Virus record (IMG/VR): IMGVR_UViG_3300022407_001199
Location: 1 to 59,520 of that record
Length of the DNA: 59,520 nt
Reading direction: 5' to 3' (one strand)
Source of the DNA: a virus
Lineage: Duplodnaviria; Caudoviricetes
This document shows positions 1 through 59,520 of the stretch, in pieces (the stretch's first letter is position 1; every line of letters begins with the position of its first letter). Both the position numbers and the translations under genes were made by a program. Under the pieces are notes generated by a model that was not told the origin of the DNA, searched no databases, and was given only the letters and a program-made list of their open reading frames with translations.

Positions 1-110
1 AGAAAGAGGAGTGCCCCGCAGACGCATCGACGCACCGCACACACGCCAACCGCGCCCGCTCTCTATAACTGGTATCAGAGGGAGCACCGCGCTGAGCGGC
101 ACTCCCATCA

Positions 111-266
111 TCAGAACTCGTACTCGTCGAGATCCATCCCCTTGTAGAACTCCGTTTCCTCACGGGTTGGGCAAGTGTGGAGCGTCTCCAAGAACTCGCA
201 GTATGTATCGTAGTCAGCGTCAATCCAATACTGGGCCAACATCGCCCGCAGTTCTGTATCAATCAT
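111..266 (-). CDS. Small acidic early protein, 51 aa (MIDTELRAML...DLDEYEF)
   Basis: Translated by hand, below the ORF-track cutoff; AAAGGGGAA SD-like element upstream; same orientation as the neighbouring early genes. Confidence 0.6.
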   Translation of the reverse strand: MIDTELRAMLAQYWIDADYDTYCEFLETLHTCPTREETEFYKGMDLDEYEF

Positions 267-281
267 CTTCGTTCCCCTTTG

Positions 282-515
282 GTTAAGTGAGGCGCTGCAC
301 CATGCAGCGCCTCAGTCGTTTAGCGGCGATATGCCACAGAAAAAGTGCACTTGTTGCGGATGAGAATGTTGATCCATTCTTTCGCTTTTTCGATATCGGT
401 AAATTCTTGCTCCGTGATTCCCATCACTTGACAGAAAGCTATGTCATGGTGCGAAACAATCCACATCATCATCTCCTTAGTTAAGTGAGACGCTGCACCA
501 TGCAGCGTCTCGGTC
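282..515. repeat. Two 36-bp palindromic repeats (282-317, 480-515) forming 11-12 bp hairpins
   Basis: gttaagtgag[g/a]cgctgcaccatgcagcg[c/t]ctc[a/g]gtc; two of the three differences are compensatory. Confidence 0.9.
320..472 (-). CDS. Small early protein, ~50 aa (MMMWIVSHHD...SVAYRR)
   Basis: Translated by hand; AAGGAG SD at 473-478 (true start may be 466); fills the space between the two hairpin repeats. Confidence 0.65.
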   Translation of the reverse strand: MMMWIVSHHDIAFCQVMGITEQEFTDIEKAKEWINILIRNKCTFSVAYRR

Positions 516-528
516 TAGCGTCTACCTC

Positions 529-789
529 TTACACAAACCAAGCTCGGTACATATCATCACCCCAGCGAGGCCACAAGAACCCGACCTTGACATCGTGGCC
601 TCGCTTCAGCACCAGACTGCCGCGCCGCTTGACCAGCACGATGCACTCGACTGGGTAGGCTCTGACACAGTTCATTGCCTCATCGAAGCTCGGCTCATAG
701 TGCGTGTGCTGCCAGTCAGCGTCCCACTGCACCACAACAACGTACCCAAACAACACACACCACACCCGCTTCAGCATCTTGATCATCAT
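529..789 (-). CDS. Hypothetical early protein, 86 aa
   Basis: ORF with AAGGAG SD (793-798), directly downstream of a candidate promoter. Confidence 0.7.
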   Translation of the reverse strand: MMIKMLKRVWCVLFGYVVVVQWDADWQHTHYEPSFDEAMNCVRAYPVECIVLVKRRGSLVLKRGHDVKVGFLWPRWGDDMYRAWFV

Positions 790-834
790 GATCTCCTTGT
801 GTATCGGTCAATCAATACGTCAACCGATGAACCA

Positions 835-863
835 TGTATAGGGGATCCGATCCGAAAAGGCAA
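835..863 (-). promoter_or_regulatory. Candidate sigma70-type early promoter
   Basis: TTGCCT-17 bp-TATACA; shares ATCCCCTATA with the consensus promoter at 58525-58553. Confidence 0.55.
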
Positions 864-902
864 ACCTTTGGGGGGTCCGATACGTCAAATCCGCGATCTG
901 GC

Positions 903-1080
903 GACCCCCACCGACCCCCCACCCCCTTTTTTGGCCCGCCATGCCCTCGCGCTGTACCCACTTAAACCCACACAAATAATCGCATCATTTACTGACGTAT
1001 ACTTACGTAAGACCCCCACCCCTATGTTTTTCTATACTGATCTATGTTTTTTTGTACAAAGGGCTGACCCCCACCCCCCT
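903..1080. repeat. C-tract repeats (GACCCCC(C)ACC) in the divergent non-coding region; possible packaging or origin region
   Basis: Motif variants near 903, 913, 1011 and 1066, interleaved with T-tracts, just upstream of the terminase genes. Confidence 0.5.
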
Positions 1081-1129
1081 CTATTAGGGTTTACGTTACT
1101 AGGGACTCCTACCTCCTTTCAAAAAGCTG

Positions 1130-1138
1130 TGCTATATT
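1130..1138 (+). promoter_or_regulatory. Candidate extended -10 promoter for the late arm
   Basis: TGcTATATT ending 7 nt before the ATG at 1145; no clear -35. Confidence 0.4.
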
Positions 1139-1144
1139 TATAAG

Positions 1145-1714
1145 ATGGACGCACAATTCCCTGATATAGAGCAGAACGTCCCTCTGCCAGACTCTGCAAA
1201 AGAGGCATACCCAGATCTAACCCCACGGGAAGAACTGGATATGCGGGCACGGACAATCAAAATGCTTTCCGATCTCACTGGCCGACCACTCGCGCCAGAT
1301 GGGGGTGATCGAGATGCCGCACGCCGACTTGCAACAGAGATGGTTGACAGTGGCCCAATTCGCCCCGACCTTGCCATATACCCAAACGAAACCATTGCCT
1401 ATCTAGCAGGTCTTGTAGCGCAGTACGACACACAAGTTGTACGAGAGCTTGCAGATCTGAAGAGATTTGTAGTCAATAAGCTTGTCGAAGAGACAGGTCA
1501 CCCCGATGCCAAAATACGGCTGGGTGCATTGAAAGCTTTAGGTGAAGTTGATGGCGTCGATGCTTTCAAGAAGCGTACTGAAGTGACAGTCAAACTTCAG
1601 TCAATAGAGGAAGTAGAGAAGGAACTTCTCGAAACTCTGGCTAAGCTTGAACAGAACACTATCGACGTTAAGATGGTTGAGGTCGTGGAGGAAAATGACA
1701 CAACTGACTCCTGA
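1145..1714 (+). CDS. terS: Putative terminase small subunit
   Basis: Helical 189-aa protein overlapping the start of the large terminase; positional call. Confidence 0.6.
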   Translation: MDAQFPDIEQNVPLPDSAKEAYPDLTPREELDMRARTIKMLSDLTGRPLAPDGGDRDAARRLATEMVDSGPIRPDLAIYPNETIAYLAGLVAQYDTQVVRELADLKRFVVNKLVEETGHPDAKIRLGALKALGEVDGVDAFKKRTEVTVKLQSIEEVEKELLETLAKLEQNTIDVKMVEVVEENDTTDS

Positions 1715-3206
1715 CAAGATATCCAAACTCCGGGCAGCATTACCTACGATGCCCGATGAGTTGAAAAGAAGTACCCTAGATCTCCTTAAGCAATGGGAGG
1801 CTGAGTATTCCTGCGCGAAAAGCAAGGAATCCTTTTTGGATTTCATTGCTAATGTGTATCCTGACTATAAAGTAGGCCCACACCACCGCAAACTTGCCAA
1901 GATATTCGAGGATATCGCTGCTGGTAGGAAGAAAAGGGTGATTGTCAACATCGCCCCACGACACGGTAAGTCAGAATTGATCTCTTACCTTGCTCCTGCA
2001 TGGTTCTTGGGCAAATACCCGCATAAAAAGGTCATCATGGCCTCGCACACTGCGGATCTGGCCGTCAATTTTGGCCGTAGAGTGCGAAATTTGGTCAGTT
2101 CTGACCCCTACAAGACCATTTTTCCTCAAGTTACGCTTCAAGCCGACTCGAAATCTGCCTCTAGGTGGGGTACGAACTTCAATGGCGAGTACTTCGCTAT
2201 TGGTGTGGGTGGTGCACTGGCTGGTCGAGGTGCTGATCTGTTCATTATTGATGACCCACACTCTGAGCAAGATGCAAAACAGGGCAGAGCAGATGTGTTT
2301 TTGCCCGCTTGGGAGTGGTTTCAGTCAGGTCCGTTGCAGCGTTTGATGCCGGGAGGGGCCATCATTGTCGTTATGACAAGGTGGAGTAAGTTGGACTTAA
2401 CAGGCCAACTCGTCAAGCAGATGGTCAACGAGGATGGTGTAGAGCCTTGGGAAGTCGTTGAATTCCCTGCCATCCTGAATGAGAAACCGCTTTGGCCTGA
2501 TTTCTGGCCCTTGGAAGAGCTTTTAGCTAAAAAAGCGGCAATGGATCCCCGGTACTGGCAAGCCCAGTATATGCAAAATCCAGTATCTGAAGAGGGTGCA
2601 CTACTCAAGCGTGAGTGGTGGCGGATATGGGACAAGGAAGATCCGCCCCAGTGTGAGTTTATTATTATGTCTCTTGACGCAGCGCAGGAAGCTTCAACCC
2701 GTGCTGACTATAATGCTCTCACCACATGGGGGGTATTCTTCAACGAAGAAGTCAATAACTTCAACATTATCTTGCTCAACGCTATCAAAAAGCGAATGGA
2801 GTTTCCAGAGCTTAAGAAGTTGGTACTGGAAGAGTATAAAGAGTGGGAGCCCGATGCGTTTATCGTGGAGAAGAAGTCCAATGGCTCGGCGCTGTATCAG
2901 GAGCTTCGCCGCATGGGTGTGCCTGTAGGAGAGTTCACTCCGGGCAAGGGGCAAGACAAAATTTCACGGGTCAACGCTGTTTCGGATCTGTTTTCGTCAG
3001 GTATAGTTTGGGCTCCTGATAGGCGGTGGGCCAAGGAAGTAATGGAAGAGTGCAATGACTTCCCTAGCGGAGAGAATGATGACTTGGTGGACTCCACCAC
3101 TCAAGCCTTGCTGAGATTTAGGCAAGGGGGGTTCTTGCGACTGCCAACTGATGAGCCCGAAGAAGTACAGTTCTTCAAGAGCCGCCGTCACGCTGCATAT
3201 TACTAG
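1695..3206 (+). CDS. terL: Terminase large subunit
   Basis: Walker A APRHGKS, Walker B IIDDP, C-terminal RNase H-like nuclease (SLDAAQ, DDLVDS); ATG 1695 with GGAGG SD preferred over 1647. Confidence 0.95.
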   Translation: MTQLTPDKISKLRAALPTMPDELKRSTLDLLKQWEAEYSCAKSKESFLDFIANVYPDYKVGPHHRKLAKIFEDIAAGRKKRVIVNIAPRHGKSELISYLAPAWFLGKYPHKKVIMASHTADLAVNFGRRVRNLVSSDPYKTIFPQVTLQADSKSASRWGTNFNGEYFAIGVGGALAGRGADLFIIDDPHSEQDAKQGRADVFLPAWEWFQSGPLQRLMPGGAIIVVMTRWSKLDLTGQLVKQMVNEDGVEPWEVVEFPAILNEKPLWPDFWPLEELLAKKAAMDPRYWQAQYMQNPVSEEGALLKREWWRIWDKEDPPQCEFIIMSLDAAQEASTRADYNALTTWGVFFNEEVNNFNIILLNAIKKRMEFPELKKLVLEEYKEWEPDAFIVEKKSNGSALYQELRRMGVPVGEFTPGKGQDKISRVNAVSDLFSSGIVWAPDRRWAKEVMEECNDFPSGENDDLVDSTTQALLRFRQGGFLRLPTDEPEEVQFFKSRRHAAYY

Positions 3207-3228
3207 GCACTAAGCACTGAGAACCAAC

Positions 3229-3498
3229 ATGGCTACACAGAAGTTCATGGGCAGACATCAGTTGATTGACCGCTTGTCGGCGCAGATCGGCTCGCGTGAA
3301 ACCGCACTTGAGGTTCTGAAAAAGCGTGGGCACGTAGATGACAAGGGCAACTTGACCGCTGCTGGCAAGAAGCGCGATTCAATGACTGCCGAAGAACGTG
3401 CTTTGGATAGAGCAAGTACAAAATCAGCCTCTGGCAAAAAGCCCACGGCGTTCAAATACAATCCCCGCACTAATCGTGCAACTCTTAAGAAGACTTGA
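3229..3498 (+). CDS. Small basic hypothetical protein, 89 aa
   Basis: ORF fills the terL-portal gap. Confidence 0.7.
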   Translation: MATQKFMGRHQLIDRLSAQIGSRETALEVLKKRGHVDDKGNLTAAGKKRDSMTAEERALDRASTKSASGKKPTAFKYNPRTNRATLKKT

Positions 3499-3499
3499 T

Positions 3500-6070
3500 A
3501 TGGCAACCAACATTGATAAAGGGCTGTATCAAGCCCCACTGGGCCTTGAAGATGCTGGGCAAGGGCAAGAGCCCATTGAGATCGAGATCATTGACCCCGA
3601 AGAAGTGAACATCCGCGCTGGGGATCTGGAACTCTCCATCGAAAAAGGCGAAGAAGACGAGAGCTTTGATGAGAATCTAGCCGAGGAAATGGATGAGGGG
3701 GCCATGTCTGAGATGGCTGGAGACCTCGTTGATGACATAGATAACGACAAGGCTTCACGCAAGGACTGGGAAAAAGCCTACACCGAGGGTCTGAAACTGC
3801 TAGGTTTGCAATACGAGGAACGTACCGAACCTTGGAATGGTGCTTGTGGCGTGTTCCACCCCATGATTACTGAGGCGGTGATCCGGTTCCAGTCAGAGAC
3901 CATCACCGAGACGTTCCCTGCATCAGGGCCAGTACGCACAAAGATTCTCGGCAAGGAGACGCCAGAGAAGAAAGAAGCCGCTGTTCGTGTCGAGGATGAC
4001 ATGAACTATGAACTCACCGAAGTCATGCGGGAGTTCAGGCCAGAACACGAGCGGATGCTATGGAGCCTCCCGGCCACGGGTTCTGCGTTCAAGAAAGTGT
4101 ACTACGACCCATCACTGGGGCGTCAGGTTTCGATCTTTATTCCCGCAGAGGACATACTTCTGCCATATGGTACGTCTGACCTAGACACTTGCTACCGCCT
4201 CACCCATGTGATGCGTAAAACCAAGAACGAGGTGCTGAAGCTGCAACAAGCGGGCTTCTACAGAGATATCGAGTTGCCTGATCCGACTAAGACAACTGAT
4301 GACATCCAGAAAGCCAAGGACAAAGAGACTGGCTTCAGCGACATCAATGATGACCGCCTGACTATCTATGAGTGCCACGTGGATCTTGATCTCAAGGGAT
4401 TTGAGGACAAGGACGACAAAGGCGAAGAAACCGGGATCTACCTCCCATATGTTGTCACTTTAATCAAAGGATCCAATGAAGTCCTTGCTATTAGGCGGAA
4501 CTGGAAAGAGGACGACGACCTCAAACTCAAACGTCAGCACTTCGTCCATTATCAGTACATCCCCGGTTTTGGCGCGTATGGCTTTGGCCTATTCCATCTC
4601 ATCGGAGGATATGCGAAGTCAGCTACTAGCATTATGCGACAGTTGGTTGACGCAGGAACGCTGTCCAACCTACCCGGAGGACTCAAATCCCGAGGACTGC
4701 GAATCAAGGGAGACGACACCCCCATCGCCCCCGGTGAGTGGCGAGATGTAGATATTGGCTCAGGAGCCCTGCGCGACAACCTGTTACCCCTGCCATATAA
4801 GGAACCAAGTGCGGTTCTAGCAGGGCTGCTGGACAAGATCGTTGATGAGGGTCGCCGCTTCGCTGCATCTGCTGATATGAACGTCAGCGATATGTCGGCT
4901 AACGCTCCTGTTGGTTCAACTCTGGCGATCCTTGAGCGGCAGCTTAAGGTGATGACGGCGGTTCAGGCTCGGGTTCACTATTCGTTCAAGCAAGAGCTTC
5001 AGTTGTTGGCCGCAATCATTCGTGACTATACGGATGATATGTATGACTACGACCCCGGCGATGAGACTACGGGAGCCAAGAAGTCAGACTATTCCCACGT
5101 AGACATCATCCCGGTCAGTGATCCTAACGCTGCAACCATGAGTCAGCGTGTGGTGCAGTATCAGGCTGTGATCCAGATGGCGCAGATGGCCCCTGAGATT
5201 TACAACCTCCCACAACTGCACCGTGCCATGTTGGACGTTCTGGGTATCAAGAACGCTGAGAAGCTCGTCCCACTCCCTGACGACATGAAGCCAAAAGATC
5301 CGGTCACGGAGAACATGGACATCCTGAAGTGCGAGCCGCTGAAGGCATTCATCTTCCAAGACCATGAGTCGCATATCCAAGTGCATATGTCGATGACCCA
5401 AGACCCGACGATTACGCAACTGATCGGGCAGAATCCCAAGGCTCAACAGATGATGAGCGCGGGTATGGCTCACATTGCTGAACACGCAGCGTATGCGTAT
5501 CGTCAGAAGATCGAGCAGCAGTTGGGTATGCAGATGCCTCCGGAAGACAGTGAAGTGAAGCTGGATCCAGAAGTCGAGAACGCTATGTCGCAGATGATGG
5601 CTCAAGCAGCGCAGCAAGTGCTTCAGATTAGCAAAACAAATCAAGCGCAACAGCAAGCTCAGCAAGCTCAGCAAGACCCGATTGTTCAGATGCAGCAGCA
5701 AGAATTGCAGCTTAAGCAGCAGGAAATCCAGATCAAGCAGCAGGAATTGCAGATCAAGGCACAAGCTGCTATGCACAAAGCTCAGATGGACGAGAAGAAA
5801 CTCGCTGCTGATACTGCGGCCAAGGCTGATCAGTTGGAGGCTCAAAAGGCCCAGATTGACGGAGAGTTGCAGCTTGGCGCAATGCAAGTTCAGATCAAGA
5901 CCAAATCAGAACAAGACAAGTTGGCTGCTCAACAAGAGCGTGAAGGCACTCGCATGGGTATCGACATCGCTAGGGCCAAGGCGCAAGACAACCAAAACAC
6001 TAGGAAGCAGCGAGTTGATGAGCGCATCAGTGCTGCAAAAGTTAAACAATCTACAAAACCAACTGAATGA
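3500..6070 (+). CDS. Portal protein with Gln-rich C-terminal coiled-coil extension
   Basis: Position after terL; GSAFKKVYYD and FGAYGFGL segments typical of P22-like portals; start at MATNIDK. Confidence 0.88.
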   Translation: MATNIDKGLYQAPLGLEDAGQGQEPIEIEIIDPEEVNIRAGDLELSIEKGEEDESFDENLAEEMDEGAMSEMAGDLVDDIDNDKASRKDWEKAYTEGLKLLGLQYEERTEPWNGACGVFHPMITEAVIRFQSETITETFPASGPVRTKILGKETPEKKEAAVRVEDDMNYELTEVMREFRPEHERMLWSLPATGSAFKKVYYDPSLGRQVSIFIPAEDILLPYGTSDLDTCYRLTHVMRKTKNEVLKLQQAGFYRDIELPDPTKTTDDIQKAKDKETGFSDINDDRLTIYECHVDLDLKGFEDKDDKGEETGIYLPYVVTLIKGSNEVLAIRRNWKEDDDLKLKRQHFVHYQYIPGFGAYGFGLFHLIGGYAKSATSIMRQLVDAGTLSNLPGGLKSRGLRIKGDDTPIAPGEWRDVDIGSGALRDNLLPLPYKEPSAVLAGLLDKIVDEGRRFAASADMNVSDMSANAPVGSTLAILERQLKVMTAVQARVHYSFKQELQLLAAIIRDYTDDMYDYDPGDETTGAKKSDYSHVDIIPVSDPNAATMSQRVVQYQAVIQMAQMAPEIYNLPQLHRAMLDVLGIKNAEKLVPLPDDMKPKDPVTENMDILKCEPLKAFIFQDHESHIQVHMSMTQDPTITQLIGQNPKAQQMMSAGMAHIAEHAAYAYRQKIEQQLGMQMPPEDSEVKLDPEVENAMSQMMAQAAQQVLQISKTNQAQQQAQQAQQDPIVQMQQQELQLKQQEIQIKQQELQIKAQAAMHKAQMDEKKLAADTAAKADQLEAQKAQIDGELQLGAMQVQIKTKSEQDKLAAQQEREGTRMGIDIARAKAQDNQNTRKQRVDERISAAKVKQSTKPTE

Positions 6071-6261
6071 TTACCACCTTCGCACGTGTATTGCGCGACC
6101 AAATACGCACTGATATGAACAACTATACGGACGATATAGCCACGGGCGTCTGCAAAACTTTCGACGAATATCAAAAACTCTGTGGGGTTATTCAGGGTCT
6201 AGCCCTCGCGGAGCGTTACTTACTTGACCTTGCTAAGAAAGTTGAAGAATCCGATGAGTAA
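6067..6261 (+). CDS. Hypothetical protein, 64 aa
   Basis: ATGA-coupled to portal; helical. Confidence 0.75.
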   Translation: MITTFARVLRDQIRTDMNNYTDDIATGVCKTFDEYQKLCGVIQGLALAERYLLDLAKKVEESDE

Positions 6262-6685
6262 CCTCATTCTGCCTCCCGGTCTAATCCTGCCACAGATCCA
6301 ACCACGTGAAACTCAAGAGGAAGATATTCCCCTTGAAGAGCGCGGCAAGTCGCTCCCTGAACCTACGGGTTGGCGCATCTTGTGCATGGTTCCTGATGTA
6401 TCCGACAAGATCGAGGGCACTGATCTTGATCTGGTGAAGGCTACCAACTCGCTGCGGCAAGAGGAGCACGCCACCACAGTACTGTTTGTCGTGAAGATGG
6501 GTCCACAAGCCTATCAAGATGTCGATAAGTTTGGTGATACTCCGTGGTGTAAGCAGGGCGACTTCGTGCTCGTCCGCGCCTACTCAGGTACGCGATTCAA
6601 GGTATTTGGCAAGGAGTTCCGCATGATCAATGACGATCAGGTGGAAGGTATTGTGGAAGACCCACGTGGCATTAGCCGCGCTTAA
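6254..6685 (+). CDS. groES: GroES/Cpn10-like co-chaperonin
   Basis: PTGWRIL...VVKMGP...KQGDFVLVRAYSGTRFKVFGKEFRMINDDQVEGIV follows the Cpn10 pattern. Confidence 0.85.
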   Translation: MSNLILPPGLILPQIQPRETQEEDIPLEERGKSLPEPTGWRILCMVPDVSDKIEGTDLDLVKATNSLRQEEHATTVLFVVKMGPQAYQDVDKFGDTPWCKQGDFVLVRAYSGTRFKVFGKEFRMINDDQVEGIVEDPRGISRA

Positions 6686-6695
6686 GGAGTAATAT

Positions 6696-7619
6696 ATGGA
6701 ACCATATGTCTTTCCAGACGAAAAAGAAGACAAGAACGAAGTAGTCGTTGGTGAAGATTCATCAGAGATTGAAATCGAGATTGTTGACGATACTCCTGAA
6801 CAAGACCGTGGCCGCAAGCCACTTGAGCGTGAAGTCGAAGATCCATCTGAGGATGAGATTGAGAACTACTCGGATAAGGTCAAGAACCGTATCAAAGAGT
6901 TGACCCATGCACGGCATGATGAGCGTCGGGCTAAGGAAGCAATCCAACGCGAACGTGAAGAGCTTGATAAGCTCACGAAACATCTTCTTGATGAGAACAG
7001 AAATCTCAAGAGGTATGTGAACGATGGTACGCAGCACTATGCTACGACTATCAAGTCTGCTGCTGAAGCTGAAATGGCTATGGCTCGCAAGATGTACAAG
7101 GAAGCACAAGAAGCTTTCGATGCTGATGCGATCATTAAGGCCCAAGAAGCTCTCACCGATGCAAAGTGGAAACTCGAAGAGGCAAAAAGATTTAACCCAA
7201 CCTCTTTACAGATAGACGAAACTGAGGTACAACCTCGTCAATCTATTCCCCAACAAGTAGAACCAGATCAGAAGACACAGCGCTGGATGCAAAAAAACCA
7301 GTGGTTTGGATCTCCGGGGTACGAGGAACTTACCAGCTTCTCACTAGGGCTGCATCAAAAACTAGTGAATAACGGTGTTGAACCGTCAAGCGATGAGTAC
7401 TTTAAGCAGATTGATTCGAGGTTGCACTCGACTTTCCCTGAAGTGTTCATTAAGGCCAAAACCTCTAAACCTGCGTCCGTAGTCGCATCTGCAACCCGCT
7501 CGACGGGGCCAAGGAAAGTATCTCTAACCGCCACGCAAGTAGCACTGGCTAAGAAATACGGTCTGACCCCTCAACAGTACGCCGCCGAAGTCGCAAAATT
7601 GGAGAATCAAAATGGCTGA
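6696..7619 (+). CDS. Putative capsid scaffolding protein
   Basis: Acidic N-terminus, coiled coil, C-terminal LTATQVALAKKYGLTPQQYA helix-turn-helix; position between portal and capsid. Confidence 0.7.
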   Translation: MEPYVFPDEKEDKNEVVVGEDSSEIEIEIVDDTPEQDRGRKPLEREVEDPSEDEIENYSDKVKNRIKELTHARHDERRAKEAIQREREELDKLTKHLLDENRNLKRYVNDGTQHYATTIKSAAEAEMAMARKMYKEAQEAFDADAIIKAQEALTDAKWKLEEAKRFNPTSLQIDETEVQPRQSIPQQVEPDQKTQRWMQKNQWFGSPGYEELTSFSLGLHQKLVNNGVEPSSDEYFKQIDSRLHSTFPEVFIKAKTSKPASVVASATRSTGPRKVSLTATQVALAKKYGLTPQQYAAEVAKLENQNG

Positions 7620-8061
7620 AAATCGCATCCCCCGTGACCTTGAGTCCCGCGAAAAACAAACACGCTACGTATACAAACCTTCGAGCACCTTGCCCGATCC
7701 AACCCCACAGCCCGGATGGGCCTTCCGTTGGATTGCAACGCACATTCTCGGTCAGTCAGATCCAACCAATGTCTCACGCAAACGGCGTGACGGCTGGGAA
7801 CCAGTAAGGTCGGAAGATCATCCTGAGTTGATGCTCTCTCCCACTGCGTCTGGTAATGTTGAGATTGGTGGCCTGATGCTGTGCAAGATGCCCGATGCAA
7901 AACTCGCCGCTATGTCTGAGTATTACGACAATGTCAGTAAGCAACAGTCAGAGTCGGTAGACAACAATTTCCTTCGTCAAAATGATCCCCGTATGCCGCT
8001 GTTTGCGGAACGCAAGTCCAACGTGACTCGCGGTGCGGGGTTTGGTTCAGGCACTAAATAA
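7612..8061 (+). CDS. Hypothetical head-module protein, 149 aa
   Basis: GGAG SD; overlaps the scaffold stop. Confidence 0.75.
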   Translation: MAENRIPRDLESREKQTRYVYKPSSTLPDPTPQPGWAFRWIATHILGQSDPTNVSRKRRDGWEPVRSEDHPELMLSPTASGNVEIGGLMLCKMPDAKLAAMSEYYDNVSKQQSESVDNNFLRQNDPRMPLFAERKSNVTRGAGFGSGTK

Positions 8062-8072
8062 AGGAGTCTTAA

Positions 8073-8897
8073 ATGGCTTATCCAACGGTTGCAGCCCCAT
8101 ATGGGTTCAAACCTGTCAACCTAATCGGTGGACAGGTGTTCTCTGGTTCTACGCGAGAGTATCCAATCGCGTATAACTCCGGAACTGCTATTTACTACGG
8201 TGACCTCGTCACTCTTTCGGCGGGATTTATCATCCCTATCGCTTCGTTGCCCGTCACTACGTCTAATACGACAGTTGGCGTTTTCTTGGGTTGCCATTAC
8301 ACGAATCCGGGCACGAAGCAGCGTCTGTTCTCGCAGTTCTACCCTGCGACTACGGCTGCTGGCGACATTACCGCTATCGTCTGTGATGATCCTGACACCG
8401 TGTTCCAAGTGGCTTGTACCGCTTCGGCAGCTTCGGCAACCATCGGTTCGACCTCGGCGCTGTCGCTGGGCTTGAATCTGGCTGGCGGCACGCTGACTGG
8501 TACGGCTGGTGGCAATAATGGTCGCGGTGCTGTGGTTGGTGCTTCGGCAACGACTTCTGGCGGCGGTTTCCGTGTTCTCGCCTTGGTTCCTGAGTCGCAG
8601 GTTTCCTCTACGGCCACGTATGTGTCCGGTACGGGTTCTGCCTCGGTTGTGGTCTCGGGCCTGAGTGTGGGACAGGTTATTCCTGTCGGCACTGACATCT
8701 ATAACGTGGTTGGTGACCAGCTTCAGTTCACGGGCTCGTCGGTTATTACGTCGCCTGTCACTGTTACCACTACTGGTAACACGACGCTGGCTACTACGTC
8801 TTCCACTGTTACCATTGCTGGTACTGTGGTGTTGGTTCAAACCCCTGAAGTTCTGGTTAAACTGAACTTCGGCGCTCACCGCTACTACGTGGCTTAA
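8073..8897 (+). CDS. Putative capsid decoration/cement protein
   Basis: AAGGAG SD; beta-rich and T/G/S/V-rich; immediately upstream of the major capsid gene. Confidence 0.6.
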   Translation: MAYPTVAAPYGFKPVNLIGGQVFSGSTREYPIAYNSGTAIYYGDLVTLSAGFIIPIASLPVTTSNTTVGVFLGCHYTNPGTKQRLFSQFYPATTAAGDITAIVCDDPDTVFQVACTASAASATIGSTSALSLGLNLAGGTLTGTAGGNNGRGAVVGASATTSGGGFRVLALVPESQVSSTATYVSGTGSASVVVSGLSVGQVIPVGTDIYNVVGDQLQFTGSSVITSPVTVTTTGNTTLATTSSTVTIAGTVVLVQTPEVLVKLNFGAHRYYVA

Positions 8898-8910
8898 GGA
8901 GTAATATACT

Positions 8911-9822
8911 ATGGCAATTTCCCGTGCCCAACTGCTAAAAGAACTGCTCCCCGGCCTGAACGCCTTGTTTGGTCTGGAGTACGCTCGTTACGGCGAAGAG
9001 CATAAAGAACTGTATACGACTGAAAAGTCTGAGCGTTCTTTTGAAGAAGAAACCAAGCTGTCCGGTTTCTCCGCTGCTCCGGTGAAGAACGAAGGTCAAG
9101 CCATCGCGTATGACAACGCGCAAGAAGCGTTCACCGCTCGGTACAACCACGAGACCATCGCTCTGGGCTTCTCCATCACGGAAGAAGCTGTGGAAGACAA
9201 CCTGTATGACAGCCTCTCGGCTCGTTACACGAAGGCTCTTGCTCGCGCTATGGCCTACACCAAGCAAGTCAAGGCTGCTTCCGTTATCAACAACGGTTTT
9301 AGCGCGGCCTATCAAGGTGGTGACGGTCAAGCTCTGTTCAGTACTGCTCACCCACTGGTGAACGGCGCTACCAACAGCAACCGTCCTGCGACCAACGCTG
9401 ACCTGAACGAGACTTCTTTGGAAGCCGCCGTCATTCAGATCGCCGCTTGGACGGATGAGCGCGGTCTGTTGATCGCTGCCAAGCCACGCAAGCTGATCAT
9501 TCCTCCTGCTCTGATGTTCGTTGCTACCCGTCTGTTGGAAACCAGCCTCCGTGTTGGTACTACCGACAACGATATCAACGCACTGAAGAACAACGGTTCG
9601 ATCCCAGAAGGCTATGCAGTCAACCACTTCTTGACCGACAGCAGCGGCTGGTATCTCACCACCGATGTGCCTAACGGTCTGAAGCACTTCGAGCGTTCGC
9701 CACTGGCTAACTCGATGGACGGTGACTTCGATACGGGCAACGTCCGTTACAAGGCCCGCGAGCGTTATTCGTTCGGCTGGTCAGATCCGCTGGGTATGTT
9801 CGGCTCCCCCGGCGTGGCCTGA
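8911..9822 (+). CDS. Major capsid protein (HK97 fold, Mu gpT-like family)
   Basis: AAGGAG SD, strong codon bias, KPRKLIIPPAL and DFDTGNVRYKARERYSFGWSD motifs, followed by a terminator. Confidence 0.9.
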   Translation: MAISRAQLLKELLPGLNALFGLEYARYGEEHKELYTTEKSERSFEEETKLSGFSAAPVKNEGQAIAYDNAQEAFTARYNHETIALGFSITEEAVEDNLYDSLSARYTKALARAMAYTKQVKAASVINNGFSAAYQGGDGQALFSTAHPLVNGATNSNRPATNADLNETSLEAAVIQIAAWTDERGLLIAAKPRKLIIPPALMFVATRLLETSLRVGTTDNDINALKNNGSIPEGYAVNHFLTDSSGWYLTTDVPNGLKHFERSPLANSMDGDFDTGNVRYKARERYSFGWSDPLGMFGSPGVA

Positions 9823-9853
9823 TAGCTAGATAGGGTTGGGGGTTCCCGGCTGA

Positions 9854-9888
9854 AGGGGGTAGGTCACAAGCCTACCCCCTTTTTATTT
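9854..9888 (+). terminator. Rho-independent terminator after the capsid gene
   Basis: agggggtagg-tcacaag-cctaccccct 10-bp stem followed by a T-tract. Confidence 0.85.
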
Positions 9889-9915
9889 GCACAAGAGAAA
9901 AACTTGTGGTACAAC
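9887..9915 (+). promoter_or_regulatory. Candidate sigma70-type promoter
   Basis: TTGCAC-17 bp-TACAAC with upstream TG. Confidence 0.55.
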
Positions 9916-9919
9916 CCTA

Positions 9920-9992
9920 GTACCAAGACTACTTGGCTTGTTGACTGACTTGGCAGACTTTTCCTCAAGACAGCAAGCCCTACAGAGGACAT
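9920..9992 (+). ncRNA. Candidate structured RNA downstream of the capsid gene (Mu-gpT-DE-like context)
   Basis: ggcttgttg(9935-43)/cagcaagcc(9971-79); ccaag(9923-27)/cttgg(9932-36 or 9949-53); tcctc(9962-66)/gagga(9985-89). Confidence 0.55.
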
Positions 9993-9995
9993 ATC

Positions 9996-10460
9996 ATGGG
10001 ATTCGCTACTCACCTCGGCCCTTGGCTGCTCGGCACGGTTAAAGAAGGCGCTGGCCGCAATACTGGCGCTTGCCCCTGCATCCAGACCAAGAACATCTTG
10101 TATACGGATCAAACCGCACAGACGGTTATCGCAGTTGTCCCTGCGGGTTCGTATATCCAGAACTTGCAGTTCGTCATCACCACGGCGTTCGCCACGGCCA
10201 ACCCAACCTTCCAGATTTACATCAATGGAACTGCGGTAACGTCTGCGGTGGCAGTGACTTCCCCCGCATTGGGTGCGACTGGTGTGGCGGCTATCCCTCT
10301 GGGGACTAGTAACCCCGGCTTGGTACTGAACGTGGGCACTACTGACGCTATTGTTTCGTTCACAAATACGGGAACCACCGCTACGGCGGGTGCGGGCACT
10401 CTGGTTCTTGCATACCTTGTGCGCAATTCGGACGGCTCTGCCTTTCCATCGTCTGTCTAA
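9996..10460 (+). CDS. Putative virion structural protein, 154 aa
   Basis: GAGGA SD; beta-rich; follows the capsid gene. Confidence 0.7.
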   Translation: MGFATHLGPWLLGTVKEGAGRNTGACPCIQTKNILYTDQTAQTVIAVVPAGSYIQNLQFVITTAFATANPTFQIYINGTAVTSAVAVTSPALGATGVAAIPLGTSNPGLVLNVGTTDAIVSFTNTGTTATAGAGTLVLAYLVRNSDGSAFPSSV

Positions 10461-10468
10461 TTAGTCTC

Positions 10469-10484
10469 GGGGGCTTCGGCCCCC
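10469..10484 (+). terminator. cUUCGg hairpin (weak terminator or stabilising stem)
   Basis: gggggc-ttcg-gccccc with only a short U-tail. Confidence 0.5.
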
Positions 10485-10503
10485 ATTTCATAGGAGATAA
10501 ATT

Positions 10504-10764
10504 ATGGCGATCACCAATCCAAGCCCCACTTTCCCGCAGTTCCCCGGTGACGCAGTTGCAGTCACCAAGAACAACACCACCCGATTCCCGCCGTCTGTCA
10601 TTTATGTTGGCGGCACTGGCGATGTGAGCGTGGTTACCTCTCAGGGGAACAATGCCTTCTTTAAGGGCGTTCCAACTGGTGCAGTGATCCCGGTGCGTGT
10701 TATCGGCGTAAACGACACCACTGGTGGGACTACCAGCGCAACCGACATGATCAGGATCTTCTGA
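10504..10764 (+). CDS. Small structural protein, 86 aa (possible head-spike base)
   Basis: AGGAG SD; IYVGGTGDV...FKGVPTGAVIPVRV pattern seen in phage head-spike base proteins. Confidence 0.65.
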   Translation: MAITNPSPTFPQFPGDAVAVTKNNTTRFPPSVIYVGGTGDVSVVTSQGNNAFFKGVPTGAVIPVRVIGVNDTTGGTTSATDMIRIF

Positions 10765-11423
10765 TGTCGTTCGGCTTTGGCCTCTCCGTACCCAACCTGC
10801 GAAAGGTTGGCGGGGCTGCTCCTTTTGTTCCGGTGACGCTGGTACAAGAGAATTGGGCGTCGCCATTAACGGGCAGTGTAAGCGGCAGAACCCCCTCCCC
10901 AATCAACTCTGGTGGCGGGACTTGGCAAATCGTTGCCACCGAAGGTGTGGTTGTGTATGAGTACGGGAACGCAAGAATGCTTGCGGGAGACCCCCCAGCC
11001 GGGGTTGGGACATTCAGGCATTCGGTTCAACTCACAAACGCTACGATATCTTCGACCTATTCTGGAGAAGCTGACGCCCCCTCAGACATCCTTGTCTGGG
11101 CGCGTTCTACCCCCGGCCCTACTGGTGAAATAACACAGGGGTATTATCTTGTTATAGGGCCAACTGGTGTATACCTCTACAAGCGATTTGCAGGGGATGA
11201 CACTTTAATAGTAACAGCGCTTTGTTCCCCTTATGGGGCAATAACTTCCTTCACCGTGAGCGGGACAACACTTACAGTCGTTGTGGACGAGGTACAAGTC
11301 ATTCAAACGGTGGACACTTCTATCACCTCTGCGGGGTATTTTGGATGTTCCGTCTCAACAACTTACGGCGCAGATAGTTACGTGTACACCTATGTTGGCC
11401 CCATCACTATTCAAACAGCGTAA
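10764..11423 (+). CDS. Putative head-fibre/lectin-like beta-sandwich protein
   Basis: TGATG coupling; MSFGFGLS N-terminus; beta-rich. Confidence 0.6.
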   Translation: MSFGFGLSVPNLRKVGGAAPFVPVTLVQENWASPLTGSVSGRTPSPINSGGGTWQIVATEGVVVYEYGNARMLAGDPPAGVGTFRHSVQLTNATISSTYSGEADAPSDILVWARSTPGPTGEITQGYYLVIGPTGVYLYKRFAGDDTLIVTALCSPYGAITSFTVSGTTLTVVVDEVQVIQTVDTSITSAGYFGCSVSTTYGADSYVYTYVGPITIQTA

Positions 11424-11440
11424 AACAGGGTTTAGCAAAA

Positions 11441-11731
11441 ATGGCTAATTACATCAATAACGGCAATCTGGCCCCGGAGCTTTTGGAGTCTAACTTCAAA
11501 GCTATCATCTCTCCGGTGATCAACTTCAAGGCAACGCTGCTGTCTGGCACGAACGCAGATGTTCAGGTTGTGGGAGACGATGGCGTGGTGTACCTTACGT
11601 TTACGTTGGATACGCTGAACACCCCGATTGCTTCGGGGCTCGTCACCAACCTCGCACCAAGGCTGAAGTTCGTAGTGACTTCCGGTGAAGGCTCTGGCCG
11701 CTTCAAGATTGAATTGGGTGCGAGCATCTAA
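11441..11731 (+). CDS. Hypothetical structural protein, 96 aa
   Basis: ORF, TAATG-coupled to the next gene. Confidence 0.7.
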   Translation: MANYINNGNLAPELLESNFKAIISPVINFKATLLSGTNADVQVVGDDGVVYLTFTLDTLNTPIASGLVTNLAPRLKFVVTSGEGSGRFKIELGASI

Positions 11732-11750
11732 TGGCTAATTCAGTAACACT
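11711..11750 (+). repeat. Repeat A copy 1 (copy 2 at 13540-13579)
   Basis: 36/40 identity; the last 25 nt (atctaatggctaattcagtaacact) are identical. Confidence 0.9.
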
Positions 11751-13506
11751 TGGGGCAGCGTCCCGAATCAATTCAGGGGCTAGTACGATCCCTGTGCCTA
11801 TTGGCAACACAGGTGTCGAGGGGGTGATTTTTTCTGCTCGGCTAGACACCCCGAGTCCAGCATCAACCGCCAGCGTAACTCCAAATACTCCAGAAGCAGG
11901 TCAGTATACACTGGTGTATACTAGACTTTTTGAGCATACTGTATTAAATAGCACGGGCTCATATACATCATTTGGTAACGGAATACCCGCGCTCGCATTT
12001 AATTCTGTGACTGGCTCTTATATGCTTGCGGGGGTTCAAGGAAATACGGTTAGCGCGGTTGCCTCCCCATCCAGTAGAGATGTCACGCAAGCGGGTTGGG
12101 TCAAGACGACGCTAACCCCCGCGTTCAATGCTGTTGGCATTGATGATGCGGTCAGTTCGGCCTCTACTCTTACGGCTACCGCAGACCTTGGTAAGGCACT
12201 TTATCCAATTACCGCAGCCGCAGCGTCGCGAGTTGGGCAAGCATTTATTAAACGATCTGCTGGGCGAGGAAGAGTTTGGTTTACGCTAGATGGCGGCACA
12301 AGTTGGACAGACGTTACATCGTTTGTTGGAAGTTCGTATAAAAAAATCAACACTACTAGCGGAGTTATAAACCCATCTATAGGGTTTATGCTTGAATACT
12401 CTGGCGATGCAATTATTGTAGATGCGATTTCAGTTACGACTAACGGCTTTCCTTCTGCTACAGACCCCATCTTTAACGCTGCTAACCAGATTCAGCAACA
12501 GTCGTTGGGGTGGACAGGCGCACGCGCCGCCTCATCATCATCTAGTTTTTCCGTAAGCGCAACTATTTATATAGAGCCGGGGTTTGTTCCGGGCGGAAAT
12601 ATAGTACTTTCCACCCCTAGTGGTACTGGTCAATTTATTATAAATTGGGGGGCTTTAAACAATAACTTGAATTTGCAGATGTCCAATACATCGACAGGTT
12701 CATTTTTTCTTAACCCCCCGCTGGGGCTTGCATGGCGAGATAGTGGCGTAGGTATTCCTGTAGGTATTCCAACAGACATAAAAATGGTTTGGAGTGGCGT
12801 TACTGCATATGCTTACATTAACGAGAGATTAAGCGCCATATTTCAAAACACTACCACTGGCATAGGGGCAGGCAACGATATTACAACTTTAAATAATATA
12901 GGATTGACGCTAACTAACGGCAATCGCCTGTCTAATTTGCGAGTGTGTGAGTGGTCTGGAAAGACCATCACGCTACTTGGTGATTCTTTCTCCGCTACCG
13001 AGTCATTCCGACAAAATATACTCAAGCAAACTCCCAAAGAGTGCGTTGTTATTCAACAAGCATCTGGGGGGGCAACAACTACCACGTTAATTGCTGGGCT
13101 TACAGGTGACATACAGTATTCAGTTCAAGCAAGCACGGCAGACACATGGCTGGTGCTTTGGATCGGGACGAATGATTTTGGGGCGAATGCCACAGTCGCT
13201 GCCACGCTTGCTAATATGCAAACCATTGTCAACGGGGTTCTTGCACTTAACCCCGCTACAAAAATTGTCTGTGTCACAGTGCCTGTGTATCGCGCCGCTG
13301 CGTATCTTACGGGTATTACAGAGGCAGAGTTTACGGCGCGGGTACTGAGTTTTAACTCACAACTGTCTTCCTTGGTAGGCATTTATGCGGTTGCAGAAAT
13401 TAACTATGCGGCAACTGCGCTTGCATCGTATTACAGTGATGGCCTTCATCCCAAGTACAAATACAATCCAGAGATTACAAGAAAAATCATTGCGGTGATG
13501 AAGTAA
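11731..13506 (+). CDS. Virion spike/fibre protein with C-terminal SGNH/GDSL esterase domain
   Basis: LLGDSFS (block I), ASGGAT (II), IGTND (III), DGLHP (V); preceded by a LamG-like beta region. Confidence 0.8.
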   Translation: MANSVTLGAASRINSGASTIPVPIGNTGVEGVIFSARLDTPSPASTASVTPNTPEAGQYTLVYTRLFEHTVLNSTGSYTSFGNGIPALAFNSVTGSYMLAGVQGNTVSAVASPSSRDVTQAGWVKTTLTPAFNAVGIDDAVSSASTLTATADLGKALYPITAAAASRVGQAFIKRSAGRGRVWFTLDGGTSWTDVTSFVGSSYKKINTTSGVINPSIGFMLEYSGDAIIVDAISVTTNGFPSATDPIFNAANQIQQQSLGWTGARAASSSSSFSVSATIYIEPGFVPGGNIVLSTPSGTGQFIINWGALNNNLNLQMSNTSTGSFFLNPPLGLAWRDSGVGIPVGIPTDIKMVWSGVTAYAYINERLSAIFQNTTTGIGAGNDITTLNNIGLTLTNGNRLSNLRVCEWSGKTITLLGDSFSATESFRQNILKQTPKECVVIQQASGGATTTTLIAGLTGDIQYSVQASTADTWLVLWIGTNDFGANATVAATLANMQTIVNGVLALNPATKIVCVTVPVYRAAAYLTGITEAEFTARVLSFNSQLSSLVGIYAVAEINYAATALASYYSDGLHPKYKYNPEITRKIIAVMK

Positions 13507-13509
13507 ATC

Positions 13510-13560
13510 ATGGCTAAGAAAACACCCTCACTGGCTTTGAAATTGGGAGCAAGTATCTAA
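13510..13560 (+). other. Chimeric 16-aa mini-ORF MAKKTPSLALKLGASI (recombination scar)
   Basis: First 9 aa match the start of gene 15165; last 5 aa plus stop match the end of gene 11441. Confidence 0.85.
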
Positions 13561-15161
13561 TGGCTAATTCAGTAACACTAAACAATGCGGCAGCAATCGG
13601 CACTGGCGGCGCTGCTGTCGGTCTAGAGGTCTGGGCTCCCGGACGCACTTATGCCGTTGGCGCACGGACGATTTCCCCCAGTGGGCGTCCTATCGTTTGC
13701 CGTGTCGCACACACTTCTGCATCCACGTTTAACGCTACCAGATGGACGTATCCCGGCCCGCTTAATGCGACGATTGTTGACTTTACCCTGCTTCCAGACG
13801 GTAATATCGCAACCACAGAGCCTGCTTTCGGGTCTGTTTCATCCTTTGGGGTGGCAGATCAGTATCTATATGGATACGTTATTAAAGATGGTGCTGCTCA
13901 AGACTGGAGAGCGGACAACCCAGCAAACGGCGCTCCACCGTCACAAAGTTACTTTACCTCGTATTTGCCTGATACGACAGAAAACATTAAGCATTTGTGG
14001 ATTGAGTATGAGGTCTCAGCCGCAACACCCACTGCCCTCAACGGGGGGATGACGCTTATTTTGCAACGGCGTGATGCCGATGAAACTGGCGGTATTTCTG
14101 CGGGCGTTCACTGGCAGTTGTATGGGCAGCAGTACCCAACTCCAGCCAATAGCGGCGCTCCTGATTGGCCTACAGGGTCATACGGCCTCCCCGCAATGCC
14201 AACCTTTGCAACGGGTTCTATTGCAGCGGGCACTACCTCAAACCCAAACAATCAAATTACTTTTTCGGGTGTTACCGGGACTATTGTTCCCGGACTTGAA
14301 CTGACTGGGGTTACAGGCGGTTCATTCTTACAATTTAACGCGCAATACGGAACAGATTCTGGTAACAATGTCCCTGCAAACATCCTTATAATTACTGGAC
14401 AAGTTTCTGGCACGGTTGGTGGGGCGGGCGTTTACACCCTAAGTATGTCAAATGTGGGTACTGCGGCGACAGCAACAGGGTTCTACGCATGGGTTCAAAA
14501 TGGCCCAGTCGTTAAGCCGCCATATCCTGTTATAGGCCGAAGAATTCGAGTTGAACTTGTTATAGATCATTCGTCAGGCGCCATGTATGGGTATGTTGAC
14601 GGTATTATGTGCGCTCATTGGCGCAATACTGGCAATACGGCATATACGTCATATAAGGGGATGTTTGAGAGTATGAGCATATACACAAAAGTATATGCTT
14701 TCGGCGTGTCTGCACATTTCCCAGAATTTCACACCAGTGATCGGCAAAGACTGCCCTACTTTAACCCAAATGGCTATTCTGGAAATTTAGCAGCAGTTAA
14801 CTATGCGGTAACTACTTCGTGGGTGTTGGCGTATGCAGTAAAGGTTGGGTTTGGTTCGTCAGGAATGGTGGAAGTTTTCTTTAACCCCTTTATTATTTGT
14901 ACATCGGGCACTATGTACATGGATTTGTCTACAACTACTGCTGCGCCAGCAGCATACCCCTACCCAATGAAAATGGGCAATCAAGGAACCCAGTGTCGCG
15001 TGCCATTTTCTCAGTACTATCACGGAACCCCCGGCACAGTTGCGGAGGTTGGAATCTGGGTTAAATCTGATGGGTCGGGCTCTATCGGAGACCCCAATCA
15101 AATGAGTGGCAGTGGGCCGCGCTGGCGTCCTGTTACAAAAATCAATCCAAGCACATTCTAA
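13560..15161 (+). CDS. Second spike/fibre protein with N-terminal CBM5/12-like module
   Basis: Same MANSVTL start as gene 11731; WAPGRTYAVG...CRVAHTS...W pattern; beta-rich body. Confidence 0.7.
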   Translation: MANSVTLNNAAAIGTGGAAVGLEVWAPGRTYAVGARTISPSGRPIVCRVAHTSASTFNATRWTYPGPLNATIVDFTLLPDGNIATTEPAFGSVSSFGVADQYLYGYVIKDGAAQDWRADNPANGAPPSQSYFTSYLPDTTENIKHLWIEYEVSAATPTALNGGMTLILQRRDADETGGISAGVHWQLYGQQYPTPANSGAPDWPTGSYGLPAMPTFATGSIAAGTTSNPNNQITFSGVTGTIVPGLELTGVTGGSFLQFNAQYGTDSGNNVPANILIITGQVSGTVGGAGVYTLSMSNVGTAATATGFYAWVQNGPVVKPPYPVIGRRIRVELVIDHSSGAMYGYVDGIMCAHWRNTGNTAYTSYKGMFESMSIYTKVYAFGVSAHFPEFHTSDRQRLPYFNPNGYSGNLAAVNYAVTTSWVLAYAVKVGFGSSGMVEVFFNPFIICTSGTMYMDLSTTTAAPAAYPYPMKMGNQGTQCRVPFSQYYHGTPGTVAEVGIWVKSDGSGSIGDPNQMSGSGPRWRPVTKINPSTF

Positions 15162-15162
15162 G

Positions 15163-15191
15163 TCATGGCTAAGAAAACACCTTCACTGGCT
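15163..15191 (+). repeat. Repeat B copy 2 (copy 1 at 13508-13536)
   Basis: tcatggctaagaaaacacc[c/t]tcactggct, 28/29 identity. Confidence 0.9.
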
Positions 15192-15419
15192 GTTGGGCGG
15201 GGAGAAAAACTCCCCGTATCCAAAGGCGCTGGCTTGACCGCTAAGGGAAGAGAGAAATACAATGCTGCCACAGGCAGCAACCTCAAAGCTCCCCAGCCTG
15301 AAGGTGGCCCGCGCAAGAAGTCCTTCTGTGCTCGCATGAGCGGTATGCCGGGGCCGATGAAAGACGAGAAGGGTCAACCCACTCGCAAAGCCGCATCTCT
15401 CAAACGATGGAAGTGCTGA
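15165..15419 (+). CDS. Small basic phage protein (SFCARM...RWKC type)
   Basis: GLTAKGR...RKKSFCARMSG...LKRWKC pattern common in aquatic phages. Confidence 0.75.
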   Translation: MAKKTPSLAVGRGEKLPVSKGAGLTAKGREKYNAATGSNLKAPQPEGGPRKKSFCARMSGMPGPMKDEKGQPTRKAASLKRWKC

Positions 15420-15420
15420 A

Positions 15421-15609
15421 ATGAAACAAGAAGCTCTTGAGGCTACCAAGCACGTGCTTGATGCCGTGTCTTTCGTAACCGTAGTGGGCACACTTGTGAA
15501 CGTCCTTCCATCTATCGCCGCTGCATTTACCATAGTTTGGACAGCCTTCCGCATCTGGGAGACTGACACCGTCCGCGACTGGACTAACCGGAAGAAAGAC
15601 CAATCATGA
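15421..15609 (+). CDS. Small membrane protein (holin-like)
   Basis: Long hydrophobic core with a charged C-terminus. Confidence 0.6.
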   Translation: MKQEALEATKHVLDAVSFVTVVGTLVNVLPSIAAAFTIVWTAFRIWETDTVRDWTNRKKDQS

Positions 15610-15800
15610 AGACCAAGACACCTCTCCCCCCATTTATTCAAAAGATGATGGCCGCTAAAGCTGGCGCTAAGGATGCCCCTAAGAAGGGTGTGACCAAGAT
15701 GGCTAAGGGCGGCTGCGCTATGGCTAAAGGCGGCGGCATCGAGACCAAGGGTAAGACCAAGGGCAAGATGATCAAGATGAAGAGCGGCGGCGGCTGCTAA
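15606..15800 (+). CDS. Small Lys-rich protein with MAKGG repeats
   Basis: ATGA coupling; MAKGG x2 and MKSGG. Confidence 0.7.
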   Translation: MKTKTPLPPFIQKMMAAKAGAKDAPKKGVTKMAKGGCAMAKGGGIETKGKTKGKMIKMKSGGGC

Positions 15801-15809
15801 GGAACCATC

Positions 15810-16067
15810 ATGGCTGACGAACAACCAAAAGGTAAGCGGGTTCCCGGCACAAACACATTCGATGTGCAAGAGCCGCCCCCCAAAAAGAAATACTACCCCG
15901 AGGACGAGCTTGGTACGGGTATTCTGATTGATGGTAAGCAGATGAAGCCTACGTCAAAACCAGCCCCTAAGCCTGATTCAAAGCCTATGAAGAAGATGGC
16001 TAAGGGCGGCGTTACTCGTGCTGACGGGTGTGTCCGTAAAGGGCGCACTAAAGGCAAAATGGTATGA
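15810..16067 (+). CDS. Small basic protein with MAKGG motif
   Basis: AAGGA SD; C-terminus KGRTKGKMV parallels KGKTKGKMI of the upstream gene. Confidence 0.7.
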   Translation: MADEQPKGKRVPGTNTFDVQEPPPKKKYYPEDELGTGILIDGKQMKPTSKPAPKPDSKPMKKMAKGGVTRADGCVRKGRTKGKMV

Positions 16068-16345
16068 GAGCCAGTCGCGGCATGGGTGCTATCAGCCCCT
16101 CCAAGATGCCGGGGGCAAAGAAGAAAGCTCGCCGCGACGATACTGACTTCGCGCAGTACGCCGAAGGTGGCGAGACCAAGAATTGGATCGCTGGCGCTAT
16201 CAAGAAGCCCGGAGCTTTACGTAAGCAACTTGGCGCTAAAGAAGGTCAGCCGATCCCCGCTAAGAAGTTGGCGAAAGCTGCTTCTGCTCCGGGTAAACTA
16301 GGACAACGTGCGCGTTTGGCGCAAACGCTTAAGGGGATGAAATAA
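16064..16345 (+). CDS. Small basic protein with YAEGG motif
   Basis: ATGA coupling; WIAGAIKKPGALR...RARLAQTL segment. Confidence 0.75.
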   Translation: MRASRGMGAISPSKMPGAKKKARRDDTDFAQYAEGGETKNWIAGAIKKPGALRKQLGAKEGQPIPAKKLAKAASAPGKLGQRARLAQTLKGMK

Positions 16346-16911
16346 TGGGTGCTGGTGGCATGAAAAGACCGGGAGCGGGTATGCCTCCTATGCAGAGACC
16401 GGGGAACCCAATGCAGAAGCAAGGTGGTCCGATGCAGAATTTACCCCCCGCAATTCAGCAAGCAATAGCGGCGCGGCAGATGGGCAAGCAAGGCGGTTCA
16501 ATGCAGCAGATGCCACCGCAAATGCCACACCAGATGCAGCAGAACCCTATGCAGCAGATGCAACAATTTCCGCAGATGCAGAAGCAAGGCGGTATGGATG
16601 GGCTTATGGGTCCGCAAGGCGGGCCAATGCAGCAGGGTATGGCTGGCGGTAAGGGCGGTATGCCCGGAGCCCAGAACCCTATGCAGCAGGGGCAAATGAT
16701 GCAGAACCCTATGCAGCAGAGTTTTATGCAGCAACAAAACCCGATGATGCGTAATCAAATGCCGCCTATGGGTCAGCAAGGCGCGGCTGGCGGTAAGGGC
16801 GGTATGCCCGGAGCAGGACCAGCCCCGAACGCTATGCAGCAGTTCTCGCAGCAGCAAAACATGGCAGGGCTGATGCAACCTCAACAGTCGTCACTTAACT
16901 CGTTGCAATAA
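16345..16911 (+). CDS. Gln/Met/Pro/Gly-rich low-complexity protein, 188 aa
   Basis: TAATG-coupled at both ends; internal 30-bp exact repeat at 16641-16670 and 16785-16814. Confidence 0.7.
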   Translation: MGAGGMKRPGAGMPPMQRPGNPMQKQGGPMQNLPPAIQQAIAARQMGKQGGSMQQMPPQMPHQMQQNPMQQMQQFPQMQKQGGMDGLMGPQGGPMQQGMAGGKGGMPGAQNPMQQGQMMQNPMQQSFMQQQNPMMRNQMPPMGQQGAAGGKGGMPGAGPAPNAMQQFSQQQNMAGLMQPQQSSLNSLQ

Positions 16912-17603
16912 TGGCTACCTCCGGTACTTCAGCCTTTAATCTTGATCTGACCGAACTGGTCGAAGAAGCATTCGAGCGTTGTGGTGCGGAACTTCGTTCA
17001 GGTTACGATCTCAAGACTGCAAGGCGTAGTCTCAATTTGCTTTTTGCTGATTGGGCTAATCGCGGGATTAACCTATGGACTGTTGCTCAGTCTTCTATCA
17101 CCCTTATTCCGGGCACTGCGACGTACTTTCTCCCGCTTGATACCGTAGATCTGCTTGAACACGTTATCCGTACTGGCGCAGGGAATGTCTCTACGCAAGC
17201 AGACTTGACGATCACGCGCATCTCTGTATCCACCTACGCTACGATCCCTAACAAGTTGAGTCAGGCTAGACCCATTCAGGTCTACATCGACAGACAAGCG
17301 GTTGTTCCAACCATTACTGTTTGGCCTATCCCAGATGCTTCGCAAACCTACACCTTCGTGTATTGGTATCTTCGCCGTATCCAAGATGCTGGCACTGGCG
17401 TGAACACGATGGATGTGCCGTTCCGGTTTATCCCCTGCATGGTTGCAGGTCTGGCCTACTACCTCGCGCTGAAGCTTCCTGATGGGCTGCAACGTCTCGA
17501 TACGCTCAAGGCGCAGTACGATGAAGCTTGGGATCTGGCATCATCTGAAGACCGCGAGAAGGCAGCGATTCGGCTCGTCCCAAGGCAGATGTTCATAGGC
17601 TGA
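16911..17603 (+). CDS. Putative head-tail adaptor (tail tubular protein A-like)
   Basis: Helical termini with a beta core (VWPIPD; VPFRFIPCMVAGLAYYLA). Confidence 0.65.
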   Translation: MATSGTSAFNLDLTELVEEAFERCGAELRSGYDLKTARRSLNLLFADWANRGINLWTVAQSSITLIPGTATYFLPLDTVDLLEHVIRTGAGNVSTQADLTITRISVSTYATIPNKLSQARPIQVYIDRQAVVPTITVWPIPDASQTYTFVYWYLRRIQDAGTGVNTMDVPFRFIPCMVAGLAYYLALKLPDGLQRLDTLKAQYDEAWDLASSEDREKAAIRLVPRQMFIG

Positions 17604-17604
17604 T

Positions 17605-17994
17605 ATGGGCAATAGATTCGCGTCAGGCAAGAACTCCATTGCGGAGTGTGACCGTTGTGGGCAACGGTTCAAGCTGACTGCGCTCAAGAAAGAAATCAAG
17701 AAGACCCACCTCTACAACATTTTGGTTTGTACGCAGTGTTGGGATCCAGATCATCCGCAACTTCAACTGGGTATGTATCCAGTAGATGATCCGCAAGCAG
17801 TACGCGAACCACGCCGGGATACGACCTACTACGTGTCAGGCGTTACCTCTGATGGGTCGTTGGGCGGGGGTAGTAGAGTGTTTCAATGGGGCTGGAATCC
17901 GGTTGGTGGAGCCAGCAGTTTCGATACCTTGCTAACACCAAACTACTTGGTAGCGCAAGGGATTGTTGGTACAGTCACGGTAGTGACGACATAA
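17605..17994 (+). CDS. Zn-binding hypothetical protein
   Basis: CDRC...CTQC. Confidence 0.7.
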   Translation: MGNRFASGKNSIAECDRCGQRFKLTALKKEIKKTHLYNILVCTQCWDPDHPQLQLGMYPVDDPQAVREPRRDTTYYVSGVTSDGSLGGGSRVFQWGWNPVGGASSFDTLLTPNYLVAQGIVGTVTVVTT

Positions 17995-18003
17995 GGAGGC
18001 CGT

Positions 18004-18195
18004 ATGGCTAAGGAAAACAGCAAGTCTGACATGGCTCAAGATAAAGCTATGGTCAAGAAAGCAGTTGGGAAGCACGAGAAACGTCTGCATCCCGGCAAGT
18101 CGCTCACCAAGCTCAAAAAAGGTGGCCCTACGTCTGAAGACCGTATGCGTCTTGGTCGTGGTATGTCTCGCGCTGCTAACCAGAAGACGGGTTGA
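18004..18195 (+). CDS. Small basic protein (LKKGG)
   Basis: AAGGAGG SD. Confidence 0.7.
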   Translation: MAKENSKSDMAQDKAMVKKAVGKHEKRLHPGKSLTKLKKGGPTSEDRMRLGRGMSRAANQKTG

Positions 18196-18198
18196 ATC

Positions 18199-18456
18199 AT
18201 GGCTAAGTACAGTCAGAAAGAAAACGGCAAGGAAGTCGGTCAGGCTCGCGTTTACGCAGAGCCCCACACCATGTCGGGCAAGCCTTTGGGCATCAATGAC
18301 TACGGCAAGAAACCCACCATGCCCCGTAAAGAAGGCTGGACGCCAATGGAAGGCGTTTCGCTGGGTGACTGCGGCGGTGTGAAGACTGATGGCATCAAGA
18401 TGCGTGGTACAGGCTGCGCTACCAAGGGTACGATGTCTAGAGGTCCGATGGCATGA
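18199..18456 (+). CDS. Small basic protein (MRGTGCATKG)
   Basis: ORF in a tightly packed operon. Confidence 0.7.
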   Translation: MAKYSQKENGKEVGQARVYAEPHTMSGKPLGINDYGKKPTMPRKEGWTPMEGVSLGDCGGVKTDGIKMRGTGCATKGTMSRGPMA

Positions 18457-19109
18457 ATTACACCGCTCTTGTAAATACGGTTACCTCCTATACGGAGGAT
18501 CAATTCAGTACAACGGACATCAATACGTTCATTGTTCAGGCTGAAACACGTATCTACAACAGCGTGCAGTTCCCGTCCTTGCGGAAAAATGTCACTAGCA
18601 CGTTAACCGGACTTGATCAGTATTTGGACTGTCCTTCGGACTTCCTGTCGGTCTACTCAATGGCAGTCTACGAAAGTGGCGGTCCATACACGTACCTGCT
18701 GAACAAGGATGTCAACTTCATCCGCGAAGCATACCCAGTGCCAACAGCTACTGGGACGCCGAAACACTATGCGCTTTTTGGGCAGACGTTCGCAGACCCC
18801 AACGAGTTGGTGTTCCTTCTCGGCCCCACGCCAGATCAAAACTATGAAGTCGAGTTGCACTACTTCTACTACCCAGAGTCGATCACCACAGTTGCTGGCG
18901 GACAGACTTGGCTCGGGGAAAACTTTGATCCTGTTCTGTTGTACGGAACGCTTGTCGAGGCGTACACCTACATGAAGGGTGAAGCAGACATGATGCAGTT
19001 GTACGAAGGTAAGTACAAGGAAGCTCTTGCACTTGCTAAACGTCTGGGCGATGGTCTGGAGCGTCAGGATGCGTATCGTTCTGGTCAGTATAGGCAACCT
19101 GTGAACTGA
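18453..19109 (+). CDS. Second putative adaptor/tail tubular protein
   Basis: FIVQAETRIY...LGPTPDQNYEVELHY...LLYGTLVEAY adaptor-like pattern. Confidence 0.65.
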   Translation: MNYTALVNTVTSYTEDQFSTTDINTFIVQAETRIYNSVQFPSLRKNVTSTLTGLDQYLDCPSDFLSVYSMAVYESGGPYTYLLNKDVNFIREAYPVPTATGTPKHYALFGQTFADPNELVFLLGPTPDQNYEVELHYFYYPESITTVAGGQTWLGENFDPVLLYGTLVEAYTYMKGEADMMQLYEGKYKEALALAKRLGDGLERQDAYRSGQYRQPVN

Positions 19110-19110
19110 T

Positions 19111-19524
19111 ATGTCGCTTACCCAAACGATGACGACAAGCTTCAAGGCTGAACTGCCGCAAGCAGTTCATAACCTCTTGGCGGACACAATCAAGATGGCG
19201 CTGTATACAGCCGAGGCTACGCTGAACGCAGATACCGCCGTGTACACCACAGACAATGAGGTTGTAGCGTCAGGCTATACAGCCGGGGGCAACACGTTAA
19301 CGGATGCCACCATCACTACCGCTAACAATGTGGCGTACATCAGCTTTGCCAATCCATATTGGAATTCAGCACTGACAGCGCGTGGGGCGCTGATCTACAA
19401 TCTGACCAAGGCCAATAGGTCGATTGCTGTGCTTGACTTCGGCGCAGATAAGACCTCTACGGTCACGTTTACCGTTACACTCCCCGCAAACACCTCAACC
19501 TCTTCACTACTCCGCATAGCATGA
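19111..19524 (+). CDS. Tail-associated structural protein, 137 aa
   Basis: Paralogous to gene 19765 (SFKxE, KxALxxA, YTAGG, ALxYN, DFG/NFG). Confidence 0.7.
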   Translation: MSLTQTMTTSFKAELPQAVHNLLADTIKMALYTAEATLNADTAVYTTDNEVVASGYTAGGNTLTDATITTANNVAYISFANPYWNSALTARGALIYNLTKANRSIAVLDFGADKTSTVTFTVTLPANTSTSSLLRIA

Positions 19525-19754
19525 GCACTGAAATTACCCCAGTCCAGAACACCGACACGCCCCTCATCCACACAGCACTCGGCAACGTGCCAGTTGACTC
19601 TTTGGTCTATGAAACGGCATGGGATATCACCTCAACGTACATCAAGTTTGTCGAGAAGTACACCGACAAAAGCAGCGGAGAGATTGTTCGAGAAAACGCT
19701 CATGTCTTCAGCCTACTCAGCGTGACAGGCGAAGCTATTCCTAGTAAGTTCTAA
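19521..19754 (+). CDS. Hypothetical protein, 77 aa
   Basis: ATGA coupling. Confidence 0.65.
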   Translation: MSTEITPVQNTDTPLIHTALGNVPVDSLVYETAWDITSTYIKFVEKYTDKSSGEIVRENAHVFSLLSVTGEAIPSKF

Positions 19755-19764
19755 GGAGATAAAA

Positions 19765-20214
19765 ATGGCTAATACCCAAGCAATGTGTAATTCTTTCAAG
19801 ACTGAGATTCTTCAGGCTTATCACAATTTCTACGCAACCAACGCTGCCCGGACGATCAATACCGCCGACACCTTCAAAGGTGCGTTGTTTTACGCTTCTG
19901 GTTCTCTTGGCGCTGGCACTACTATCTACTCAGCCACTAGTGAGGTTACGTCTTCTACCGCAAACTACACTGCGGGGGGAAATCCGTTCACCCAAACTAA
20001 TCCCGCTCTTGTGTCGGGTAGCGCACAGTGGACACCCTCAGCACCGTTGGTGTGGACTGGCGTTACGATTGTCGCATTTGATGCGCTGCTTGTTTACAAC
20101 TCTAGTCAGGGTGCTCGTGCCGTCAGTGTCCATAACTTTGGCTCACAGACAATCAACAACGGCACTTTCAGCTTGACGATGCCTGTCTCTGGTGGACTTA
20201 TTAGTATTACTTAA
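19765..20214 (+). CDS. Tail-associated structural protein, 149 aa
   Basis: AAGGAG SD; paralog of gene 19111. Confidence 0.7.
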   Translation: MANTQAMCNSFKTEILQAYHNFYATNAARTINTADTFKGALFYASGSLGAGTTIYSATSEVTSSTANYTAGGNPFTQTNPALVSGSAQWTPSAPLVWTGVTIVAFDALLVYNSSQGARAVSVHNFGSQTINNGTFSLTMPVSGGLISIT

Positions 20215-20222
20215 GGCTTAAA

Positions 20223-21965
20223 ATGTCTTGGGTGGCTATTGATACCGGACCGAGTGACTCATGGAGTTCTGTTGTCCGCCCTGTCGTTGCCGATTTAAGT
20301 GGTGTTAACGGAGCTACAGGGGCGGGCCACGCAACCTTCGTCTACATCAGGCAGTTGTCTGGGGTATCGGCAGTAGCCGCCGCTAGATCAATAACACCAT
20401 CACTTGCGGGGCTACCCTCTAACGTACCTGCTACAGGTGCGTTAGGCGAGTTTATCGTCTATGCAACGCCGTTTATCACTCTTGATCTGACAACGCTTCC
20501 GTTGACGGGCGGTACAGGCACACTTGGTAATCAAAGAACGAAGGCGCTAGCAACCCGTTCGGCGGCTAGTGTTGCGCGTACTGTAGGGGCGGTTGTAACT
20601 GAAGGTGGGGACACCGAGATCACTCTTGGGCTTGTTGGGGTAGCCGCTGTTGCAGACAATGGCGATTTGGGCGATACCGCCCAGAAACAAATTCCCGCAG
20701 TAAGCGCTACAACTAACGTAGCAACAATCAATGAAAAGACTGACAAGGCGCTCACTACAGTGCCAAGCTCCGCTGCGGCGGGAACAGCGGTGTACAACAC
20801 TGAACGCCCAGTCATCTCTGTAGGTGCGTCAACAGCGGTGGGCTCCCCCACCGATAAAATCACTGTAGCCCTCACAGGTAACTCCGCTGCTGCTACTGCG
20901 GGTACGATTGTTTACCTCCTTCGCTCCGTATACAACCTGACTATCACAGCGGCCACTGGCGGGGCTGCAACTCTTAACTACTTCACGGGCGCGGCGACGA
21001 ACTTAGCTGTCTCCACAACCGGAACGTATATCGCTGGGTTTACGGATATCACGGTGACGGTAAACGCTGGAGTAACTATCTATAGTAATAGCGTTGCTGA
21101 TGCAGCCCTGACATTGTTTATGACAGAAGGCTATTCGCTGGAAGAGCAAGATACACTGGCGTTCATAAACAACGGGAACATTATAGGTAAGGGGGGTAAT
21201 GCCGGGACTTGGCCCGCACCTCCGTATAGTGCAGGTGCACCTGCTCAATATATTTTCCCTCAAGTCGGCGGCGATGCGTTAATTATCTGGGGATACCCAC
21301 TTGTTTCTGGTACGGGTTACTTACTGGTCACGATAAATAACACAGGTAAGATATTTGCTGGTGGTGGTGGGGCGGGGACTATTGGTGGTAGTAATGGTGG
21401 GGTTGGTGGTGGCGGTGGGGCTGGCGGTGGGGCTGGCGGTGTGGGGCTGTATTACAACTACTACGATGATTTTAACTATACTGCTGGGGGTGCGGGAGGG
21501 GCTCTTGGTGCTGCGGGTAGTAATGGGACCACTACGGGCACAGTCGGCAGTGTTGGGTCCACCCCCGGCGTATATGCGGCTAGTGGCGGCGGCGGCGGAA
21601 ATAACCTAACAACAACCACGGGCGCGGTGGCAGTTACAGATCTTTGGAGTGGGAATAACGTAGCCACTCGTGGATTAGGGGGGAATGCTGGTGGATCGGG
21701 AGCGGCATGGGTGACAGATGGCATTCGTATGGCGGCGGGCGGCGGCGGTGGTTGGGGGGGTCGAGGTGGCTACGCTGGGCTCGCTGGCGGTAATGGCGTT
21801 TATACGCTTACTTCCGGTGCGGGGGGATCAAACGGAAGCGCTGGCGGCAACGCTTTTACCAATACTACGGCGGGCGCTAATGGGGGGAACGCACTTTATT
21901 TTGATGGTTTTCTAAACGATTTCACTAATACCGGCACTATTTACGGATTTAACACCTTGGCATAA
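20223..21965 (+). CDS. Tail fibre with Gly-rich, T-even gp38-like adhesin C-terminus
   Basis: NNGNIIGKGG, INNTGKIFAGGGG, polyglycine runs and terminal NTGTIYG. Confidence 0.7.
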   Translation: MSWVAIDTGPSDSWSSVVRPVVADLSGVNGATGAGHATFVYIRQLSGVSAVAAARSITPSLAGLPSNVPATGALGEFIVYATPFITLDLTTLPLTGGTGTLGNQRTKALATRSAASVARTVGAVVTEGGDTEITLGLVGVAAVADNGDLGDTAQKQIPAVSATTNVATINEKTDKALTTVPSSAAAGTAVYNTERPVISVGASTAVGSPTDKITVALTGNSAAATAGTIVYLLRSVYNLTITAATGGAATLNYFTGAATNLAVSTTGTYIAGFTDITVTVNAGVTIYSNSVADAALTLFMTEGYSLEEQDTLAFINNGNIIGKGGNAGTWPAPPYSAGAPAQYIFPQVGGDALIIWGYPLVSGTGYLLVTINNTGKIFAGGGGAGTIGGSNGGVGGGGGAGGGAGGVGLYYNYYDDFNYTAGGAGGALGAAGSNGTTTGTVGSVGSTPGVYAASGGGGGNNLTTTTGAVAVTDLWSGNNVATRGLGGNAGGSGAAWVTDGIRMAAGGGGGWGGRGGYAGLAGGNGVYTLTSGAGGSNGSAGGNAFTNTTAGANGGNALYFDGFLNDFTNTGTIYGFNTLA

Positions 21966-21974
21966 CTCTATAGT

Positions 21975-22391
21975 ATGAAAAACTTTCGTATTAACGGCGA
22001 TTTTGGTCAAAAAGAGTTTGACTCTATTGAAGGAGCGCGGGCTGTTTTGGCGTTTTCTTTCGAGAAGCACTTTGAGGCTAATAGAAAGCGTTACTTCGTA
22101 CAGTGCAGAACAATCACAGGCGAGAACTCACACCGTTCGGTCTCCGTAGACCCCTTTGATGCCGAAGCCATCATACCTCCAGCAGATGCATATGCGGCTT
22201 TTGATCATACTGGTGGCGGCTACACACTGTTTGATGATTTCCAGAGCGCAAAAAACATGGCTGTCGCTGCATATCAGCAACGCTATAACGAGATGAGAGA
22301 CTGCTTTACGGTGGAGTACAAGGATGTAGACCCCGAGACAGGTGCTCCCGTCTGGAGATTCTTCGAGAGTCTTACTACTTTAGGACTGTAA
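21975..22391 (+). CDS. Hypothetical protein (possible fibre chaperone)
   Basis: Follows the fibre gene; positional call. Confidence 0.55.
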   Translation: MKNFRINGDFGQKEFDSIEGARAVLAFSFEKHFEANRKRYFVQCRTITGENSHRSVSVDPFDAEAIIPPADAYAAFDHTGGGYTLFDDFQSAKNMAVAAYQQRYNEMRDCFTVEYKDVDPETGAPVWRFFESLTTLGL

Positions 22392-23528
22392 ATGACTACT
22401 ACTTATTCCCCAAATCTTCGCCTGTCCATTATCGGTAATGGCGAGCAAGCAGGTGCGTGGGGAGACACAACCAATACCAATCTTGGAACGCTGCTTGAAG
22501 GCGCGATTTCAGGCTTTCAACCTATTAGTATTACTCTTACGAGCCAAGCGCTTGTTGCAACCAACGGAGCCGCCGACCAAGCACGGCTGGCAATGATCCA
22601 GCTAAATTCGTCGCTTGGATCAGCGTTTTCTGTTTTTGTACCGCCGACGCCGAAGCAGTACATATTCTTCAACAACTCTTCTCAGACGGCCACCATCTAC
22701 TGCGCTACTACGATAAATGGTACGACCATCGGTGGTGACGGTATTGCGATCCCCGCAGGTGGGACGATGGCGGTGTGGAACACCGGGGCTCCAGACCTCG
22801 ATATAAAGCAGCAAAGCACGCACTTTATAGCCCCAACGATGAACAACCCCGTCATGGCGGGGACTCCTCTCGTTCCTACCGCTGCCGCAGGGACGGACAC
22901 GCTTCAAGCTGCGTCTACCGCTTTTGTGAAAGCCGCCATCGCCGCCGCTGCAAACCTGCTTTTCCCTGTGGGGTCTATCTACACCAATGCTACTAACGCC
23001 ACCAATCCGGGCGACGTCACGATGCTTGGTTTTGGTACTTGGGTAGCGTTTGGTGCAACTAGGGTTCTTGCTGGCTATGATGCTGGCAATGCAAACTTTA
23101 ACGCTGCGGGTTTAACGGGCGGTTCTGCGAATGCGGTTGTTGTTAGCCACGGGCACTTAGCAACGACACCCCTTGCAAACACCGCTCACTCGCACACGGG
23201 GACTACTGTATCGGCAGGTACTCACACCCACAACTTCGGTCCGGGTAATTTCTCGTCAGCGGATGGTCCTGATGCGCCTGCTAACTACATCGTTGCAGAC
23301 CAAGGGCAGAGCGGTAATGCTGGTACTGCGACCTTGCAGGGCATAACGTACCTACAGACAGCGGGGGCGCACACCCACACGTTTACCACTGCTAACAACA
23401 CCACATTACCCACTGCAACTACTACCGTAGCCGCCCCCACTGCAACCGCCCCCATTGTTGTTGCCAGTGGAATAGACGCTAACTACCAGCCATACATCAC
23501 CGTGTTCATGTGGAGACGGACAGCTTAA
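22392..23528 (+). CDS. Tail fibre/collar protein (T4 gp10/gp12 C-terminal-like)
   Basis: FPVGSIY...NP...GFGTW, HxH repeats (HGH, HSH, HTH), QPYITVFMWRRTA. Confidence 0.8.
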   Translation: MTTTYSPNLRLSIIGNGEQAGAWGDTTNTNLGTLLEGAISGFQPISITLTSQALVATNGAADQARLAMIQLNSSLGSAFSVFVPPTPKQYIFFNNSSQTATIYCATTINGTTIGGDGIAIPAGGTMAVWNTGAPDLDIKQQSTHFIAPTMNNPVMAGTPLVPTAAAGTDTLQAASTAFVKAAIAAAANLLFPVGSIYTNATNATNPGDVTMLGFGTWVAFGATRVLAGYDAGNANFNAAGLTGGSANAVVVSHGHLATTPLANTAHSHTGTTVSAGTHTHNFGPGNFSSADGPDAPANYIVADQGQSGNAGTATLQGITYLQTAGAHTHTFTTANNTTLPTATTTVAAPTATAPIVVASGIDANYQPYITVFMWRRTA

Positions 23529-24013
23529 TGAATGAACTTATTCAGTTTCTGGCAAGAACTGCCCCTGCTCTGGCGAGTATCGTTGCTGGACCTATTGGGG
23601 GTCTTGCTGTTTCTGCTATTGCTAAAAAGTTTGGAGTAGAAGACACCGTGGATGCGGTGACCAAAGCAGTAGTAGAAGACCCCGAAGCTGCGCTCAAGTT
23701 GGCACAGATTGATCTGGACAAACTGAAAGCAGAATACGCCAACACTGCCGACGCTAGAGATATGCAGAAGATTGCGCTACAGCAGTCCGACATCTTCTCT
23801 AAACGCTTCACGATGTATTTGACAGTGTTCTGGTCTGTTGCCGCAGCAGCCTACGTTGGCTTTATTACGTTTGGCGTAATTCCAGAGAATAACGTCAGGT
23901 TTGCCGACACGATTCTCGGCTTCATATTGGGCACGGTAGTGTCTACTGTTTTGAATTTTTGGTTTGGCTCCTCCATCGGCTCCAAGGAAAAAGGCGAGGC
24001 ACTGAGAAAATGA
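23528..24013 (+). CDS. Putative holin
   Basis: Hydrophobic segments, ARDMQ and FWFGSS motifs; coupled to the endolysin. Confidence 0.7.
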   Translation: MNELIQFLARTAPALASIVAGPIGGLAVSAIAKKFGVEDTVDAVTKAVVEDPEAALKLAQIDLDKLKAEYANTADARDMQKIALQQSDIFSKRFTMYLTVFWSVAAAAYVGFITFGVIPENNVRFADTILGFILGTVVSTVLNFWFGSSIGSKEKGEALRK

Positions 24014-24516
24014 ACACCAACTTCGATGCCTGCTTCAACCACCTGATCAAACACGAGGGGGGTTACGTTAACCACCCCAGCGATCCGGGAGGGAGGACAA
24101 ACCTTGGAATCACCCAAGAGGTTTGGGAGAATTGGGTGGATCGCGCAGTTACTGAAGACGAAATGAAGCGTCTTACTCCTGAAAAGGTTAAGCCGCTGTA
24201 CAAGGATTTGTACTGGGAGCGCATTAAAGGTGATCAACTGCCTAATGGGCTGGACTACTGCGTCTTCGATGCGTGCGTCAATTCCGGTGTGCGTCGGGCA
24301 TCTCAATGGCTACAAGCCGCATTGGGTGTAGCAGCAGATGGTTCTATCGGCCCGCGCACTATTGCTGCGGCAATCGCCACTCCGCCAGTTGCCACGATTA
24401 CCAATTTCTGCGCCCAGCGTTTACACTTCCTTCAGGGCTTATCTACTTGGGCGACGTTCGGTAGGGGCTGGGAGCGTAGAGTCAATGAAGTAAAAGCCAC
24501 CGCACTCTCAATGTGA
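24010..24516 (+). CDS. Endolysin, glycosyl hydrolase family 108 with peptidoglycan-binding C-terminus
   Basis: HEGGYVNHPSDPGGRTNLGIT; FGRGWERR. Confidence 0.92.
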   Translation: MNTNFDACFNHLIKHEGGYVNHPSDPGGRTNLGITQEVWENWVDRAVTEDEMKRLTPEKVKPLYKDLYWERIKGDQLPNGLDYCVFDACVNSGVRRASQWLQAALGVAADGSIGPRTIAAAIATPPVATITNFCAQRLHFLQGLSTWATFGRGWERRVNEVKATALSM

Positions 24517-24523
24517 GGCATCC

Positions 24524-26755
24524 ATGCCACTACAAAAACTCGAATTCAAGCCGGGGGTAAACCGAGAAAGCACCTCTTATGCTAATGAGGGGGGCTGGTT
24601 CGAGTGCAACAAAATCCGTTTCCGCTCTGGTCAGGTCGAGAAACTTGGCGGATGGGCAAGAGACACAGGTACGCTTGCTACGGCTAATAGCGGCCCACCA
24701 ACCGGAGTGTTGTGGGGAGCGGCGCGATCTATGTGGAATTGGGTCACGCTGTCTGGATACAACCTGTTAGGCATCGGGACAAACTTAAAGTACTACATCC
24801 AGAACGGGGTGGGGGGTGCTTTTTACGATGCAACTCCAATACGACTCACGCATACAAGCATAACGAATGCGTTTACGACCACAGTTGGGTCTACGACGGT
24901 GCGGGTAAATGATCCAAATCACGGCGCTCAGACCGGAGACTTCGTAACTATCTCTGGCGGCGCAACAGTTAGTGGTATTGCAATGAACGGTGAGTATCAG
25001 ATCACCTACCTTAGCTCTAATACGTACAACATTACCACTACTGGCGCTCCTGCATCGGGGTCCACCACTGCGGGAACCGCTACCTTTACGTATCAGATTA
25101 CGTCAGGTAATGAGATCTACACCACTGGTGTTGGTTGGGGCGCGGGCAACTGGGGCGGTAGTGTTACAGGTGTTGCGTCTACGACAATTACTGCCGCAAT
25201 CAACTCGACAATATCTGTAATCCCAGTTGCAAATACTGCGGGGTTTGCTACAACCCCCGGACAAGTGCTTATTGACTCTGAACTCATTACCTACACAAGT
25301 ATTACTCTGGGAATTCCCGGCTCGCTTAATGGATGCGTTCGCGGGGCTAATGGCACTGTTGCGGCGTCTCACAGTTCGGGGGCGCTTGTACAGTTAAACA
25401 CTCCGTTTATCGGTTGGGGCCGTGCGGCCCCCTCGGGTCTGGGCGTCGGCTTGCAGATGCGTATATGGAGCCAGTCCAACTTTGGTGAGAACCTTGTATT
25501 CGCTGCGCGTGGCGGACCTATGTACTATTGGGCGGTTAACGCTAACCCGACTGTGTTTGACCGAGGAGTGGAGATCGCGGCGGGAACAACTGTGGATGGG
25601 GCTCTGGTTGACGATACTTGCCCAGACACCGTAAATCTGGTTCTAGTCTCCGATGCTTCGCGGTTTGTATTCGCATTTGGGTGTAACGACCCTACCAACA
25701 CCTATGCGACGAGTGTTTTTGACCCTATGCAAATCCGTTGGTCCGATCAGGAAAGCTTTTCTGTGTGGCAACCAGCAACTACAAACCAAGCGGGGGACTA
25801 CCGCCTAAGTCGCGGATCTTCAATCGTCACCGCCATCCAGACACGCCAAGAGACCCTTGTTTTTACAGACTCCGCGCTGTACGGAATGCAGTATCTCGGC
25901 CCCCCGTATGTTTGGGGCTTTCAGATCCTTGAAGACAACATATCCATCGCAGGGCCGAATGCGGTTGCTACTGCCAGTAACGTGACTTACTGGATGGGCA
26001 TGGACAAGTTCTATATGTACTCAGGTAGAACACAAACGCTTCCTTCCACGTTGCGGGAGTATGTGTTCTCTGACATCAACTTGACCCAACAATATCAGGT
26101 TAGTGCGGGTACGAATGAGGGCTACAACGAGGTCTGGTGGAGCTACTGTTCGGCCAACTCTACCGTTGTTGATCGGTATGTTGTGTACAACTATCTGGAG
26201 AACGTCTGGCACTACGGTGACTGGTCTAACGCTAATGGGGCCAATCAAGGAAGAACGGCGTGGTTGGACAGCGCCCTACGTACAGCACCTATGGCTTGCG
26301 CGTATGGCGTTGCCGGGGGAAATACTAATGCAACGCTGGTGTACCACGAGACTGGTGTGGATGACGGTGCAGGGACTTCTACGCTTCCTATCCTCTCCTA
26401 CATCCAGTCGTCTGACTTTGATATTGGGGACGGGCACAACTACGGGTTCGTCTGGAGAATGATCCCCGATTTGACCTTTGACGGCTCCATAATTAACAAC
26501 CCGTCCGCAGACTTTACGGTTCGCCCACGGCGGTTCCCCGGATCTAACTACGGGGCTTCTCAAGAGCCTACCGTAACAAGCACCCAGAACTATCAAACTC
26601 AACGCACCTATACCGTGCAGCAGTTTACAGAACAGGTCTATGTTCGGATTCGAGGGCGGCAGATGGCGTTCAAGATAAGTTCTAACGATGCGGGCGTGCA
26701 ATGGCAACTCGGTGTGTCCCGGATTGATATCCGCCCAGATGGACGTAAAGCATAA
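24524..26755 (+). CDS. Putative tail nozzle/stabilisation protein (P22 gp10 / T7 gp12-like)
   Basis: Size, beta-propeller-like IRWSD and YVVYNY...W segments; precedes the ejection genes. Confidence 0.7.
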   Translation: MPLQKLEFKPGVNRESTSYANEGGWFECNKIRFRSGQVEKLGGWARDTGTLATANSGPPTGVLWGAARSMWNWVTLSGYNLLGIGTNLKYYIQNGVGGAFYDATPIRLTHTSITNAFTTTVGSTTVRVNDPNHGAQTGDFVTISGGATVSGIAMNGEYQITYLSSNTYNITTTGAPASGSTTAGTATFTYQITSGNEIYTTGVGWGAGNWGGSVTGVASTTITAAINSTISVIPVANTAGFATTPGQVLIDSELITYTSITLGIPGSLNGCVRGANGTVAASHSSGALVQLNTPFIGWGRAAPSGLGVGLQMRIWSQSNFGENLVFAARGGPMYYWAVNANPTVFDRGVEIAAGTTVDGALVDDTCPDTVNLVLVSDASRFVFAFGCNDPTNTYATSVFDPMQIRWSDQESFSVWQPATTNQAGDYRLSRGSSIVTAIQTRQETLVFTDSALYGMQYLGPPYVWGFQILEDNISIAGPNAVATASNVTYWMGMDKFYMYSGRTQTLPSTLREYVFSDINLTQQYQVSAGTNEGYNEVWWSYCSANSTVVDRYVVYNYLENVWHYGDWSNANGANQGRTAWLDSALRTAPMACAYGVAGGNTNATLVYHETGVDDGAGTSTLPILSYIQSSDFDIGDGHNYGFVWRMIPDLTFDGSIINNPSADFTVRPRRFPGSNYGASQEPTVTSTQNYQTQRTYTVQQFTEQVYVRIRGRQMAFKISSNDAGVQWQLGVSRIDIRPDGRKA

Positions 26756-28119
26756 TGCCGCTAATTGTCACATCTAACTACGAGCTAAATCGAACTGCGG
26801 CTCCGAGTCTACCAACCGCCCCCCTCTCCTACGAGACACGGTATCAGGAACAACTAAACAACATCCTGCGACTGTATTTCAACCGTCTTGATAACATTCT
26901 GGGGCAACTTGTGACAACTATTGACACCCTACCCGTATCTATTGGCGGCACAAACACAGACGCCTTTGGAAGAATCCGAGTTAGCCAGCCGTACACGCTG
27001 TTTGACAGCCAAAACAGATACACCGAAGACACGCAATACAACGCTGCGGTCACAGGTACGGGAGCTACAGCGTATCAGGTCAATGAGTCCGCTGTAAATC
27101 TCAATGTGACTGCTGGTGGAGTAGGCTCTGTAGTCAGGCAGACATATCGGAGTTTCCCGTACCAGCCCGGAAAAGGGCTGTTGGTATTGGCTACATTTTG
27201 TATGGATGGCAGCACCATCCCGACGCAGCGCGTTGGTTACTTTAATGCTGCTAACGGAGTGTTCTTTCAGCGTGCTGGTGGAACGAGTTCTTTTGTCTTG
27301 CGTTCTTCTGTTACGGGTTCTGTGAGCGATGCTAGAACAGTGCCGCAGTCCACATGGAACGGGGATAAATTAGATGGCACGGGGGCATCAGGGATAACCC
27401 TAGACCCCGCCAAGTCTCAGATTCTGTGGATGGACTTTGAGTGGTTGGGCGTAGGTTCGGTACGCTGCGGCTTCATCATTGACGGAACATACATCGTCTG
27501 CCACACGTTCACTAATGCCAACGAGATTACTACGACGTACATGACAACGGCAATTCTGCCTGTCAGATACGAAATTACTTCAACCTCGGCGGTTGCGGCT
27601 ACGCTTAAACAAGTGTGCTCTTCAGTTATGTCTGAGGGCGGGTATGACGCACAGTCTGCGGTTTACACAGCAATCAGGTCTACAAAACGCACTGGGTTTA
27701 GCACTACATTTGTGCCACTCATATCCATCCGTCTGGCATCTGGGCGATCTGGCGCAGTAGTATTGGTACAACTTGCACAGGCTCTTCCCACTGTGACGCA
27801 GACCTATGAGGTGGTGCTGCTCAAGAACGCCACGTTGACCGGGGCTTCATATGTAGCCTCCGTATCCTCTAATGTGGACTACGACCAAACGGCTACCGCC
27901 CTGACTGGCGGCATTGTCGTGGCGCATGATTATGTAACCTCCACCTCTCAAGGCAGAAGTGCGGCGCGAGTAGATGCGGGATACAACTGGGACTTGCAAC
28001 TCGGATCAACCATAGCAGGGGTTAGCGATGTTTATACGTTGGCTATCCGAACGCTTGATGCCTCCCCAACGGGCGATGCGTGGGGGTCGATTGCCTTCTA
28101 CGACTTGACCACCCAGTAA
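26755..28119 (+). CDS. Putative tail needle/knob protein
   Basis: N-terminal coiled coil (LNNILRLYFNRLD) followed by a beta-sandwich region. Confidence 0.55.
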   Translation: MPLIVTSNYELNRTAAPSLPTAPLSYETRYQEQLNNILRLYFNRLDNILGQLVTTIDTLPVSIGGTNTDAFGRIRVSQPYTLFDSQNRYTEDTQYNAAVTGTGATAYQVNESAVNLNVTAGGVGSVVRQTYRSFPYQPGKGLLVLATFCMDGSTIPTQRVGYFNAANGVFFQRAGGTSSFVLRSSVTGSVSDARTVPQSTWNGDKLDGTGASGITLDPAKSQILWMDFEWLGVGSVRCGFIIDGTYIVCHTFTNANEITTTYMTTAILPVRYEITSTSAVAATLKQVCSSVMSEGGYDAQSAVYTAIRSTKRTGFSTTFVPLISIRLASGRSGAVVLVQLAQALPTVTQTYEVVLLKNATLTGASYVASVSSNVDYDQTATALTGGIVVAHDYVTSTSQGRSAARVDAGYNWDLQLGSTIAGVSDVYTLAIRTLDASPTGDAWGSIAFYDLTTQ

Positions 28120-28148
28120 TTGCCTGTTAACCCCCTGCGTGATAACAT
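28120..28148 (+). promoter_or_regulatory. Candidate promoter for the ejection-protein operon
   Basis: TTGCCT-17 bp-TAACAT with TG extension, in a rare intergenic gap. Confidence 0.45.
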
Positions 28149-28175
28149 CAACCGCACTCTTTTTGTGAGGAAGCT

Positions 28176-29594
28176 ATGAGCCTTCAACTCGCTGCCAACC
28201 ATCTCGCCGCGCAAGGCCGAGGCCCAGATACAACGCTTGTTCACATGGGTCAGGGCGAGGTTGATGCCCTCCAAGGGCTTGCCCGTGCCGCTGGCGGTTC
28301 ACTGACTACCAATCCTCAAACGGGACTCCCGGAAGCGGGGTTCCTGTCCTCAATTCTCCCGATACTTGCTGGTGCAGCGGGCTCCTTCGTAGGTATCCCT
28401 CCTTGGGCAACTATGGCACTTGTGGGTGGGGTTACGGGAGCCGCTAGTGGTAGTTTGTCTAAGGGTTTGATGGCAGGACTTGGCGCTTATGGTGGTTCGA
28501 GTCTTGCTGGGGGACTTGGCGCAATGGGCGCGGGCGCGGGGGCGGCAACGACAACAGCGGGTGCAGCACTTCCAGCAGCAACGACGACAGCGACAACGGC
28601 AGCGGGCGCAGCACTCCCAGCGGTAACTCCAGCAGCAGAAATGGCGGCGGCTGGGGCAACATCATTCCCTGTATCAACTGGATCAGCGATCACTACAGAT
28701 TTAGCCTCCAATGCGGGTTCCGCATTAACAGGCAATGAAGGTGCATTTGCGTTAAAAGGAGCGACACCTCTTTCATATGATACTGGGGTGCAAAGCTTTG
28801 GTAGTTTAGGTAAGGGCGCAATGCCAATGGGGGCGGGATATGATACGGGAGTAGCAAAAGCTCTCTCCGCTACTGGCGCTACGCCAGCTTCCTTAGCTGC
28901 TACTCCCGCAGCCGCAACCCCTGCTGTTGCCGCAGCCGCTCCTGTTGATGCAGCCGCCGCTGCCCAAAAAGCAAACGAAGCTGCGTTCAAGGCTATGTCC
29001 CCAATGGATCGTATGTCCGCTATGGGGCGCGGGGCTACCCTTGAGAATGTCGGTAGCTGGGCTAGTGCTAATAAAGGGCAAGCCCTTGGACTGGCAGCAC
29101 CATTCATCGCTAATATGATGAAGCAGCCTAAGTACGATGAAGAGGAAGATTCCGATCCCGGTCAACAGTATACGTATCAATCAAACCCAACTGCACCTAC
29201 TCCTCAGCCCGATCCGTATGGCAGGGAGCAAACATACTTCAAACCAAGATATGTCAATGCCGCCGCTGGTGGTGCAATGCGCGGTCTACCCTCTGCGGAG
29301 TCAAGTCTCGGTAGTTACTCTGCTGGTGGTCGTGGGCGTTTGCTTCGTGGTCCCGGTGATGGTGTGTCTGACTCTATTCCTGCTGTAATTGGCAATAAGC
29401 AACCCGCTCGGCTTGCTGACGGTGAGTTTGTGATCCCTGCGCGTATCGTGTCGGAACTGGGTAATGGTTCTACCGAAGCTGGCGCAAAGCAACTCTACGC
29501 TATGATGGACCGCATCCAGAGGGCTCGGGGTAAGACCACGGGCAAGAAGCAAGTCGCTAAGAACACCAAGGCTTACAAACTAATGCCCGCATGA
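28176..29594 (+). CDS. Internal virion/ejection protein, 472 aa
   Basis: GAGGA SD; Ala/Gly-rich hydrophobic helices; GPGDGVSDSIPA...DGEFVIP module. Confidence 0.7.
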   Translation: MSLQLAANHLAAQGRGPDTTLVHMGQGEVDALQGLARAAGGSLTTNPQTGLPEAGFLSSILPILAGAAGSFVGIPPWATMALVGGVTGAASGSLSKGLMAGLGAYGGSSLAGGLGAMGAGAGAATTTAGAALPAATTTATTAAGAALPAVTPAAEMAAAGATSFPVSTGSAITTDLASNAGSALTGNEGAFALKGATPLSYDTGVQSFGSLGKGAMPMGAGYDTGVAKALSATGATPASLAATPAAATPAVAAAAPVDAAAAAQKANEAAFKAMSPMDRMSAMGRGATLENVGSWASANKGQALGLAAPFIANMMKQPKYDEEEDSDPGQQYTYQSNPTAPTPQPDPYGREQTYFKPRYVNAAAGGAMRGLPSAESSLGSYSAGGRGRLLRGPGDGVSDSIPAVIGNKQPARLADGEFVIPARIVSELGNGSTEAGAKQLYAMMDRIQRARGKTTGKKQVAKNTKAYKLMPA

Positions 29595-30016
29595 AAGACA
29601 TCACGCTTATCCTTAATGGGAACATCACGAATGCGGTAGCAATGGTTTTGCCGTACCTGAAGGTCTCTGAAGAGTGGAGTTCGGGGCGTTCGTCGGTTGA
29701 TGACATTGTCCGGTTCATCATCACAGGCCAGATGCAGCTTTGGGTTGTGTTTGATGAAGAAAAAGTCTATGGACATTTCATCACTGAGATAAAAGAGTAC
29801 CCACAGGCGAAGTTCCTCACCATTCAATACTGCGCTATGGAGCCGGGAACGATGGAGTCTGTTGAGGACAAGATGCAAGAGTACACAGAGCGTTTTGCAA
29901 AAGACGCTGGCTGCATTGGCATTGAGTTCATTGGACGCCCCGGATGGCGCAGAGTTGCAAACACTAGGGACTATGACCTTCAGTCAGTCATCTATCAGAA
30001 GATTTTTAAGGAATAA
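29591..30016 (+). CDS. GNAT-fold-like protein (T7 gp13-like position)
   Basis: QLWVV...FITEI...FAKDAGCIGIEFIGRPGW pattern. Confidence 0.55.
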   Translation: MKDITLILNGNITNAVAMVLPYLKVSEEWSSGRSSVDDIVRFIITGQMQLWVVFDEEKVYGHFITEIKEYPQAKFLTIQYCAMEPGTMESVEDKMQEYTERFAKDAGCIGIEFIGRPGWRRVANTRDYDLQSVIYQKIFKE

Positions 30017-30019
30017 ATC

Positions 30020-31072
30020 ATGAGCGGCGGCGGCGGTAAACAACCATCTAGTACTACACAGACCCAAGAACTCCCAGCATGGGCGCGTGGCTACGCGAAA
30101 GACGTTCTTGCTAAGGGTGCGGCGCTAACCGACATCAATCAGAACCCGTATGTTGCTTACGGGGGTGAGAGGCTGGCTGGCTTTGACCCGATGCAGCAGC
30201 AGTCTTTTGACGATGCTCAAAACATGGGTGTTGCGTCACAGATCGGTCAGGCTACGCAAATGGCTACTCAGGCTGGTCAGTACAACCCTGCGGATTTCCA
30301 GAATCAGTACAACAACCAGCTTCAGCAGTACACGGGGGCGAATGTCAATCAGTACATGAACCCGTACCTTGAAGGTGCGTTGGCTCCGCAACTGCGTGAA
30401 GCTGCTTCTGCTGGACTTCAAGCGCAGAACATGAATGCTGCCAAGGCTGTCGGGCAAGGTGCATTTGGCGGTACTCGCGGTGCGTTGCAGCAGTCCATGA
30501 CTGAGAAGAACACTTTTCAGAACATGGCGGATATCAACGCCAGAGGTTACGGCGATGCTTTCAATCAAGCCGCAGGGATGTTCAGCGCGGACCAACAGCG
30601 GCAGATGCAGGACGCTCAACTCCGAGCCCAGTACGGTCTTTCAGCAGATCAGGCGCGGGAGCAGTCTCGACAGTTTGGCGCAGGGCAGGGGCTAAACGCC
30701 GCTCAGTTGTTGTCTACGCTTGGTGGGCAGCAGTTCCAGCAAGGTATGGATATCAATAAGCTGCGTAATACCTACGGGGCGCAGCGGCAGTCGCAGCAGC
30801 AGCGGGCGGATGATATCGCACACCAAAACTTCATGGATCAACAGAACTACGCTTATAAGCAACTTGGCTTTATGAGCGACCTGATCAAGAATCCTGCGGT
30901 TGGCTCTACGACTCAGCGTCAGATGTATGAGGCTGCACCCAATCCAGCGAACATGGCACTGGGCCTTGGTACGGCTGCACTACCCCTCCTCAAAGCAAAG
31001 GGCGGAACTATCAAGTCCAAGAAGGCCACGGGCTTAGCTTCTGGGCTTCTGCGTAAAATTACTAAAGGGTAA
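30020..31072 (+). CDS. Ejection (DNA transfer) protein, 350 aa
   Basis: AAGGA SD; MSGGGG start; Q/A-rich helices; YMNPY and GAFGGTR motifs. Confidence 0.7.
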   Translation: MSGGGGKQPSSTTQTQELPAWARGYAKDVLAKGAALTDINQNPYVAYGGERLAGFDPMQQQSFDDAQNMGVASQIGQATQMATQAGQYNPADFQNQYNNQLQQYTGANVNQYMNPYLEGALAPQLREAASAGLQAQNMNAAKAVGQGAFGGTRGALQQSMTEKNTFQNMADINARGYGDAFNQAAGMFSADQQRQMQDAQLRAQYGLSADQAREQSRQFGAGQGLNAAQLLSTLGGQQFQQGMDINKLRNTYGAQRQSQQQRADDIAHQNFMDQQNYAYKQLGFMSDLIKNPAVGSTTQRQMYEAAPNPANMALGLGTAALPLLKAKGGTIKSKKATGLASGLLRKITKG

Positions 31073-31075
31073 GTT

Positions 31076-33130
31076 ATGATGATGAATAACCCTTTCACTC
31101 GTATGAGTGATCAGCAGATTGATCAATACCTTCATCTGCACCAAGGAGACCCCGGCTTCATCATCATGCTGTCTCAGGCTCAGGCAGCGAAGGCTATTCA
31201 TAGTCGCATGAATAACGCAGCGACGGCTGGGGCTCCGCAGCAAACTGTCAAAGATGCCCTTATGGCAGGGCTTCCGTCTGTACCTAACGGTCAACAGATG
31301 GCCGAAACCGGAATTGCTGCCCCTAACGCTATGGAAGAAAGCCCTGAGCCTGTCCGGGCTGCGGGTGGTGGGATCATTGCGTTTTCTGAAAGGGGAGCGG
31401 TTAAGGGTAACCCCAAAGAAGACTTCAAAGCATATAGAGAGTACGCACTTGCACAGGCGGATGCACGGGGCTTACCCCGTGAGATTGTTGACGCCATTTT
31501 TAAGCAAGAATCGGGCTATAACCCTAATGCTAAGAATCCTAATAGTTCAGCTACAGGGATTGGTCAACTTATCAAACCAACAGGCAGAAGCTTAGGTCTG
31601 AAAGACGATGAGTTCACTGACCCGTACAAGAACATTGATGCGTCGTTGACTTTCATGTCCACGCTACACAAGAAGTATGGCGGGGATCCAGAAAAGATAG
31701 CAATGGCGTATCACGATGGTGAGACCGTTGCAGATAAGCATCTTAAGGCTAATCAAGGATCTATAAATCGAGACCAACTTAAGCCAGAAGCACAAGACTA
31801 CTTAACGAAAACAGCCGATAGGCTTACTTCAAATAAACAAGCGGCTACTCCAGCAGCGGGGCTTGCAAATACACCAGCCGCAAAAAGAACTTTAGGCTAT
31901 AACCCGCCTACCAGAGAAGAAAGTGATCGTGAAGCGATTACTAATGTATTTTCTAGTTTAGGAAACTCGGCACTGGATCGCGCCAAAGACATTGGGGCTG
32001 CGGCGTATGATGTTGGGACATTGATTCCCCGCGCTGGAGCGGGCATAGCTGAGAGTGCTATTGTGCGGCCACTTAATGCATTTGGGGCAAATCTAAAGTA
32101 TCTTCCAAAAAATGCGTTCTACGACTCTGAATCTATGACTCCTATGACGGATGCTCTTAGAAGGTCGCGGGGTGAGACAGATGAGCCACAAGCTCCACAA
32201 AAACCAGTCATACCTAATTTCGGCGGACCTGACCATGCTCAAATGGCGGCGGCACTTTCGGGGCCGGGGCCAGCACCCATGCCTAACCCTGAATATGCAT
32301 TGACTTCGCGTCCTAGCCCAATGACGGCCCCGCAGAGAGAACAGGCTGAAGTTCCCGCTGCCGCTGAACTTAGCCAGATGGATCAACTGAACGAGATCAT
32401 GTCAGGGCTCCAGAGCGGTGACATCTTAGATGACAGTCGAAAATCTCTTGCTGAAATGAAAGCCAAGATCGCTGAACGGCAATCTAAATTCAGTCCAATG
32501 GATCAAGCCTTGATGACCACAGGTCTTGCTTTGGCTGGAAGCCGCTCGCCTTACCTTGGGGTTGGTATTGGTGAGGCGGGGCTTAAAGGTCTTGGCGCGT
32601 ATACAGGTGCAGTGTCTGGGCAGAACACCTCTGATCTTGAAATGATGAAGCTGCAAGATGTGCAGACCAAGTATGAGTCGGCACTCCGTAGGGGTGACAT
32701 GAGGTTGGCTGGTGAGTTGCTGAACCAGCGCAATCAGATGGCTCGCTACAAGATGCAAGATGAGATGGCGCGGCAACAGATGGAGTCAACTGAAAGATAC
32801 CGTAAAGCAGATCTTGCCACTAAGAACTCTTATTACGACTATTTGAAGGGTAAGGGTATTAACACCCTTCCGCCAGCTTCTTCATACAATGAGGTAATGA
32901 AGATGGTTGATGCCTTTCTTATGAAGGGTGGCCCTTATGGGCAGGGGGATCCACAATACCTCGAACTGCTAAAGACTAGCCCAGAGAGGGCAAAGATCTA
33001 TAAACAGAAAATTTATAACGAGTATTTAAGCAAGAATCCTCGGTTGTCGCAGGGATACGAGGGGGGATTAGCAAAAGATGTCCCCGAATCCGAAATAGCA
33101 GGGAGTTTCATGGGAGACGAGAATGGCTAA
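31076..33130 (+). CDS. Ejection protein with soluble lytic transglycosylase domain
   Basis: QESGYNPNA...ATGIGQL...AMAYHDG SLT motifs. Confidence 0.85.
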   Translation: MMMNNPFTRMSDQQIDQYLHLHQGDPGFIIMLSQAQAAKAIHSRMNNAATAGAPQQTVKDALMAGLPSVPNGQQMAETGIAAPNAMEESPEPVRAAGGGIIAFSERGAVKGNPKEDFKAYREYALAQADARGLPREIVDAIFKQESGYNPNAKNPNSSATGIGQLIKPTGRSLGLKDDEFTDPYKNIDASLTFMSTLHKKYGGDPEKIAMAYHDGETVADKHLKANQGSINRDQLKPEAQDYLTKTADRLTSNKQAATPAAGLANTPAAKRTLGYNPPTREESDREAITNVFSSLGNSALDRAKDIGAAAYDVGTLIPRAGAGIAESAIVRPLNAFGANLKYLPKNAFYDSESMTPMTDALRRSRGETDEPQAPQKPVIPNFGGPDHAQMAAALSGPGPAPMPNPEYALTSRPSPMTAPQREQAEVPAAAELSQMDQLNEIMSGLQSGDILDDSRKSLAEMKAKIAERQSKFSPMDQALMTTGLALAGSRSPYLGVGIGEAGLKGLGAYTGAVSGQNTSDLEMMKLQDVQTKYESALRRGDMRLAGELLNQRNQMARYKMQDEMARQQMESTERYRKADLATKNSYYDYLKGKGINTLPPASSYNEVMKMVDAFLMKGGPYGQGDPQYLELLKTSPERAKIYKQKIYNEYLSKNPRLSQGYEGGLAKDVPESEIAGSFMGDENG

Positions 33131-36100
33131 ATACTTTCCGCTTCCTAATGGGAAATACGTCAAGATTCCCGATAGTATGTCCTATGAGGACGCAGCGGAT
33201 CGTGCTCAGCGTGAATTCCCAGACCTGTATGGCCCTGCCACTGCTGCCCCCGGCGTAGAAGCACCGGAGTCTGGTTTTGTACCCTCGGCCCGCGCAAGTT
33301 TTGCCGAGATGCAAGGTTCAGGGGCATTGCTCGCTGGGCGCATGGGGTTGATGGATACCAAAGCTGCCGCTGACTACAACAAGCAGAAAAGGGAATTCCA
33401 AGAAAAGATCTTTAAGCCGACTGAAGATTGGGGTGTCACTAAAGTTGCTGAGACTTTCGGTGGTGCGGTCCCCTATTTGGCAGCGCCACTTGCTATTGCT
33501 GCTGGCCCTGAGTTGGGGCTGATTGGCGGGGGCACGGCTCTGGCTCTACAGGCTTTGGTTGCCTATGCGCCTAACGCTGCAAGCAATATCGCTAAACAAG
33601 TTGAGACTGGTACTCCGCTTGAAAAGACTAACCTCGGAGGCGCGCTCGCCACGGCGATACCACAGACAGCCCTAGATTTTGGTGCTGCAAGGATGCTCCC
33701 CGGTGTCCGGGGGCTGTTGGGTAGTAAGGGTATAAAGCTTACCGAAGAGGAAGCCAAGAAGGTTGCTGAGCAAGCTCTCAGAAAAACCGTTGTTGACTAC
33801 AGCGTTGCTACTGGTAAGGCAATGACTGAAGTTGGCATTGCTATGGCTGGTAAGGAAGCCCTCACCCGCTTGCAAGCGGGGTTGAACCTTACTGATGAAG
33901 AGGCTAGGAAAGATTACCTTGAAACCTTCTTGGGCGGCGCGGTCTTCGGGGGTGTGGTTGGTCCGTATGGACATATGAGGGAGAAACGCGCCGCGATCCA
34001 GAGCGCAAAGGCTGAAGGTGAAGCCCTTCGCGCTAAGCAAGCTGAAGCACTGACGACTGAAGGTAAGGAAGAAACTCCAGTCGTGGTTGGAGATAAAGCT
34101 GAAGCTACCCCTGAAGAACTCTCGGAATTGATGGACCCCTATGCGGAAATTGAATCAGCTACGGAAGTCGCTACGAGTGCAGCCGATGGAACTCTCCCTC
34201 CCCCAACTGGAGAAAGCGTTGGCGTGGCTAGCGAGTCCGTTGCAGGAACCGCCCCCGGAGGAGTTGAGGGAGTTGAGTCAACGGGAGTGGGAGCACCTGA
34301 GTCTGCTGTTGGCGGGGCTGGAGCAGGAGAGGGCAATCTACCCCCTCCACTGACTAACGAACTTACACAGACAGCTAAAAATCTACTGAAAGCCGTAGAT
34401 CGTGGCGGTATTCCAACCGAACTTACGGATGGATTGAAGAAGATCGCGGCAGACAACGGGGTTGAAGTAACTGATACCGATACGGCTGTTTCAGTTGTAG
34501 CGAAGATTCGCGCTAAGGCTGAGATTAAGCCAGAGGAGGCTAAGCCCGAAGTTAAGCCAGAGGAAGTTAAGCCCGAAGTTAAGCCAGAGGAAGTTAAGCC
34601 CGAAGCGGTATCAGAGGTAGCTAGGCTGGAAAAAGAGATCGCGGATCTTAAAGATAATCTTGATGATTTCTTTGGGAATGAAACCGCCGAACAGCTACGT
34701 GATATGCGTACCAATTTAGCGGCACTTGAGCAAAAGCTCGCTGTGCTTAAAGGAAAGCCAGAGGAAGTTAAACCCGCAGAGGGGGCCACTACTACTGAAG
34801 CTCCTGCTACCAAAACCCCATTCGCCCGCGATGCATTTGCGGCTCCTATCACTACGCCTAAGCAAGAGGCTCCCCAACCAGTAGAACCTAAACAAGCAAA
34901 ACTGCTCGGGGATATAGAGAGGCTTGGTAATCTCGACAAAGACGGGATGCAGCTTCTCGCTGTAAATGCCAATCTGTTGAACATCAAGAAAAAGAAGGGC
35001 GAGAGCAACGAAGTATTCCGAGATCGTGTAGTCACGGCTATGAAGCTGGAGGCTGAAATCGCTCGCCCACAAGTAGGTGGCGAAGGTAAGCCGCTATCCG
35101 CTGTTACCCCAGAAGTCATTGCTGAACAAGATCTTCAGAAAAAACCACTGCAAATTCCTAAAGAGCAGCAAGATCTTTATGAAGAGACTCGTCAGCATTA
35201 CAACGAGAACGTGGCAGAGTCAGAGCAGCAACATCTGCCAGAGTTCAGCAAACTTACGCCTCACCAAAAGGTTCTGTATTTCAGAGACCGTATCTCTGAG
35301 AACACACAGGCTGAGCATGACAAGGCCGCAGCCGCATTGTCAGAGCACGTAGAGACGGGTAGATCCGCATCTGAAGATGCAGTCCGCGCTGCTATCAGGG
35401 AGGCTACCGAAGCTGGTAAGAGTGAACCTGAGATTAAGGCAGCGGGTGAAGCGGCTAAGAAAGCAGCTTTGGCTGAGCATGAGGCCCGAGACAGTTACTC
35501 ACGTAACCGTGTGATGGAGAGTCGCGCCGAGAACCTTAGCTATTCATTCCCTAATTGGGGAGATTTGTCTCAGGCTAGTCGTGACCTCTATACAAAACAC
35601 AATACGAATGACTCTGCGCTGAGTCAACGTAAGGCGTTTGAAGAGGTGCGTAAGCAGCATGAGCTTGAGAAAGCTGAGAAGCTGAAAGCTGCTGAGAAAG
35701 AGCATAACGAAACTGAAGCTGACCGCCAAGCTGAGATTAAAGCAGCGGCGGAAAACAAGAAAGCAGAATCTGAGCGTCCCAAGGTTGAGGTAAGCGATGA
35801 TACGGCTAAGAAACTGGGGTGGGATACTGAGCAAAAAGAAAGCACTCCTGAAGGCCAAGCTGAAGTTGCTGCCCGAAATGCTGCATTCGATGCTGAGAAT
35901 AAAGCTCGGAATGAAAGGCTTAAGAAAGCTGAAGCTGGTGAGAAGTCTATCCCTGAAGGCATCACGGAACTGATCAAAAAGGGCGATATGCAAGGGGTCT
36001 TGAACTACCTCCGTAAAGCTTCGCCTAACTATCTGTACCGTGCTATTGCTGAGCAGCTTCATAAGACTGGCATCAACAGCAAGATCGAACTTGTTGAGAG

Positions 36101-39100
36101 TCTTCCTGAAGGGCGCTTGGCGCAATACGACCCCAAGACAGATACCGTACAGGTTACTAAGGCAGGGCTTACTGACAAGTCGCTCATGCATGAGCTTATC
36201 CATGCCGCGACCATCAAAGTCCTAGATGCCTATAAGAACAACTATAAGTCGCTTACAGAGGATCAGGTCGCTGCTGTAGAGCACCTACAGGCGATGATGG
36301 ATGAGGCTAAGACGACATTAGGTAATAAATACCCCAATGCGTTTGAAGACATCAAAGAGTTCTTATCGTACTCGCTGACGGATCACAAGCTGCAAGAAGA
36401 TTTGCAGAACCTTGAGTGGAGTTATGCTCAGCCAAGCAAGGGCAAGAGCGAAGCAGGTAAAAAGGCGGGTCCGACACCGTTGATAACGGATATTCTTCCC
36501 GAGTCAAAGAACCTCTGGACAAACTTCACCAAAGAAATCGCAAAGCTGCTTGGGCTCAATAAAGAGATCTTTAAGAAGGATAAGGTCGTCGGATCGAACG
36601 TGCTTATGGAGACGTTTGGGGCTTTTGAGCATTTGCTATCTGCTACCGAGGCCGGGATTAAACATCCCCCGCTCCCTGCTAGGAAGAATGCGCTTACGAT
36701 TGCGGCAAGAACCCCGGATGAGGTCATTGATCAGCCTATCATTGCTGGCAAGCCCACCCGAACGATACAGAGTATCCTCAATACCCCAAAGATCGGGGAG
36801 CATATAGTTACGCTGTTCCAGAACGCGCAACGCCCAATTAAGAACTTGCAAGAACGCTACGATAGGTTGGGGCTTATTAACCACGTTGGCCCTAATATCA
36901 ATAACGTCTGGACACAGATTACCGGGGCAAGTAGTAAAGCCCGCTATGTTTTTGATACGCAGTTGGAAGGGTTCAAGCAGAACATTGATCAGAGTGTTGT
37001 TGGCTTTGCCAAAGCCAATAAGATCAGTGTTGAGAAGGCACTCCAGACGGCGCACTACTATATGTTGGCGCGGCATGAGCCCGAACGTCGTTCAGTTCTG
37101 TATATGCTTACTGTTCCATTGGACTTTGTGAATAAGTCTGTGAAAATTGGGAGCAAGCTGTATACGCCTGAAGATGCTCGAAAAGCTATTTTGAAGAGCG
37201 TTATAGATCCACGCACAACTGATGCACAGGCAAAAGCCTACCGCACCCAGCTTGATAAGATCATTGACACTCATGCCACGAATGATGCCACTCGTACCAC
37301 CAAGTTCTTGAAGGACAAGGACGGTAATCCTAAGCCTATTGATGCGGCTATGGAAAAGCAGCTTTTTGATAAGACTTCAGATCGCTATCGGGTCGGGGGT
37401 ACGCTTACGCAAGAAGAGTTAAAGCTCATGCGTGAGAAGTTTGATAATGAGACCCCTGAGAACAAGGCGCGATTGAAAGAGATCGCGGGGCATATCAAAG
37501 ACTACCAAGATGAGACCGCCAATATAAACAAGGAAGCAAACTACTGGGCTCCGGGCGTATCTAACCTCATCTCTATGTACGGTTTCAAAAATTACATCCC
37601 GCTCAAGGGTAAGGGCGGCAAGGACGATTCTGATGTACGTACAGACCCGCGTAAGTTAGCTGGCGATCTGCAAGAAAAAGAAAACGCAATGGGTGGGCGT
37701 CACTCTGACTCCGACAATTCGGTCTTGCAAACTCTGGCCGATGGAGGCCGTGCTGCGGCTAGATTGGGGCGTAAAGACTTGACGTTCTCTATCAAGAACG
37801 CCGCGATTGACAACATCTTGAAGGCCGACCTAAAAGACGGAAAACTTGAGAGCATCAAGTTTGAGGATCGGATTAACAACCCTGATGTGATGGACGCCGC
37901 TAAGGGGCAAAAGGTGGTCTACCACTACGAGCCTGATGGATCCATTACGGTTATCAAGCTGCAAAATAATGCTGAAGCAGAAGCTATTCGTCGTACCTAT
38001 AGAGAAGCAAATCCTCTTCTAGACAAGTTGAATGCAGTCACGGGATTCATTGGACGCACCCACACTGCGTACAACCTAGCGTTCGGCCCCATGAACTTCG
38101 CCCGTGACGCGCTCACCAATTCTGGATTCTTGAGCGCACAGTTTGGCCCTGCTAAAGCAGCGCAGCTTGTTACTGAGGTTGCTCGTCAAGTTGGTTCAGG
38201 TGGATTACAGAAGGCATGGAAGGTGGCGAATCTGTTTGAAACAGGCCGTGCTAAGGAAGCCGAGAAGCTTGGGAATACGGATGAATTCATCAAAGATATG
38301 CTTGAGTACATGGTCAAAGGCCGTGTGTCTTATGCACAGGGTATCTCCACCAAAGGTCAACTCACCGAGATGGTTGGTGGGATAGGTAGAAATGGTGTAG
38401 TGAAAGATGTTGGGGCATTCTTCAACAACTACTCAGAAATGTTTGAGTTGGCTAACCGCACAGCTACATACAGAGTAATGAGGGATGTCTTCCTTAAGAA
38501 GAATCTGAAGGAGGGGATGCCCCGCGCAAAGGCTGAAGATGAGGCCAAAGTTCGGGCCGCTGAATACACTAAGAACCTAGCAAACTTTGAGCAAGTTGGG
38601 CAGTATGGCAAGGCGCTGGGCGCAGTGTTTATGTTCTTCCGCCCTGCTGCTACTGGTGCTGTGCGAGCCATTGATGCACTATCCCCTGCGTTCCAAAGCG
38701 CAAAAGATATCGAGACCAAGATCCGTGCACAGGCTACTGGCACTAAAGCTACAGAGGCGCAGATCCTCAAGGCTATCAAGGAAGCCAAGGGAGTTCAGGT
38801 CAATGCCCGTGTCACCACTGCTGCGTTGATGGGCATGGGCGCGGCTACGTATCAAATTGCCCTTATGCTGTCTGGTGAAGACGACAAGCAACGCAACAAA
38901 GTGGAGACGGATGATCCGTCCCGCTGGAGTCGTTATGCGCGTTTCTTCCTCCCCGGAATGACTAACGCCGTACAGGTTCCTTGGCCGTATGGTTTGGGAG
39001 CATTTGCTTCGGCTGGCGCTCAAATTTCAATGATGGCCTCGGGCACGGCTTCGTTGAAGGAAGGGCTAGGAAACATTGCGGTGCTAGGGCTGGACAACTT

Positions 39101-39833
39101 CTTGCCAATACCTATTTCCAAGATGAACCCACTGGATAGCCCTCTGGCGTTTGCTCTCGACTCCGTTGCTCCATCACCAATCAAGCCGTTCCTTGAGTAC
39201 GTGATGAATAAGAACAGCATGGGTAATGCGATCTACAACAATCGCCAGAACCGTGCAAGTAATGCGTATACGGGAGGGGACAACATCCCTCAGATTTATA
39301 AATCTACATCTACGTGGCTTTACGACATAACTAAGGGCGGTGTTGATATCACCCCCAACGTGCTGTATTTCTTCGCCAATAACTACATGGACGGTATCGC
39401 GCAGATCGTTTCGGCAGGTACAAACTTGGGGTTGATGGCAGGGGGTAAGATGGAATTTGACGCAAAGAAAACCGTCCTCCCAATCGCCAGCTTTATCGGT
39501 ACGCCATCGAACTATGACTCACGTAAGTTCTCTGAAGCAGAGCAGAAGGTGATGGCTATCAAGTCACGTATGGACGGGCTGAAGGCTGATCCCAAGAGGC
39601 TTGCTGCCTACATTGAGGATCACCCTGAGTACCCCGGTCTTGTGCATTACTATGAGCAGCAGACTGGTGGCCCGCTCAGGACTATCCGTGCAGCCATGAA
39701 CAAAGTTCGTGAAGATCGTAGTATGAGCATAAAAGAGAAGGCCGCTCGATTGAAAGAGATGCAGCCCATCCAAGATACGATGAAACAAAATGCGCTTATG
39801 GGCATGAAAGCTATTAGCGAAAATCAGCTTTAA
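33123..39833 (+). CDS. Giant polyvalent ejection protein with zincin-like motif and LPD38-like C-terminus
   Basis: 2236 aa; hydrophobic N-terminal region; AQYDP...LMHELIHA; NFEQVG...FMFFRPA and VPWPYG segments. Confidence 0.75.
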   Translation: MAKYFPLPNGKYVKIPDSMSYEDAADRAQREFPDLYGPATAAPGVEAPESGFVPSARASFAEMQGSGALLAGRMGLMDTKAAADYNKQKREFQEKIFKPTEDWGVTKVAETFGGAVPYLAAPLAIAAGPELGLIGGGTALALQALVAYAPNAASNIAKQVETGTPLEKTNLGGALATAIPQTALDFGAARMLPGVRGLLGSKGIKLTEEEAKKVAEQALRKTVVDYSVATGKAMTEVGIAMAGKEALTRLQAGLNLTDEEARKDYLETFLGGAVFGGVVGPYGHMREKRAAIQSAKAEGEALRAKQAEALTTEGKEETPVVVGDKAEATPEELSELMDPYAEIESATEVATSAADGTLPPPTGESVGVASESVAGTAPGGVEGVESTGVGAPESAVGGAGAGEGNLPPPLTNELTQTAKNLLKAVDRGGIPTELTDGLKKIAADNGVEVTDTDTAVSVVAKIRAKAEIKPEEAKPEVKPEEVKPEVKPEEVKPEAVSEVARLEKEIADLKDNLDDFFGNETAEQLRDMRTNLAALEQKLAVLKGKPEEVKPAEGATTTEAPATKTPFARDAFAAPITTPKQEAPQPVEPKQAKLLGDIERLGNLDKDGMQLLAVNANLLNIKKKKGESNEVFRDRVVTAMKLEAEIARPQVGGEGKPLSAVTPEVIAEQDLQKKPLQIPKEQQDLYEETRQHYNENVAESEQQHLPEFSKLTPHQKVLYFRDRISENTQAEHDKAAAALSEHVETGRSASEDAVRAAIREATEAGKSEPEIKAAGEAAKKAALAEHEARDSYSRNRVMESRAENLSYSFPNWGDLSQASRDLYTKHNTNDSALSQRKAFEEVRKQHELEKAEKLKAAEKEHNETEADRQAEIKAAAENKKAESERPKVEVSDDTAKKLGWDTEQKESTPEGQAEVAARNAAFDAENKARNERLKKAEAGEKSIPEGITELIKKGDMQGVLNYLRKASPNYLYRAIAEQLHKTGINSKIELVESLPEGRLAQYDPKTDTVQVTKAGLTDKSLMHELIHAATIKVLDAYKNNYKSLTEDQVAAVEHLQAMMDEAKTTLGNKYPNAFEDIKEFLSYSLTDHKLQEDLQNLEWSYAQPSKGKSEAGKKAGPTPLITDILPESKNLWTNFTKEIAKLLGLNKEIFKKDKVVGSNVLMETFGAFEHLLSATEAGIKHPPLPARKNALTIAARTPDEVIDQPIIAGKPTRTIQSILNTPKIGEHIVTLFQNAQRPIKNLQERYDRLGLINHVGPNINNVWTQITGASSKARYVFDTQLEGFKQNIDQSVVGFAKANKISVEKALQTAHYYMLARHEPERRSVLYMLTVPLDFVNKSVKIGSKLYTPEDARKAILKSVIDPRTTDAQAKAYRTQLDKIIDTHATNDATRTTKFLKDKDGNPKPIDAAMEKQLFDKTSDRYRVGGTLTQEELKLMREKFDNETPENKARLKEIAGHIKDYQDETANINKEANYWAPGVSNLISMYGFKNYIPLKGKGGKDDSDVRTDPRKLAGDLQEKENAMGGRHSDSDNSVLQTLADGGRAAARLGRKDLTFSIKNAAIDNILKADLKDGKLESIKFEDRINNPDVMDAAKGQKVVYHYEPDGSITVIKLQNNAEAEAIRRTYREANPLLDKLNAVTGFIGRTHTAYNLAFGPMNFARDALTNSGFLSAQFGPAKAAQLVTEVARQVGSGGLQKAWKVANLFETGRAKEAEKLGNTDEFIKDMLEYMVKGRVSYAQGISTKGQLTEMVGGIGRNGVVKDVGAFFNNYSEMFELANRTATYRVMRDVFLKKNLKEGMPRAKAEDEAKVRAAEYTKNLANFEQVGQYGKALGAVFMFFRPAATGAVRAIDALSPAFQSAKDIETKIRAQATGTKATEAQILKAIKEAKGVQVNARVTTAALMGMGAATYQIALMLSGEDDKQRNKVETDDPSRWSRYARFFLPGMTNAVQVPWPYGLGAFASAGAQISMMASGTASLKEGLGNIAVLGLDNFLPIPISKMNPLDSPLAFALDSVAPSPIKPFLEYVMNKNSMGNAIYNNRQNRASNAYTGGDNIPQIYKSTSTWLYDITKGGVDITPNVLYFFANNYMDGIAQIVSAGTNLGLMAGGKMEFDAKKTVLPIASFIGTPSNYDSRKFSEAEQKVMAIKSRMDGLKADPKRLAAYIEDHPEYPGLVHYYEQQTGGPLRTIRAAMNKVREDRSMSIKEKAARLKEMQPIQDTMKQNALMGMKAISENQL
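34524..34605 (+). repeat. Coding tandem repeat (KPEEVKPEV)
   Basis: ~27-bp unit gttaagccagaggaagttaagcccgaa, about three copies. Confidence 0.85.
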
Positions 39834-40042
39834 CGTATCTTCCATGCACGGACGCCAAGCACCCCCTTCTCAGTCATTATGTAGGCTTTGACTTTGGTTT
39901 GGGCTCGCTTGGCTCCGTCCTCTATGGCGTTGATCATGTAGGCGGGTTTCATTGTGGGGATGAAAAAACTCTCCCCCACATCCATTACCTCAAATGGAAA
40001 GATCCATACTGGCTCGTCAAGCGGCGATTGCGGCTGGCTCAT
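39830..40042 (-). CDS. Small hypothetical protein, 70 aa
   Basis: FPFEVMDVGESFFIP...GVRAWK pattern common in phages; last gene of the - arm. Confidence 0.75.
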   Translation of the reverse strand: MSQPQSPLDEPVWIFPFEVMDVGESFFIPTMKPAYMINAIEDGAKRAQTKVKAYIMTEKGVLGVRAWKIR

Positions 40043-42893
40043 TGATCGTCCCGATAAAGTCTTCAGCGTTCATCTTGAACACGTAGGCATTGATGTTGGT
40101 GGAACTCAAGCCCGCTTTCCAGCCCCCCGCCATCTTCTTCTTGATCCTATCCTTGCCAGCATGGGCGGATAGCAGACCTCGACGCTTCATGTCATCCTCA
40201 AAGGCATGGATAGAGATTTGTTTCTCTGATAGAAATGTCTTGAGTGCGGAGCTTGATACGAAGGCGTTGCAGGTCTTTTCAGACTCATCGGTCTCAACCT
40301 CAACCCTGACCAGCAGGTTTCCGAATGGCTCATGCGTGACCCGACCATCTTGGATGACTAGCGTATCCCTGATGTGCTTATCCATGAATTCGCCAAGCAA
40401 GACGGTAGGATCCATCTTGTTCTTCTCTCGGTTGTCAGAGATCGTGTTGAGATTCTTCAACAACACGCTACCGATCCGGGCCATTTCGTAGTCAACGATC
40501 CCCGCCATCCTGCAAAATCGCTCAGCGGCAAAGATCACAGCCCCAAACCAGATCAAGAACCGGAATTCGCTCTTGCCAGTGAACTGCGACATAACCTTAT
40601 CGTATTCTTCAGAGATGATGTCGCTAACCTTCTGAGGCCCAAGCTCCATGAGCTTCTGTATGTAGATCGGGCCAGCATGACCGTGGTTGAAGTTGAATGC
40701 ATCAAACACTTCCTTACCTAACGCTTCCGTAAGGGTGGAAGGCTTATCTACGTAGACCTCAAAGATCCGCATATCCTCAGCAGAGGCATCGGACTTGAAC
40801 TGCTGGACCTTGTCCTTGATCGACTGGTTCAATGTGGCGATACAGATCAAATGGGTAAGGTACTCCTGATTGCGCTCGGAGTTGGTCGATGCTTGCATCC
40901 GTAGCTTTGATCGGCCAGCGGAAACTTTGTAGGCTAGGTCAGAGGCAGTCTTTGGAGCCATATTCGACTGCTCATCCAACCCAAGCGGTAGGTTCTTCAG
41001 CGTGACCATACGCTGAATCAGGCTGTTGTCTGTGGCATCGTTCAGTGCCAACGGAGCGGGCTCCCCCCAAATGCTCAGTGCCCCATACAACGCACCCGTC
41101 TTAGCGCATCCTGTTGCGCCCAGTACAGAGAAGATGATCCCGTTGACGCTAGTGAACTCAATCAAGGGTGAAGCAAACCCCGCCAGCAGAACCAACGCAT
41201 GAAGCTCGAACTCAGGGGCATTCAATGCCTGTGCTGACTGCTGCCACCGCTCGTAAGTACCTTTGACAGTTAGGTACTTTGTGATATTCCTAGACATTGG
41301 CGAGGGGGGTGACGCATGGCATTTTCCATTTGAGTACTCATTTGCGCCCAGTACGAATGATTGGTGTCCTTCTGTCCATCCTTGTTGCATATGCATTACC
41401 TCCGCTTTTTCTGTGTTGATAAGGAAACTGCTCCACTTCATAATGTATGAAGCAAGGCGGTTGATCTTTGCAGGTTCAAAAACTACGCCATTACTGGCTA
41501 GCGCCGCCTTCAGCTTCTCGTATGCTGCTACATCCTTGAGAGGCAACATAAAGTTGCGTATAGCATCTCTGGGTAAGACTAGGCGCATCATCAAGCACTC
41601 GCCATCGTAGGGACTGAACATCCGCTGCGTTGGATACAGATCATGCTGCATCAGTAGCTCGGGATCGTCCTGAATCACCTTACCGTCTTTAGTCGTTCGC
41701 TTAGGTGGGATGTAGTAGATGCCGCCATTCTGCCCACGAGCGTATGGCAATAGATAGTCTGGGAATACTTGTGAATACGGGGCTACCGTAGGGGCTTCCG
41801 TTTCATCTACTTCGGGCTCCTCTACAGCAACCGCAATACGTAGAGTCTTCCCCAGCGAGATCGGCCCCATCTTCCCGAACTTCATCCGGTGTGGGCATCC
41901 TTTGCATCCAGCGGGGTTGATGGACTCAAAAGCCTCGCAGCTATGTGCCCCTGTAGCATTCTCTAGTGACTGGTTCGCTTTGCGCTCGGTGTCGGTAAAG
42001 CTGTATCCCGGATAGTCCTCAGATAGCTTGTGGACCGCCTCCATGCCTTCCGTACACCGAACCGCAACCGACATGGCGGCATACCACTGGGGCTCGGGCA
42101 GCGTTGCAGCATTGATGACAGCATCTTTGATCTGATTACACCCGACATCTTCAAGACTTTTCTCGACGATGCTGTAGAAGCTGAACTCGAAGTTCTTGCG
42201 CTGCTCGTCCCAAATCCTTTTCGTTTCTTCATCAACACCTTGCTCAGCGGACGCAAAGATCTGCGATAGATCACTGATAGGGCTTTCTTCAGGTTCGCCA
42301 AGCGCCCCGAGTAGGCGTTCGATTGGGCTAGTAAAAACTTCAGTTAGAAGAATCGAAGGGGAAGGTGGGTCATACCTGTAGTTGAGCGTTCCCGGTACAC
42401 GCATCAGTCGCGCTGAGTCTGCGGGAACACATTCGTCGATGATCATGCCGTGCTCAAGGCACAGTGCCTTAAAGCGTTCAGCGTATGCGGTCCACTCTTT
42501 ACTGGACAGATCTTCGTCAAAGATCCAGTAGGCATGGATGCCGCCACCCGAATCCACTAGCGTAGGCGCGGGCCAATCAATCTCAGTACAGAACCGCTCG
42601 GTGTCAGCTATCGCAGCTTCTTTGCTGATATAAACACTCTTGCCATGCATATAGTCAAGGTCAAGGAAGAATGACCTAACTGCTACGCAGTCCTTTTGTG
42701 TACGCCTAGACCCCTCATAGGATCCCGGCGTGAAATAGATATTAACTTCTTTGGTGAGAAAGCTATTGATCTGAGCTAGTAGCTCATCGACAGTTTCAGG
42801 GAATCGGGGGGAGATCTGTCCTGTTTTGCTTATAGACGCTACGCACAGAACCCCCTGACTAGGCAGGATTTTTTCAAAGAATAGTTCATTCAT
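40017..42893 (-). CDS. Primase-helicase fusion (AEP/RepB-like primase plus DUF927-type P-loop domain)
   Basis: FFLDLD, DSGGGIHAYW, RLMRVPGT; Cys cluster; Walker A-like GATGCAKT; Walker B LGLDE. Confidence 0.85.
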   Translation of the reverse strand: MNELFFEKILPSQGVLCVASISKTGQISPRFPETVDELLAQINSFLTKEVNIYFTPGSYEGSRRTQKDCVAVRSFFLDLDYMHGKSVYISKEAAIADTERFCTEIDWPAPTLVDSGGGIHAYWIFDEDLSSKEWTAYAERFKALCLEHGMIIDECVPADSARLMRVPGTLNYRYDPPSPSILLTEVFTSPIERLLGALGEPEESPISDLSQIFASAEQGVDEETKRIWDEQRKNFEFSFYSIVEKSLEDVGCNQIKDAVINAATLPEPQWYAAMSVAVRCTEGMEAVHKLSEDYPGYSFTDTERKANQSLENATGAHSCEAFESINPAGCKGCPHRMKFGKMGPISLGKTLRIAVAVEEPEVDETEAPTVAPYSQVFPDYLLPYARGQNGGIYYIPPKRTTKDGKVIQDDPELLMQHDLYPTQRMFSPYDGECLMMRLVLPRDAIRNFMLPLKDVAAYEKLKAALASNGVVFEPAKINRLASYIMKWSSFLINTEKAEVMHMQQGWTEGHQSFVLGANEYSNGKCHASPPSPMSRNITKYLTVKGTYERWQQSAQALNAPEFELHALVLLAGFASPLIEFTSVNGIIFSVLGATGCAKTGALYGALSIWGEPAPLALNDATDNSLIQRMVTLKNLPLGLDEQSNMAPKTASDLAYKVSAGRSKLRMQASTNSERNQEYLTHLICIATLNQSIKDKVQQFKSDASAEDMRIFEVYVDKPSTLTEALGKEVFDAFNFNHGHAGPIYIQKLMELGPQKVSDIISEEYDKVMSQFTGKSEFRFLIWFGAVIFAAERFCRMAGIVDYEMARIGSVLLKNLNTISDNREKNKMDPTVLLGEFMDKHIRDTLVIQDGRVTHEPFGNLLVRVEVETDESEKTCNAFVSSSALKTFLSEKQISIHAFEDDMKRRGLLSAHAGKDRIKKKMAGGWKAGLSSTNINAYVFKMNAEDFIGTINEPAAIAA

Positions 42894-42908
42894 AGTCGCA
42901 GAGACAAG

Positions 42909-42933
42909 AAAGGCGAGGTTGCCCTCGCCTTTT
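42909..42933. terminator. Intergenic hairpin, possibly a bidirectional terminator
   Basis: aaaggcgagg-ttgc-cctcgccttt. Confidence 0.65.
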
Positions 42934-42953
42934 AGACCTACAAGATGAGCAGG

Positions 42954-43364
42954 TTACTGCTCTTCGGATACCGCCTCATCACGGGCGGCTTCTCTGCCTT
43001 TGGTCAAGTCATATAGCATTTCTGCTGTGACACCGGGGCTACCTTCTGGTGCATCAAGAGGCATCGACTTGAATTGCTGAAGATATATTTTGGCTTTCAG
43101 GAGGTTCTGTGCCGGGAGCTTAGCCTCCTTGTAGTCATCTTCAAAATGATCCATCAACTTATGGACTAGATCATGGTGCTTGCTCTTGATGGGTTTGCCA
43201 GCAAACCACAGGTCGATAGCATTGCGGGTCAGACCAAACAACTGAGCCACGTAGGTGAGTGGCAGGTTGGACTTCAGTACAGCCTTACCAAACTGTTGCC
43301 CAAGATTGTTACCCTCATAAGCCATGATCTTGTCGGCTTTTTCTTTGTTGTATCGGCGGGCCAT
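42954..43364 (-). CDS. Putative HTH DNA-binding protein
   Basis: LTYVAQLFGLTRNAIDLWFAG. Confidence 0.7.
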   Translation of the reverse strand: MARRYNKEKADKIMAYEGNNLGQQFGKAVLKSNLPLTYVAQLFGLTRNAIDLWFAGKPIKSKHHDLVHKLMDHFEDDYKEAKLPAQNLLKAKIYLQQFKSMPLDAPEGSPGVTAEMLYDLTKGREAARDEAVSEEQ

Positions 43365-43366
43365 GA

Positions 43367-44212
43367 TTAGTTCTTTCCGGGCTTAGCCCATTTTTTAATG
43401 ACATCTGAAGCATCGCCAGTCGGCGGGGATTCAGTAGTGCGTGTGCCTTCTCTGCGGGTTGGTTGTGCTGGGGCGTCACCTTCCTCGTCGCCACCATCAG
43501 TCTTGAAGACTGTCAACTTGATAGCGTTCTCAGCCGCGAGGGTCTTGCCTTGACGCTTGATCGCCTCACGGAAGTGAACAGGTACAGCCTCTACAGGAGC
43601 AAACAACAACCGAGGGGTGCTCGAATTGGTATCAAACTCCATTTTGGTGACGACACTACCCGCACTCACGTTGTTTCCTGCAAGCATCTGCATATAGGGG
43701 CGGAAAGGCCACTGACCGTTTTCTTCCTTACCAAAAGAGCTAGTCGCAGGGAGGACAAGCTGATAGACATCTCCCTCTGGGTCATTAGCGAGAACCACCG
43801 CCGTGCGCCATGACAGCTTACAGGCAGTTCCCAAGCCGCCCTGACCGGAACCCTTGACGGAGTTCGGGCAGTCATTGCAGCTTGAAGCGGCTGGCGATTC
43901 TACCTCTGGGCTAGGCGTCTTGGAATCACTAGACCAGCAAACGGGGGAAGTTTTTGTTCCCTCTTTCCATGCAGACGCATAGAACGTGCGTGAGGCTTCG
44001 TGGGCCAGCTTCACAAAGATCACATTCATGGAGATGTCTTTGTTTACCGATTGCTCCTTACCGGAGACAAACTTACGGAAGACACGCCCCTTGATGCTGA
44101 TCCGCTTACTGCCCGTTGCGCCAGCGCCAGCTACTGCAAGAGTGTCGGCATCCAACCCCGTCTCGACGATGGAAGGAAGACCTTGGATGATTTTTTGGAG
44201 TTCGTTGCTCAT
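43367..44212 (-). CDS. Putative ssDNA-binding/annealing protein
   Basis: Cys motif (CWS...CNDCP...GTAC), flexible acidic C-terminal region, replication-module position. Confidence 0.55.
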   Translation of the reverse strand: MSNELQKIIQGLPSIVETGLDADTLAVAGAGATGSKRISIKGRVFRKFVSGKEQSVNKDISMNVIFVKLAHEASRTFYASAWKEGTKTSPVCWSSDSKTPSPEVESPAASSCNDCPNSVKGSGQGGLGTACKLSWRTAVVLANDPEGDVYQLVLPATSSFGKEENGQWPFRPYMQMLAGNNVSAGSVVTKMEFDTNSSTPRLLFAPVEAVPVHFREAIKRQGKTLAAENAIKLTVFKTDGGDEEGDAPAQPTRREGTRTTESPPTGDASDVIKKWAKPGKN

Positions 44213-44225
44213 ATATTCCTACTGA

Positions 44226-44636
44226 TTAAACTGTTTCGACGGGGGTAGAAGACTTACGCACTACGATATCAAACTCACGCAGTACATTCACACCGGGGGG
44301 CAGACCGTCAGCTTGCCTCTCAGCTACGAATTCCTTGAAATTACGTTGATGGATCCGCCGCTCCAGCAGATCAAATCCGTCCACTTCCGCTAGGAACTTC
44401 TTGAAGTTGTCCCAGTCGGTGCAGAAGAACCGCTCCTTAAGCGAGCGCGTGACCGTCCCGAAGGTGGTCTTCAACCCGTTGACATTCATGTCGTTGCAGA
44501 TAGCCAGCAATGCGGTCTCCACAGCGGCAAGGTCTTGCTTAAGCGCGTCGTCATCTGACTCATACTTAATTCTTAGGTCATCACGCTTGTTGCGGATGGT
44601 CAGGTAGGTTCTCACTAGGCTTTCTGTATCACTCAT
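44226..44636 (-). CDS. Conserved-type phage protein, 136 aa
   Basis: Coiled coil then KTTFGT...DWDNF...LLERRI...LPPGV. Confidence 0.7.
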   Translation of the reverse strand: MSDTESLVRTYLTIRNKRDDLRIKYESDDDALKQDLAAVETALLAICNDMNVNGLKTTFGTVTRSLKERFFCTDWDNFKKFLAEVDGFDLLERRIHQRNFKEFVAERQADGLPPGVNVLREFDIVVRKSSTPVETV

Positions 44637-44640
44637 TTTC

Positions 44641-46215
44641 TCACTCCTCTAGTTCTTCACGGTAAAGGTCAACTAGTCTTTCATGGGTTTCTACTTTGCT
44701 TTGCAGCATCGTGTAGACCCTTCTTTCCACCTCTGACCCTTGAAGGTGGATGACTGTCATCTTGTTCACTTGCCCGACTCTATCTATACGGGCGATGCAC
44801 TGTAGGTACGTTTCTACTGACATGACTGGCGACCAGAAGATCACCGTATCTGCTTTCGTTAACGTAACTCCATGCGATGCAGCTTGCGGCTGAATCACTA
44901 GGACTTTTAGATCGCTGTCTTTCTGAAACAGATCGAAGATTGCTGCTCGGTTGCTTGCGGACACATCCCCTTGGATTACGGCATTGATGATCTTCTCTTT
45001 GGTCAGAAACTCTGTAACTACCGTAATTGTATGCGAATACGGCACAAAGATGAGAACTTTATTGCTCGTCTCTTCAATTACTTCCTTAAGGACGTTGAGC
45101 CTTGGAGAGACATCGAACTCAATTACATTCTTATCGTTTGTGTAGACTGCCCCACCAGAGATCTGCAACAGCTTGTTGAGTGCCGCCGCTGCATTGACTG
45201 TGCTGATCGTCTCACCAGCGGCTTCAATCATCATCTCCTTCTTAAGCTCTTTATAGTACCTATCCGCCTGTGCCGTAAGAGGGATTTCCCTAGTCTGGTA
45301 CGTGACTTCTGGTAGATCTAGGCAGTCAGCTTTCTCGTATCGGATCGCTGGCTGAAGTGCTTCAAAGACGATGTCACGGGCATTGGGGCGCGGCTTCCAC
45401 ACAAAGCGGGAGTACTGCTGCATCACCTTCTCTTGCCATGAGGACATCCTGCGAGGAACTCTGTCGGGGCCAATGATCTTCGCCAACCCATAAGCATCCA
45501 TCGGACTCTGCGCCGCAGGAGTACCCGTCATCATCCATACGTAGGTATCGCAGGAGATCAACTTCGATAGCGTCTTCCATCGCTTTGTCGTAGGGTTCTT
45601 ATATGCATTGCACTCATCTACGATGATGAGGTCAAAACCGCTCTTAGCTATCTCGTCAGCGACGGTGGCAACGCCATCAAAGTTGATGATCACAAAGTCG
45701 TAGATCCCTTTGATCATCTTGATGCGGCGCTCAGCAGAGCCGTGAGCGACTGCGCTTGTCCTGTGCATCGCTATCTTGAATAGATCTGCTTGCCACGCTG
45801 ACTGCATGATAGACATCGGGCAGATGACCAAACAACGCTTCACCAAGCCCTGATTCATTAAGTAGTCAGCAGCCCAGATCGCGGCTGAAGTCTTGCCTGT
45901 ACCCGCCTCATTGAAGCAAAAAGCGCGCTTGTAGAGGGAGAGAAAACGTGCAGTGTCCCGCTGGTGGTCAAACGGGGTGAACATCCCCGGCCAACCGTAG
46001 TCCCTAGTAATAGGGGAGGGGATCTTTAGATGCGAGGGGGCAATCTGCGCGAGACTTTGCATCTCTTTGATGCCCCAATAGATCAGCAACTCTGATTCGT
46101 TGCTACCTCTTGGCCCAAGGACTTCACTCTTAGGTATGCACTGCGTTGCGGCATTGGCGAAGTCGGTTGGGCAGATCAAGCGCACGGCCTGATCCTGAAC
46201 TATTTCTACTGTCAT
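44641..46215 (-). CDS. SNF2-family (SF2) helicase
   Basis: EAGTGKT, IVDEC, MTGTP, HGVTLT, QCIARIDRVGQ. Confidence 0.92.
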   Translation of the reverse strand: MTVEIVQDQAVRLICPTDFANAATQCIPKSEVLGPRGSNESELLIYWGIKEMQSLAQIAPSHLKIPSPITRDYGWPGMFTPFDHQRDTARFLSLYKRAFCFNEAGTGKTSAAIWAADYLMNQGLVKRCLVICPMSIMQSAWQADLFKIAMHRTSAVAHGSAERRIKMIKGIYDFVIINFDGVATVADEIAKSGFDLIIVDECNAYKNPTTKRWKTLSKLISCDTYVWMMTGTPAAQSPMDAYGLAKIIGPDRVPRRMSSWQEKVMQQYSRFVWKPRPNARDIVFEALQPAIRYEKADCLDLPEVTYQTREIPLTAQADRYYKELKKEMMIEAAGETISTVNAAAALNKLLQISGGAVYTNDKNVIEFDVSPRLNVLKEVIEETSNKVLIFVPYSHTITVVTEFLTKEKIINAVIQGDVSASNRAAIFDLFQKDSDLKVLVIQPQAASHGVTLTKADTVIFWSPVMSVETYLQCIARIDRVGQVNKMTVIHLQGSEVERRVYTMLQSKVETHERLVDLYREELEE

Positions 46216-46280
46216 AGACTGCTTTCGTACTGTGGGCTTACGCCCGTTTGACTTAACTGTATGGCACTGACGTTAGGCTG

Positions 46281-46538
46281 TCAACCCTTTTTTTCGCCTT
46301 TTTTGTGAAGGTTGCGGCTCCGGTTTGCGGATGGTGACTCTAACTTATATCCATCGGCGTTGGTCCCGCCTTTGGCTAGAGCTTTGGTATGGGAAACATC
46401 CTTACCTGCTCGGTTGACGCCTTTGGCATCTAGTGCACGGCGAGCGCGTTGGCGTTCCATACGGTTCTCATGTTCGCCCCGCTCTACTTGCTTTTTGTAT
46501 TCTTCTTTATAAGGTCGGGGAGATTTTGTATATGGCAT
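46281..46538 (-). CDS. Small HNH-like (His-Me finger) protein, 85 aa
   Basis: KDVSHTKALAKGGTN...SANRSRN; start at MPYTKS with AGGA SD. Confidence 0.65.
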   Translation of the reverse strand: MPYTKSPRPYKEEYKKQVERGEHENRMERQRARRALDAKGVNRAGKDVSHTKALAKGGTNADGYKLESPSANRSRNLHKKGEKKG

Positions 46539-46695
46539 GGTAGATCCTAAAGGTGGGGCGGAAAAGTAGATTCCCTGCCGCCCCGTCAAGGTGTAGGAGG
46601 TGTAGGAGGCAAATGCGACTTGGGGGCTAGAGCCCTACTACACCGGAGAAGGTGTTCACATCTACTAGGCGTTCACCGACTCCCGAATGATGCAC
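46539..46695 (-). ncRNA. Candidate structured RNA in the longest intergenic gap of the replication module
   Basis: Three hairpins plus a 7-bp loop-distal pairing (46565-71 with 46660-66). Confidence 0.4.
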
Positions 46696-46884
46696 CTAGC
46701 CCCGGTTCTCTTTCATGATCTTAAGCGAAACAATCGCTACGCGCAATTCAGTGATTGCCATAGTAGCAGCCTCGATTGCCTCATCATAGTTGTTGTGCAG
46801 TGCGGCATCGTGCACGGCCTTCAATGCATTCTCTGCCATCATGCAGGGATATGCGTAATCGACTACTGTATCTTCAATCATCAT
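46696..46884 (-). CDS. Hypothetical protein, 62 aa
   Basis: ATGA-coupled to the exonuclease. Confidence 0.7.
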   Translation of the reverse strand: MMIEDTVVDYAYPCMMAENALKAVHDAALHNNYDEAIEAATMAITELRVAIVSLKIMKENRG

Positions 46885-47546
46885 TTAACCTTATAAAAAT
46901 CACACGTATGGACGGGACACCACCCGCACAGAGCAGTCGGCTTTTCTTGCCAGACACCGTTCTTGAACGAGGTGCTCATGCGCTTCAATGTAGGCATGAA
47001 CTCATCCCAAAGTTTTTCTTTCGACTCACGCTTGTATTCTGACGTAACGAAGTGATTGTGCATCACGAACAGTAGACCGGCATTGATGTGGTTTACTTCA
47101 GGAAAGTATTCAAAAGCCATTAGCGCCATCAACTGAAGCTGCTTGGGATCTGGGTACTTGTTGCTGCCTGTCTTGTAGTCAACGATAAACGCCGTATCGC
47201 CATTCACGATGAGCAAGTCAGCGATTCCGCGAACCCAATAGTTGTCTGCGCTAAAACCGCATGGTTCTTTGTCAGCGGTCAGGGCCATCTCGAACTCAGG
47301 GAACTTTTCGCCCTCTATCTCCGCAAGGGAAGAGACCATACCCTCGAACCGTTCGTAGTTCTTGGCTAGGGGGGCTCCATCCTTGACGTAGTTCTCAAGC
47401 GCAGCGTGTACCTCAGTGCCGTATAGCATCTGCTTGGTAGGTTGCTTCTGGTACTGCTTGAGGACTTTTACCTCATGGTATTGTCTAGGGCAATTCTGGT
47501 AGTCTTTCATACCAGAGTAAGACCACTTGAGTTCTGATACTTCCAT
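46881..47546 (-). CDS. PD-(D/E)XK exonuclease (Cas4/AddB-like)
   Basis: WSYS...CPR, GTEVH, RGIADL, IVDYKTG, QLQLMA, C-terminal CGWCP...C. Confidence 0.9.
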   Translation of the reverse strand: MEVSELKWSYSGMKDYQNCPRQYHEVKVLKQYQKQPTKQMLYGTEVHAALENYVKDGAPLAKNYERFEGMVSSLAEIEGEKFPEFEMALTADKEPCGFSADNYWVRGIADLLIVNGDTAFIVDYKTGSNKYPDPKQLQLMALMAFEYFPEVNHINAGLLFVMHNHFVTSEYKRESKEKLWDEFMPTLKRMSTSFKNGVWQEKPTALCGWCPVHTCDFYKVK

Positions 47547-49435
47547 TAGCAGTCTCCGTAGCTAAGTCCAAAGGTGGCCTCACACGCAATGGGAAGCCCC
47601 GGAGCCCAACGTGGGGCGGTGGACATGATACCAGTGATCTGCGCCATAGCCTCATCTAGCTCATCGGTTGGAACCACGCACACCACAGAGTCGTGCACGG
47701 TCAGGGCGACATCGTATAACTTACTTATGTTCATCAGTTGCTCGCCCACAATGCAGCGGGCTAGAGCTTGCACTACGTTCTCAACCACCGTGCCGCCCCA
47801 GATATACACTGGCCCCTTGCGAGACTTGTACACAGTCTTCGTCGAAGTTGTCTTCTTGGTCTCCTCATCTACTTCTGTTTTCTTATGGAGATCAGGGTAT
47901 CGAATGTGCAATCCATTCGGCAAGGAGATGCCATCTTTACCGTACCAGACACACCCATGCTCACCGAACTGAAGTTCTCTACCTTTGAACTCGTTTTGGA
48001 TCAGCGCGTTCAAGAGTTTGTCGCCAGCACCCCATAGACTTTTGATCTTGTCGTTTTCTGTTCTATACACATCGACAATCCGCTTGGCCTCTTCCTCATC
48101 CAACACCATCGGTGGCGTTGAGGTAGCCAATGTAGATTGCAGCTTGACGCCGCCCGTGCCGTAACCGCACCCGAGAACCACGGTCTTGCCCACGAACCGC
48201 TGCTCCTTAGTTACGTCTTCCGGTTTGCACGTATAGATCTTTGACGACATAGCCCTGTATACGTCTTGCTTCTCAGCGAACATCTTGACGACATCATCCT
48301 GCCCTGCCAGCCATGCAAGCACCCGCGCCTCGATCTGTGATGAGTCACAGTTGATCACTGTAAATCCGGTGGGCGCAACGATAGCGTTCTTCAGCGCCTT
48401 CTTCTTAACGTCACGGCTAGGAAGATTCTGAAAGTTAACCTTGTCGTATCCAGCCCATCGCCCCGTGTGTGCGCCGTAATACTTCAGCGGGATCGGTAGA
48501 CGCTCATTGTTCCTGCGCCCAATGTCAATAAATCTCTGTATACGTTTCTCTTCCAGAGTTGACTTCACACCAAGCCTAGCAGCGCACAACTGTTGGATGA
48601 ACACGTTCTCATGCTCACACAGCTTTAGGAAAGCCTCATCCTTCTTGGCAAGGGCGGGCATCTCTTTGCCCGTGACGGGGCTGATCTTAGTGGGGGCGGT
48701 TATACCAAAAGCTAAGAGTACTTCTGCGAATTGTTTGTTGCTGGATAGTTTCTTGGATACTTCCTCATCAGAGTTGCACCCTAGCTCTTGCCGTAGCTTC
48801 CCCAGCAACTCCCTACGATCATGGATCAGATCTGCCATGCGAAGATGCAGGATCTCCTCGTCAACGTATAACTTGGGCTGGATGAACATCCTCAAGGTTT
48901 GATCAATTAAACCTAATTCGATTGCGGGAAAACCCTCGTTGAGTAAGTTATACAGTGAGTATGTTAACTCTACGTCATTACAGCAGTAAGCACCGTATTG
49001 CGCCAAGTCCTTAGCCTCGAAGTCTTCGAGCCGCTTACCCTTGGCATCGACCACCTCCGTACCCTTTTCTCCGATGTTGTATCGGAGGGCTAGAGCAGCG
49101 AGCGACCCACCAGCATCTACGCCGTGAATCGCCCGCGCCATGCATAGGGTATCAAGATAGAACTTAGGCGTGATCTTGAATATCCACTTCAGGATCGCCC
49201 CATCGAACAGCGTATTGTGGGCAAGCACTGCGCTATTCCGCCAGTTGTACCGCTTGAGGTGGCTACTTAAGACTTCGTGGTTCCCGGAATACCAAATTGA
49301 GGGGCCGTTGTCAATCTTGATGCTGAACCCAATGACTTGAAACTGCTCGTCCTGTATGTACTCCTCTGTCGTGAGGCGCATTAGAGAATAAGACTTATCG
49401 TAGTAAGTCTCAAAGTCTATGGTTATAAGATTCAT
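47546..49435 (-). CDS. polA: Family A DNA polymerase with 3'-5' exonuclease domain
   Basis: IDFETY (ExoI), HTGRW, NFQNLP, DSSQIEAR (motif A), RFVGKTVVLGCGYG (B), VHDS (C). Confidence 0.95.
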   Translation of the reverse strand: MNLITIDFETYYDKSYSLMRLTTEEYIQDEQFQVIGFSIKIDNGPSIWYSGNHEVLSSHLKRYNWRNSAVLAHNTLFDGAILKWIFKITPKFYLDTLCMARAIHGVDAGGSLAALALRYNIGEKGTEVVDAKGKRLEDFEAKDLAQYGAYCCNDVELTYSLYNLLNEGFPAIELGLIDQTLRMFIQPKLYVDEEILHLRMADLIHDRRELLGKLRQELGCNSDEEVSKKLSSNKQFAEVLLAFGITAPTKISPVTGKEMPALAKKDEAFLKLCEHENVFIQQLCAARLGVKSTLEEKRIQRFIDIGRRNNERLPIPLKYYGAHTGRWAGYDKVNFQNLPSRDVKKKALKNAIVAPTGFTVINCDSSQIEARVLAWLAGQDDVVKMFAEKQDVYRAMSSKIYTCKPEDVTKEQRFVGKTVVLGCGYGTGGVKLQSTLATSTPPMVLDEEEAKRIVDVYRTENDKIKSLWGAGDKLLNALIQNEFKGRELQFGEHGCVWYGKDGISLPNGLHIRYPDLHKKTEVDEETKKTTSTKTVYKSRKGPVYIWGGTVVENVVQALARCIVGEQLMNISKLYDVALTVHDSVVCVVPTDELDEAMAQITGIMSTAPRWAPGLPIACEATFGLSYGDC

Positions 49436-49686
49436 TTCGTTTCTTCGGTCTCGATCAGCTTGGATAGGTAGTGTTGCGCCTTGCGTAGATCGTCGATCCC
49501 ACCCTTCTCACGCCAGCGGCTGACGTACTTAATAATGTTCCCTTCCAGATACGGGATCTTGTTCTGAACGATGTAATCCCACGGCTGAATACTTTTATCT
49601 TTATAGTGACTGCCACCTACCTGAACATCATTGGGATTCTGTTGCATGGATTCCTCCGAATCTAAATAGCGTCTGTCCATCTTCAT
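49432..49686 (-). CDS. DUF3310 / T7 gp1.7-like protein
   Basis: GGSHY...GNIIKYVSR..EKGGIDDLRKAQHYL. Confidence 0.85.
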   Translation of the reverse strand: MKMDRRYLDSEESMQQNPNDVQVGGSHYKDKSIQPWDYIVQNKIPYLEGNIIKYVSRWREKGGIDDLRKAQHYLSKLIETEETK

Positions 49687-49689
49687 ACT

Positions 49690-49893
49690 TCACTTACCGC
49701 ATGGGCCGAGGGCTTTAGCGAATTGAGGATCTTCTTCAAGTTCTTTAATATGCCGCATCGCGCATTCATAGTGTTGCGGACCCCACTTGTAGCAGTCGGG
49801 AGAGTGCGTCCCGATCCTCTGGAATCGGTTAGCTTCGTAGTACAAAGCCTTACGAAGCCGTGCGATCTCAATGTCCTTCTCATCTTCAATCAT
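49690..49893 (-). CDS. Hypothetical protein, 67 aa
   Basis: AAGGAG SD; THSPDCYKWGPQHYECA. Confidence 0.65.
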   Translation of the reverse strand: MIEDEKDIEIARLRKALYYEANRFQRIGTHSPDCYKWGPQHYECAMRHIKELEEDPQFAKALGPCGK

Positions 49894-50276
49894 GTCTTAC
49901 TCCTTTCGGGCCAATTTTTAGGGCGGTCTGTCCACTCGATATCTACGTGCATCGTTTCTTTCTTCAAAGCCCAATGTGCGGCTTTGGCTGCGGACTCATG
50001 AGCAAATGCTGCCCATGACCACACCTCACCATCCCACCAGCGGTAAGTCGCACTGTCCCTCCTGTGGTAATGCTTCGTCGGCCACCAGCCAATGCTCGGT
50101 GGTGGGCCTTTGTGCCATTGAGTTTTATACAAATCTTTCATATCCCACTTCACGTTAACTCCTACACAAGCGGCGCACCGCCACAGTTTCATTTTGTCTA
50201 ACTTACCGCCCAAGGCAACTTTCTTGCCTTTGCAGTCCCAGCACAAGCGGGTGAACCCTATTGCCTTTACCATCAC
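49890..50276 (-). CDS. Hypothetical protein with Zn-finger and Trp-rich modules
   Basis: CWDC...CAAC then WHKGPPPSIGWW. Confidence 0.6.
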   Translation of the reverse strand: MMVKAIGFTRLCWDCKGKKVALGGKLDKMKLWRCAACVGVNVKWDMKDLYKTQWHKGPPPSIGWWPTKHYHRRDSATYRWWDGEVWSWAAFAHESAAKAAHWALKKETMHVDIEWTDRPKNWPERSKT

Positions 50277-50455
50277 TCAAGCCCAAAATGGTCAAGCAAT
50301 ATCTTGCCGTCGTAAGAAGGCTCGAAGTGTCCATCAATCACTTTGGCACACTCGCGCACGATGAGTTCCGCGAAGAGTTCTGGATAGATTCTTGAACCCC
50401 CCTCACGGACGACGCACTTGTCTCGTATTTCTTCAAGTAGTTTTTGATTCATCAT
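50273..50455 (-). CDS. Hypothetical protein, 60 aa
   Basis: FAELIVRECA...HFG pattern; coupled. Confidence 0.7.
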   Translation of the reverse strand: MMNQKLLEEIRDKCVVREGGSRIYPELFAELIVRECAKVIDGHFEPSYDGKILLDHFGLE

Positions 50456-50652
50456 TCACTCCGTTTGGTGTTAAGCCGAATGTATTCGGCAAGTTTATGT
50501 AGATCCAGTAGTACATCCGTAGGCACAGCCCGTGGCAGTCGGTAGCCTTCGGCCTTGAGCAGCGCCCTAAGAGTATCGCGGCGGCTGTCTTCTTTGACCA
50601 CCTCAAGCAAGTGGACGATCTCTTGCGCCTTCTCCCAGTCAATCACGCGCAA
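50452..50652 (-). CDS. Hypothetical protein, ~66 aa
   Basis: Tiles between neighbours; start uncertain. Confidence 0.55.
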   Translation of the reverse strand: MRVIDWEKAQEIVHLLEVVKEDSRRDTLRALLKAEGYRLPRAVPTDVLLDLHKLAEYIRLNTKRSE

Positions 50653-50812
50653 CCTTCGTCGGCTTTATCTTCTCGGGACAGATGAGCAGCGTACCGTCTT
50701 TGTTGAGATAGCAACGATAGATGTCGTTCTCATCTTCTTCAGGCATCTCAGGCGGCTGCGAACAGGCGCACAGCAACAGCAGCAAACTTAAGACAACCGC
50801 TAAGACACGCAT
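50639..50812 (-). CDS. Putative small lipoprotein, 57 aa
   Basis: Translated by hand: MRVLAVVLSLLLLLCAC-SQPPEM..., signal peptide with lipobox-like LCAC. Confidence 0.65.
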   Translation of the reverse strand: MRVLAVVLSLLLLLCACSQPPEMPEEDENDIYRCYLNKDGTLLICPEKIKPTKVARD

Positions 50813-50991
50813 GGTCTAGCTACTTCTCTGACCCATGATGCTAGTTCTCGCGCCGTCAGATCTTCTGGGGGTTGCATATTATTAGGGATCTCCCATCCCG
50901 TTCCCGTAGTCTTCAGGATGTCCTGAATCGGTATTCTATTGCGTAGCGAATCCCTTGCTGCTTGCGTCGCGCATCTCCAGATCAACGCCAT
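50800..50991 (-). CDS. Hypothetical protein, 63 aa
   Basis: Tiles between neighbours. Confidence 0.55.
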   Translation of the reverse strand: MALIWRCATQAARDSLRNRIPIQDILKTTGTGWEIPNNMQPPEDLTARELASWVREVARPCVS

Positions 50992-51164
50992 GTGAGCACC
51001 CCCACACAGAAAATGATCAGGCCAAGCATTGTCACAATAAACACTATGGATCTAAGAAAACCTTTGTCTTCGTCTTCATATTCAGGCCAGCCACACGCTT
51101 GCGGTGCGGGGCAGTTCTCCCTCTTGCCGTTGCAAGATCCATTACACAGTTCCTTTGGAATCAT
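50982..51164 (-). CDS. Small Cys-rich membrane protein
   Basis: CNGSCNGKRENCP plus C-terminal TM helix; GAGGAG SD before 51164. Confidence 0.65.
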   Translation of the reverse strand: MIPKELCNGSCNGKRENCPAPQACGWPEYEDEDKGFLRSIVFIVTMLGLIIFCVGVLTWR

Positions 51165-51345
51165 CTTTCTTCTCCTCTTTTGTCGTTGGGGATGGAATAC
51201 TTGAAGGGCCAAGGATCGTTTCCTCGGTATAGAAACGATGCAAGTTGGCACACTCCCTTCTCCTTATCTTGCCCATCCGGGTGGACAGAACTCTTGTCCA
51301 AGCTCCGCACGGGCAAGTAAAACCTTTCGTAATTTTCGCCATCAA
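51142..51345 (-). CDS. Zn-ribbon protein (NrdR N-terminal-like)
   Basis: CPCG...RRRECANLHRFYTEE. Confidence 0.7.
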   Translation of the reverse strand: MMAKITKGFTCPCGAWTRVLSTRMGKIRRRECANLHRFYTEETILGPSSIPSPTTKEEKKDDSKGTV

Positions 51346-51821
51346 TCACTAAACAACTCGCGCAACTTACGCCAGAAAGTTTTCTTAGGTTCAATGCCGA
51401 TGTGTATCGGTACGTTCTTGTGCGCCATGTCCGATGAGTTGCGATATTGATATTGATCTCGATACGGATCTATTCCCCTGAGTTGGGCTTCCTTCAGTTC
51501 TTGCGCCCTATGTTGAGCGATCTTTGCTGCTGCCACCAAACCCGTCGCGGGTACGTAACCCTGCGTAGCCTTGGGCTTTGCTTTCTTCTTTGGCCGAGGT
51601 TTGTACGGCGGCAATGGCGCGTAATTTGAGATCACCGCTGTCAATCGACCATTCTTGTCACGGTGCACATACTTTACAGTGACCATACGGTAGAGCAGAC
51701 TCTTGCCCGAAGCAATTTTGTAATCGGGATTGAGCGACATACGGGCGTGTACTTCTGCATCTGTGAGATGCGGCTCGCTCTTGATCAGCTCAAAGATGCA
51801 TTGGCTAAAAGATATCTTCAT
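51342..51821 (-). CDS. Hypothetical protein, possibly winged-helix
   Basis: AAGGA SD; basic. Confidence 0.65.
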   Translation of the reverse strand: MKISFSQCIFELIKSEPHLTDAEVHARMSLNPDYKIASGKSLLYRMVTVKYVHRDKNGRLTAVISNYAPLPPYKPRPKKKAKPKATQGYVPATGLVAAAKIAQHRAQELKEAQLRGIDPYRDQYQYRNSSDMAHKNVPIHIGIEPKKTFWRKLRELFSD

Positions 51822-51976
51822 TTCATTTCCTTTTGACTTGCTGGACTAAGAACCCACTTATCACCGAGCATACGGATCGCTTGGACCCATTTGCGTTGGT
51901 TTGATCTATTGACTTCAACGGGCACATAGTCCACGTTGAACAACCTACGAACACGCTTGAGTTGGGTGATGTTCAT
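51818..51976 (-). CDS. Small hypothetical protein, 52 aa (MNITQLKRVR...LGDKWVL)
   Basis: Translated by hand; GAGGA SD; ATGA coupling at both ends. Confidence 0.65.
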   Translation of the reverse strand: MNITQLKRVRRLFNVDYVPVEVNRSNQRKWVQAIRMLGDKWVLSPASQKEMK

Positions 51977-52143
51977 TTCTTCCTCTTGATGTTCTTAGTG
52001 CTCTTGACGGCCACACGTAAGACTTCCGGGAAGGACGAAGGCTTAGTTCCCACGCCGCGATCAGTCATCCATGCTCTGACAGCTTTGTCTTTCAGTTCTT
52101 GATGCGCTCGTTGCTCATCAGGTGTTGGAAGTCTTCCTCTCAT
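51973..52143 (-). CDS. Small basic protein, 56 aa (MRGRLPTPDE...)
   Basis: Translated by hand; ATGA coupling at both ends. Confidence 0.6.
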   Translation of the reverse strand: MRGRLPTPDEQRAHQELKDKAVRAWMTDRGVGTKPSSFPEVLRVAVKSTKNIKRKK

Positions 52144-52436
52144 TTCACACTCTCCAGAATTGTTGACTTAAGATTCACCACACTCTCCTCGTTGATGACG
52201 AAGGCGATGCCTCCAGCCGCTACGATTTGCTTTAAGTTATGTACTTGCAAAGCCGTAGGCTTGTTGCCGTTAGCTTTGCACTCTATGCCGATGAACCTTC
52301 CTTGATAACAGGCAAGGATGTCGGGAACCCCCGACGCCCCGTAGCCGCCCGAGACAGGCTTACAAGAGTAAGCCCCGAGTTCATAAAGAACTTTGTCTAC
52401 CTTTTCTTTGACTAGACCTTCAGGTGTTTTTGCCAT
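52140..52436 (-). CDS. VRR-NUC domain nuclease (Holliday junction resolvase-like)
   Basis: GVPDILAC..GRFIGIECK...TALQ. Confidence 0.9.
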   Translation of the reverse strand: MAKTPEGLVKEKVDKVLYELGAYSCKPVSGGYGASGVPDILACYQGRFIGIECKANGNKPTALQVHNLKQIVAAGGIAFVINEESVVNLKSTILESVK

Positions 52437-52806
52437 CCTTCATTCCTTGTAAGTAATCCTTAGTCATTACGATGATATACATCAGCCCATAGTTCAAGGT
52501 CTGTGTGCTGGGCACTACTCGCCACCCGACGCGATCTAGATCAGGGCTGTGTACGTTTGAATACACCCCCTGCCATCTAGCATCTAGTGAGTACTCGAAC
52601 GGGATTGAATTGATGATGGCAACAGCTTCCTTCATCTCGGGTGGTAATGTTCTAGCCACATACCGTGCGAGTTGGTTGTTGCCTAAGTGAAATTCATAGA
52701 CAGGCTCCGGTTGTTTGTCGATGTAATGCATGAAGACTCTGTAGTAGTTCACAGAGTCATGCCAATGACCTACGGGGCTGATGAGCGGTAGAAAAGCCTT
52801 GGTCAT
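52420..52806 (-). CDS. Hypothetical protein
   Basis: ATGA coupling at 52803-52806. Confidence 0.7.
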   Translation of the reverse strand: MTKAFLPLISPVGHWHDSVNYYRVFMHYIDKQPEPVYEFHLGNNQLARYVARTLPPEMKEAVAIINSIPFEYSLDARWQGVYSNVHSPDLDRVGWRVVPSTQTLNYGLMYIIVMTKDYLQGMKDGKNT

Positions 52807-53762
52807 GCTGCGGCCATTTTTGGAATCAAGACCCATACAACTTCATGGTTTGTATAACCAAAGACCACATCGAGTTCCTCATCAAACGCATCTCTGTATG
52901 GAACATTGAAGCAGTTGTCAGCATTGTTGTTCTGGTTCTCGAACCGTGATTTCACATGGAACATGGCAGAGCGCACAAGAGAGTCTTCACCGACAGAGTT
53001 GGTGATTCTGAAATTCAGATCCCCGGCCTCGAACTTGCCAGTCGAAGAGCCTATGAACTCACCGATCAGGAAGCGCGGCTTGTCCTTGAACGTATCTTTG
53101 TTATGCCGATTGCCCAGCAATCCGATGATGTGGAAACCGCCCGCATCGAATCGCTTGCGATGGTCAACCACAGAGTTGTGGATCTCCATCTTCTTCAGAT
53201 GATCCTTGTGATAGTGCTCAGCCAAAGACTTGATCTCGAAAGTGACTTCCTTGGCTCCCGATACGATCTCGATAAGATCCAGCAAGAAGTCGCTGCTGCA
53301 AGATGGGACAGGAGGTCTACGGTCAGACTTGATATTGCCAAGTGCATTGGCAACCTGAATTGCATAAGACTTCTTGTAAGTGATGTCTTTCGGTTCCTCG
53401 TTCTTGGTACGAATGGACTTGATCAGAGTGGACAGCTTCGTGGAGGAGCGTTTGTACCGCTCGCCCCCCATACCACGCTCCTTCTTGACCTCCATGTCAT
53501 TGCGATATATGTAAAGAACATCGCGCTTCCCGTCCTTGCGGCTGTACTTCTCCTCAACCGAGAGATATCCACCAAGATATCCTGCGGGAGTTACTAACGC
53601 AATAGTCCCTGCATGGATGCCATCAACCTTGCACCCGAACGAGGTGCAGAACTCGACAGTGAACTTAGCTAAGGCTTCGCGGTAGGACGAAGGCTCATTC
53701 AAGTATTCGTTGATCTCGCGGGTATTGGGTTCGTCGAATACGAAAGATTTGAAGTCGTACAT
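52803..53762 (-). CDS. Hypothetical protein, ~319 aa
   Basis: Long ORF; GGAG SD before ATG 53762. Confidence 0.75.
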   Translation of the reverse strand: MYDFKSFVFDEPNTREINEYLNEPSSYREALAKFTVEFCTSFGCKVDGIHAGTIALVTPAGYLGGYLSVEEKYSRKDGKRDVLYIYRNDMEVKKERGMGGERYKRSSTKLSTLIKSIRTKNEEPKDITYKKSYAIQVANALGNIKSDRRPPVPSCSSDFLLDLIEIVSGAKEVTFEIKSLAEHYHKDHLKKMEIHNSVVDHRKRFDAGGFHIIGLLGNRHNKDTFKDKPRFLIGEFIGSSTGKFEAGDLNFRITNSVGEDSLVRSAMFHVKSRFENQNNNADNCFNVPYRDAFDEELDVVFGYTNHEVVWVLIPKMAAA

Positions 53763-53808
53763 TGTTTTCTCCACTGAATTGAACTAGTTTTGGGACACTA
53801 AACTTACG

Positions 53809-55065
53809 TTACTGATTGAACGTAACAACCTTACCGGGAAACTGACGGCGGTGATTCATCGTCACCATCCACAGCGTCGGGGCAGATACTTTCCAGTCGA
53901 TTGTTGTCTCGACATAACCATCGGTGAACACCACCACGCAATCAGGTGCGTAGCCCTTCTCTACAATATACCTAGACACTGATGATACGTTAGTACCGCC
54001 ACCACCCTGCGGCTTGAGCAGCGTAGCGATGTTCTCGAAGTTCTCGGTAAACACTTGCTCACCATGAACCATCGTGTCCCACCACAATACCCGCACAGCG
54101 TCAGGTTGAACCGACTCGCAAATTGAAGCTAGTTCCCCAGCAAACACTGAGAGTTCCTTCGCACCGATAGAGCCAGACGTATCACACGCAACGATCAACT
54201 CGGATACTTTCTCATTCTCCGTAGTCGGCAGCAGCATTACATCAATCACGCGACGATTGAACTTCCGCCACGTATATTCGTCGTTCCCCTTCATCGTCGA
54301 GTTAACGAACTCTTGCAACTCGGTACGCCAGTCGATGACAGGCTCCAACGATTCCTCGATAGAGCGAGGCAGCTTCACACCCAACCTACCAGCGAGGATG
54401 CCACCTTCGCGGATAGCGTTATCAATCTGATCGTTCATGTCCTTTAAGACTTCCGGATCGTCGGACACGCTATCTACGTCATGCTCGTCGAATGGGTCTG
54501 ACGTATTGTTACCGCCCTTACCATCCTTGTCATCCTCGGGCTTACCCTTATCCCCCGGCTCACGCTTCTTGCCATCATCCCCCGGCTCATCACCATCCTC
54601 GGGCTCATCACCATCCTCGGGCTCATCGGGTTCCTCGGACGCTTCTTTCTCAAGAAGTTTGTAGACATCTCGCATAGACATATCACGATACTTGTCGTCT
54701 ACCAGCGCACCCTTGGGCAGCTTGCACAAGTTCTGATCCTTGAAGTCTCGGATGATCCCGTTGACCACATAGTCAGCGGCAAAGTTGGCGATCTTCTTGT
54801 TACGCTTGAACAGATCCTTGTTGTGGATCAGGTGGCGCAACGCTACGTGCAGGTTCTCATGCATGATGAGACCACGCAGTTCTTGATCGCTGAGCTTCTC
54901 TGAGAACTCACGGCCATAGATTTTGTCTACGCCATTGGTGTATGCAGTGATCTTCGTATCACGCACTTCGGTCTTGCCCATCATCATCACGCCCGAGTAG
55001 AGCGCGGTCTCTGGCGACTTCATCAGGTGGATGTGCGCCTTCTTGATTCTTGTTTCGAGTTCCAT
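53809..55065 (-). CDS. DUF2201-type metallopeptidase plus vWA domain protein
   Basis: TAYTNG, HENLH (HExxH), acidic linker, DTSGS MIDAS, GGGT, FTDGY; start MELETR with AAGGA SD. Confidence 0.88.
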   Translation of the reverse strand: MELETRIKKAHIHLMKSPETALYSGVMMMGKTEVRDTKITAYTNGVDKIYGREFSEKLSDQELRGLIMHENLHVALRHLIHNKDLFKRNKKIANFAADYVVNGIIRDFKDQNLCKLPKGALVDDKYRDMSMRDVYKLLEKEASEEPDEPEDGDEPEDGDEPGDDGKKREPGDKGKPEDDKDGKGGNNTSDPFDEHDVDSVSDDPEVLKDMNDQIDNAIREGGILAGRLGVKLPRSIEESLEPVIDWRTELQEFVNSTMKGNDEYTWRKFNRRVIDVMLLPTTENEKVSELIVACDTSGSIGAKELSVFAGELASICESVQPDAVRVLWWDTMVHGEQVFTENFENIATLLKPQGGGGTNVSSVSRYIVEKGYAPDCVVVFTDGYVETTIDWKVSAPTLWMVTMNHRRQFPGKVVTFNQ

Positions 55066-55076
55066 ATCGTTCCTTG
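55057..55076. repeat. 20-bp exact direct repeat (second copy 57568-57587) spanning RBS and start codon
   Basis: gagttccatatcgttccttg at both loci. Confidence 0.9.
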
Positions 55077-55080
55077 TAGT

Positions 55081-55102
55081 TAAGACTTCCGACAACCCCG
55101 AA
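55081..55102. repeat. 22-bp inverted repeat (partner 57603-57624)
   Basis: taagacttccgacaaccccgaa versus reverse complement taagacttctgccaaccccgaa, 20/22. Confidence 0.85.
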
Positions 55103-55114
55103 GGGTTGTTTTAC

Positions 55115-56182
55115 TCACAGGATCTCAAAGTTCTTCTGGATCCAGTCGTTCATCTGCTGGTTGTGGCGAGACAACTTCAGACGATCACGGGACATCATAG
55201 TGAAGAAGATTGATTGCACCTCCTCGGACTTGATCCGATTGACAAACTCCATGAACGCCGACAACTCGTCCTGAGTCTTCAGCTTGTCCACCGCCTCGAA
55301 CATACACATGATCTGCACAGCGATATCTTGTGGGACATCAATGCCTTTCGGATCAGCCAAGACTTGCTCCAACGTCTTGACCTTGTGCTGCATCTGCACG
55401 AACGCGCTGATCGAACGCGCAGCAGACTCACCCAGCGCACCGCTAAGGACTGCCATCAACTGCTTCTCGCTCAGCTTGCCCTTACGCTGAATCGCAACGT
55501 CCGCCTTGGTGAGCGAGCGCGGGCAGACGTACTGCTTGCCTCCCTTGCGGGGGTTGAAGATATAGGGGTTATCGTCCTGATTGCCATCGAGGTACGATGC
55601 CATGCACTTCGGGTTCAACGACACCCATGCGCGCATCAGTGCCGAGACCCCCTTGCGCCCAGCCCATGAGCACCATTCTTCAGCCGATGGCTTGCTGACA
55701 TCTATCTTGACGATCCGCGAACCAACGTGGCCCTCCAACACATCGCCCACGCCGTCCGTTGTATTGTTGGATGTACCAATCACAATCGAACCCTCGGGCA
55801 GCGCCTCGTCACCCACGTGCTTCTCCAAGATGAGGCGCGTAAACAACTTACGCATCATCTTGTCCGTTTTCAGGAACTCGTCGAGCATGATCACTTTCTT
55901 GCGTCCGTTGCCCATCTTGAACAGGCCAGCAACGTAGTACTCAAGCGAGCGAGTCGCGTGGTTGGGGATGTTGGCCCCCAGATCCATCATGTCCTTCACA
56001 GGACAATCGACATACACATAATCATACTCATCACCCATACGCTCTTCGAGCGTCTTCAAGATCTGGGTTTTGCCGATCCCCGGCTCGCCCATGAGGATGA
56101 CAGTGGCCTGATCACCGATCACCTCGATGATGTCGGCAGCGTCGGCAAGGGTGACACGTGGGGAGAATTGAACTGTAGACAT
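55115..56182 (-). CDS. MoxR/AAA_5-type AAA+ ATPase
   Basis: GEPGIGKT, IMLDEF, GTSN, CPRS; adjacent to the vWA partner. Confidence 0.9.
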   Translation of the reverse strand: MSTVQFSPRVTLADAADIIEVIGDQATVILMGEPGIGKTQILKTLEERMGDEYDYVYVDCPVKDMMDLGANIPNHATRSLEYYVAGLFKMGNGRKKVIMLDEFLKTDKMMRKLFTRLILEKHVGDEALPEGSIVIGTSNNTTDGVGDVLEGHVGSRIVKIDVSKPSAEEWCSWAGRKGVSALMRAWVSLNPKCMASYLDGNQDDNPYIFNPRKGGKQYVCPRSLTKADVAIQRKGKLSEKQLMAVLSGALGESAARSISAFVQMQHKVKTLEQVLADPKGIDVPQDIAVQIMCMFEAVDKLKTQDELSAFMEFVNRIKSEEVQSIFFTMMSRDRLKLSRHNQQMNDWIQKNFEIL

Positions 56183-56222
56183 GATTTAATCCTTCTTTGT
56201 TTACTGAATTGTTAACTCTGAT

Positions 56223-56252
56223 AGGACCGCAAATCAGGTGATTTGCGGTCCT
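56223..56252. other. Long intergenic palindrome/hairpin
   Basis: aggaccgcaaatca-gg-tgatttgcggtcct with 14-bp arms and no U-tail. Confidence 0.75.
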
Positions 56253-56262
56253 TGACTTTCAC

Positions 56263-56544
56263 TTAGTTGGCGCTGCGAATCACCGACTTCACTCCATCAA
56301 AAACCTCGTCTTGTTGGAATATAGATTCCACTCCGGTCCGAATTTCGTCTGGGGTAAAGCCAATCGTCGATGCCGCTCCCACCAGCAGGGCACAGAGGAT
56401 GTACAGGAACTCCGCTCCCCCGTACCCTTCTTCCTCGATGATGTTGTAGATCTCCTCGGCTTTGTCTCTCATAAGAGAGTTCAAGAACTCCTGCTTCTGT
56501 TCTCTTTCTGCTTGCTCCAGCATCATGGTTTTGCTGATACCCAT
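56263..56544 (-). CDS. Hypothetical protein, 93 aa
   Basis: Start MGISKT with GGAG SD; TAATG coupling. Confidence 0.65.
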   Translation of the reverse strand: MGISKTMMLEQAEREQKQEFLNSLMRDKAEEIYNIIEEEGYGGAEFLYILCALLVGAASTIGFTPDEIRTGVESIFQQDEVFDGVKSVIRSAN

Positions 56545-56639
56545 TATGGTCTCCAATAGAAAAGGTCTAAACATAAAACGACGACGGAGAGAACCATCGC
56601 CAGCCATACAAACAACTCGCCATTGTTGTCATTCTTCAT
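56544..56639 (-). CDS. Small single-TM protein ending LDLFYWRP
   Basis: Hydrophobic helix; tiles the gap; start uncertain. Confidence 0.55.
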   Translation of the reverse strand: MKNDNNGELFVWLAMVLSVVVLCLDLFYWRP

Positions 56640-57576
56640 CTTCATCCTCATCCTCCGCACGTGTACGGAGTGAGCCGAACTTAGACAGGATGTCATCCAC
56701 CTCTGTCTTAACAGCCTTGCGTGTGCTGGCGTACTCACGCAAGTTCTCTGTGCTTACGTTACGCAACGTGAGTTCCAACGCGCTACGCGCCTCCTCCAAC
56801 TGCACGTTGCCATTCAGGTTGAAGTCCTTGAGCACGTTGCACAACTCACGTGCTTGATCGAACGTGTGATCGACGATCTTCTTCTTGCGAGCTTTCTTGA
56901 CAGTGCCGTCATCAAGGATCTCGTCTTGCGCCTCAGTGCAACTCGCAGAGATACGCTCAGCGAACACCAACAGGCGCGTAGCCGCCTGACCCATCGCAGC
57001 GTCGATGATCTTCCGCGTTTGGTCTTGGTAATGGTTATGTAAGTCTTCCGCCAACTCAGAAGCGATAGATGACCTGAAGTCATTCTGTGGAACGTCCGTC
57101 ATAAGGTAGTCCATAGAGAACTTCGCATCGACGGACGCCAAGCTAGGGTAGTTGCTCGGGTCGAACATATCGCCAAGCTCGAATGCCATGTTGCTGATGA
57201 TGCCCTTGTACTCACCCAAGAACTTGGCTTTCAGTCCATCGAACGTCGCCTTATGCACGTTGTATTCATTGTGGAACTTGATGATGTCCACCCCCGGCAA
57301 GATCCTCGCTTTGCCAGCCCACTCATAAGTGAACCTTTGAAGCCAGTTAGCGACGGTCTGCCTGTGATTGCACAATGCTTTGTGCGTGGCATTCCCTGCC
57401 ATTAACTTTTTGGTGAAATCACCGGACTCTGCGGATGCCTTCTTGCTGCTAGTGATTTCGTTGCTGATGGTCTTGTCACGCTTGGTGGCAGACCACGTGC
57501 GGACCACAACGGTAACGATCTTAGCTGCGGTATGCAGCGAGATCACGTGCTTGGGTTGTTCGAGTTGGAGTTCCAT
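56629..57576 (-). CDS. DUF3150-like helical protein, 315 aa
   Basis: WSATKRD, TYEW...RILP, LGDMFDPSNYPS, FNLNGN; upstream of the AAA/vWA pair. Confidence 0.65.
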   Translation of the reverse strand: MELQLEQPKHVISLHTAAKIVTVVVRTWSATKRDKTISNEITSSKKASAESGDFTKKLMAGNATHKALCNHRQTVANWLQRFTYEWAGKARILPGVDIIKFHNEYNVHKATFDGLKAKFLGEYKGIISNMAFELGDMFDPSNYPSLASVDAKFSMDYLMTDVPQNDFRSSIASELAEDLHNHYQDQTRKIIDAAMGQAATRLLVFAERISASCTEAQDEILDDGTVKKARKKKIVDHTFDQARELCNVLKDFNLNGNVQLEEARSALELTLRNVSTENLREYASTRKAVKTEVDDILSKFGSLRTRAEDEDEDEE

Positions 57577-57621
57577 ATCGTTCCTTGGTGGTTAGTTAAT
57601 GTTTCGGGGTTGGCAGAAGTC

Positions 57622-57861
57622 TTACTTAAGCATTTCTGTTTGCAGTTCAGCGGCGGTAATGAGGAGACGCCTCATGCGCTGAGCAAACTCAGGGTTGTCA
57701 AACTTACGGGCGGTCTCAGCCAGCACCACAGTGAACTCGGGGTCGTCCCCGTTTGCCTTGCGTTGCACAAGATAAAGTTTGTACGCAAAGAACTCGTCCA
57801 TCGCCTCGTCAAACAAATCATCTTTGTCGATGGAAGTCATAATCAATTTTGTGTTCTTCAT
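57622..57861 (-). CDS. Hypothetical protein, 79 aa
   Basis: GGAG SD. Confidence 0.7.
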   Translation of the reverse strand: MKNTKLIMTSIDKDDLFDEAMDEFFAYKLYLVQRKANGDDPEFTVVLAETARKFDNPEFAQRMRRLLITAAELQTEMLK

Positions 57862-57879
57862 TGCAGGCTCCAGTTGGGG

Positions 57880-58083
57880 TTAAGAATTCGAGTACTTGTT
57901 GAGACCCTTGAGCAGGGTCGTGTCGGTGAACAACATATAGTTGCTCTTGCTCATAGGGGCGACTGTCCACCCCTTCCTATCGGCTTGCGCCTTGCTCTCG
58001 CCACAGGTCATGCAGATACGGTAGCCCGCATAATGTCTAGCGGTAGCGAACGCTTCGCCGCATTGTTTGCACAATGGTTTCAT
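57880..58083 (-). CDS. Zn-finger protein (DksA/TraR C4-like spacing)
   Basis: CKQCGE...R...GYRICMTC. Confidence 0.7.
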   Translation of the reverse strand: MKPLCKQCGEAFATARHYAGYRICMTCGESKAQADRKGWTVAPMSKSNYMLFTDTTLLKGLNKYSNS

Positions 58084-58424
58084 TACAGTCCCTCGGTCAG
58101 GTGGTCATAGCTGAACTGCGTGATCTCGCCACGCTCCAGCAGGAACGTGATGTTCCAGTCTGCAACACGATACCGTGCGTGATGCACGGTATAACCCTCG
58201 ATGGGGTCTTGCCACTCAGCGAGATACCGCTTGCTGAACGGAGTGCGATCCTCGCACCACTTGAGGAACGCTTCCGGATTGCGCGAAGCCAAACGCAACG
58301 TATGCACACTGATACGCTTGCCAACGCGCACAGGGGGGAACGTCACCACAGGGGTGACTTCGGCCTCGATGTAGTCATCGTCTAGCAGACCCATCTCCAT
58401 TGCCAACTCTTTCATTTTTCCCAT
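58083..58424 (-). CDS. Hypothetical early protein
   Basis: AAGGAG SD; first gene after the consensus promoter. Confidence 0.7.
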   Translation of the reverse strand: MGKMKELAMEMGLLDDDYIEAEVTPVVTFPPVRVGKRISVHTLRLASRNPEAFLKWCEDRTPFSKRYLAEWQDPIEGYTVHHARYRVADWNITFLLERGEITQFSYDHLTEGL

Positions 58425-58524
58425 GCTCACTCTCCTTAACTAAGTGTTCCGGAACACCGGAACGGTTAAACAACTGATTGCCACACACTGTCATAGCTCA
58501 AGCACTCTCGCGGCTTGAGCGTCC

Positions 58525-58553
58525 ATTATAGGGGATATTGACGTATGTGTCAA
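58525..58553 (-). promoter_or_regulatory. Perfect-consensus sigma70 promoter
   Basis: TTGACA-17 bp-TATAAT in an intergenic position. Confidence 0.9.
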
Positions 58554-58588
58554 GCGTCTTACCGCACTTTCTCACGGGTAGCTGTCGC

Positions 58589-58837
58589 TCAATCCCAGAC
58601 TTGCTCCTCCACGCGCACGGCGTGTTCCATGCTGGTGATGGTTGCATCCACCTCATCCAGCACACACGCATACGAAACCCACTCAACGGTGGCGATCTCT
58701 GGGTTGGAATGCGCGGCGGCTTTCTTTGTGAATTCAATAGCCTTCTCTGGTGTGCGGAACGCATAGAACCACGTGGGCTCTTGAGCGTCCTTGTTGTGAC
58801 CGACGCATACCCATGCGTAATGAACTTGTTTAGTCAT
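58589..58837 (-). CDS. Early protein, 82 aa
   Basis: AGGAG SD inside the repeated leader. Confidence 0.75.
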   Translation of the reverse strand: MTKQVHYAWVCVGHNKDAQEPTWFYAFRTPEKAIEFTKKAAAHSNPEIATVEWVSYACVLDEVDATITSMEHAVRVEEQVWD

Positions 58838-58874
58838 TCGTCTTCTCCTGAAGTGTTGATTGGTTGGTTAAGGG

Positions 58875-59066
58875 TTAAAGACTGATTGGTGCGCCATCGG
58901 GCGCGTCGAAGTTGATCTGCCTCCATCCTGCTTGGCACATCATGTCTTCCACATCTTCTTGCGATGAGTTAGGCATCTCATGTGGCAGGAATACGCAGAC
59001 AGCGCAGCCTTGATCGCGCAATCCACGCAGGAAGGCGATTTGCTCGGTGGTCAGTTCATTAGTCAT
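58875..59066 (-). CDS. Early protein, 63 aa (MTNELTT...)
   Basis: Start lies within the repeated leader. Confidence 0.7.
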   Translation of the reverse strand: MTNELTTEQIAFLRGLRDQGCAVCVFLPHEMPNSSQEDVEDMMCQAGWRQINFDAPDGAPISL

Positions 59067-59473
59067 TCGTCTTCTCCTGAAGTGTTGTCTATGGCTGGGC
59101 CAACGGAATGGATGCGGCAACCCTTGCCCCTCAAGAAGTCGATCTCGGTCTGGGCGTTCCGTGCTTCGACCTGATTGAAGCCCGACTCACCGTTAGATGG
59201 GTTCGCCCAGACGATACGCACAATGTCGTTCACATCTTCAGCCCAGACATACAACTGGAATACAACCGGATCGCTCCTCACCACGCGAGTGTCGATCTCT
59301 ACGTTCGGGTCCATCATCTTGCAAGCTGTGTGCAAGACATCCAGCGCATCGGAAAGCGCCTCGTCTGAGTACTCGTTATCTTCATTCAGAGTCTTGCAAA
59401 ACACAGCGCCCTTCTCACGCGCAGCTTCCCACGATGGGTATTGATCCATTCTATAGAACTCAATCTTAGTCAT
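59063..59473 (-). CDS. Early protein, 136 aa
   Basis: Start lies within the repeated leader. Confidence 0.75.
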   Translation of the reverse strand: MTKIEFYRMDQYPSWEAAREKGAVFCKTLNEDNEYSDEALSDALDVLHTACKMMDPNVEIDTRVVRSDPVVFQLYVWAEDVNDIVRIVWANPSNGESGFNQVEARNAQTEIDFLRGKGCRIHSVGPAIDNTSGEDE

Positions 59474-59520
59474 CTGTATCTCCTGAAGTGTTGATTGGTT
59501 GGTAATGAGTTGGTAATGAG

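Follow-up and report, generated by a model that had tools for sequence, protein, structure and literature searches.

Tandem unrelated spikes with a very short conserved N-terminal peptide are known from the K1-5/K1E/SP6 phages (adapter gp37, two tailspikes), relatives of which hold one or the other spike; the tandem spikes of K1-5 attach by a heptapeptide and an undecapeptide (PMC6872550). The same source gives precedent for 7-residue docking peptides on second receptor-binding proteins (RBPs) and describes, for the 'anchor-branch' RBPs of the Klebsiella phages KP32 and KP34, a conserved peptide (MALxxLV) on the second RBP, bodies swapped among relatives, and truncated intermediates. In the N4-like phage G7C (gp63.1/gp66), gp63.1 is described as an O-antigen acetyl esterase tailspike; N-terminal parts are conserved, and C-terminal parts have been exchanged among natural isolates by recombination, the breakpoints of which lie at a fixed intergenic structure (bioRxiv 10.1101/542787). 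Kuravirus SU10 encodes its fibres after the adaptor gene (gp12/gp13) and not between the capsid and adaptor genes (PMC9509320).

The window analysed here, 59,520 nucleotides of IMG/VR record IMGVR_UViG_3300022407_001199, is the near-complete genome of an uncultured freshwater podovirus-like phage, with terminase, portal, capsid, SU10-type adaptor and ejection proteins. Its locus with two fibre genes that are probably RBP genes, sp1 and sp2, is a clear case of the known reshuffling of host-recognition genes, as in multi-RBP phages with conserved N-terminal docking peptides, and not a new type of switch. Unlike in the K1-5/K1E/SP6 group, sp1 and sp2 carry the same peptide and so probably use one site rather than two, the upstream partner g96 is a beta-sandwich of ~95 residues with no detectable T4 gp10-like domain, and the locus lies between the capsid and adaptor genes. 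In contrast to KP32/KP34, the peptide continues from g96 (fused in P0010, L095 and L096) and sp1 has no detectable branching domain. Like the G7C spike, sp1 ends in an SGNH esterase, a likeness by domain and not by sequence comparison; the exchange unit is the whole gene with its coupling junctions, however, and not a C-terminal domain, and no stem-loop was found at the junction. With SU10 the phage shares the PF24175 adaptor, and in two related loci (L092/L093) the g96 module follows the adaptor as gp12/gp13 do, whereas the fibre island in the window precedes the adaptor, and no homology to SU10 fibres was seen.

The fibre island and its proteins

All features are on the plus strand. A terminator (9852-9882) stands behind the major capsid gene, and the island follows directly, ahead of the adaptor gene (16911-17603; PF24175 SU10_adaptor, E 8.6e-12). 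The island is hypervariable: across the 57 loci with both genes, 0.8 to 6.2 kb separate the capsid gene from the conserved DUF6321 gene. The latter gene (15165..15419, 84 aa; PF19846, 84.3 bits, cut-off 28.5; 595 relatives in IMG/VR) forms the right-hand border, and with five small basic or low-complexity genes it separates the island from the adaptor gene. A neighbouring fibre module begins with g86 (10504..10764, 86 aa), which weakly matches phrog_12296 'tail fiber protein' (E 8.7e-7), has homologues of 51-74% identity in L043, L088 and L094-L096, and is joined by TAATG to the variable fibre-module gene g219 (10764..11423). Contigs from other lakes (X12, X13, X2) all begin to match the window within g219, at 10768; g219 has a homologue in L096 (37%), and its N-terminus MSFG(F/L)G is common to L095 and L088.

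The cassettes are preceded by g96 (11441..11731, 96 aa), a small fibre-module protein whose AlphaFold2 model (pLDDT 80.5) is all-beta and gave no significant structural match. HMMER found 16 relatives, either stand-alone (94-102 aa) or domains within collagen-like fibre proteins with long beta-rich C-terminal parts, one of them 1275 aa long with two g96-like domains. Among the 10 close relatives (53-96% identity), five end in IELGASI and four in a one- or two-residue variant, and the most distant (53%) ends differently. The preliminary description had taken g96 for an upstream core gene; since it occurs in 0 of 80 DUF6321-selected loci, it belongs to an accessory fibre module instead, the place of which varies among relatives: behind the capsid gene, behind DUF6321-g62 (L094) or next to the adaptor gene on its downstream side (L092/L093). 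In all 10 g96-bearing IMG/VR loci (L087-L096) a fibre-like gene stands behind g96 or is fused to it. P0010, L095 and L096 (185-187 aa) unite in one protein g96, the peptide and a domain that L094 encodes in two pieces of 94 and 122 aa (BLASTP E 2e-20). As the two form a single polypeptide in such relatives, g96 and the fibre N-terminus most likely end up together in one fibre; g96 with its TAATG-coupled fibre gene constitutes one module of the island.

The first fibre protein, sp1 (11731..13506, 591 aa), starts with the conserved N-terminal peptide, has a jelly-roll-like domain at about residues 110-250 and carries an SGNH/GDSL esterase domain (416-574) in its C-terminal part. The hallmark of SGNH hydrolases is a set of four conserved blocks, with Ser, Gly, Asn and His as their key residues. 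Residues 416-574 match PF13472 (Lipase_GDSL_2) at 41.6 bits, above the cut-off of 32.9, and contain all four blocks (G417-D418-S419; G446-G447; G479-x-N481-D482, reading GTND; D570-x-x-H573, reading DGLH), which are invariant between sp1 and its 87% identical relative P0005 (PF13472, 42.2 bits); profile and blocks agree in placing sp1 in the SGNH/GDSL family, in line with the esterase originally proposed for the first gene. On sequence grounds, sp1 is a protein with a carbohydrate-binding-like (lectin-like) domain and a putative SGNH esterase. Only the central domain is shared with P0006-P0009, and sp1 relatives start with MVNTVTL or MTNSVTL.

The second, sp2 (13560..15161, 533 aa), is predicted to be all-beta with an unrecognised fold (AlphaFold2 model poor, pLDDT 39). 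It matched no Pfam family; residues 11-65 weakly match phrog_11373 'tail protein', and its relative P0003 (47% identical, same first 22 aa) has a weak CBM5/12-like motif near residues 25-63, while P0002 (52%) has a different N-terminus. BLASTP detected no similarity between sp1 and sp2 past MANSVTL, and scans of IMG/VR and JGI metagenomes returned no relatives of either. As candidates for the two unrelated bodies of a multi-RBP phage, sp1 has lectin-like and esterase domains and sp2 no more than weak tail-protein and CBM5/12-like hints; both are probably fibre, receptor-binding proteins.

What sp1 and sp2 have in common is a peptide of ~16 residues, M-x-x-x-V-T-L-x-x-A-x-x-I-x-x-G, kept whatever follows in the fibre gene; across 6 sequences, which represent 3 unrelated body families, M1, V5, T6, L7, A10, I13 and G16 do not vary. 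It conforms to a docking peptide, i.e. a short N-terminal peptide common to unrelated RBPs, and is embedded in the fused forms as well. Pfam and PHROG searches of g86, g219, g96, sp1 and sp2 yielded no family of the T4 gp10-like branching domain. With the same peptide and only one full g96, the two proteins probably share or compete for one attachment site, which would result in virions with two specificities.

Interleaved repeats and the chimeric scar

The two genes, alike only at their start, are framed by two short direct repeats in the order A-sp1-B-A-sp2-B, an arrangement noticed in the preliminary description and recovered here by repeat search and direct reading. Repeat A consists of the last 6 g96 codons, TAATG and the first 7 sp1 codons (copy 1, 11712..11750), or of a vestigial g96 3' end, TAATG and the first 7 sp2 codons (copy 2, 13541..13579). 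Repeat B runs from a stop codon across a 3-nt spacer into 9 codons from the start of a DUF6321 gene: the stop is that of sp1 in copy 1 (13504..13536) and that of sp2 in copy 2 (15159..15191), where the DUF6321 gene is intact. The copies, 1.7-1.8 kb apart, are identical at 36/39 nt (A) and 31/33 nt (B), with perfect identity over at most 25 nt and 19 nt, respectively. Two exact copies of the 22-mer TAATGGCTAATTCAGTAACACT are present in the window, where none is expected, and 0/100 shuffled controls gave even a 3-mismatch match. The three mismatches in A (GGT/GGA, GCG/GCA, AGC/AGT) and one of the two in B (CCC/CCT) are synonymous; the other (TAAATC/TAAGTC) is intergenic, so that the earlier count of four synonymous mismatches in five holds. 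No interleaved repeats were found in 5 further loci. Junction A is conserved at the nucleotide level in L094, although g96 is only 61% identical there.

Where the inner repeat copies meet lies a mini-ORF of 51 nt and 16 codons (MAKKTPSLALKLGASI*, 13510..13560), an in-frame chimera. In keeping with the preliminary description, the first 9 codons of MAKKTPSLALKLGASI correspond to the beginning of the DUF6321 gene (15165-) and the last 7 to a diverged g96 3' end, which differs from full g96 at 6/21 positions, including two amino-acid changes. The DUF6321 5' copies agree at 26/27 nt and share the codons ACA, TCA, CTG and GCT, a combination absent from the 79 relatives listed, none of which has an extra DUF6321 5' copy like that of the scar. 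The scar ATG lies 3 nt past the sp1 stop, and at its other end the scar is joined to sp2 by a TAATG in which stop and start codon overlap, the very junction that links g96 to sp1, so the coupling to the second gene is preserved as had been stated. By chance alone, such a join would be in frame in 1 of 3 cases. K1E and K5 reportedly contain remnants of the lost spike gene; what the present locus has kept is an explicit chimeric scar, in which parts of two flanking genes are joined in frame.

Origin of the tandem

We consider it probable that the tandem goes back to an illegitimate, in-frame unequal crossover that stacked sp1 and sp2 behind one g96. The parents would be single-cassette relatives, g96-sp1-DUF6321 and g96'-sp2-DUF6321, probably meeting in co-infection; the crossover would have been guided by microhomology at most, with the scar as its footprint. 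Being joined in frame, the two gene ends in the scar preserve both native junctions, stop-3 nt-ATG after sp1 and TAATG before sp2, and with these retained, ribosomes leaving sp1 could be relayed to sp2 via the scar. As the cassettes are unrelated, self-duplication is not the source, and most differences between the repeat copies are synonymous, which is what the arrival of one cassette with its flanks from a related phage would produce; the initial suggestion of an allelic cassette captured from a diverged relative is supported on both points. A single-cassette parent type is probably represented by the g96-like P0031 and the sp2-like P0003, each from one ENA contig of 2072 nt, a size that fits 291 + 1548 nt and not sp1, the assignment being made from equal sizes only. 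Likewise, P0028 and the sp1-like P0036 both report a 2274-nt contig.

Other samples carry related arrangements. An X13 contig (3477 nt) and an X2 contig (2873 nt) match the window from 10768/11247 through the scar to 13570, with ~8-10% of letters differing, and then run for 453 and 548 nt, respectively, without a match to sp2; the unmatched part was placed right of 13570 from strand and record coordinates. Depth in X2 is zero over 13806-15140, and sp2-like pieces in X12 and X13 have a depth of 6-8 against 25-27 for sp1. These sequences indicate that sp1 plus scar persists in other lakes with a different gene in slot 2 or, alternatively, a strongly diverged sp2 allele. Different genes in slot 2 behind the same sp1 and scar would point to cassette exchange in nature.

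Replacement behind the scar is also what a two-step origin invokes, in which the cassette and its flanks were first duplicated in tandem and one copy was later replaced by an allelic cassette through homologous recombination. The constancy of sp1 and scar beside a slot 2 that varies among samples speaks for it, as do the nearly identical DUF6321 5' copies with codon choices not found together in the listed relatives. Two events are needed, however, where one is enough, the left homology arm for replacing slot 2 would be the 39-nt scar only, and the divergence of the vestigial g96 tail is easier to understand if the tail arrived with sp2; we regard this origin as unlikely.

Location of the fibres and possible recombination at the repeats

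There is a small chance that sp1 and sp2 belong to the head, as capsid fibres or decoration proteins, and not to the tail as RBPs, in which case stacking would change surface adhesion and not host range proper. The island comes immediately after the major capsid gene with its terminator and ahead of the adaptor gene, whereas the tail fibres of SU10 are encoded after the adaptor, which leaves room for head fibres in the present phage. The tail is favoured by L092/L093, where the g96 module directly follows the adaptor, the place of the long fibres in SU10; by the occurrence of g96-like domains in collagen-like proteins with long beta-rich C-terminal parts; by the weak matches of g86 and the sp2 N-terminus to PHROG 'tail fiber' and 'tail protein'; and by N-terminal docking peptides and esterase domains, which are typical of tail RBPs.

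A broader scheme appears rather improbable: junctions A and B would act as a universal 'socket' in the freshwater phage pool, where g96-RBP-DUF6321 alleles are stacked by unequal crossover, with the scar ORF as translational relay and swaps in slot 2, yielding an integrase-free, growing and shrinking array of RBPs docking on a single g96. A socket of this kind is compatible with the conservation of junction A in L094, with the 25 homogenised nucleotides and with the fact that slot 2 is polymorphic in three other samples.

Very unlikely, in our judgement, is the 'recombinase-free expand/collapse switch' of the preliminary description, by which A x A and B x B exchange would repeatedly collapse the locus to one cassette before re-expansion, tuning host range without a dedicated recombinase. 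Its geometry is correct: the coordinates agree that A x A recombination would delete the esterase gene sp1 and the scar (1829 bp), and B x B the scar and sp2 (1655 bp). At their starts the two genes agree over 25 nt without a difference, even though sp1 relatives vary there and the adjoining g96 tail differs at 3/4 wobble sites, which suggests recent conversion between the A copies, and X12 contigs break exactly at the repeats (11709-13537; 13541-...-15191), with unequal sp1-like and sp2-like depth. Yet RecA- or phage-mediated exchange needs a minimal length of homology to be efficient, and 25 and 19 nt lie close to it or under it; homologous recombination also requires a recombinase. Programmed host-range switches (invertible fibre segments, shufflons, diversity-generating retroelements) have their own recombinase or reverse transcriptase and its target repeats, whereas the repeats here are direct and not inverted, and no invertase, integrase, reverse transcriptase or single-strand annealing protein was found among 54 ORFs scanned against PHROGs (ORFs <100 aa counted within the island only). 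Neither collapsed joint, 11750/13580 or 13536/15192, is among the 15 joints listed of 59, all from contigs, where rare variants are invisible; the scar is still present in relatives ~8% diverged (X13, X2), and depth in X1 is even across both genes: 1817 (sp1), 1534 (junction and sp2) and 1770 (sp2/DUF6321). Re-expansion would need a donor genome, so collapse is not reversible within a lineage. Under the unequal crossover that we favour, the short flanking repeats would be by-products of the event that might permit rare deletion or gene conversion, not a dedicated switch.

An assembly artefact, in which the alternative cassettes of two strains had been merged into a false tandem, was allowed for in the preliminary description and would be conceivable for a metagenome-assembled contig with many co-occurring relatives in the same sample (2076 X1 contig pieces), but it is extremely improbable, as the repeat copies are unlike each other, the B|A junction is novel and in neither single-cassette strain, so that no shared k-mer path makes it, a 1561-nt X1 contig from a different assembler covers 12829-14389 and hence the junction with 0 differences and 0 gaps at a depth of ~1530 (X1 possibly being the source sample of the window and hence not fully independent), and the X13 and X2 contigs, from two other studies, also lead from sp1 through the scar to a MANS start. 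A second X1 contig covers 14421-15278.

In base composition, the AT-richness relative to the core that had been ascribed to both genes is clear for sp1 (GC 0.470, GC3 0.40; rank 4/579 among 1.7-kb windows) and modest for sp2 (GC 0.498, GC3 0.44), against a window mean of 0.513 and 0.52-0.57 in the flanking genes.

Repeats, scar and the two fibre genes

A repeat search bore out the interleaved order A-sp1-B-A-sp2-B given in the preliminary description. Repeat A, which comprises the tail of g96 (the 96-aa gene ahead of sp1), the TAATG junction and the start of the fibre gene, lies at 11712-11750 and 13541-13579 (36 of 39 positions identical); repeat B, which comprises the fibre gene stop, a spacer and the start of the 84-aa DUF6321 gene, lies at 13504-13536 and 15159-15191 (31 of 33 identical). 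Between sp1, a 591-aa SGNH-esterase fibre, and sp2, a 533-aa predicted all-beta fibre, the scar ORF occupies 13510-13560. It is the in-frame chimera that had been described: its first nine codons (ATG GCT AAG AAA ACA CCC TCA CTG GCT) correspond to those of the DUF6321 gene at 15165, one of them synonymously changed, and its last seven with the stop (TTG AAA TTG GGA GCA AGT ATC TAA) to those of g96 (11441-11731) with three synonymous changes, where TTG AAA in the scar and ATT GAA in g96 look like diverged counterparts. The scar starts 3 nt behind the sp1 stop, with the same spacing as DUF6321 behind sp2, and TAATG coupling is kept, as its stop overlaps the sp2 start in the same way as the g96 stop overlaps that of sp1. 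A 22-mer at the sp1 and sp2 starts is identical in both copies, with none expected by chance. Beyond the MANSVTL start, BLASTP found nothing common to the two proteins, whose bodies are unrelated; the AT-richness attributed to both genes is pronounced in sp1 (GC 0.470, rank 4 of 579 genome stretches) and mild in sp2 (GC 0.498).

Because the scar reproduces both native junction types, termination-reinitiation could relay ribosomes from sp1 over the 16 codons to the sp2 start; the in-frame state would arise by chance alone in one of three cases. The sp1/sp2 junction showed no site resembling a promoter or terminator, and the only strong terminator is that at 9852-9882 behind the capsid gene. A second partial copy of the DUF6321 5' end was absent from 79 relatives, and interleaved repeats were absent from the relative loci L088, L090, L092, L094 and L096. 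Searches for the junction itself gave only matches that were rejected: the exact junction-A 19-mer occurred in three IMG/VR loci (L083-L085), all AT-rich and unrelated, and the degenerate junction pattern had no match in IMG/VR and one chance match (L086) in metagenomes.

For sp1, a GDSL_2 domain scored above the Pfam cut-off and all four SGNH blocks are present. Its central domain of about 140 residues is common to four long metagenomic proteins, one with a sub-threshold CBM_4_9 match and two with chance-level BNR (Asp-box) matches (E 0.03-0.13). The sp1 alignment gave 252 pattern matches and no relatives against JGI metagenome contigs, and PDB sequence searches with sp1 and sp2 returned weak, chance-level rows only (E 0.007-0.06). 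No family was assigned to sp2; its residues 11-65 match the PHROG 'tail protein', and its AF2 model (3-row alignment, pLDDT 39.4) was too poor to use. Its relative P0003 is 47% identical overall and keeps the first 22 residues, and P0002 carries the sp2 body with a different N-terminus. Conserved starts with swapped bodies are typical of receptor-binding proteins; on the basis of this pattern and the esterase and tail-protein matches, the label 'receptor-binding cassette' appears reasonable for sp1 and plausible for sp2.

Metagenome contigs, origin of the tandem and the proposed switch

In an independent Logan assembly of run X1, possibly the sample of origin, a contig of 1561 nt extends from within sp1 across the scar into sp2 and covers 12829-14389 with no differences and no gaps; a further X1 contig covers 14421-15278, and depths in X1 are alike (1817, 1534 and 1770). 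Contigs from two other studies (X13, 3477 nt; X2, 2873 nt) span g219, g96, sp1 and the scar with about 8-10% of letters differing. Their match ends at 13570, past the MANS codons, and 453 and 548 nt continue beyond it that are unlike sp2; the placement of these tails on the right-hand side was read from strand and record coordinates and was consistent over five records. X2 has zero depth over 13806-15140, sp2-like pieces in X12 and X13 have a depth of 6-8 compared to 25-27 for sp1-like pieces, and the repeats are the exact points at which X12 contigs break (11709-13537, then from 13541 to 15191). Runs X3-X11, with small word shares, do not enter into this comparison. From the X12, X13 and X2 contigs, we conclude that the scar is older than the ~8% divergence of these relatives and that the second slot is polymorphic. 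The contigs of all four relatives begin to match at 10768, the TAATG junction of the small fibre-island genes g86 and g219, which is another module boundary.

Behind sp1 stand 27 nt from the start of a DUF6321 gene, and in front of sp2 stand 21-24 nt from the end of a g96 gene; both cassettes therefore once stood in a g96-sp-DUF6321 arrangement. The simplest event would be a single unequal, illegitimate crossover between two related genomes, which would have joined DUF6321 codon 9 of the sp1 genome to g96 codon -8/-7 of the sp2 genome and have happened to keep both reading frame and translational coupling; microhomology at the joint amounts to a few bases at most (GCT/T). Between the vestigial and the resident g96 tail, 6 of 21 positions differ, and between the two DUF6321 starts 1 of 27, so the parents were related but distinct; the codon choices common to the two starts do not occur together in the 79 relatives listed. 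The g96-like P0031 and sp2-like P0003 each derive from an ENA contig of 2072 nt, a size that accommodates 291 + 1548 nt but not sp1 as well, and this equality lends indirect support to the existence of a single-cassette sp2 parent. P0028 and the sp1-like P0036 both derive from a 2274-nt contig. A tandem duplication with subsequent allelic replacement would be a route in two steps, and we consider it rather unlikely compared to the single crossover.

The preliminary description had further proposed that A x A and B x B recombination acts as an expand/collapse switch of host range. The geometry is right. Residues 2 and 4 vary in sp1 relatives, and three of four wobble sites are changed in the g96 tail; against this background, the 25 nt of perfect identity at the gene starts hint that the A copies have undergone conversion in the past. 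A working switch, however, is unsupported and in our estimation improbable. Perfect homology extends over 25 and 19 nt only, 1.7-1.8 kb apart, and minimal efficient homology is 20-30 nt or more. The scar persists in diverged relatives, depth in X1 is even, the 54 ORFs scanned included no recognisable annealing protein, invertase or integrase, and a collapsed genome without a donor cannot re-expand. No collapsed joint was found among the 15 of 59 joints shown, where contigs drop rare variants, so that rare deletions could escape. The locus reveals no new class of genetic switch.

That the tandem is an assembly chimera of two strains is very improbable, given the identical second assembly of X1 across the junction, the crossing of the scar in X13 and X2, and a B|A joint for which a graph assembler has no path, because neither single-cassette strain would contain it.

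With the single crossover as the favoured origin, the locus is a clean natural record of a second putative receptor-binding gene being added, and offers a base-pair-resolution view of the gain of a second host-recognition gene in a group of uncultured freshwater phages that is very abundant, its border gene having at least 595 relatives in IMG/VR.

The g96 module and the shared N-terminal peptide

A HMMER search of 1.84 billion representatives yielded 16 relatives of g96. Some stand alone (94-102 aa), P0010 (185 aa) is extended at its C-terminus, and others are domains within large proteins, including one of 1275 aa that contains two g96-like domains, long collagen-like Gly-X-Y repeats and, at its C-terminus, a long stretch rich in beta structure. 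Nine of the ten close relatives are 74-96% identical and one 53%; five end in IELGASI, four in a variant differing by one or two residues, and the most distant one differently. AlphaFold (10-row alignment) predicted a confident all-beta sandwich (pLDDT 80.5). As no Foldseek row reached E 0.001 (best E 0.014 in PDB and 0.0066 in BFVD), g96 remains without a fold family; the weak best rows were CBM36, Ena fibre, C1q/TNF-like heads, and phage collagen-repeat and tail-fibre proteins.

Single-protein scans of IMG/VR gave no close relatives of g96, sp1 or sp2. A g96-like gene is found in ten IMG/VR loci (L087-L096), with a fibre-like gene behind or fused to it in all ten. It lies directly behind the capsid gene (L087-L089), ahead of a g154-like fibre-island gene (L090/L091), behind g219-like genes as in the window (L095, L096), downstream of DUF6321-g62 (L094), or directly behind the adaptor gene (L092/L093). 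This last place is where SU10 has the genes of its long tail fibres (PMC9509320). Relative to DUF6321-g62 and the adaptor, the module shifts place (L094 8561-9653, L096 3911-6896, L092 6302-7910), and because it does so between related phages, the DUF6321 start is a recurrent rearrangement breakpoint.

For the N-terminus, six starts were aligned: sp1, P0005 (MVNTVTL...), P0036 (MTNSVTL...), sp2, P0003 and the 122-aa gene behind g96 in L094 (MGSVTLGSAVAINTGG...). M1, V5, T6, L7, A10, I13 and G16 are invariant across three unrelated bodies; by this alignment, the N-terminus common to sp1 and sp2 is longer than seven residues. In P0010, L095 and L096, the g96 domain, the peptide and an L094-type C-terminal domain form a single ORF of 185-187 aa; in L094, the same domains are split (94 + 122 aa; BLASTP E 2e-20 to the fused forms) at a TAATG junction, the nucleotides of which (AGCATCTAATGG...TCAGTAAC.CTTGG) resemble those of the window. 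Occurrence in split and fused forms is the strongest indication that g96 and the start of the protein behind it probably belong to one physical fibre. A complex prediction with three copies each of g96 and sp1 residues 1-80 scored 0.15 against a mark of 0.32, which is evidence neither way. The g96 beta-sandwich and its 16-residue N-terminal peptide, split and fused, constitute a previously uncharacterised fibre module, which predicts exchangeable receptor-binding neighbours in these metagenomic phages.

The locus resembles those of K1-5/SP6-like and KP32/KP34-like phages in its unrelated bodies, probably enzymatic or binding, short conserved N-terminal peptide and exchange by recombination. 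It differs from such multi-RBP systems in that both genes use the very same peptide, in its partner, a small beta-sandwich in split and fused forms with no T4 gp10-like branching domain detectable, in locus position, and in the preservation of an explicit chimeric scar. K1E and K5 reportedly carry gene remnants. For second RBPs of the K1-5/SP6-like and KP32/KP34-like phages, conserved N-terminal peptides of down to seven residues are the accepted means of docking (PMC6872550). sp1 recalls the esterase tailspike gp63.1 of G7C, among whose relatives spike parts are likewise exchanged in nature (bioRxiv 10.1101/542787).

The post-capsid island and its genome setting

DUF6321 has at least 595 relatives in IMG/VR, of which 80 loci were fetched. 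In the 57 loci with both genes, the capsid gene end and DUF6321 are 0.8 to 6.2 kb apart, and the interval usually contains a g154-like gene and a small 'MQTDVK...FYG' gene, sometimes genes of 250-1432 aa. Homologues of g219, g96, sp1 or sp2 were found in none of the 80 at E 1e-5. Since spacing and content vary and these four genes are absent from all 80, the interval is a hypervariable island with DUF6321 as its conserved right border, and the earlier designation of g96 as the upstream core gene fails.

In L054 and L058, the 'MQTDV...FYG' gene is present in the interval as a tandem pair of paralogues, each of about 161-164 aa and with no visible scar, which shows that tandem stacking occurs also in the island's other gene family. 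In most DUF6321 loci listed, the upstream gene ends in TTC TAT GGC TAA with its stop inside the DUF6321 start (T ATG GCT AAG); this 7-nt overlap is conserved at the nucleotide level in dozens of relatives and absent from the window. In L055 and L079, the DUF6321 match begins at residue 6-7 and DUF6321 forms the C-terminus of a longer protein, as it does in several PHROG families, rather than a separate 84-aa gene. Post-capsid inserts in relatives (MFYVYVYRDP..., MDYPKDRATA...), considered as homing endonucleases driving the shuffling, had no Pfam match at E 0.001, and this reading was discarded.

The window of 59,520 nt is an entire IMG/VR record, linear and estimated to be 94% complete, and the runs in which its DNA occurs carry freshwater or lake metagenome labels. 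A comparison with 50,697 deposited phage genomes gave no close relative; cyanophage records match the DUF6321 gene only (68-80% over at most 200 nt). PHROG and Pfam scans placed the large terminase at 1647-3206, the portal at 3398-6070, the major capsid protein at 8911-9822 and an SU10-type adaptor at 16911-17603. Farther on, the plus strand has genes for tail and virion proteins, for an ejection protein and for a transglycosylase protein, and the minus strand carries the replication genes (primase/helicase, helicase, exonuclease and DNA polymerase). The strong hairpin at 9852-9882, right behind the major capsid gene, resembles an intrinsic terminator (13-bp stem with 7 GC pairs, T-run) and probably determines how strongly capsid and fibre genes are expressed relative to each other. 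At 15421-16911, five small Lys/Gly-rich genes with a common KMAKGG motif (repeat family D1) precede the gene of a 188-aa low-complexity protein rich in Gln, Met and Pro, and may encode packaged basic or internal proteins; at 16476-16777, contigs from all four runs carry internal size variants (skips, back-steps). A 2236-aa ORF at 33123-39833, with an LPD38 domain only (PF18857, residues 1934-2114, E 2.6e-15) and no PHROG match, is probably a giant virion or ejection protein. Between the portal and the scaffold-region genes, a 153-aa ORF (6224-6685) has a weak GroES-like PHROG match (phrog_3188, E 1.4e-7).
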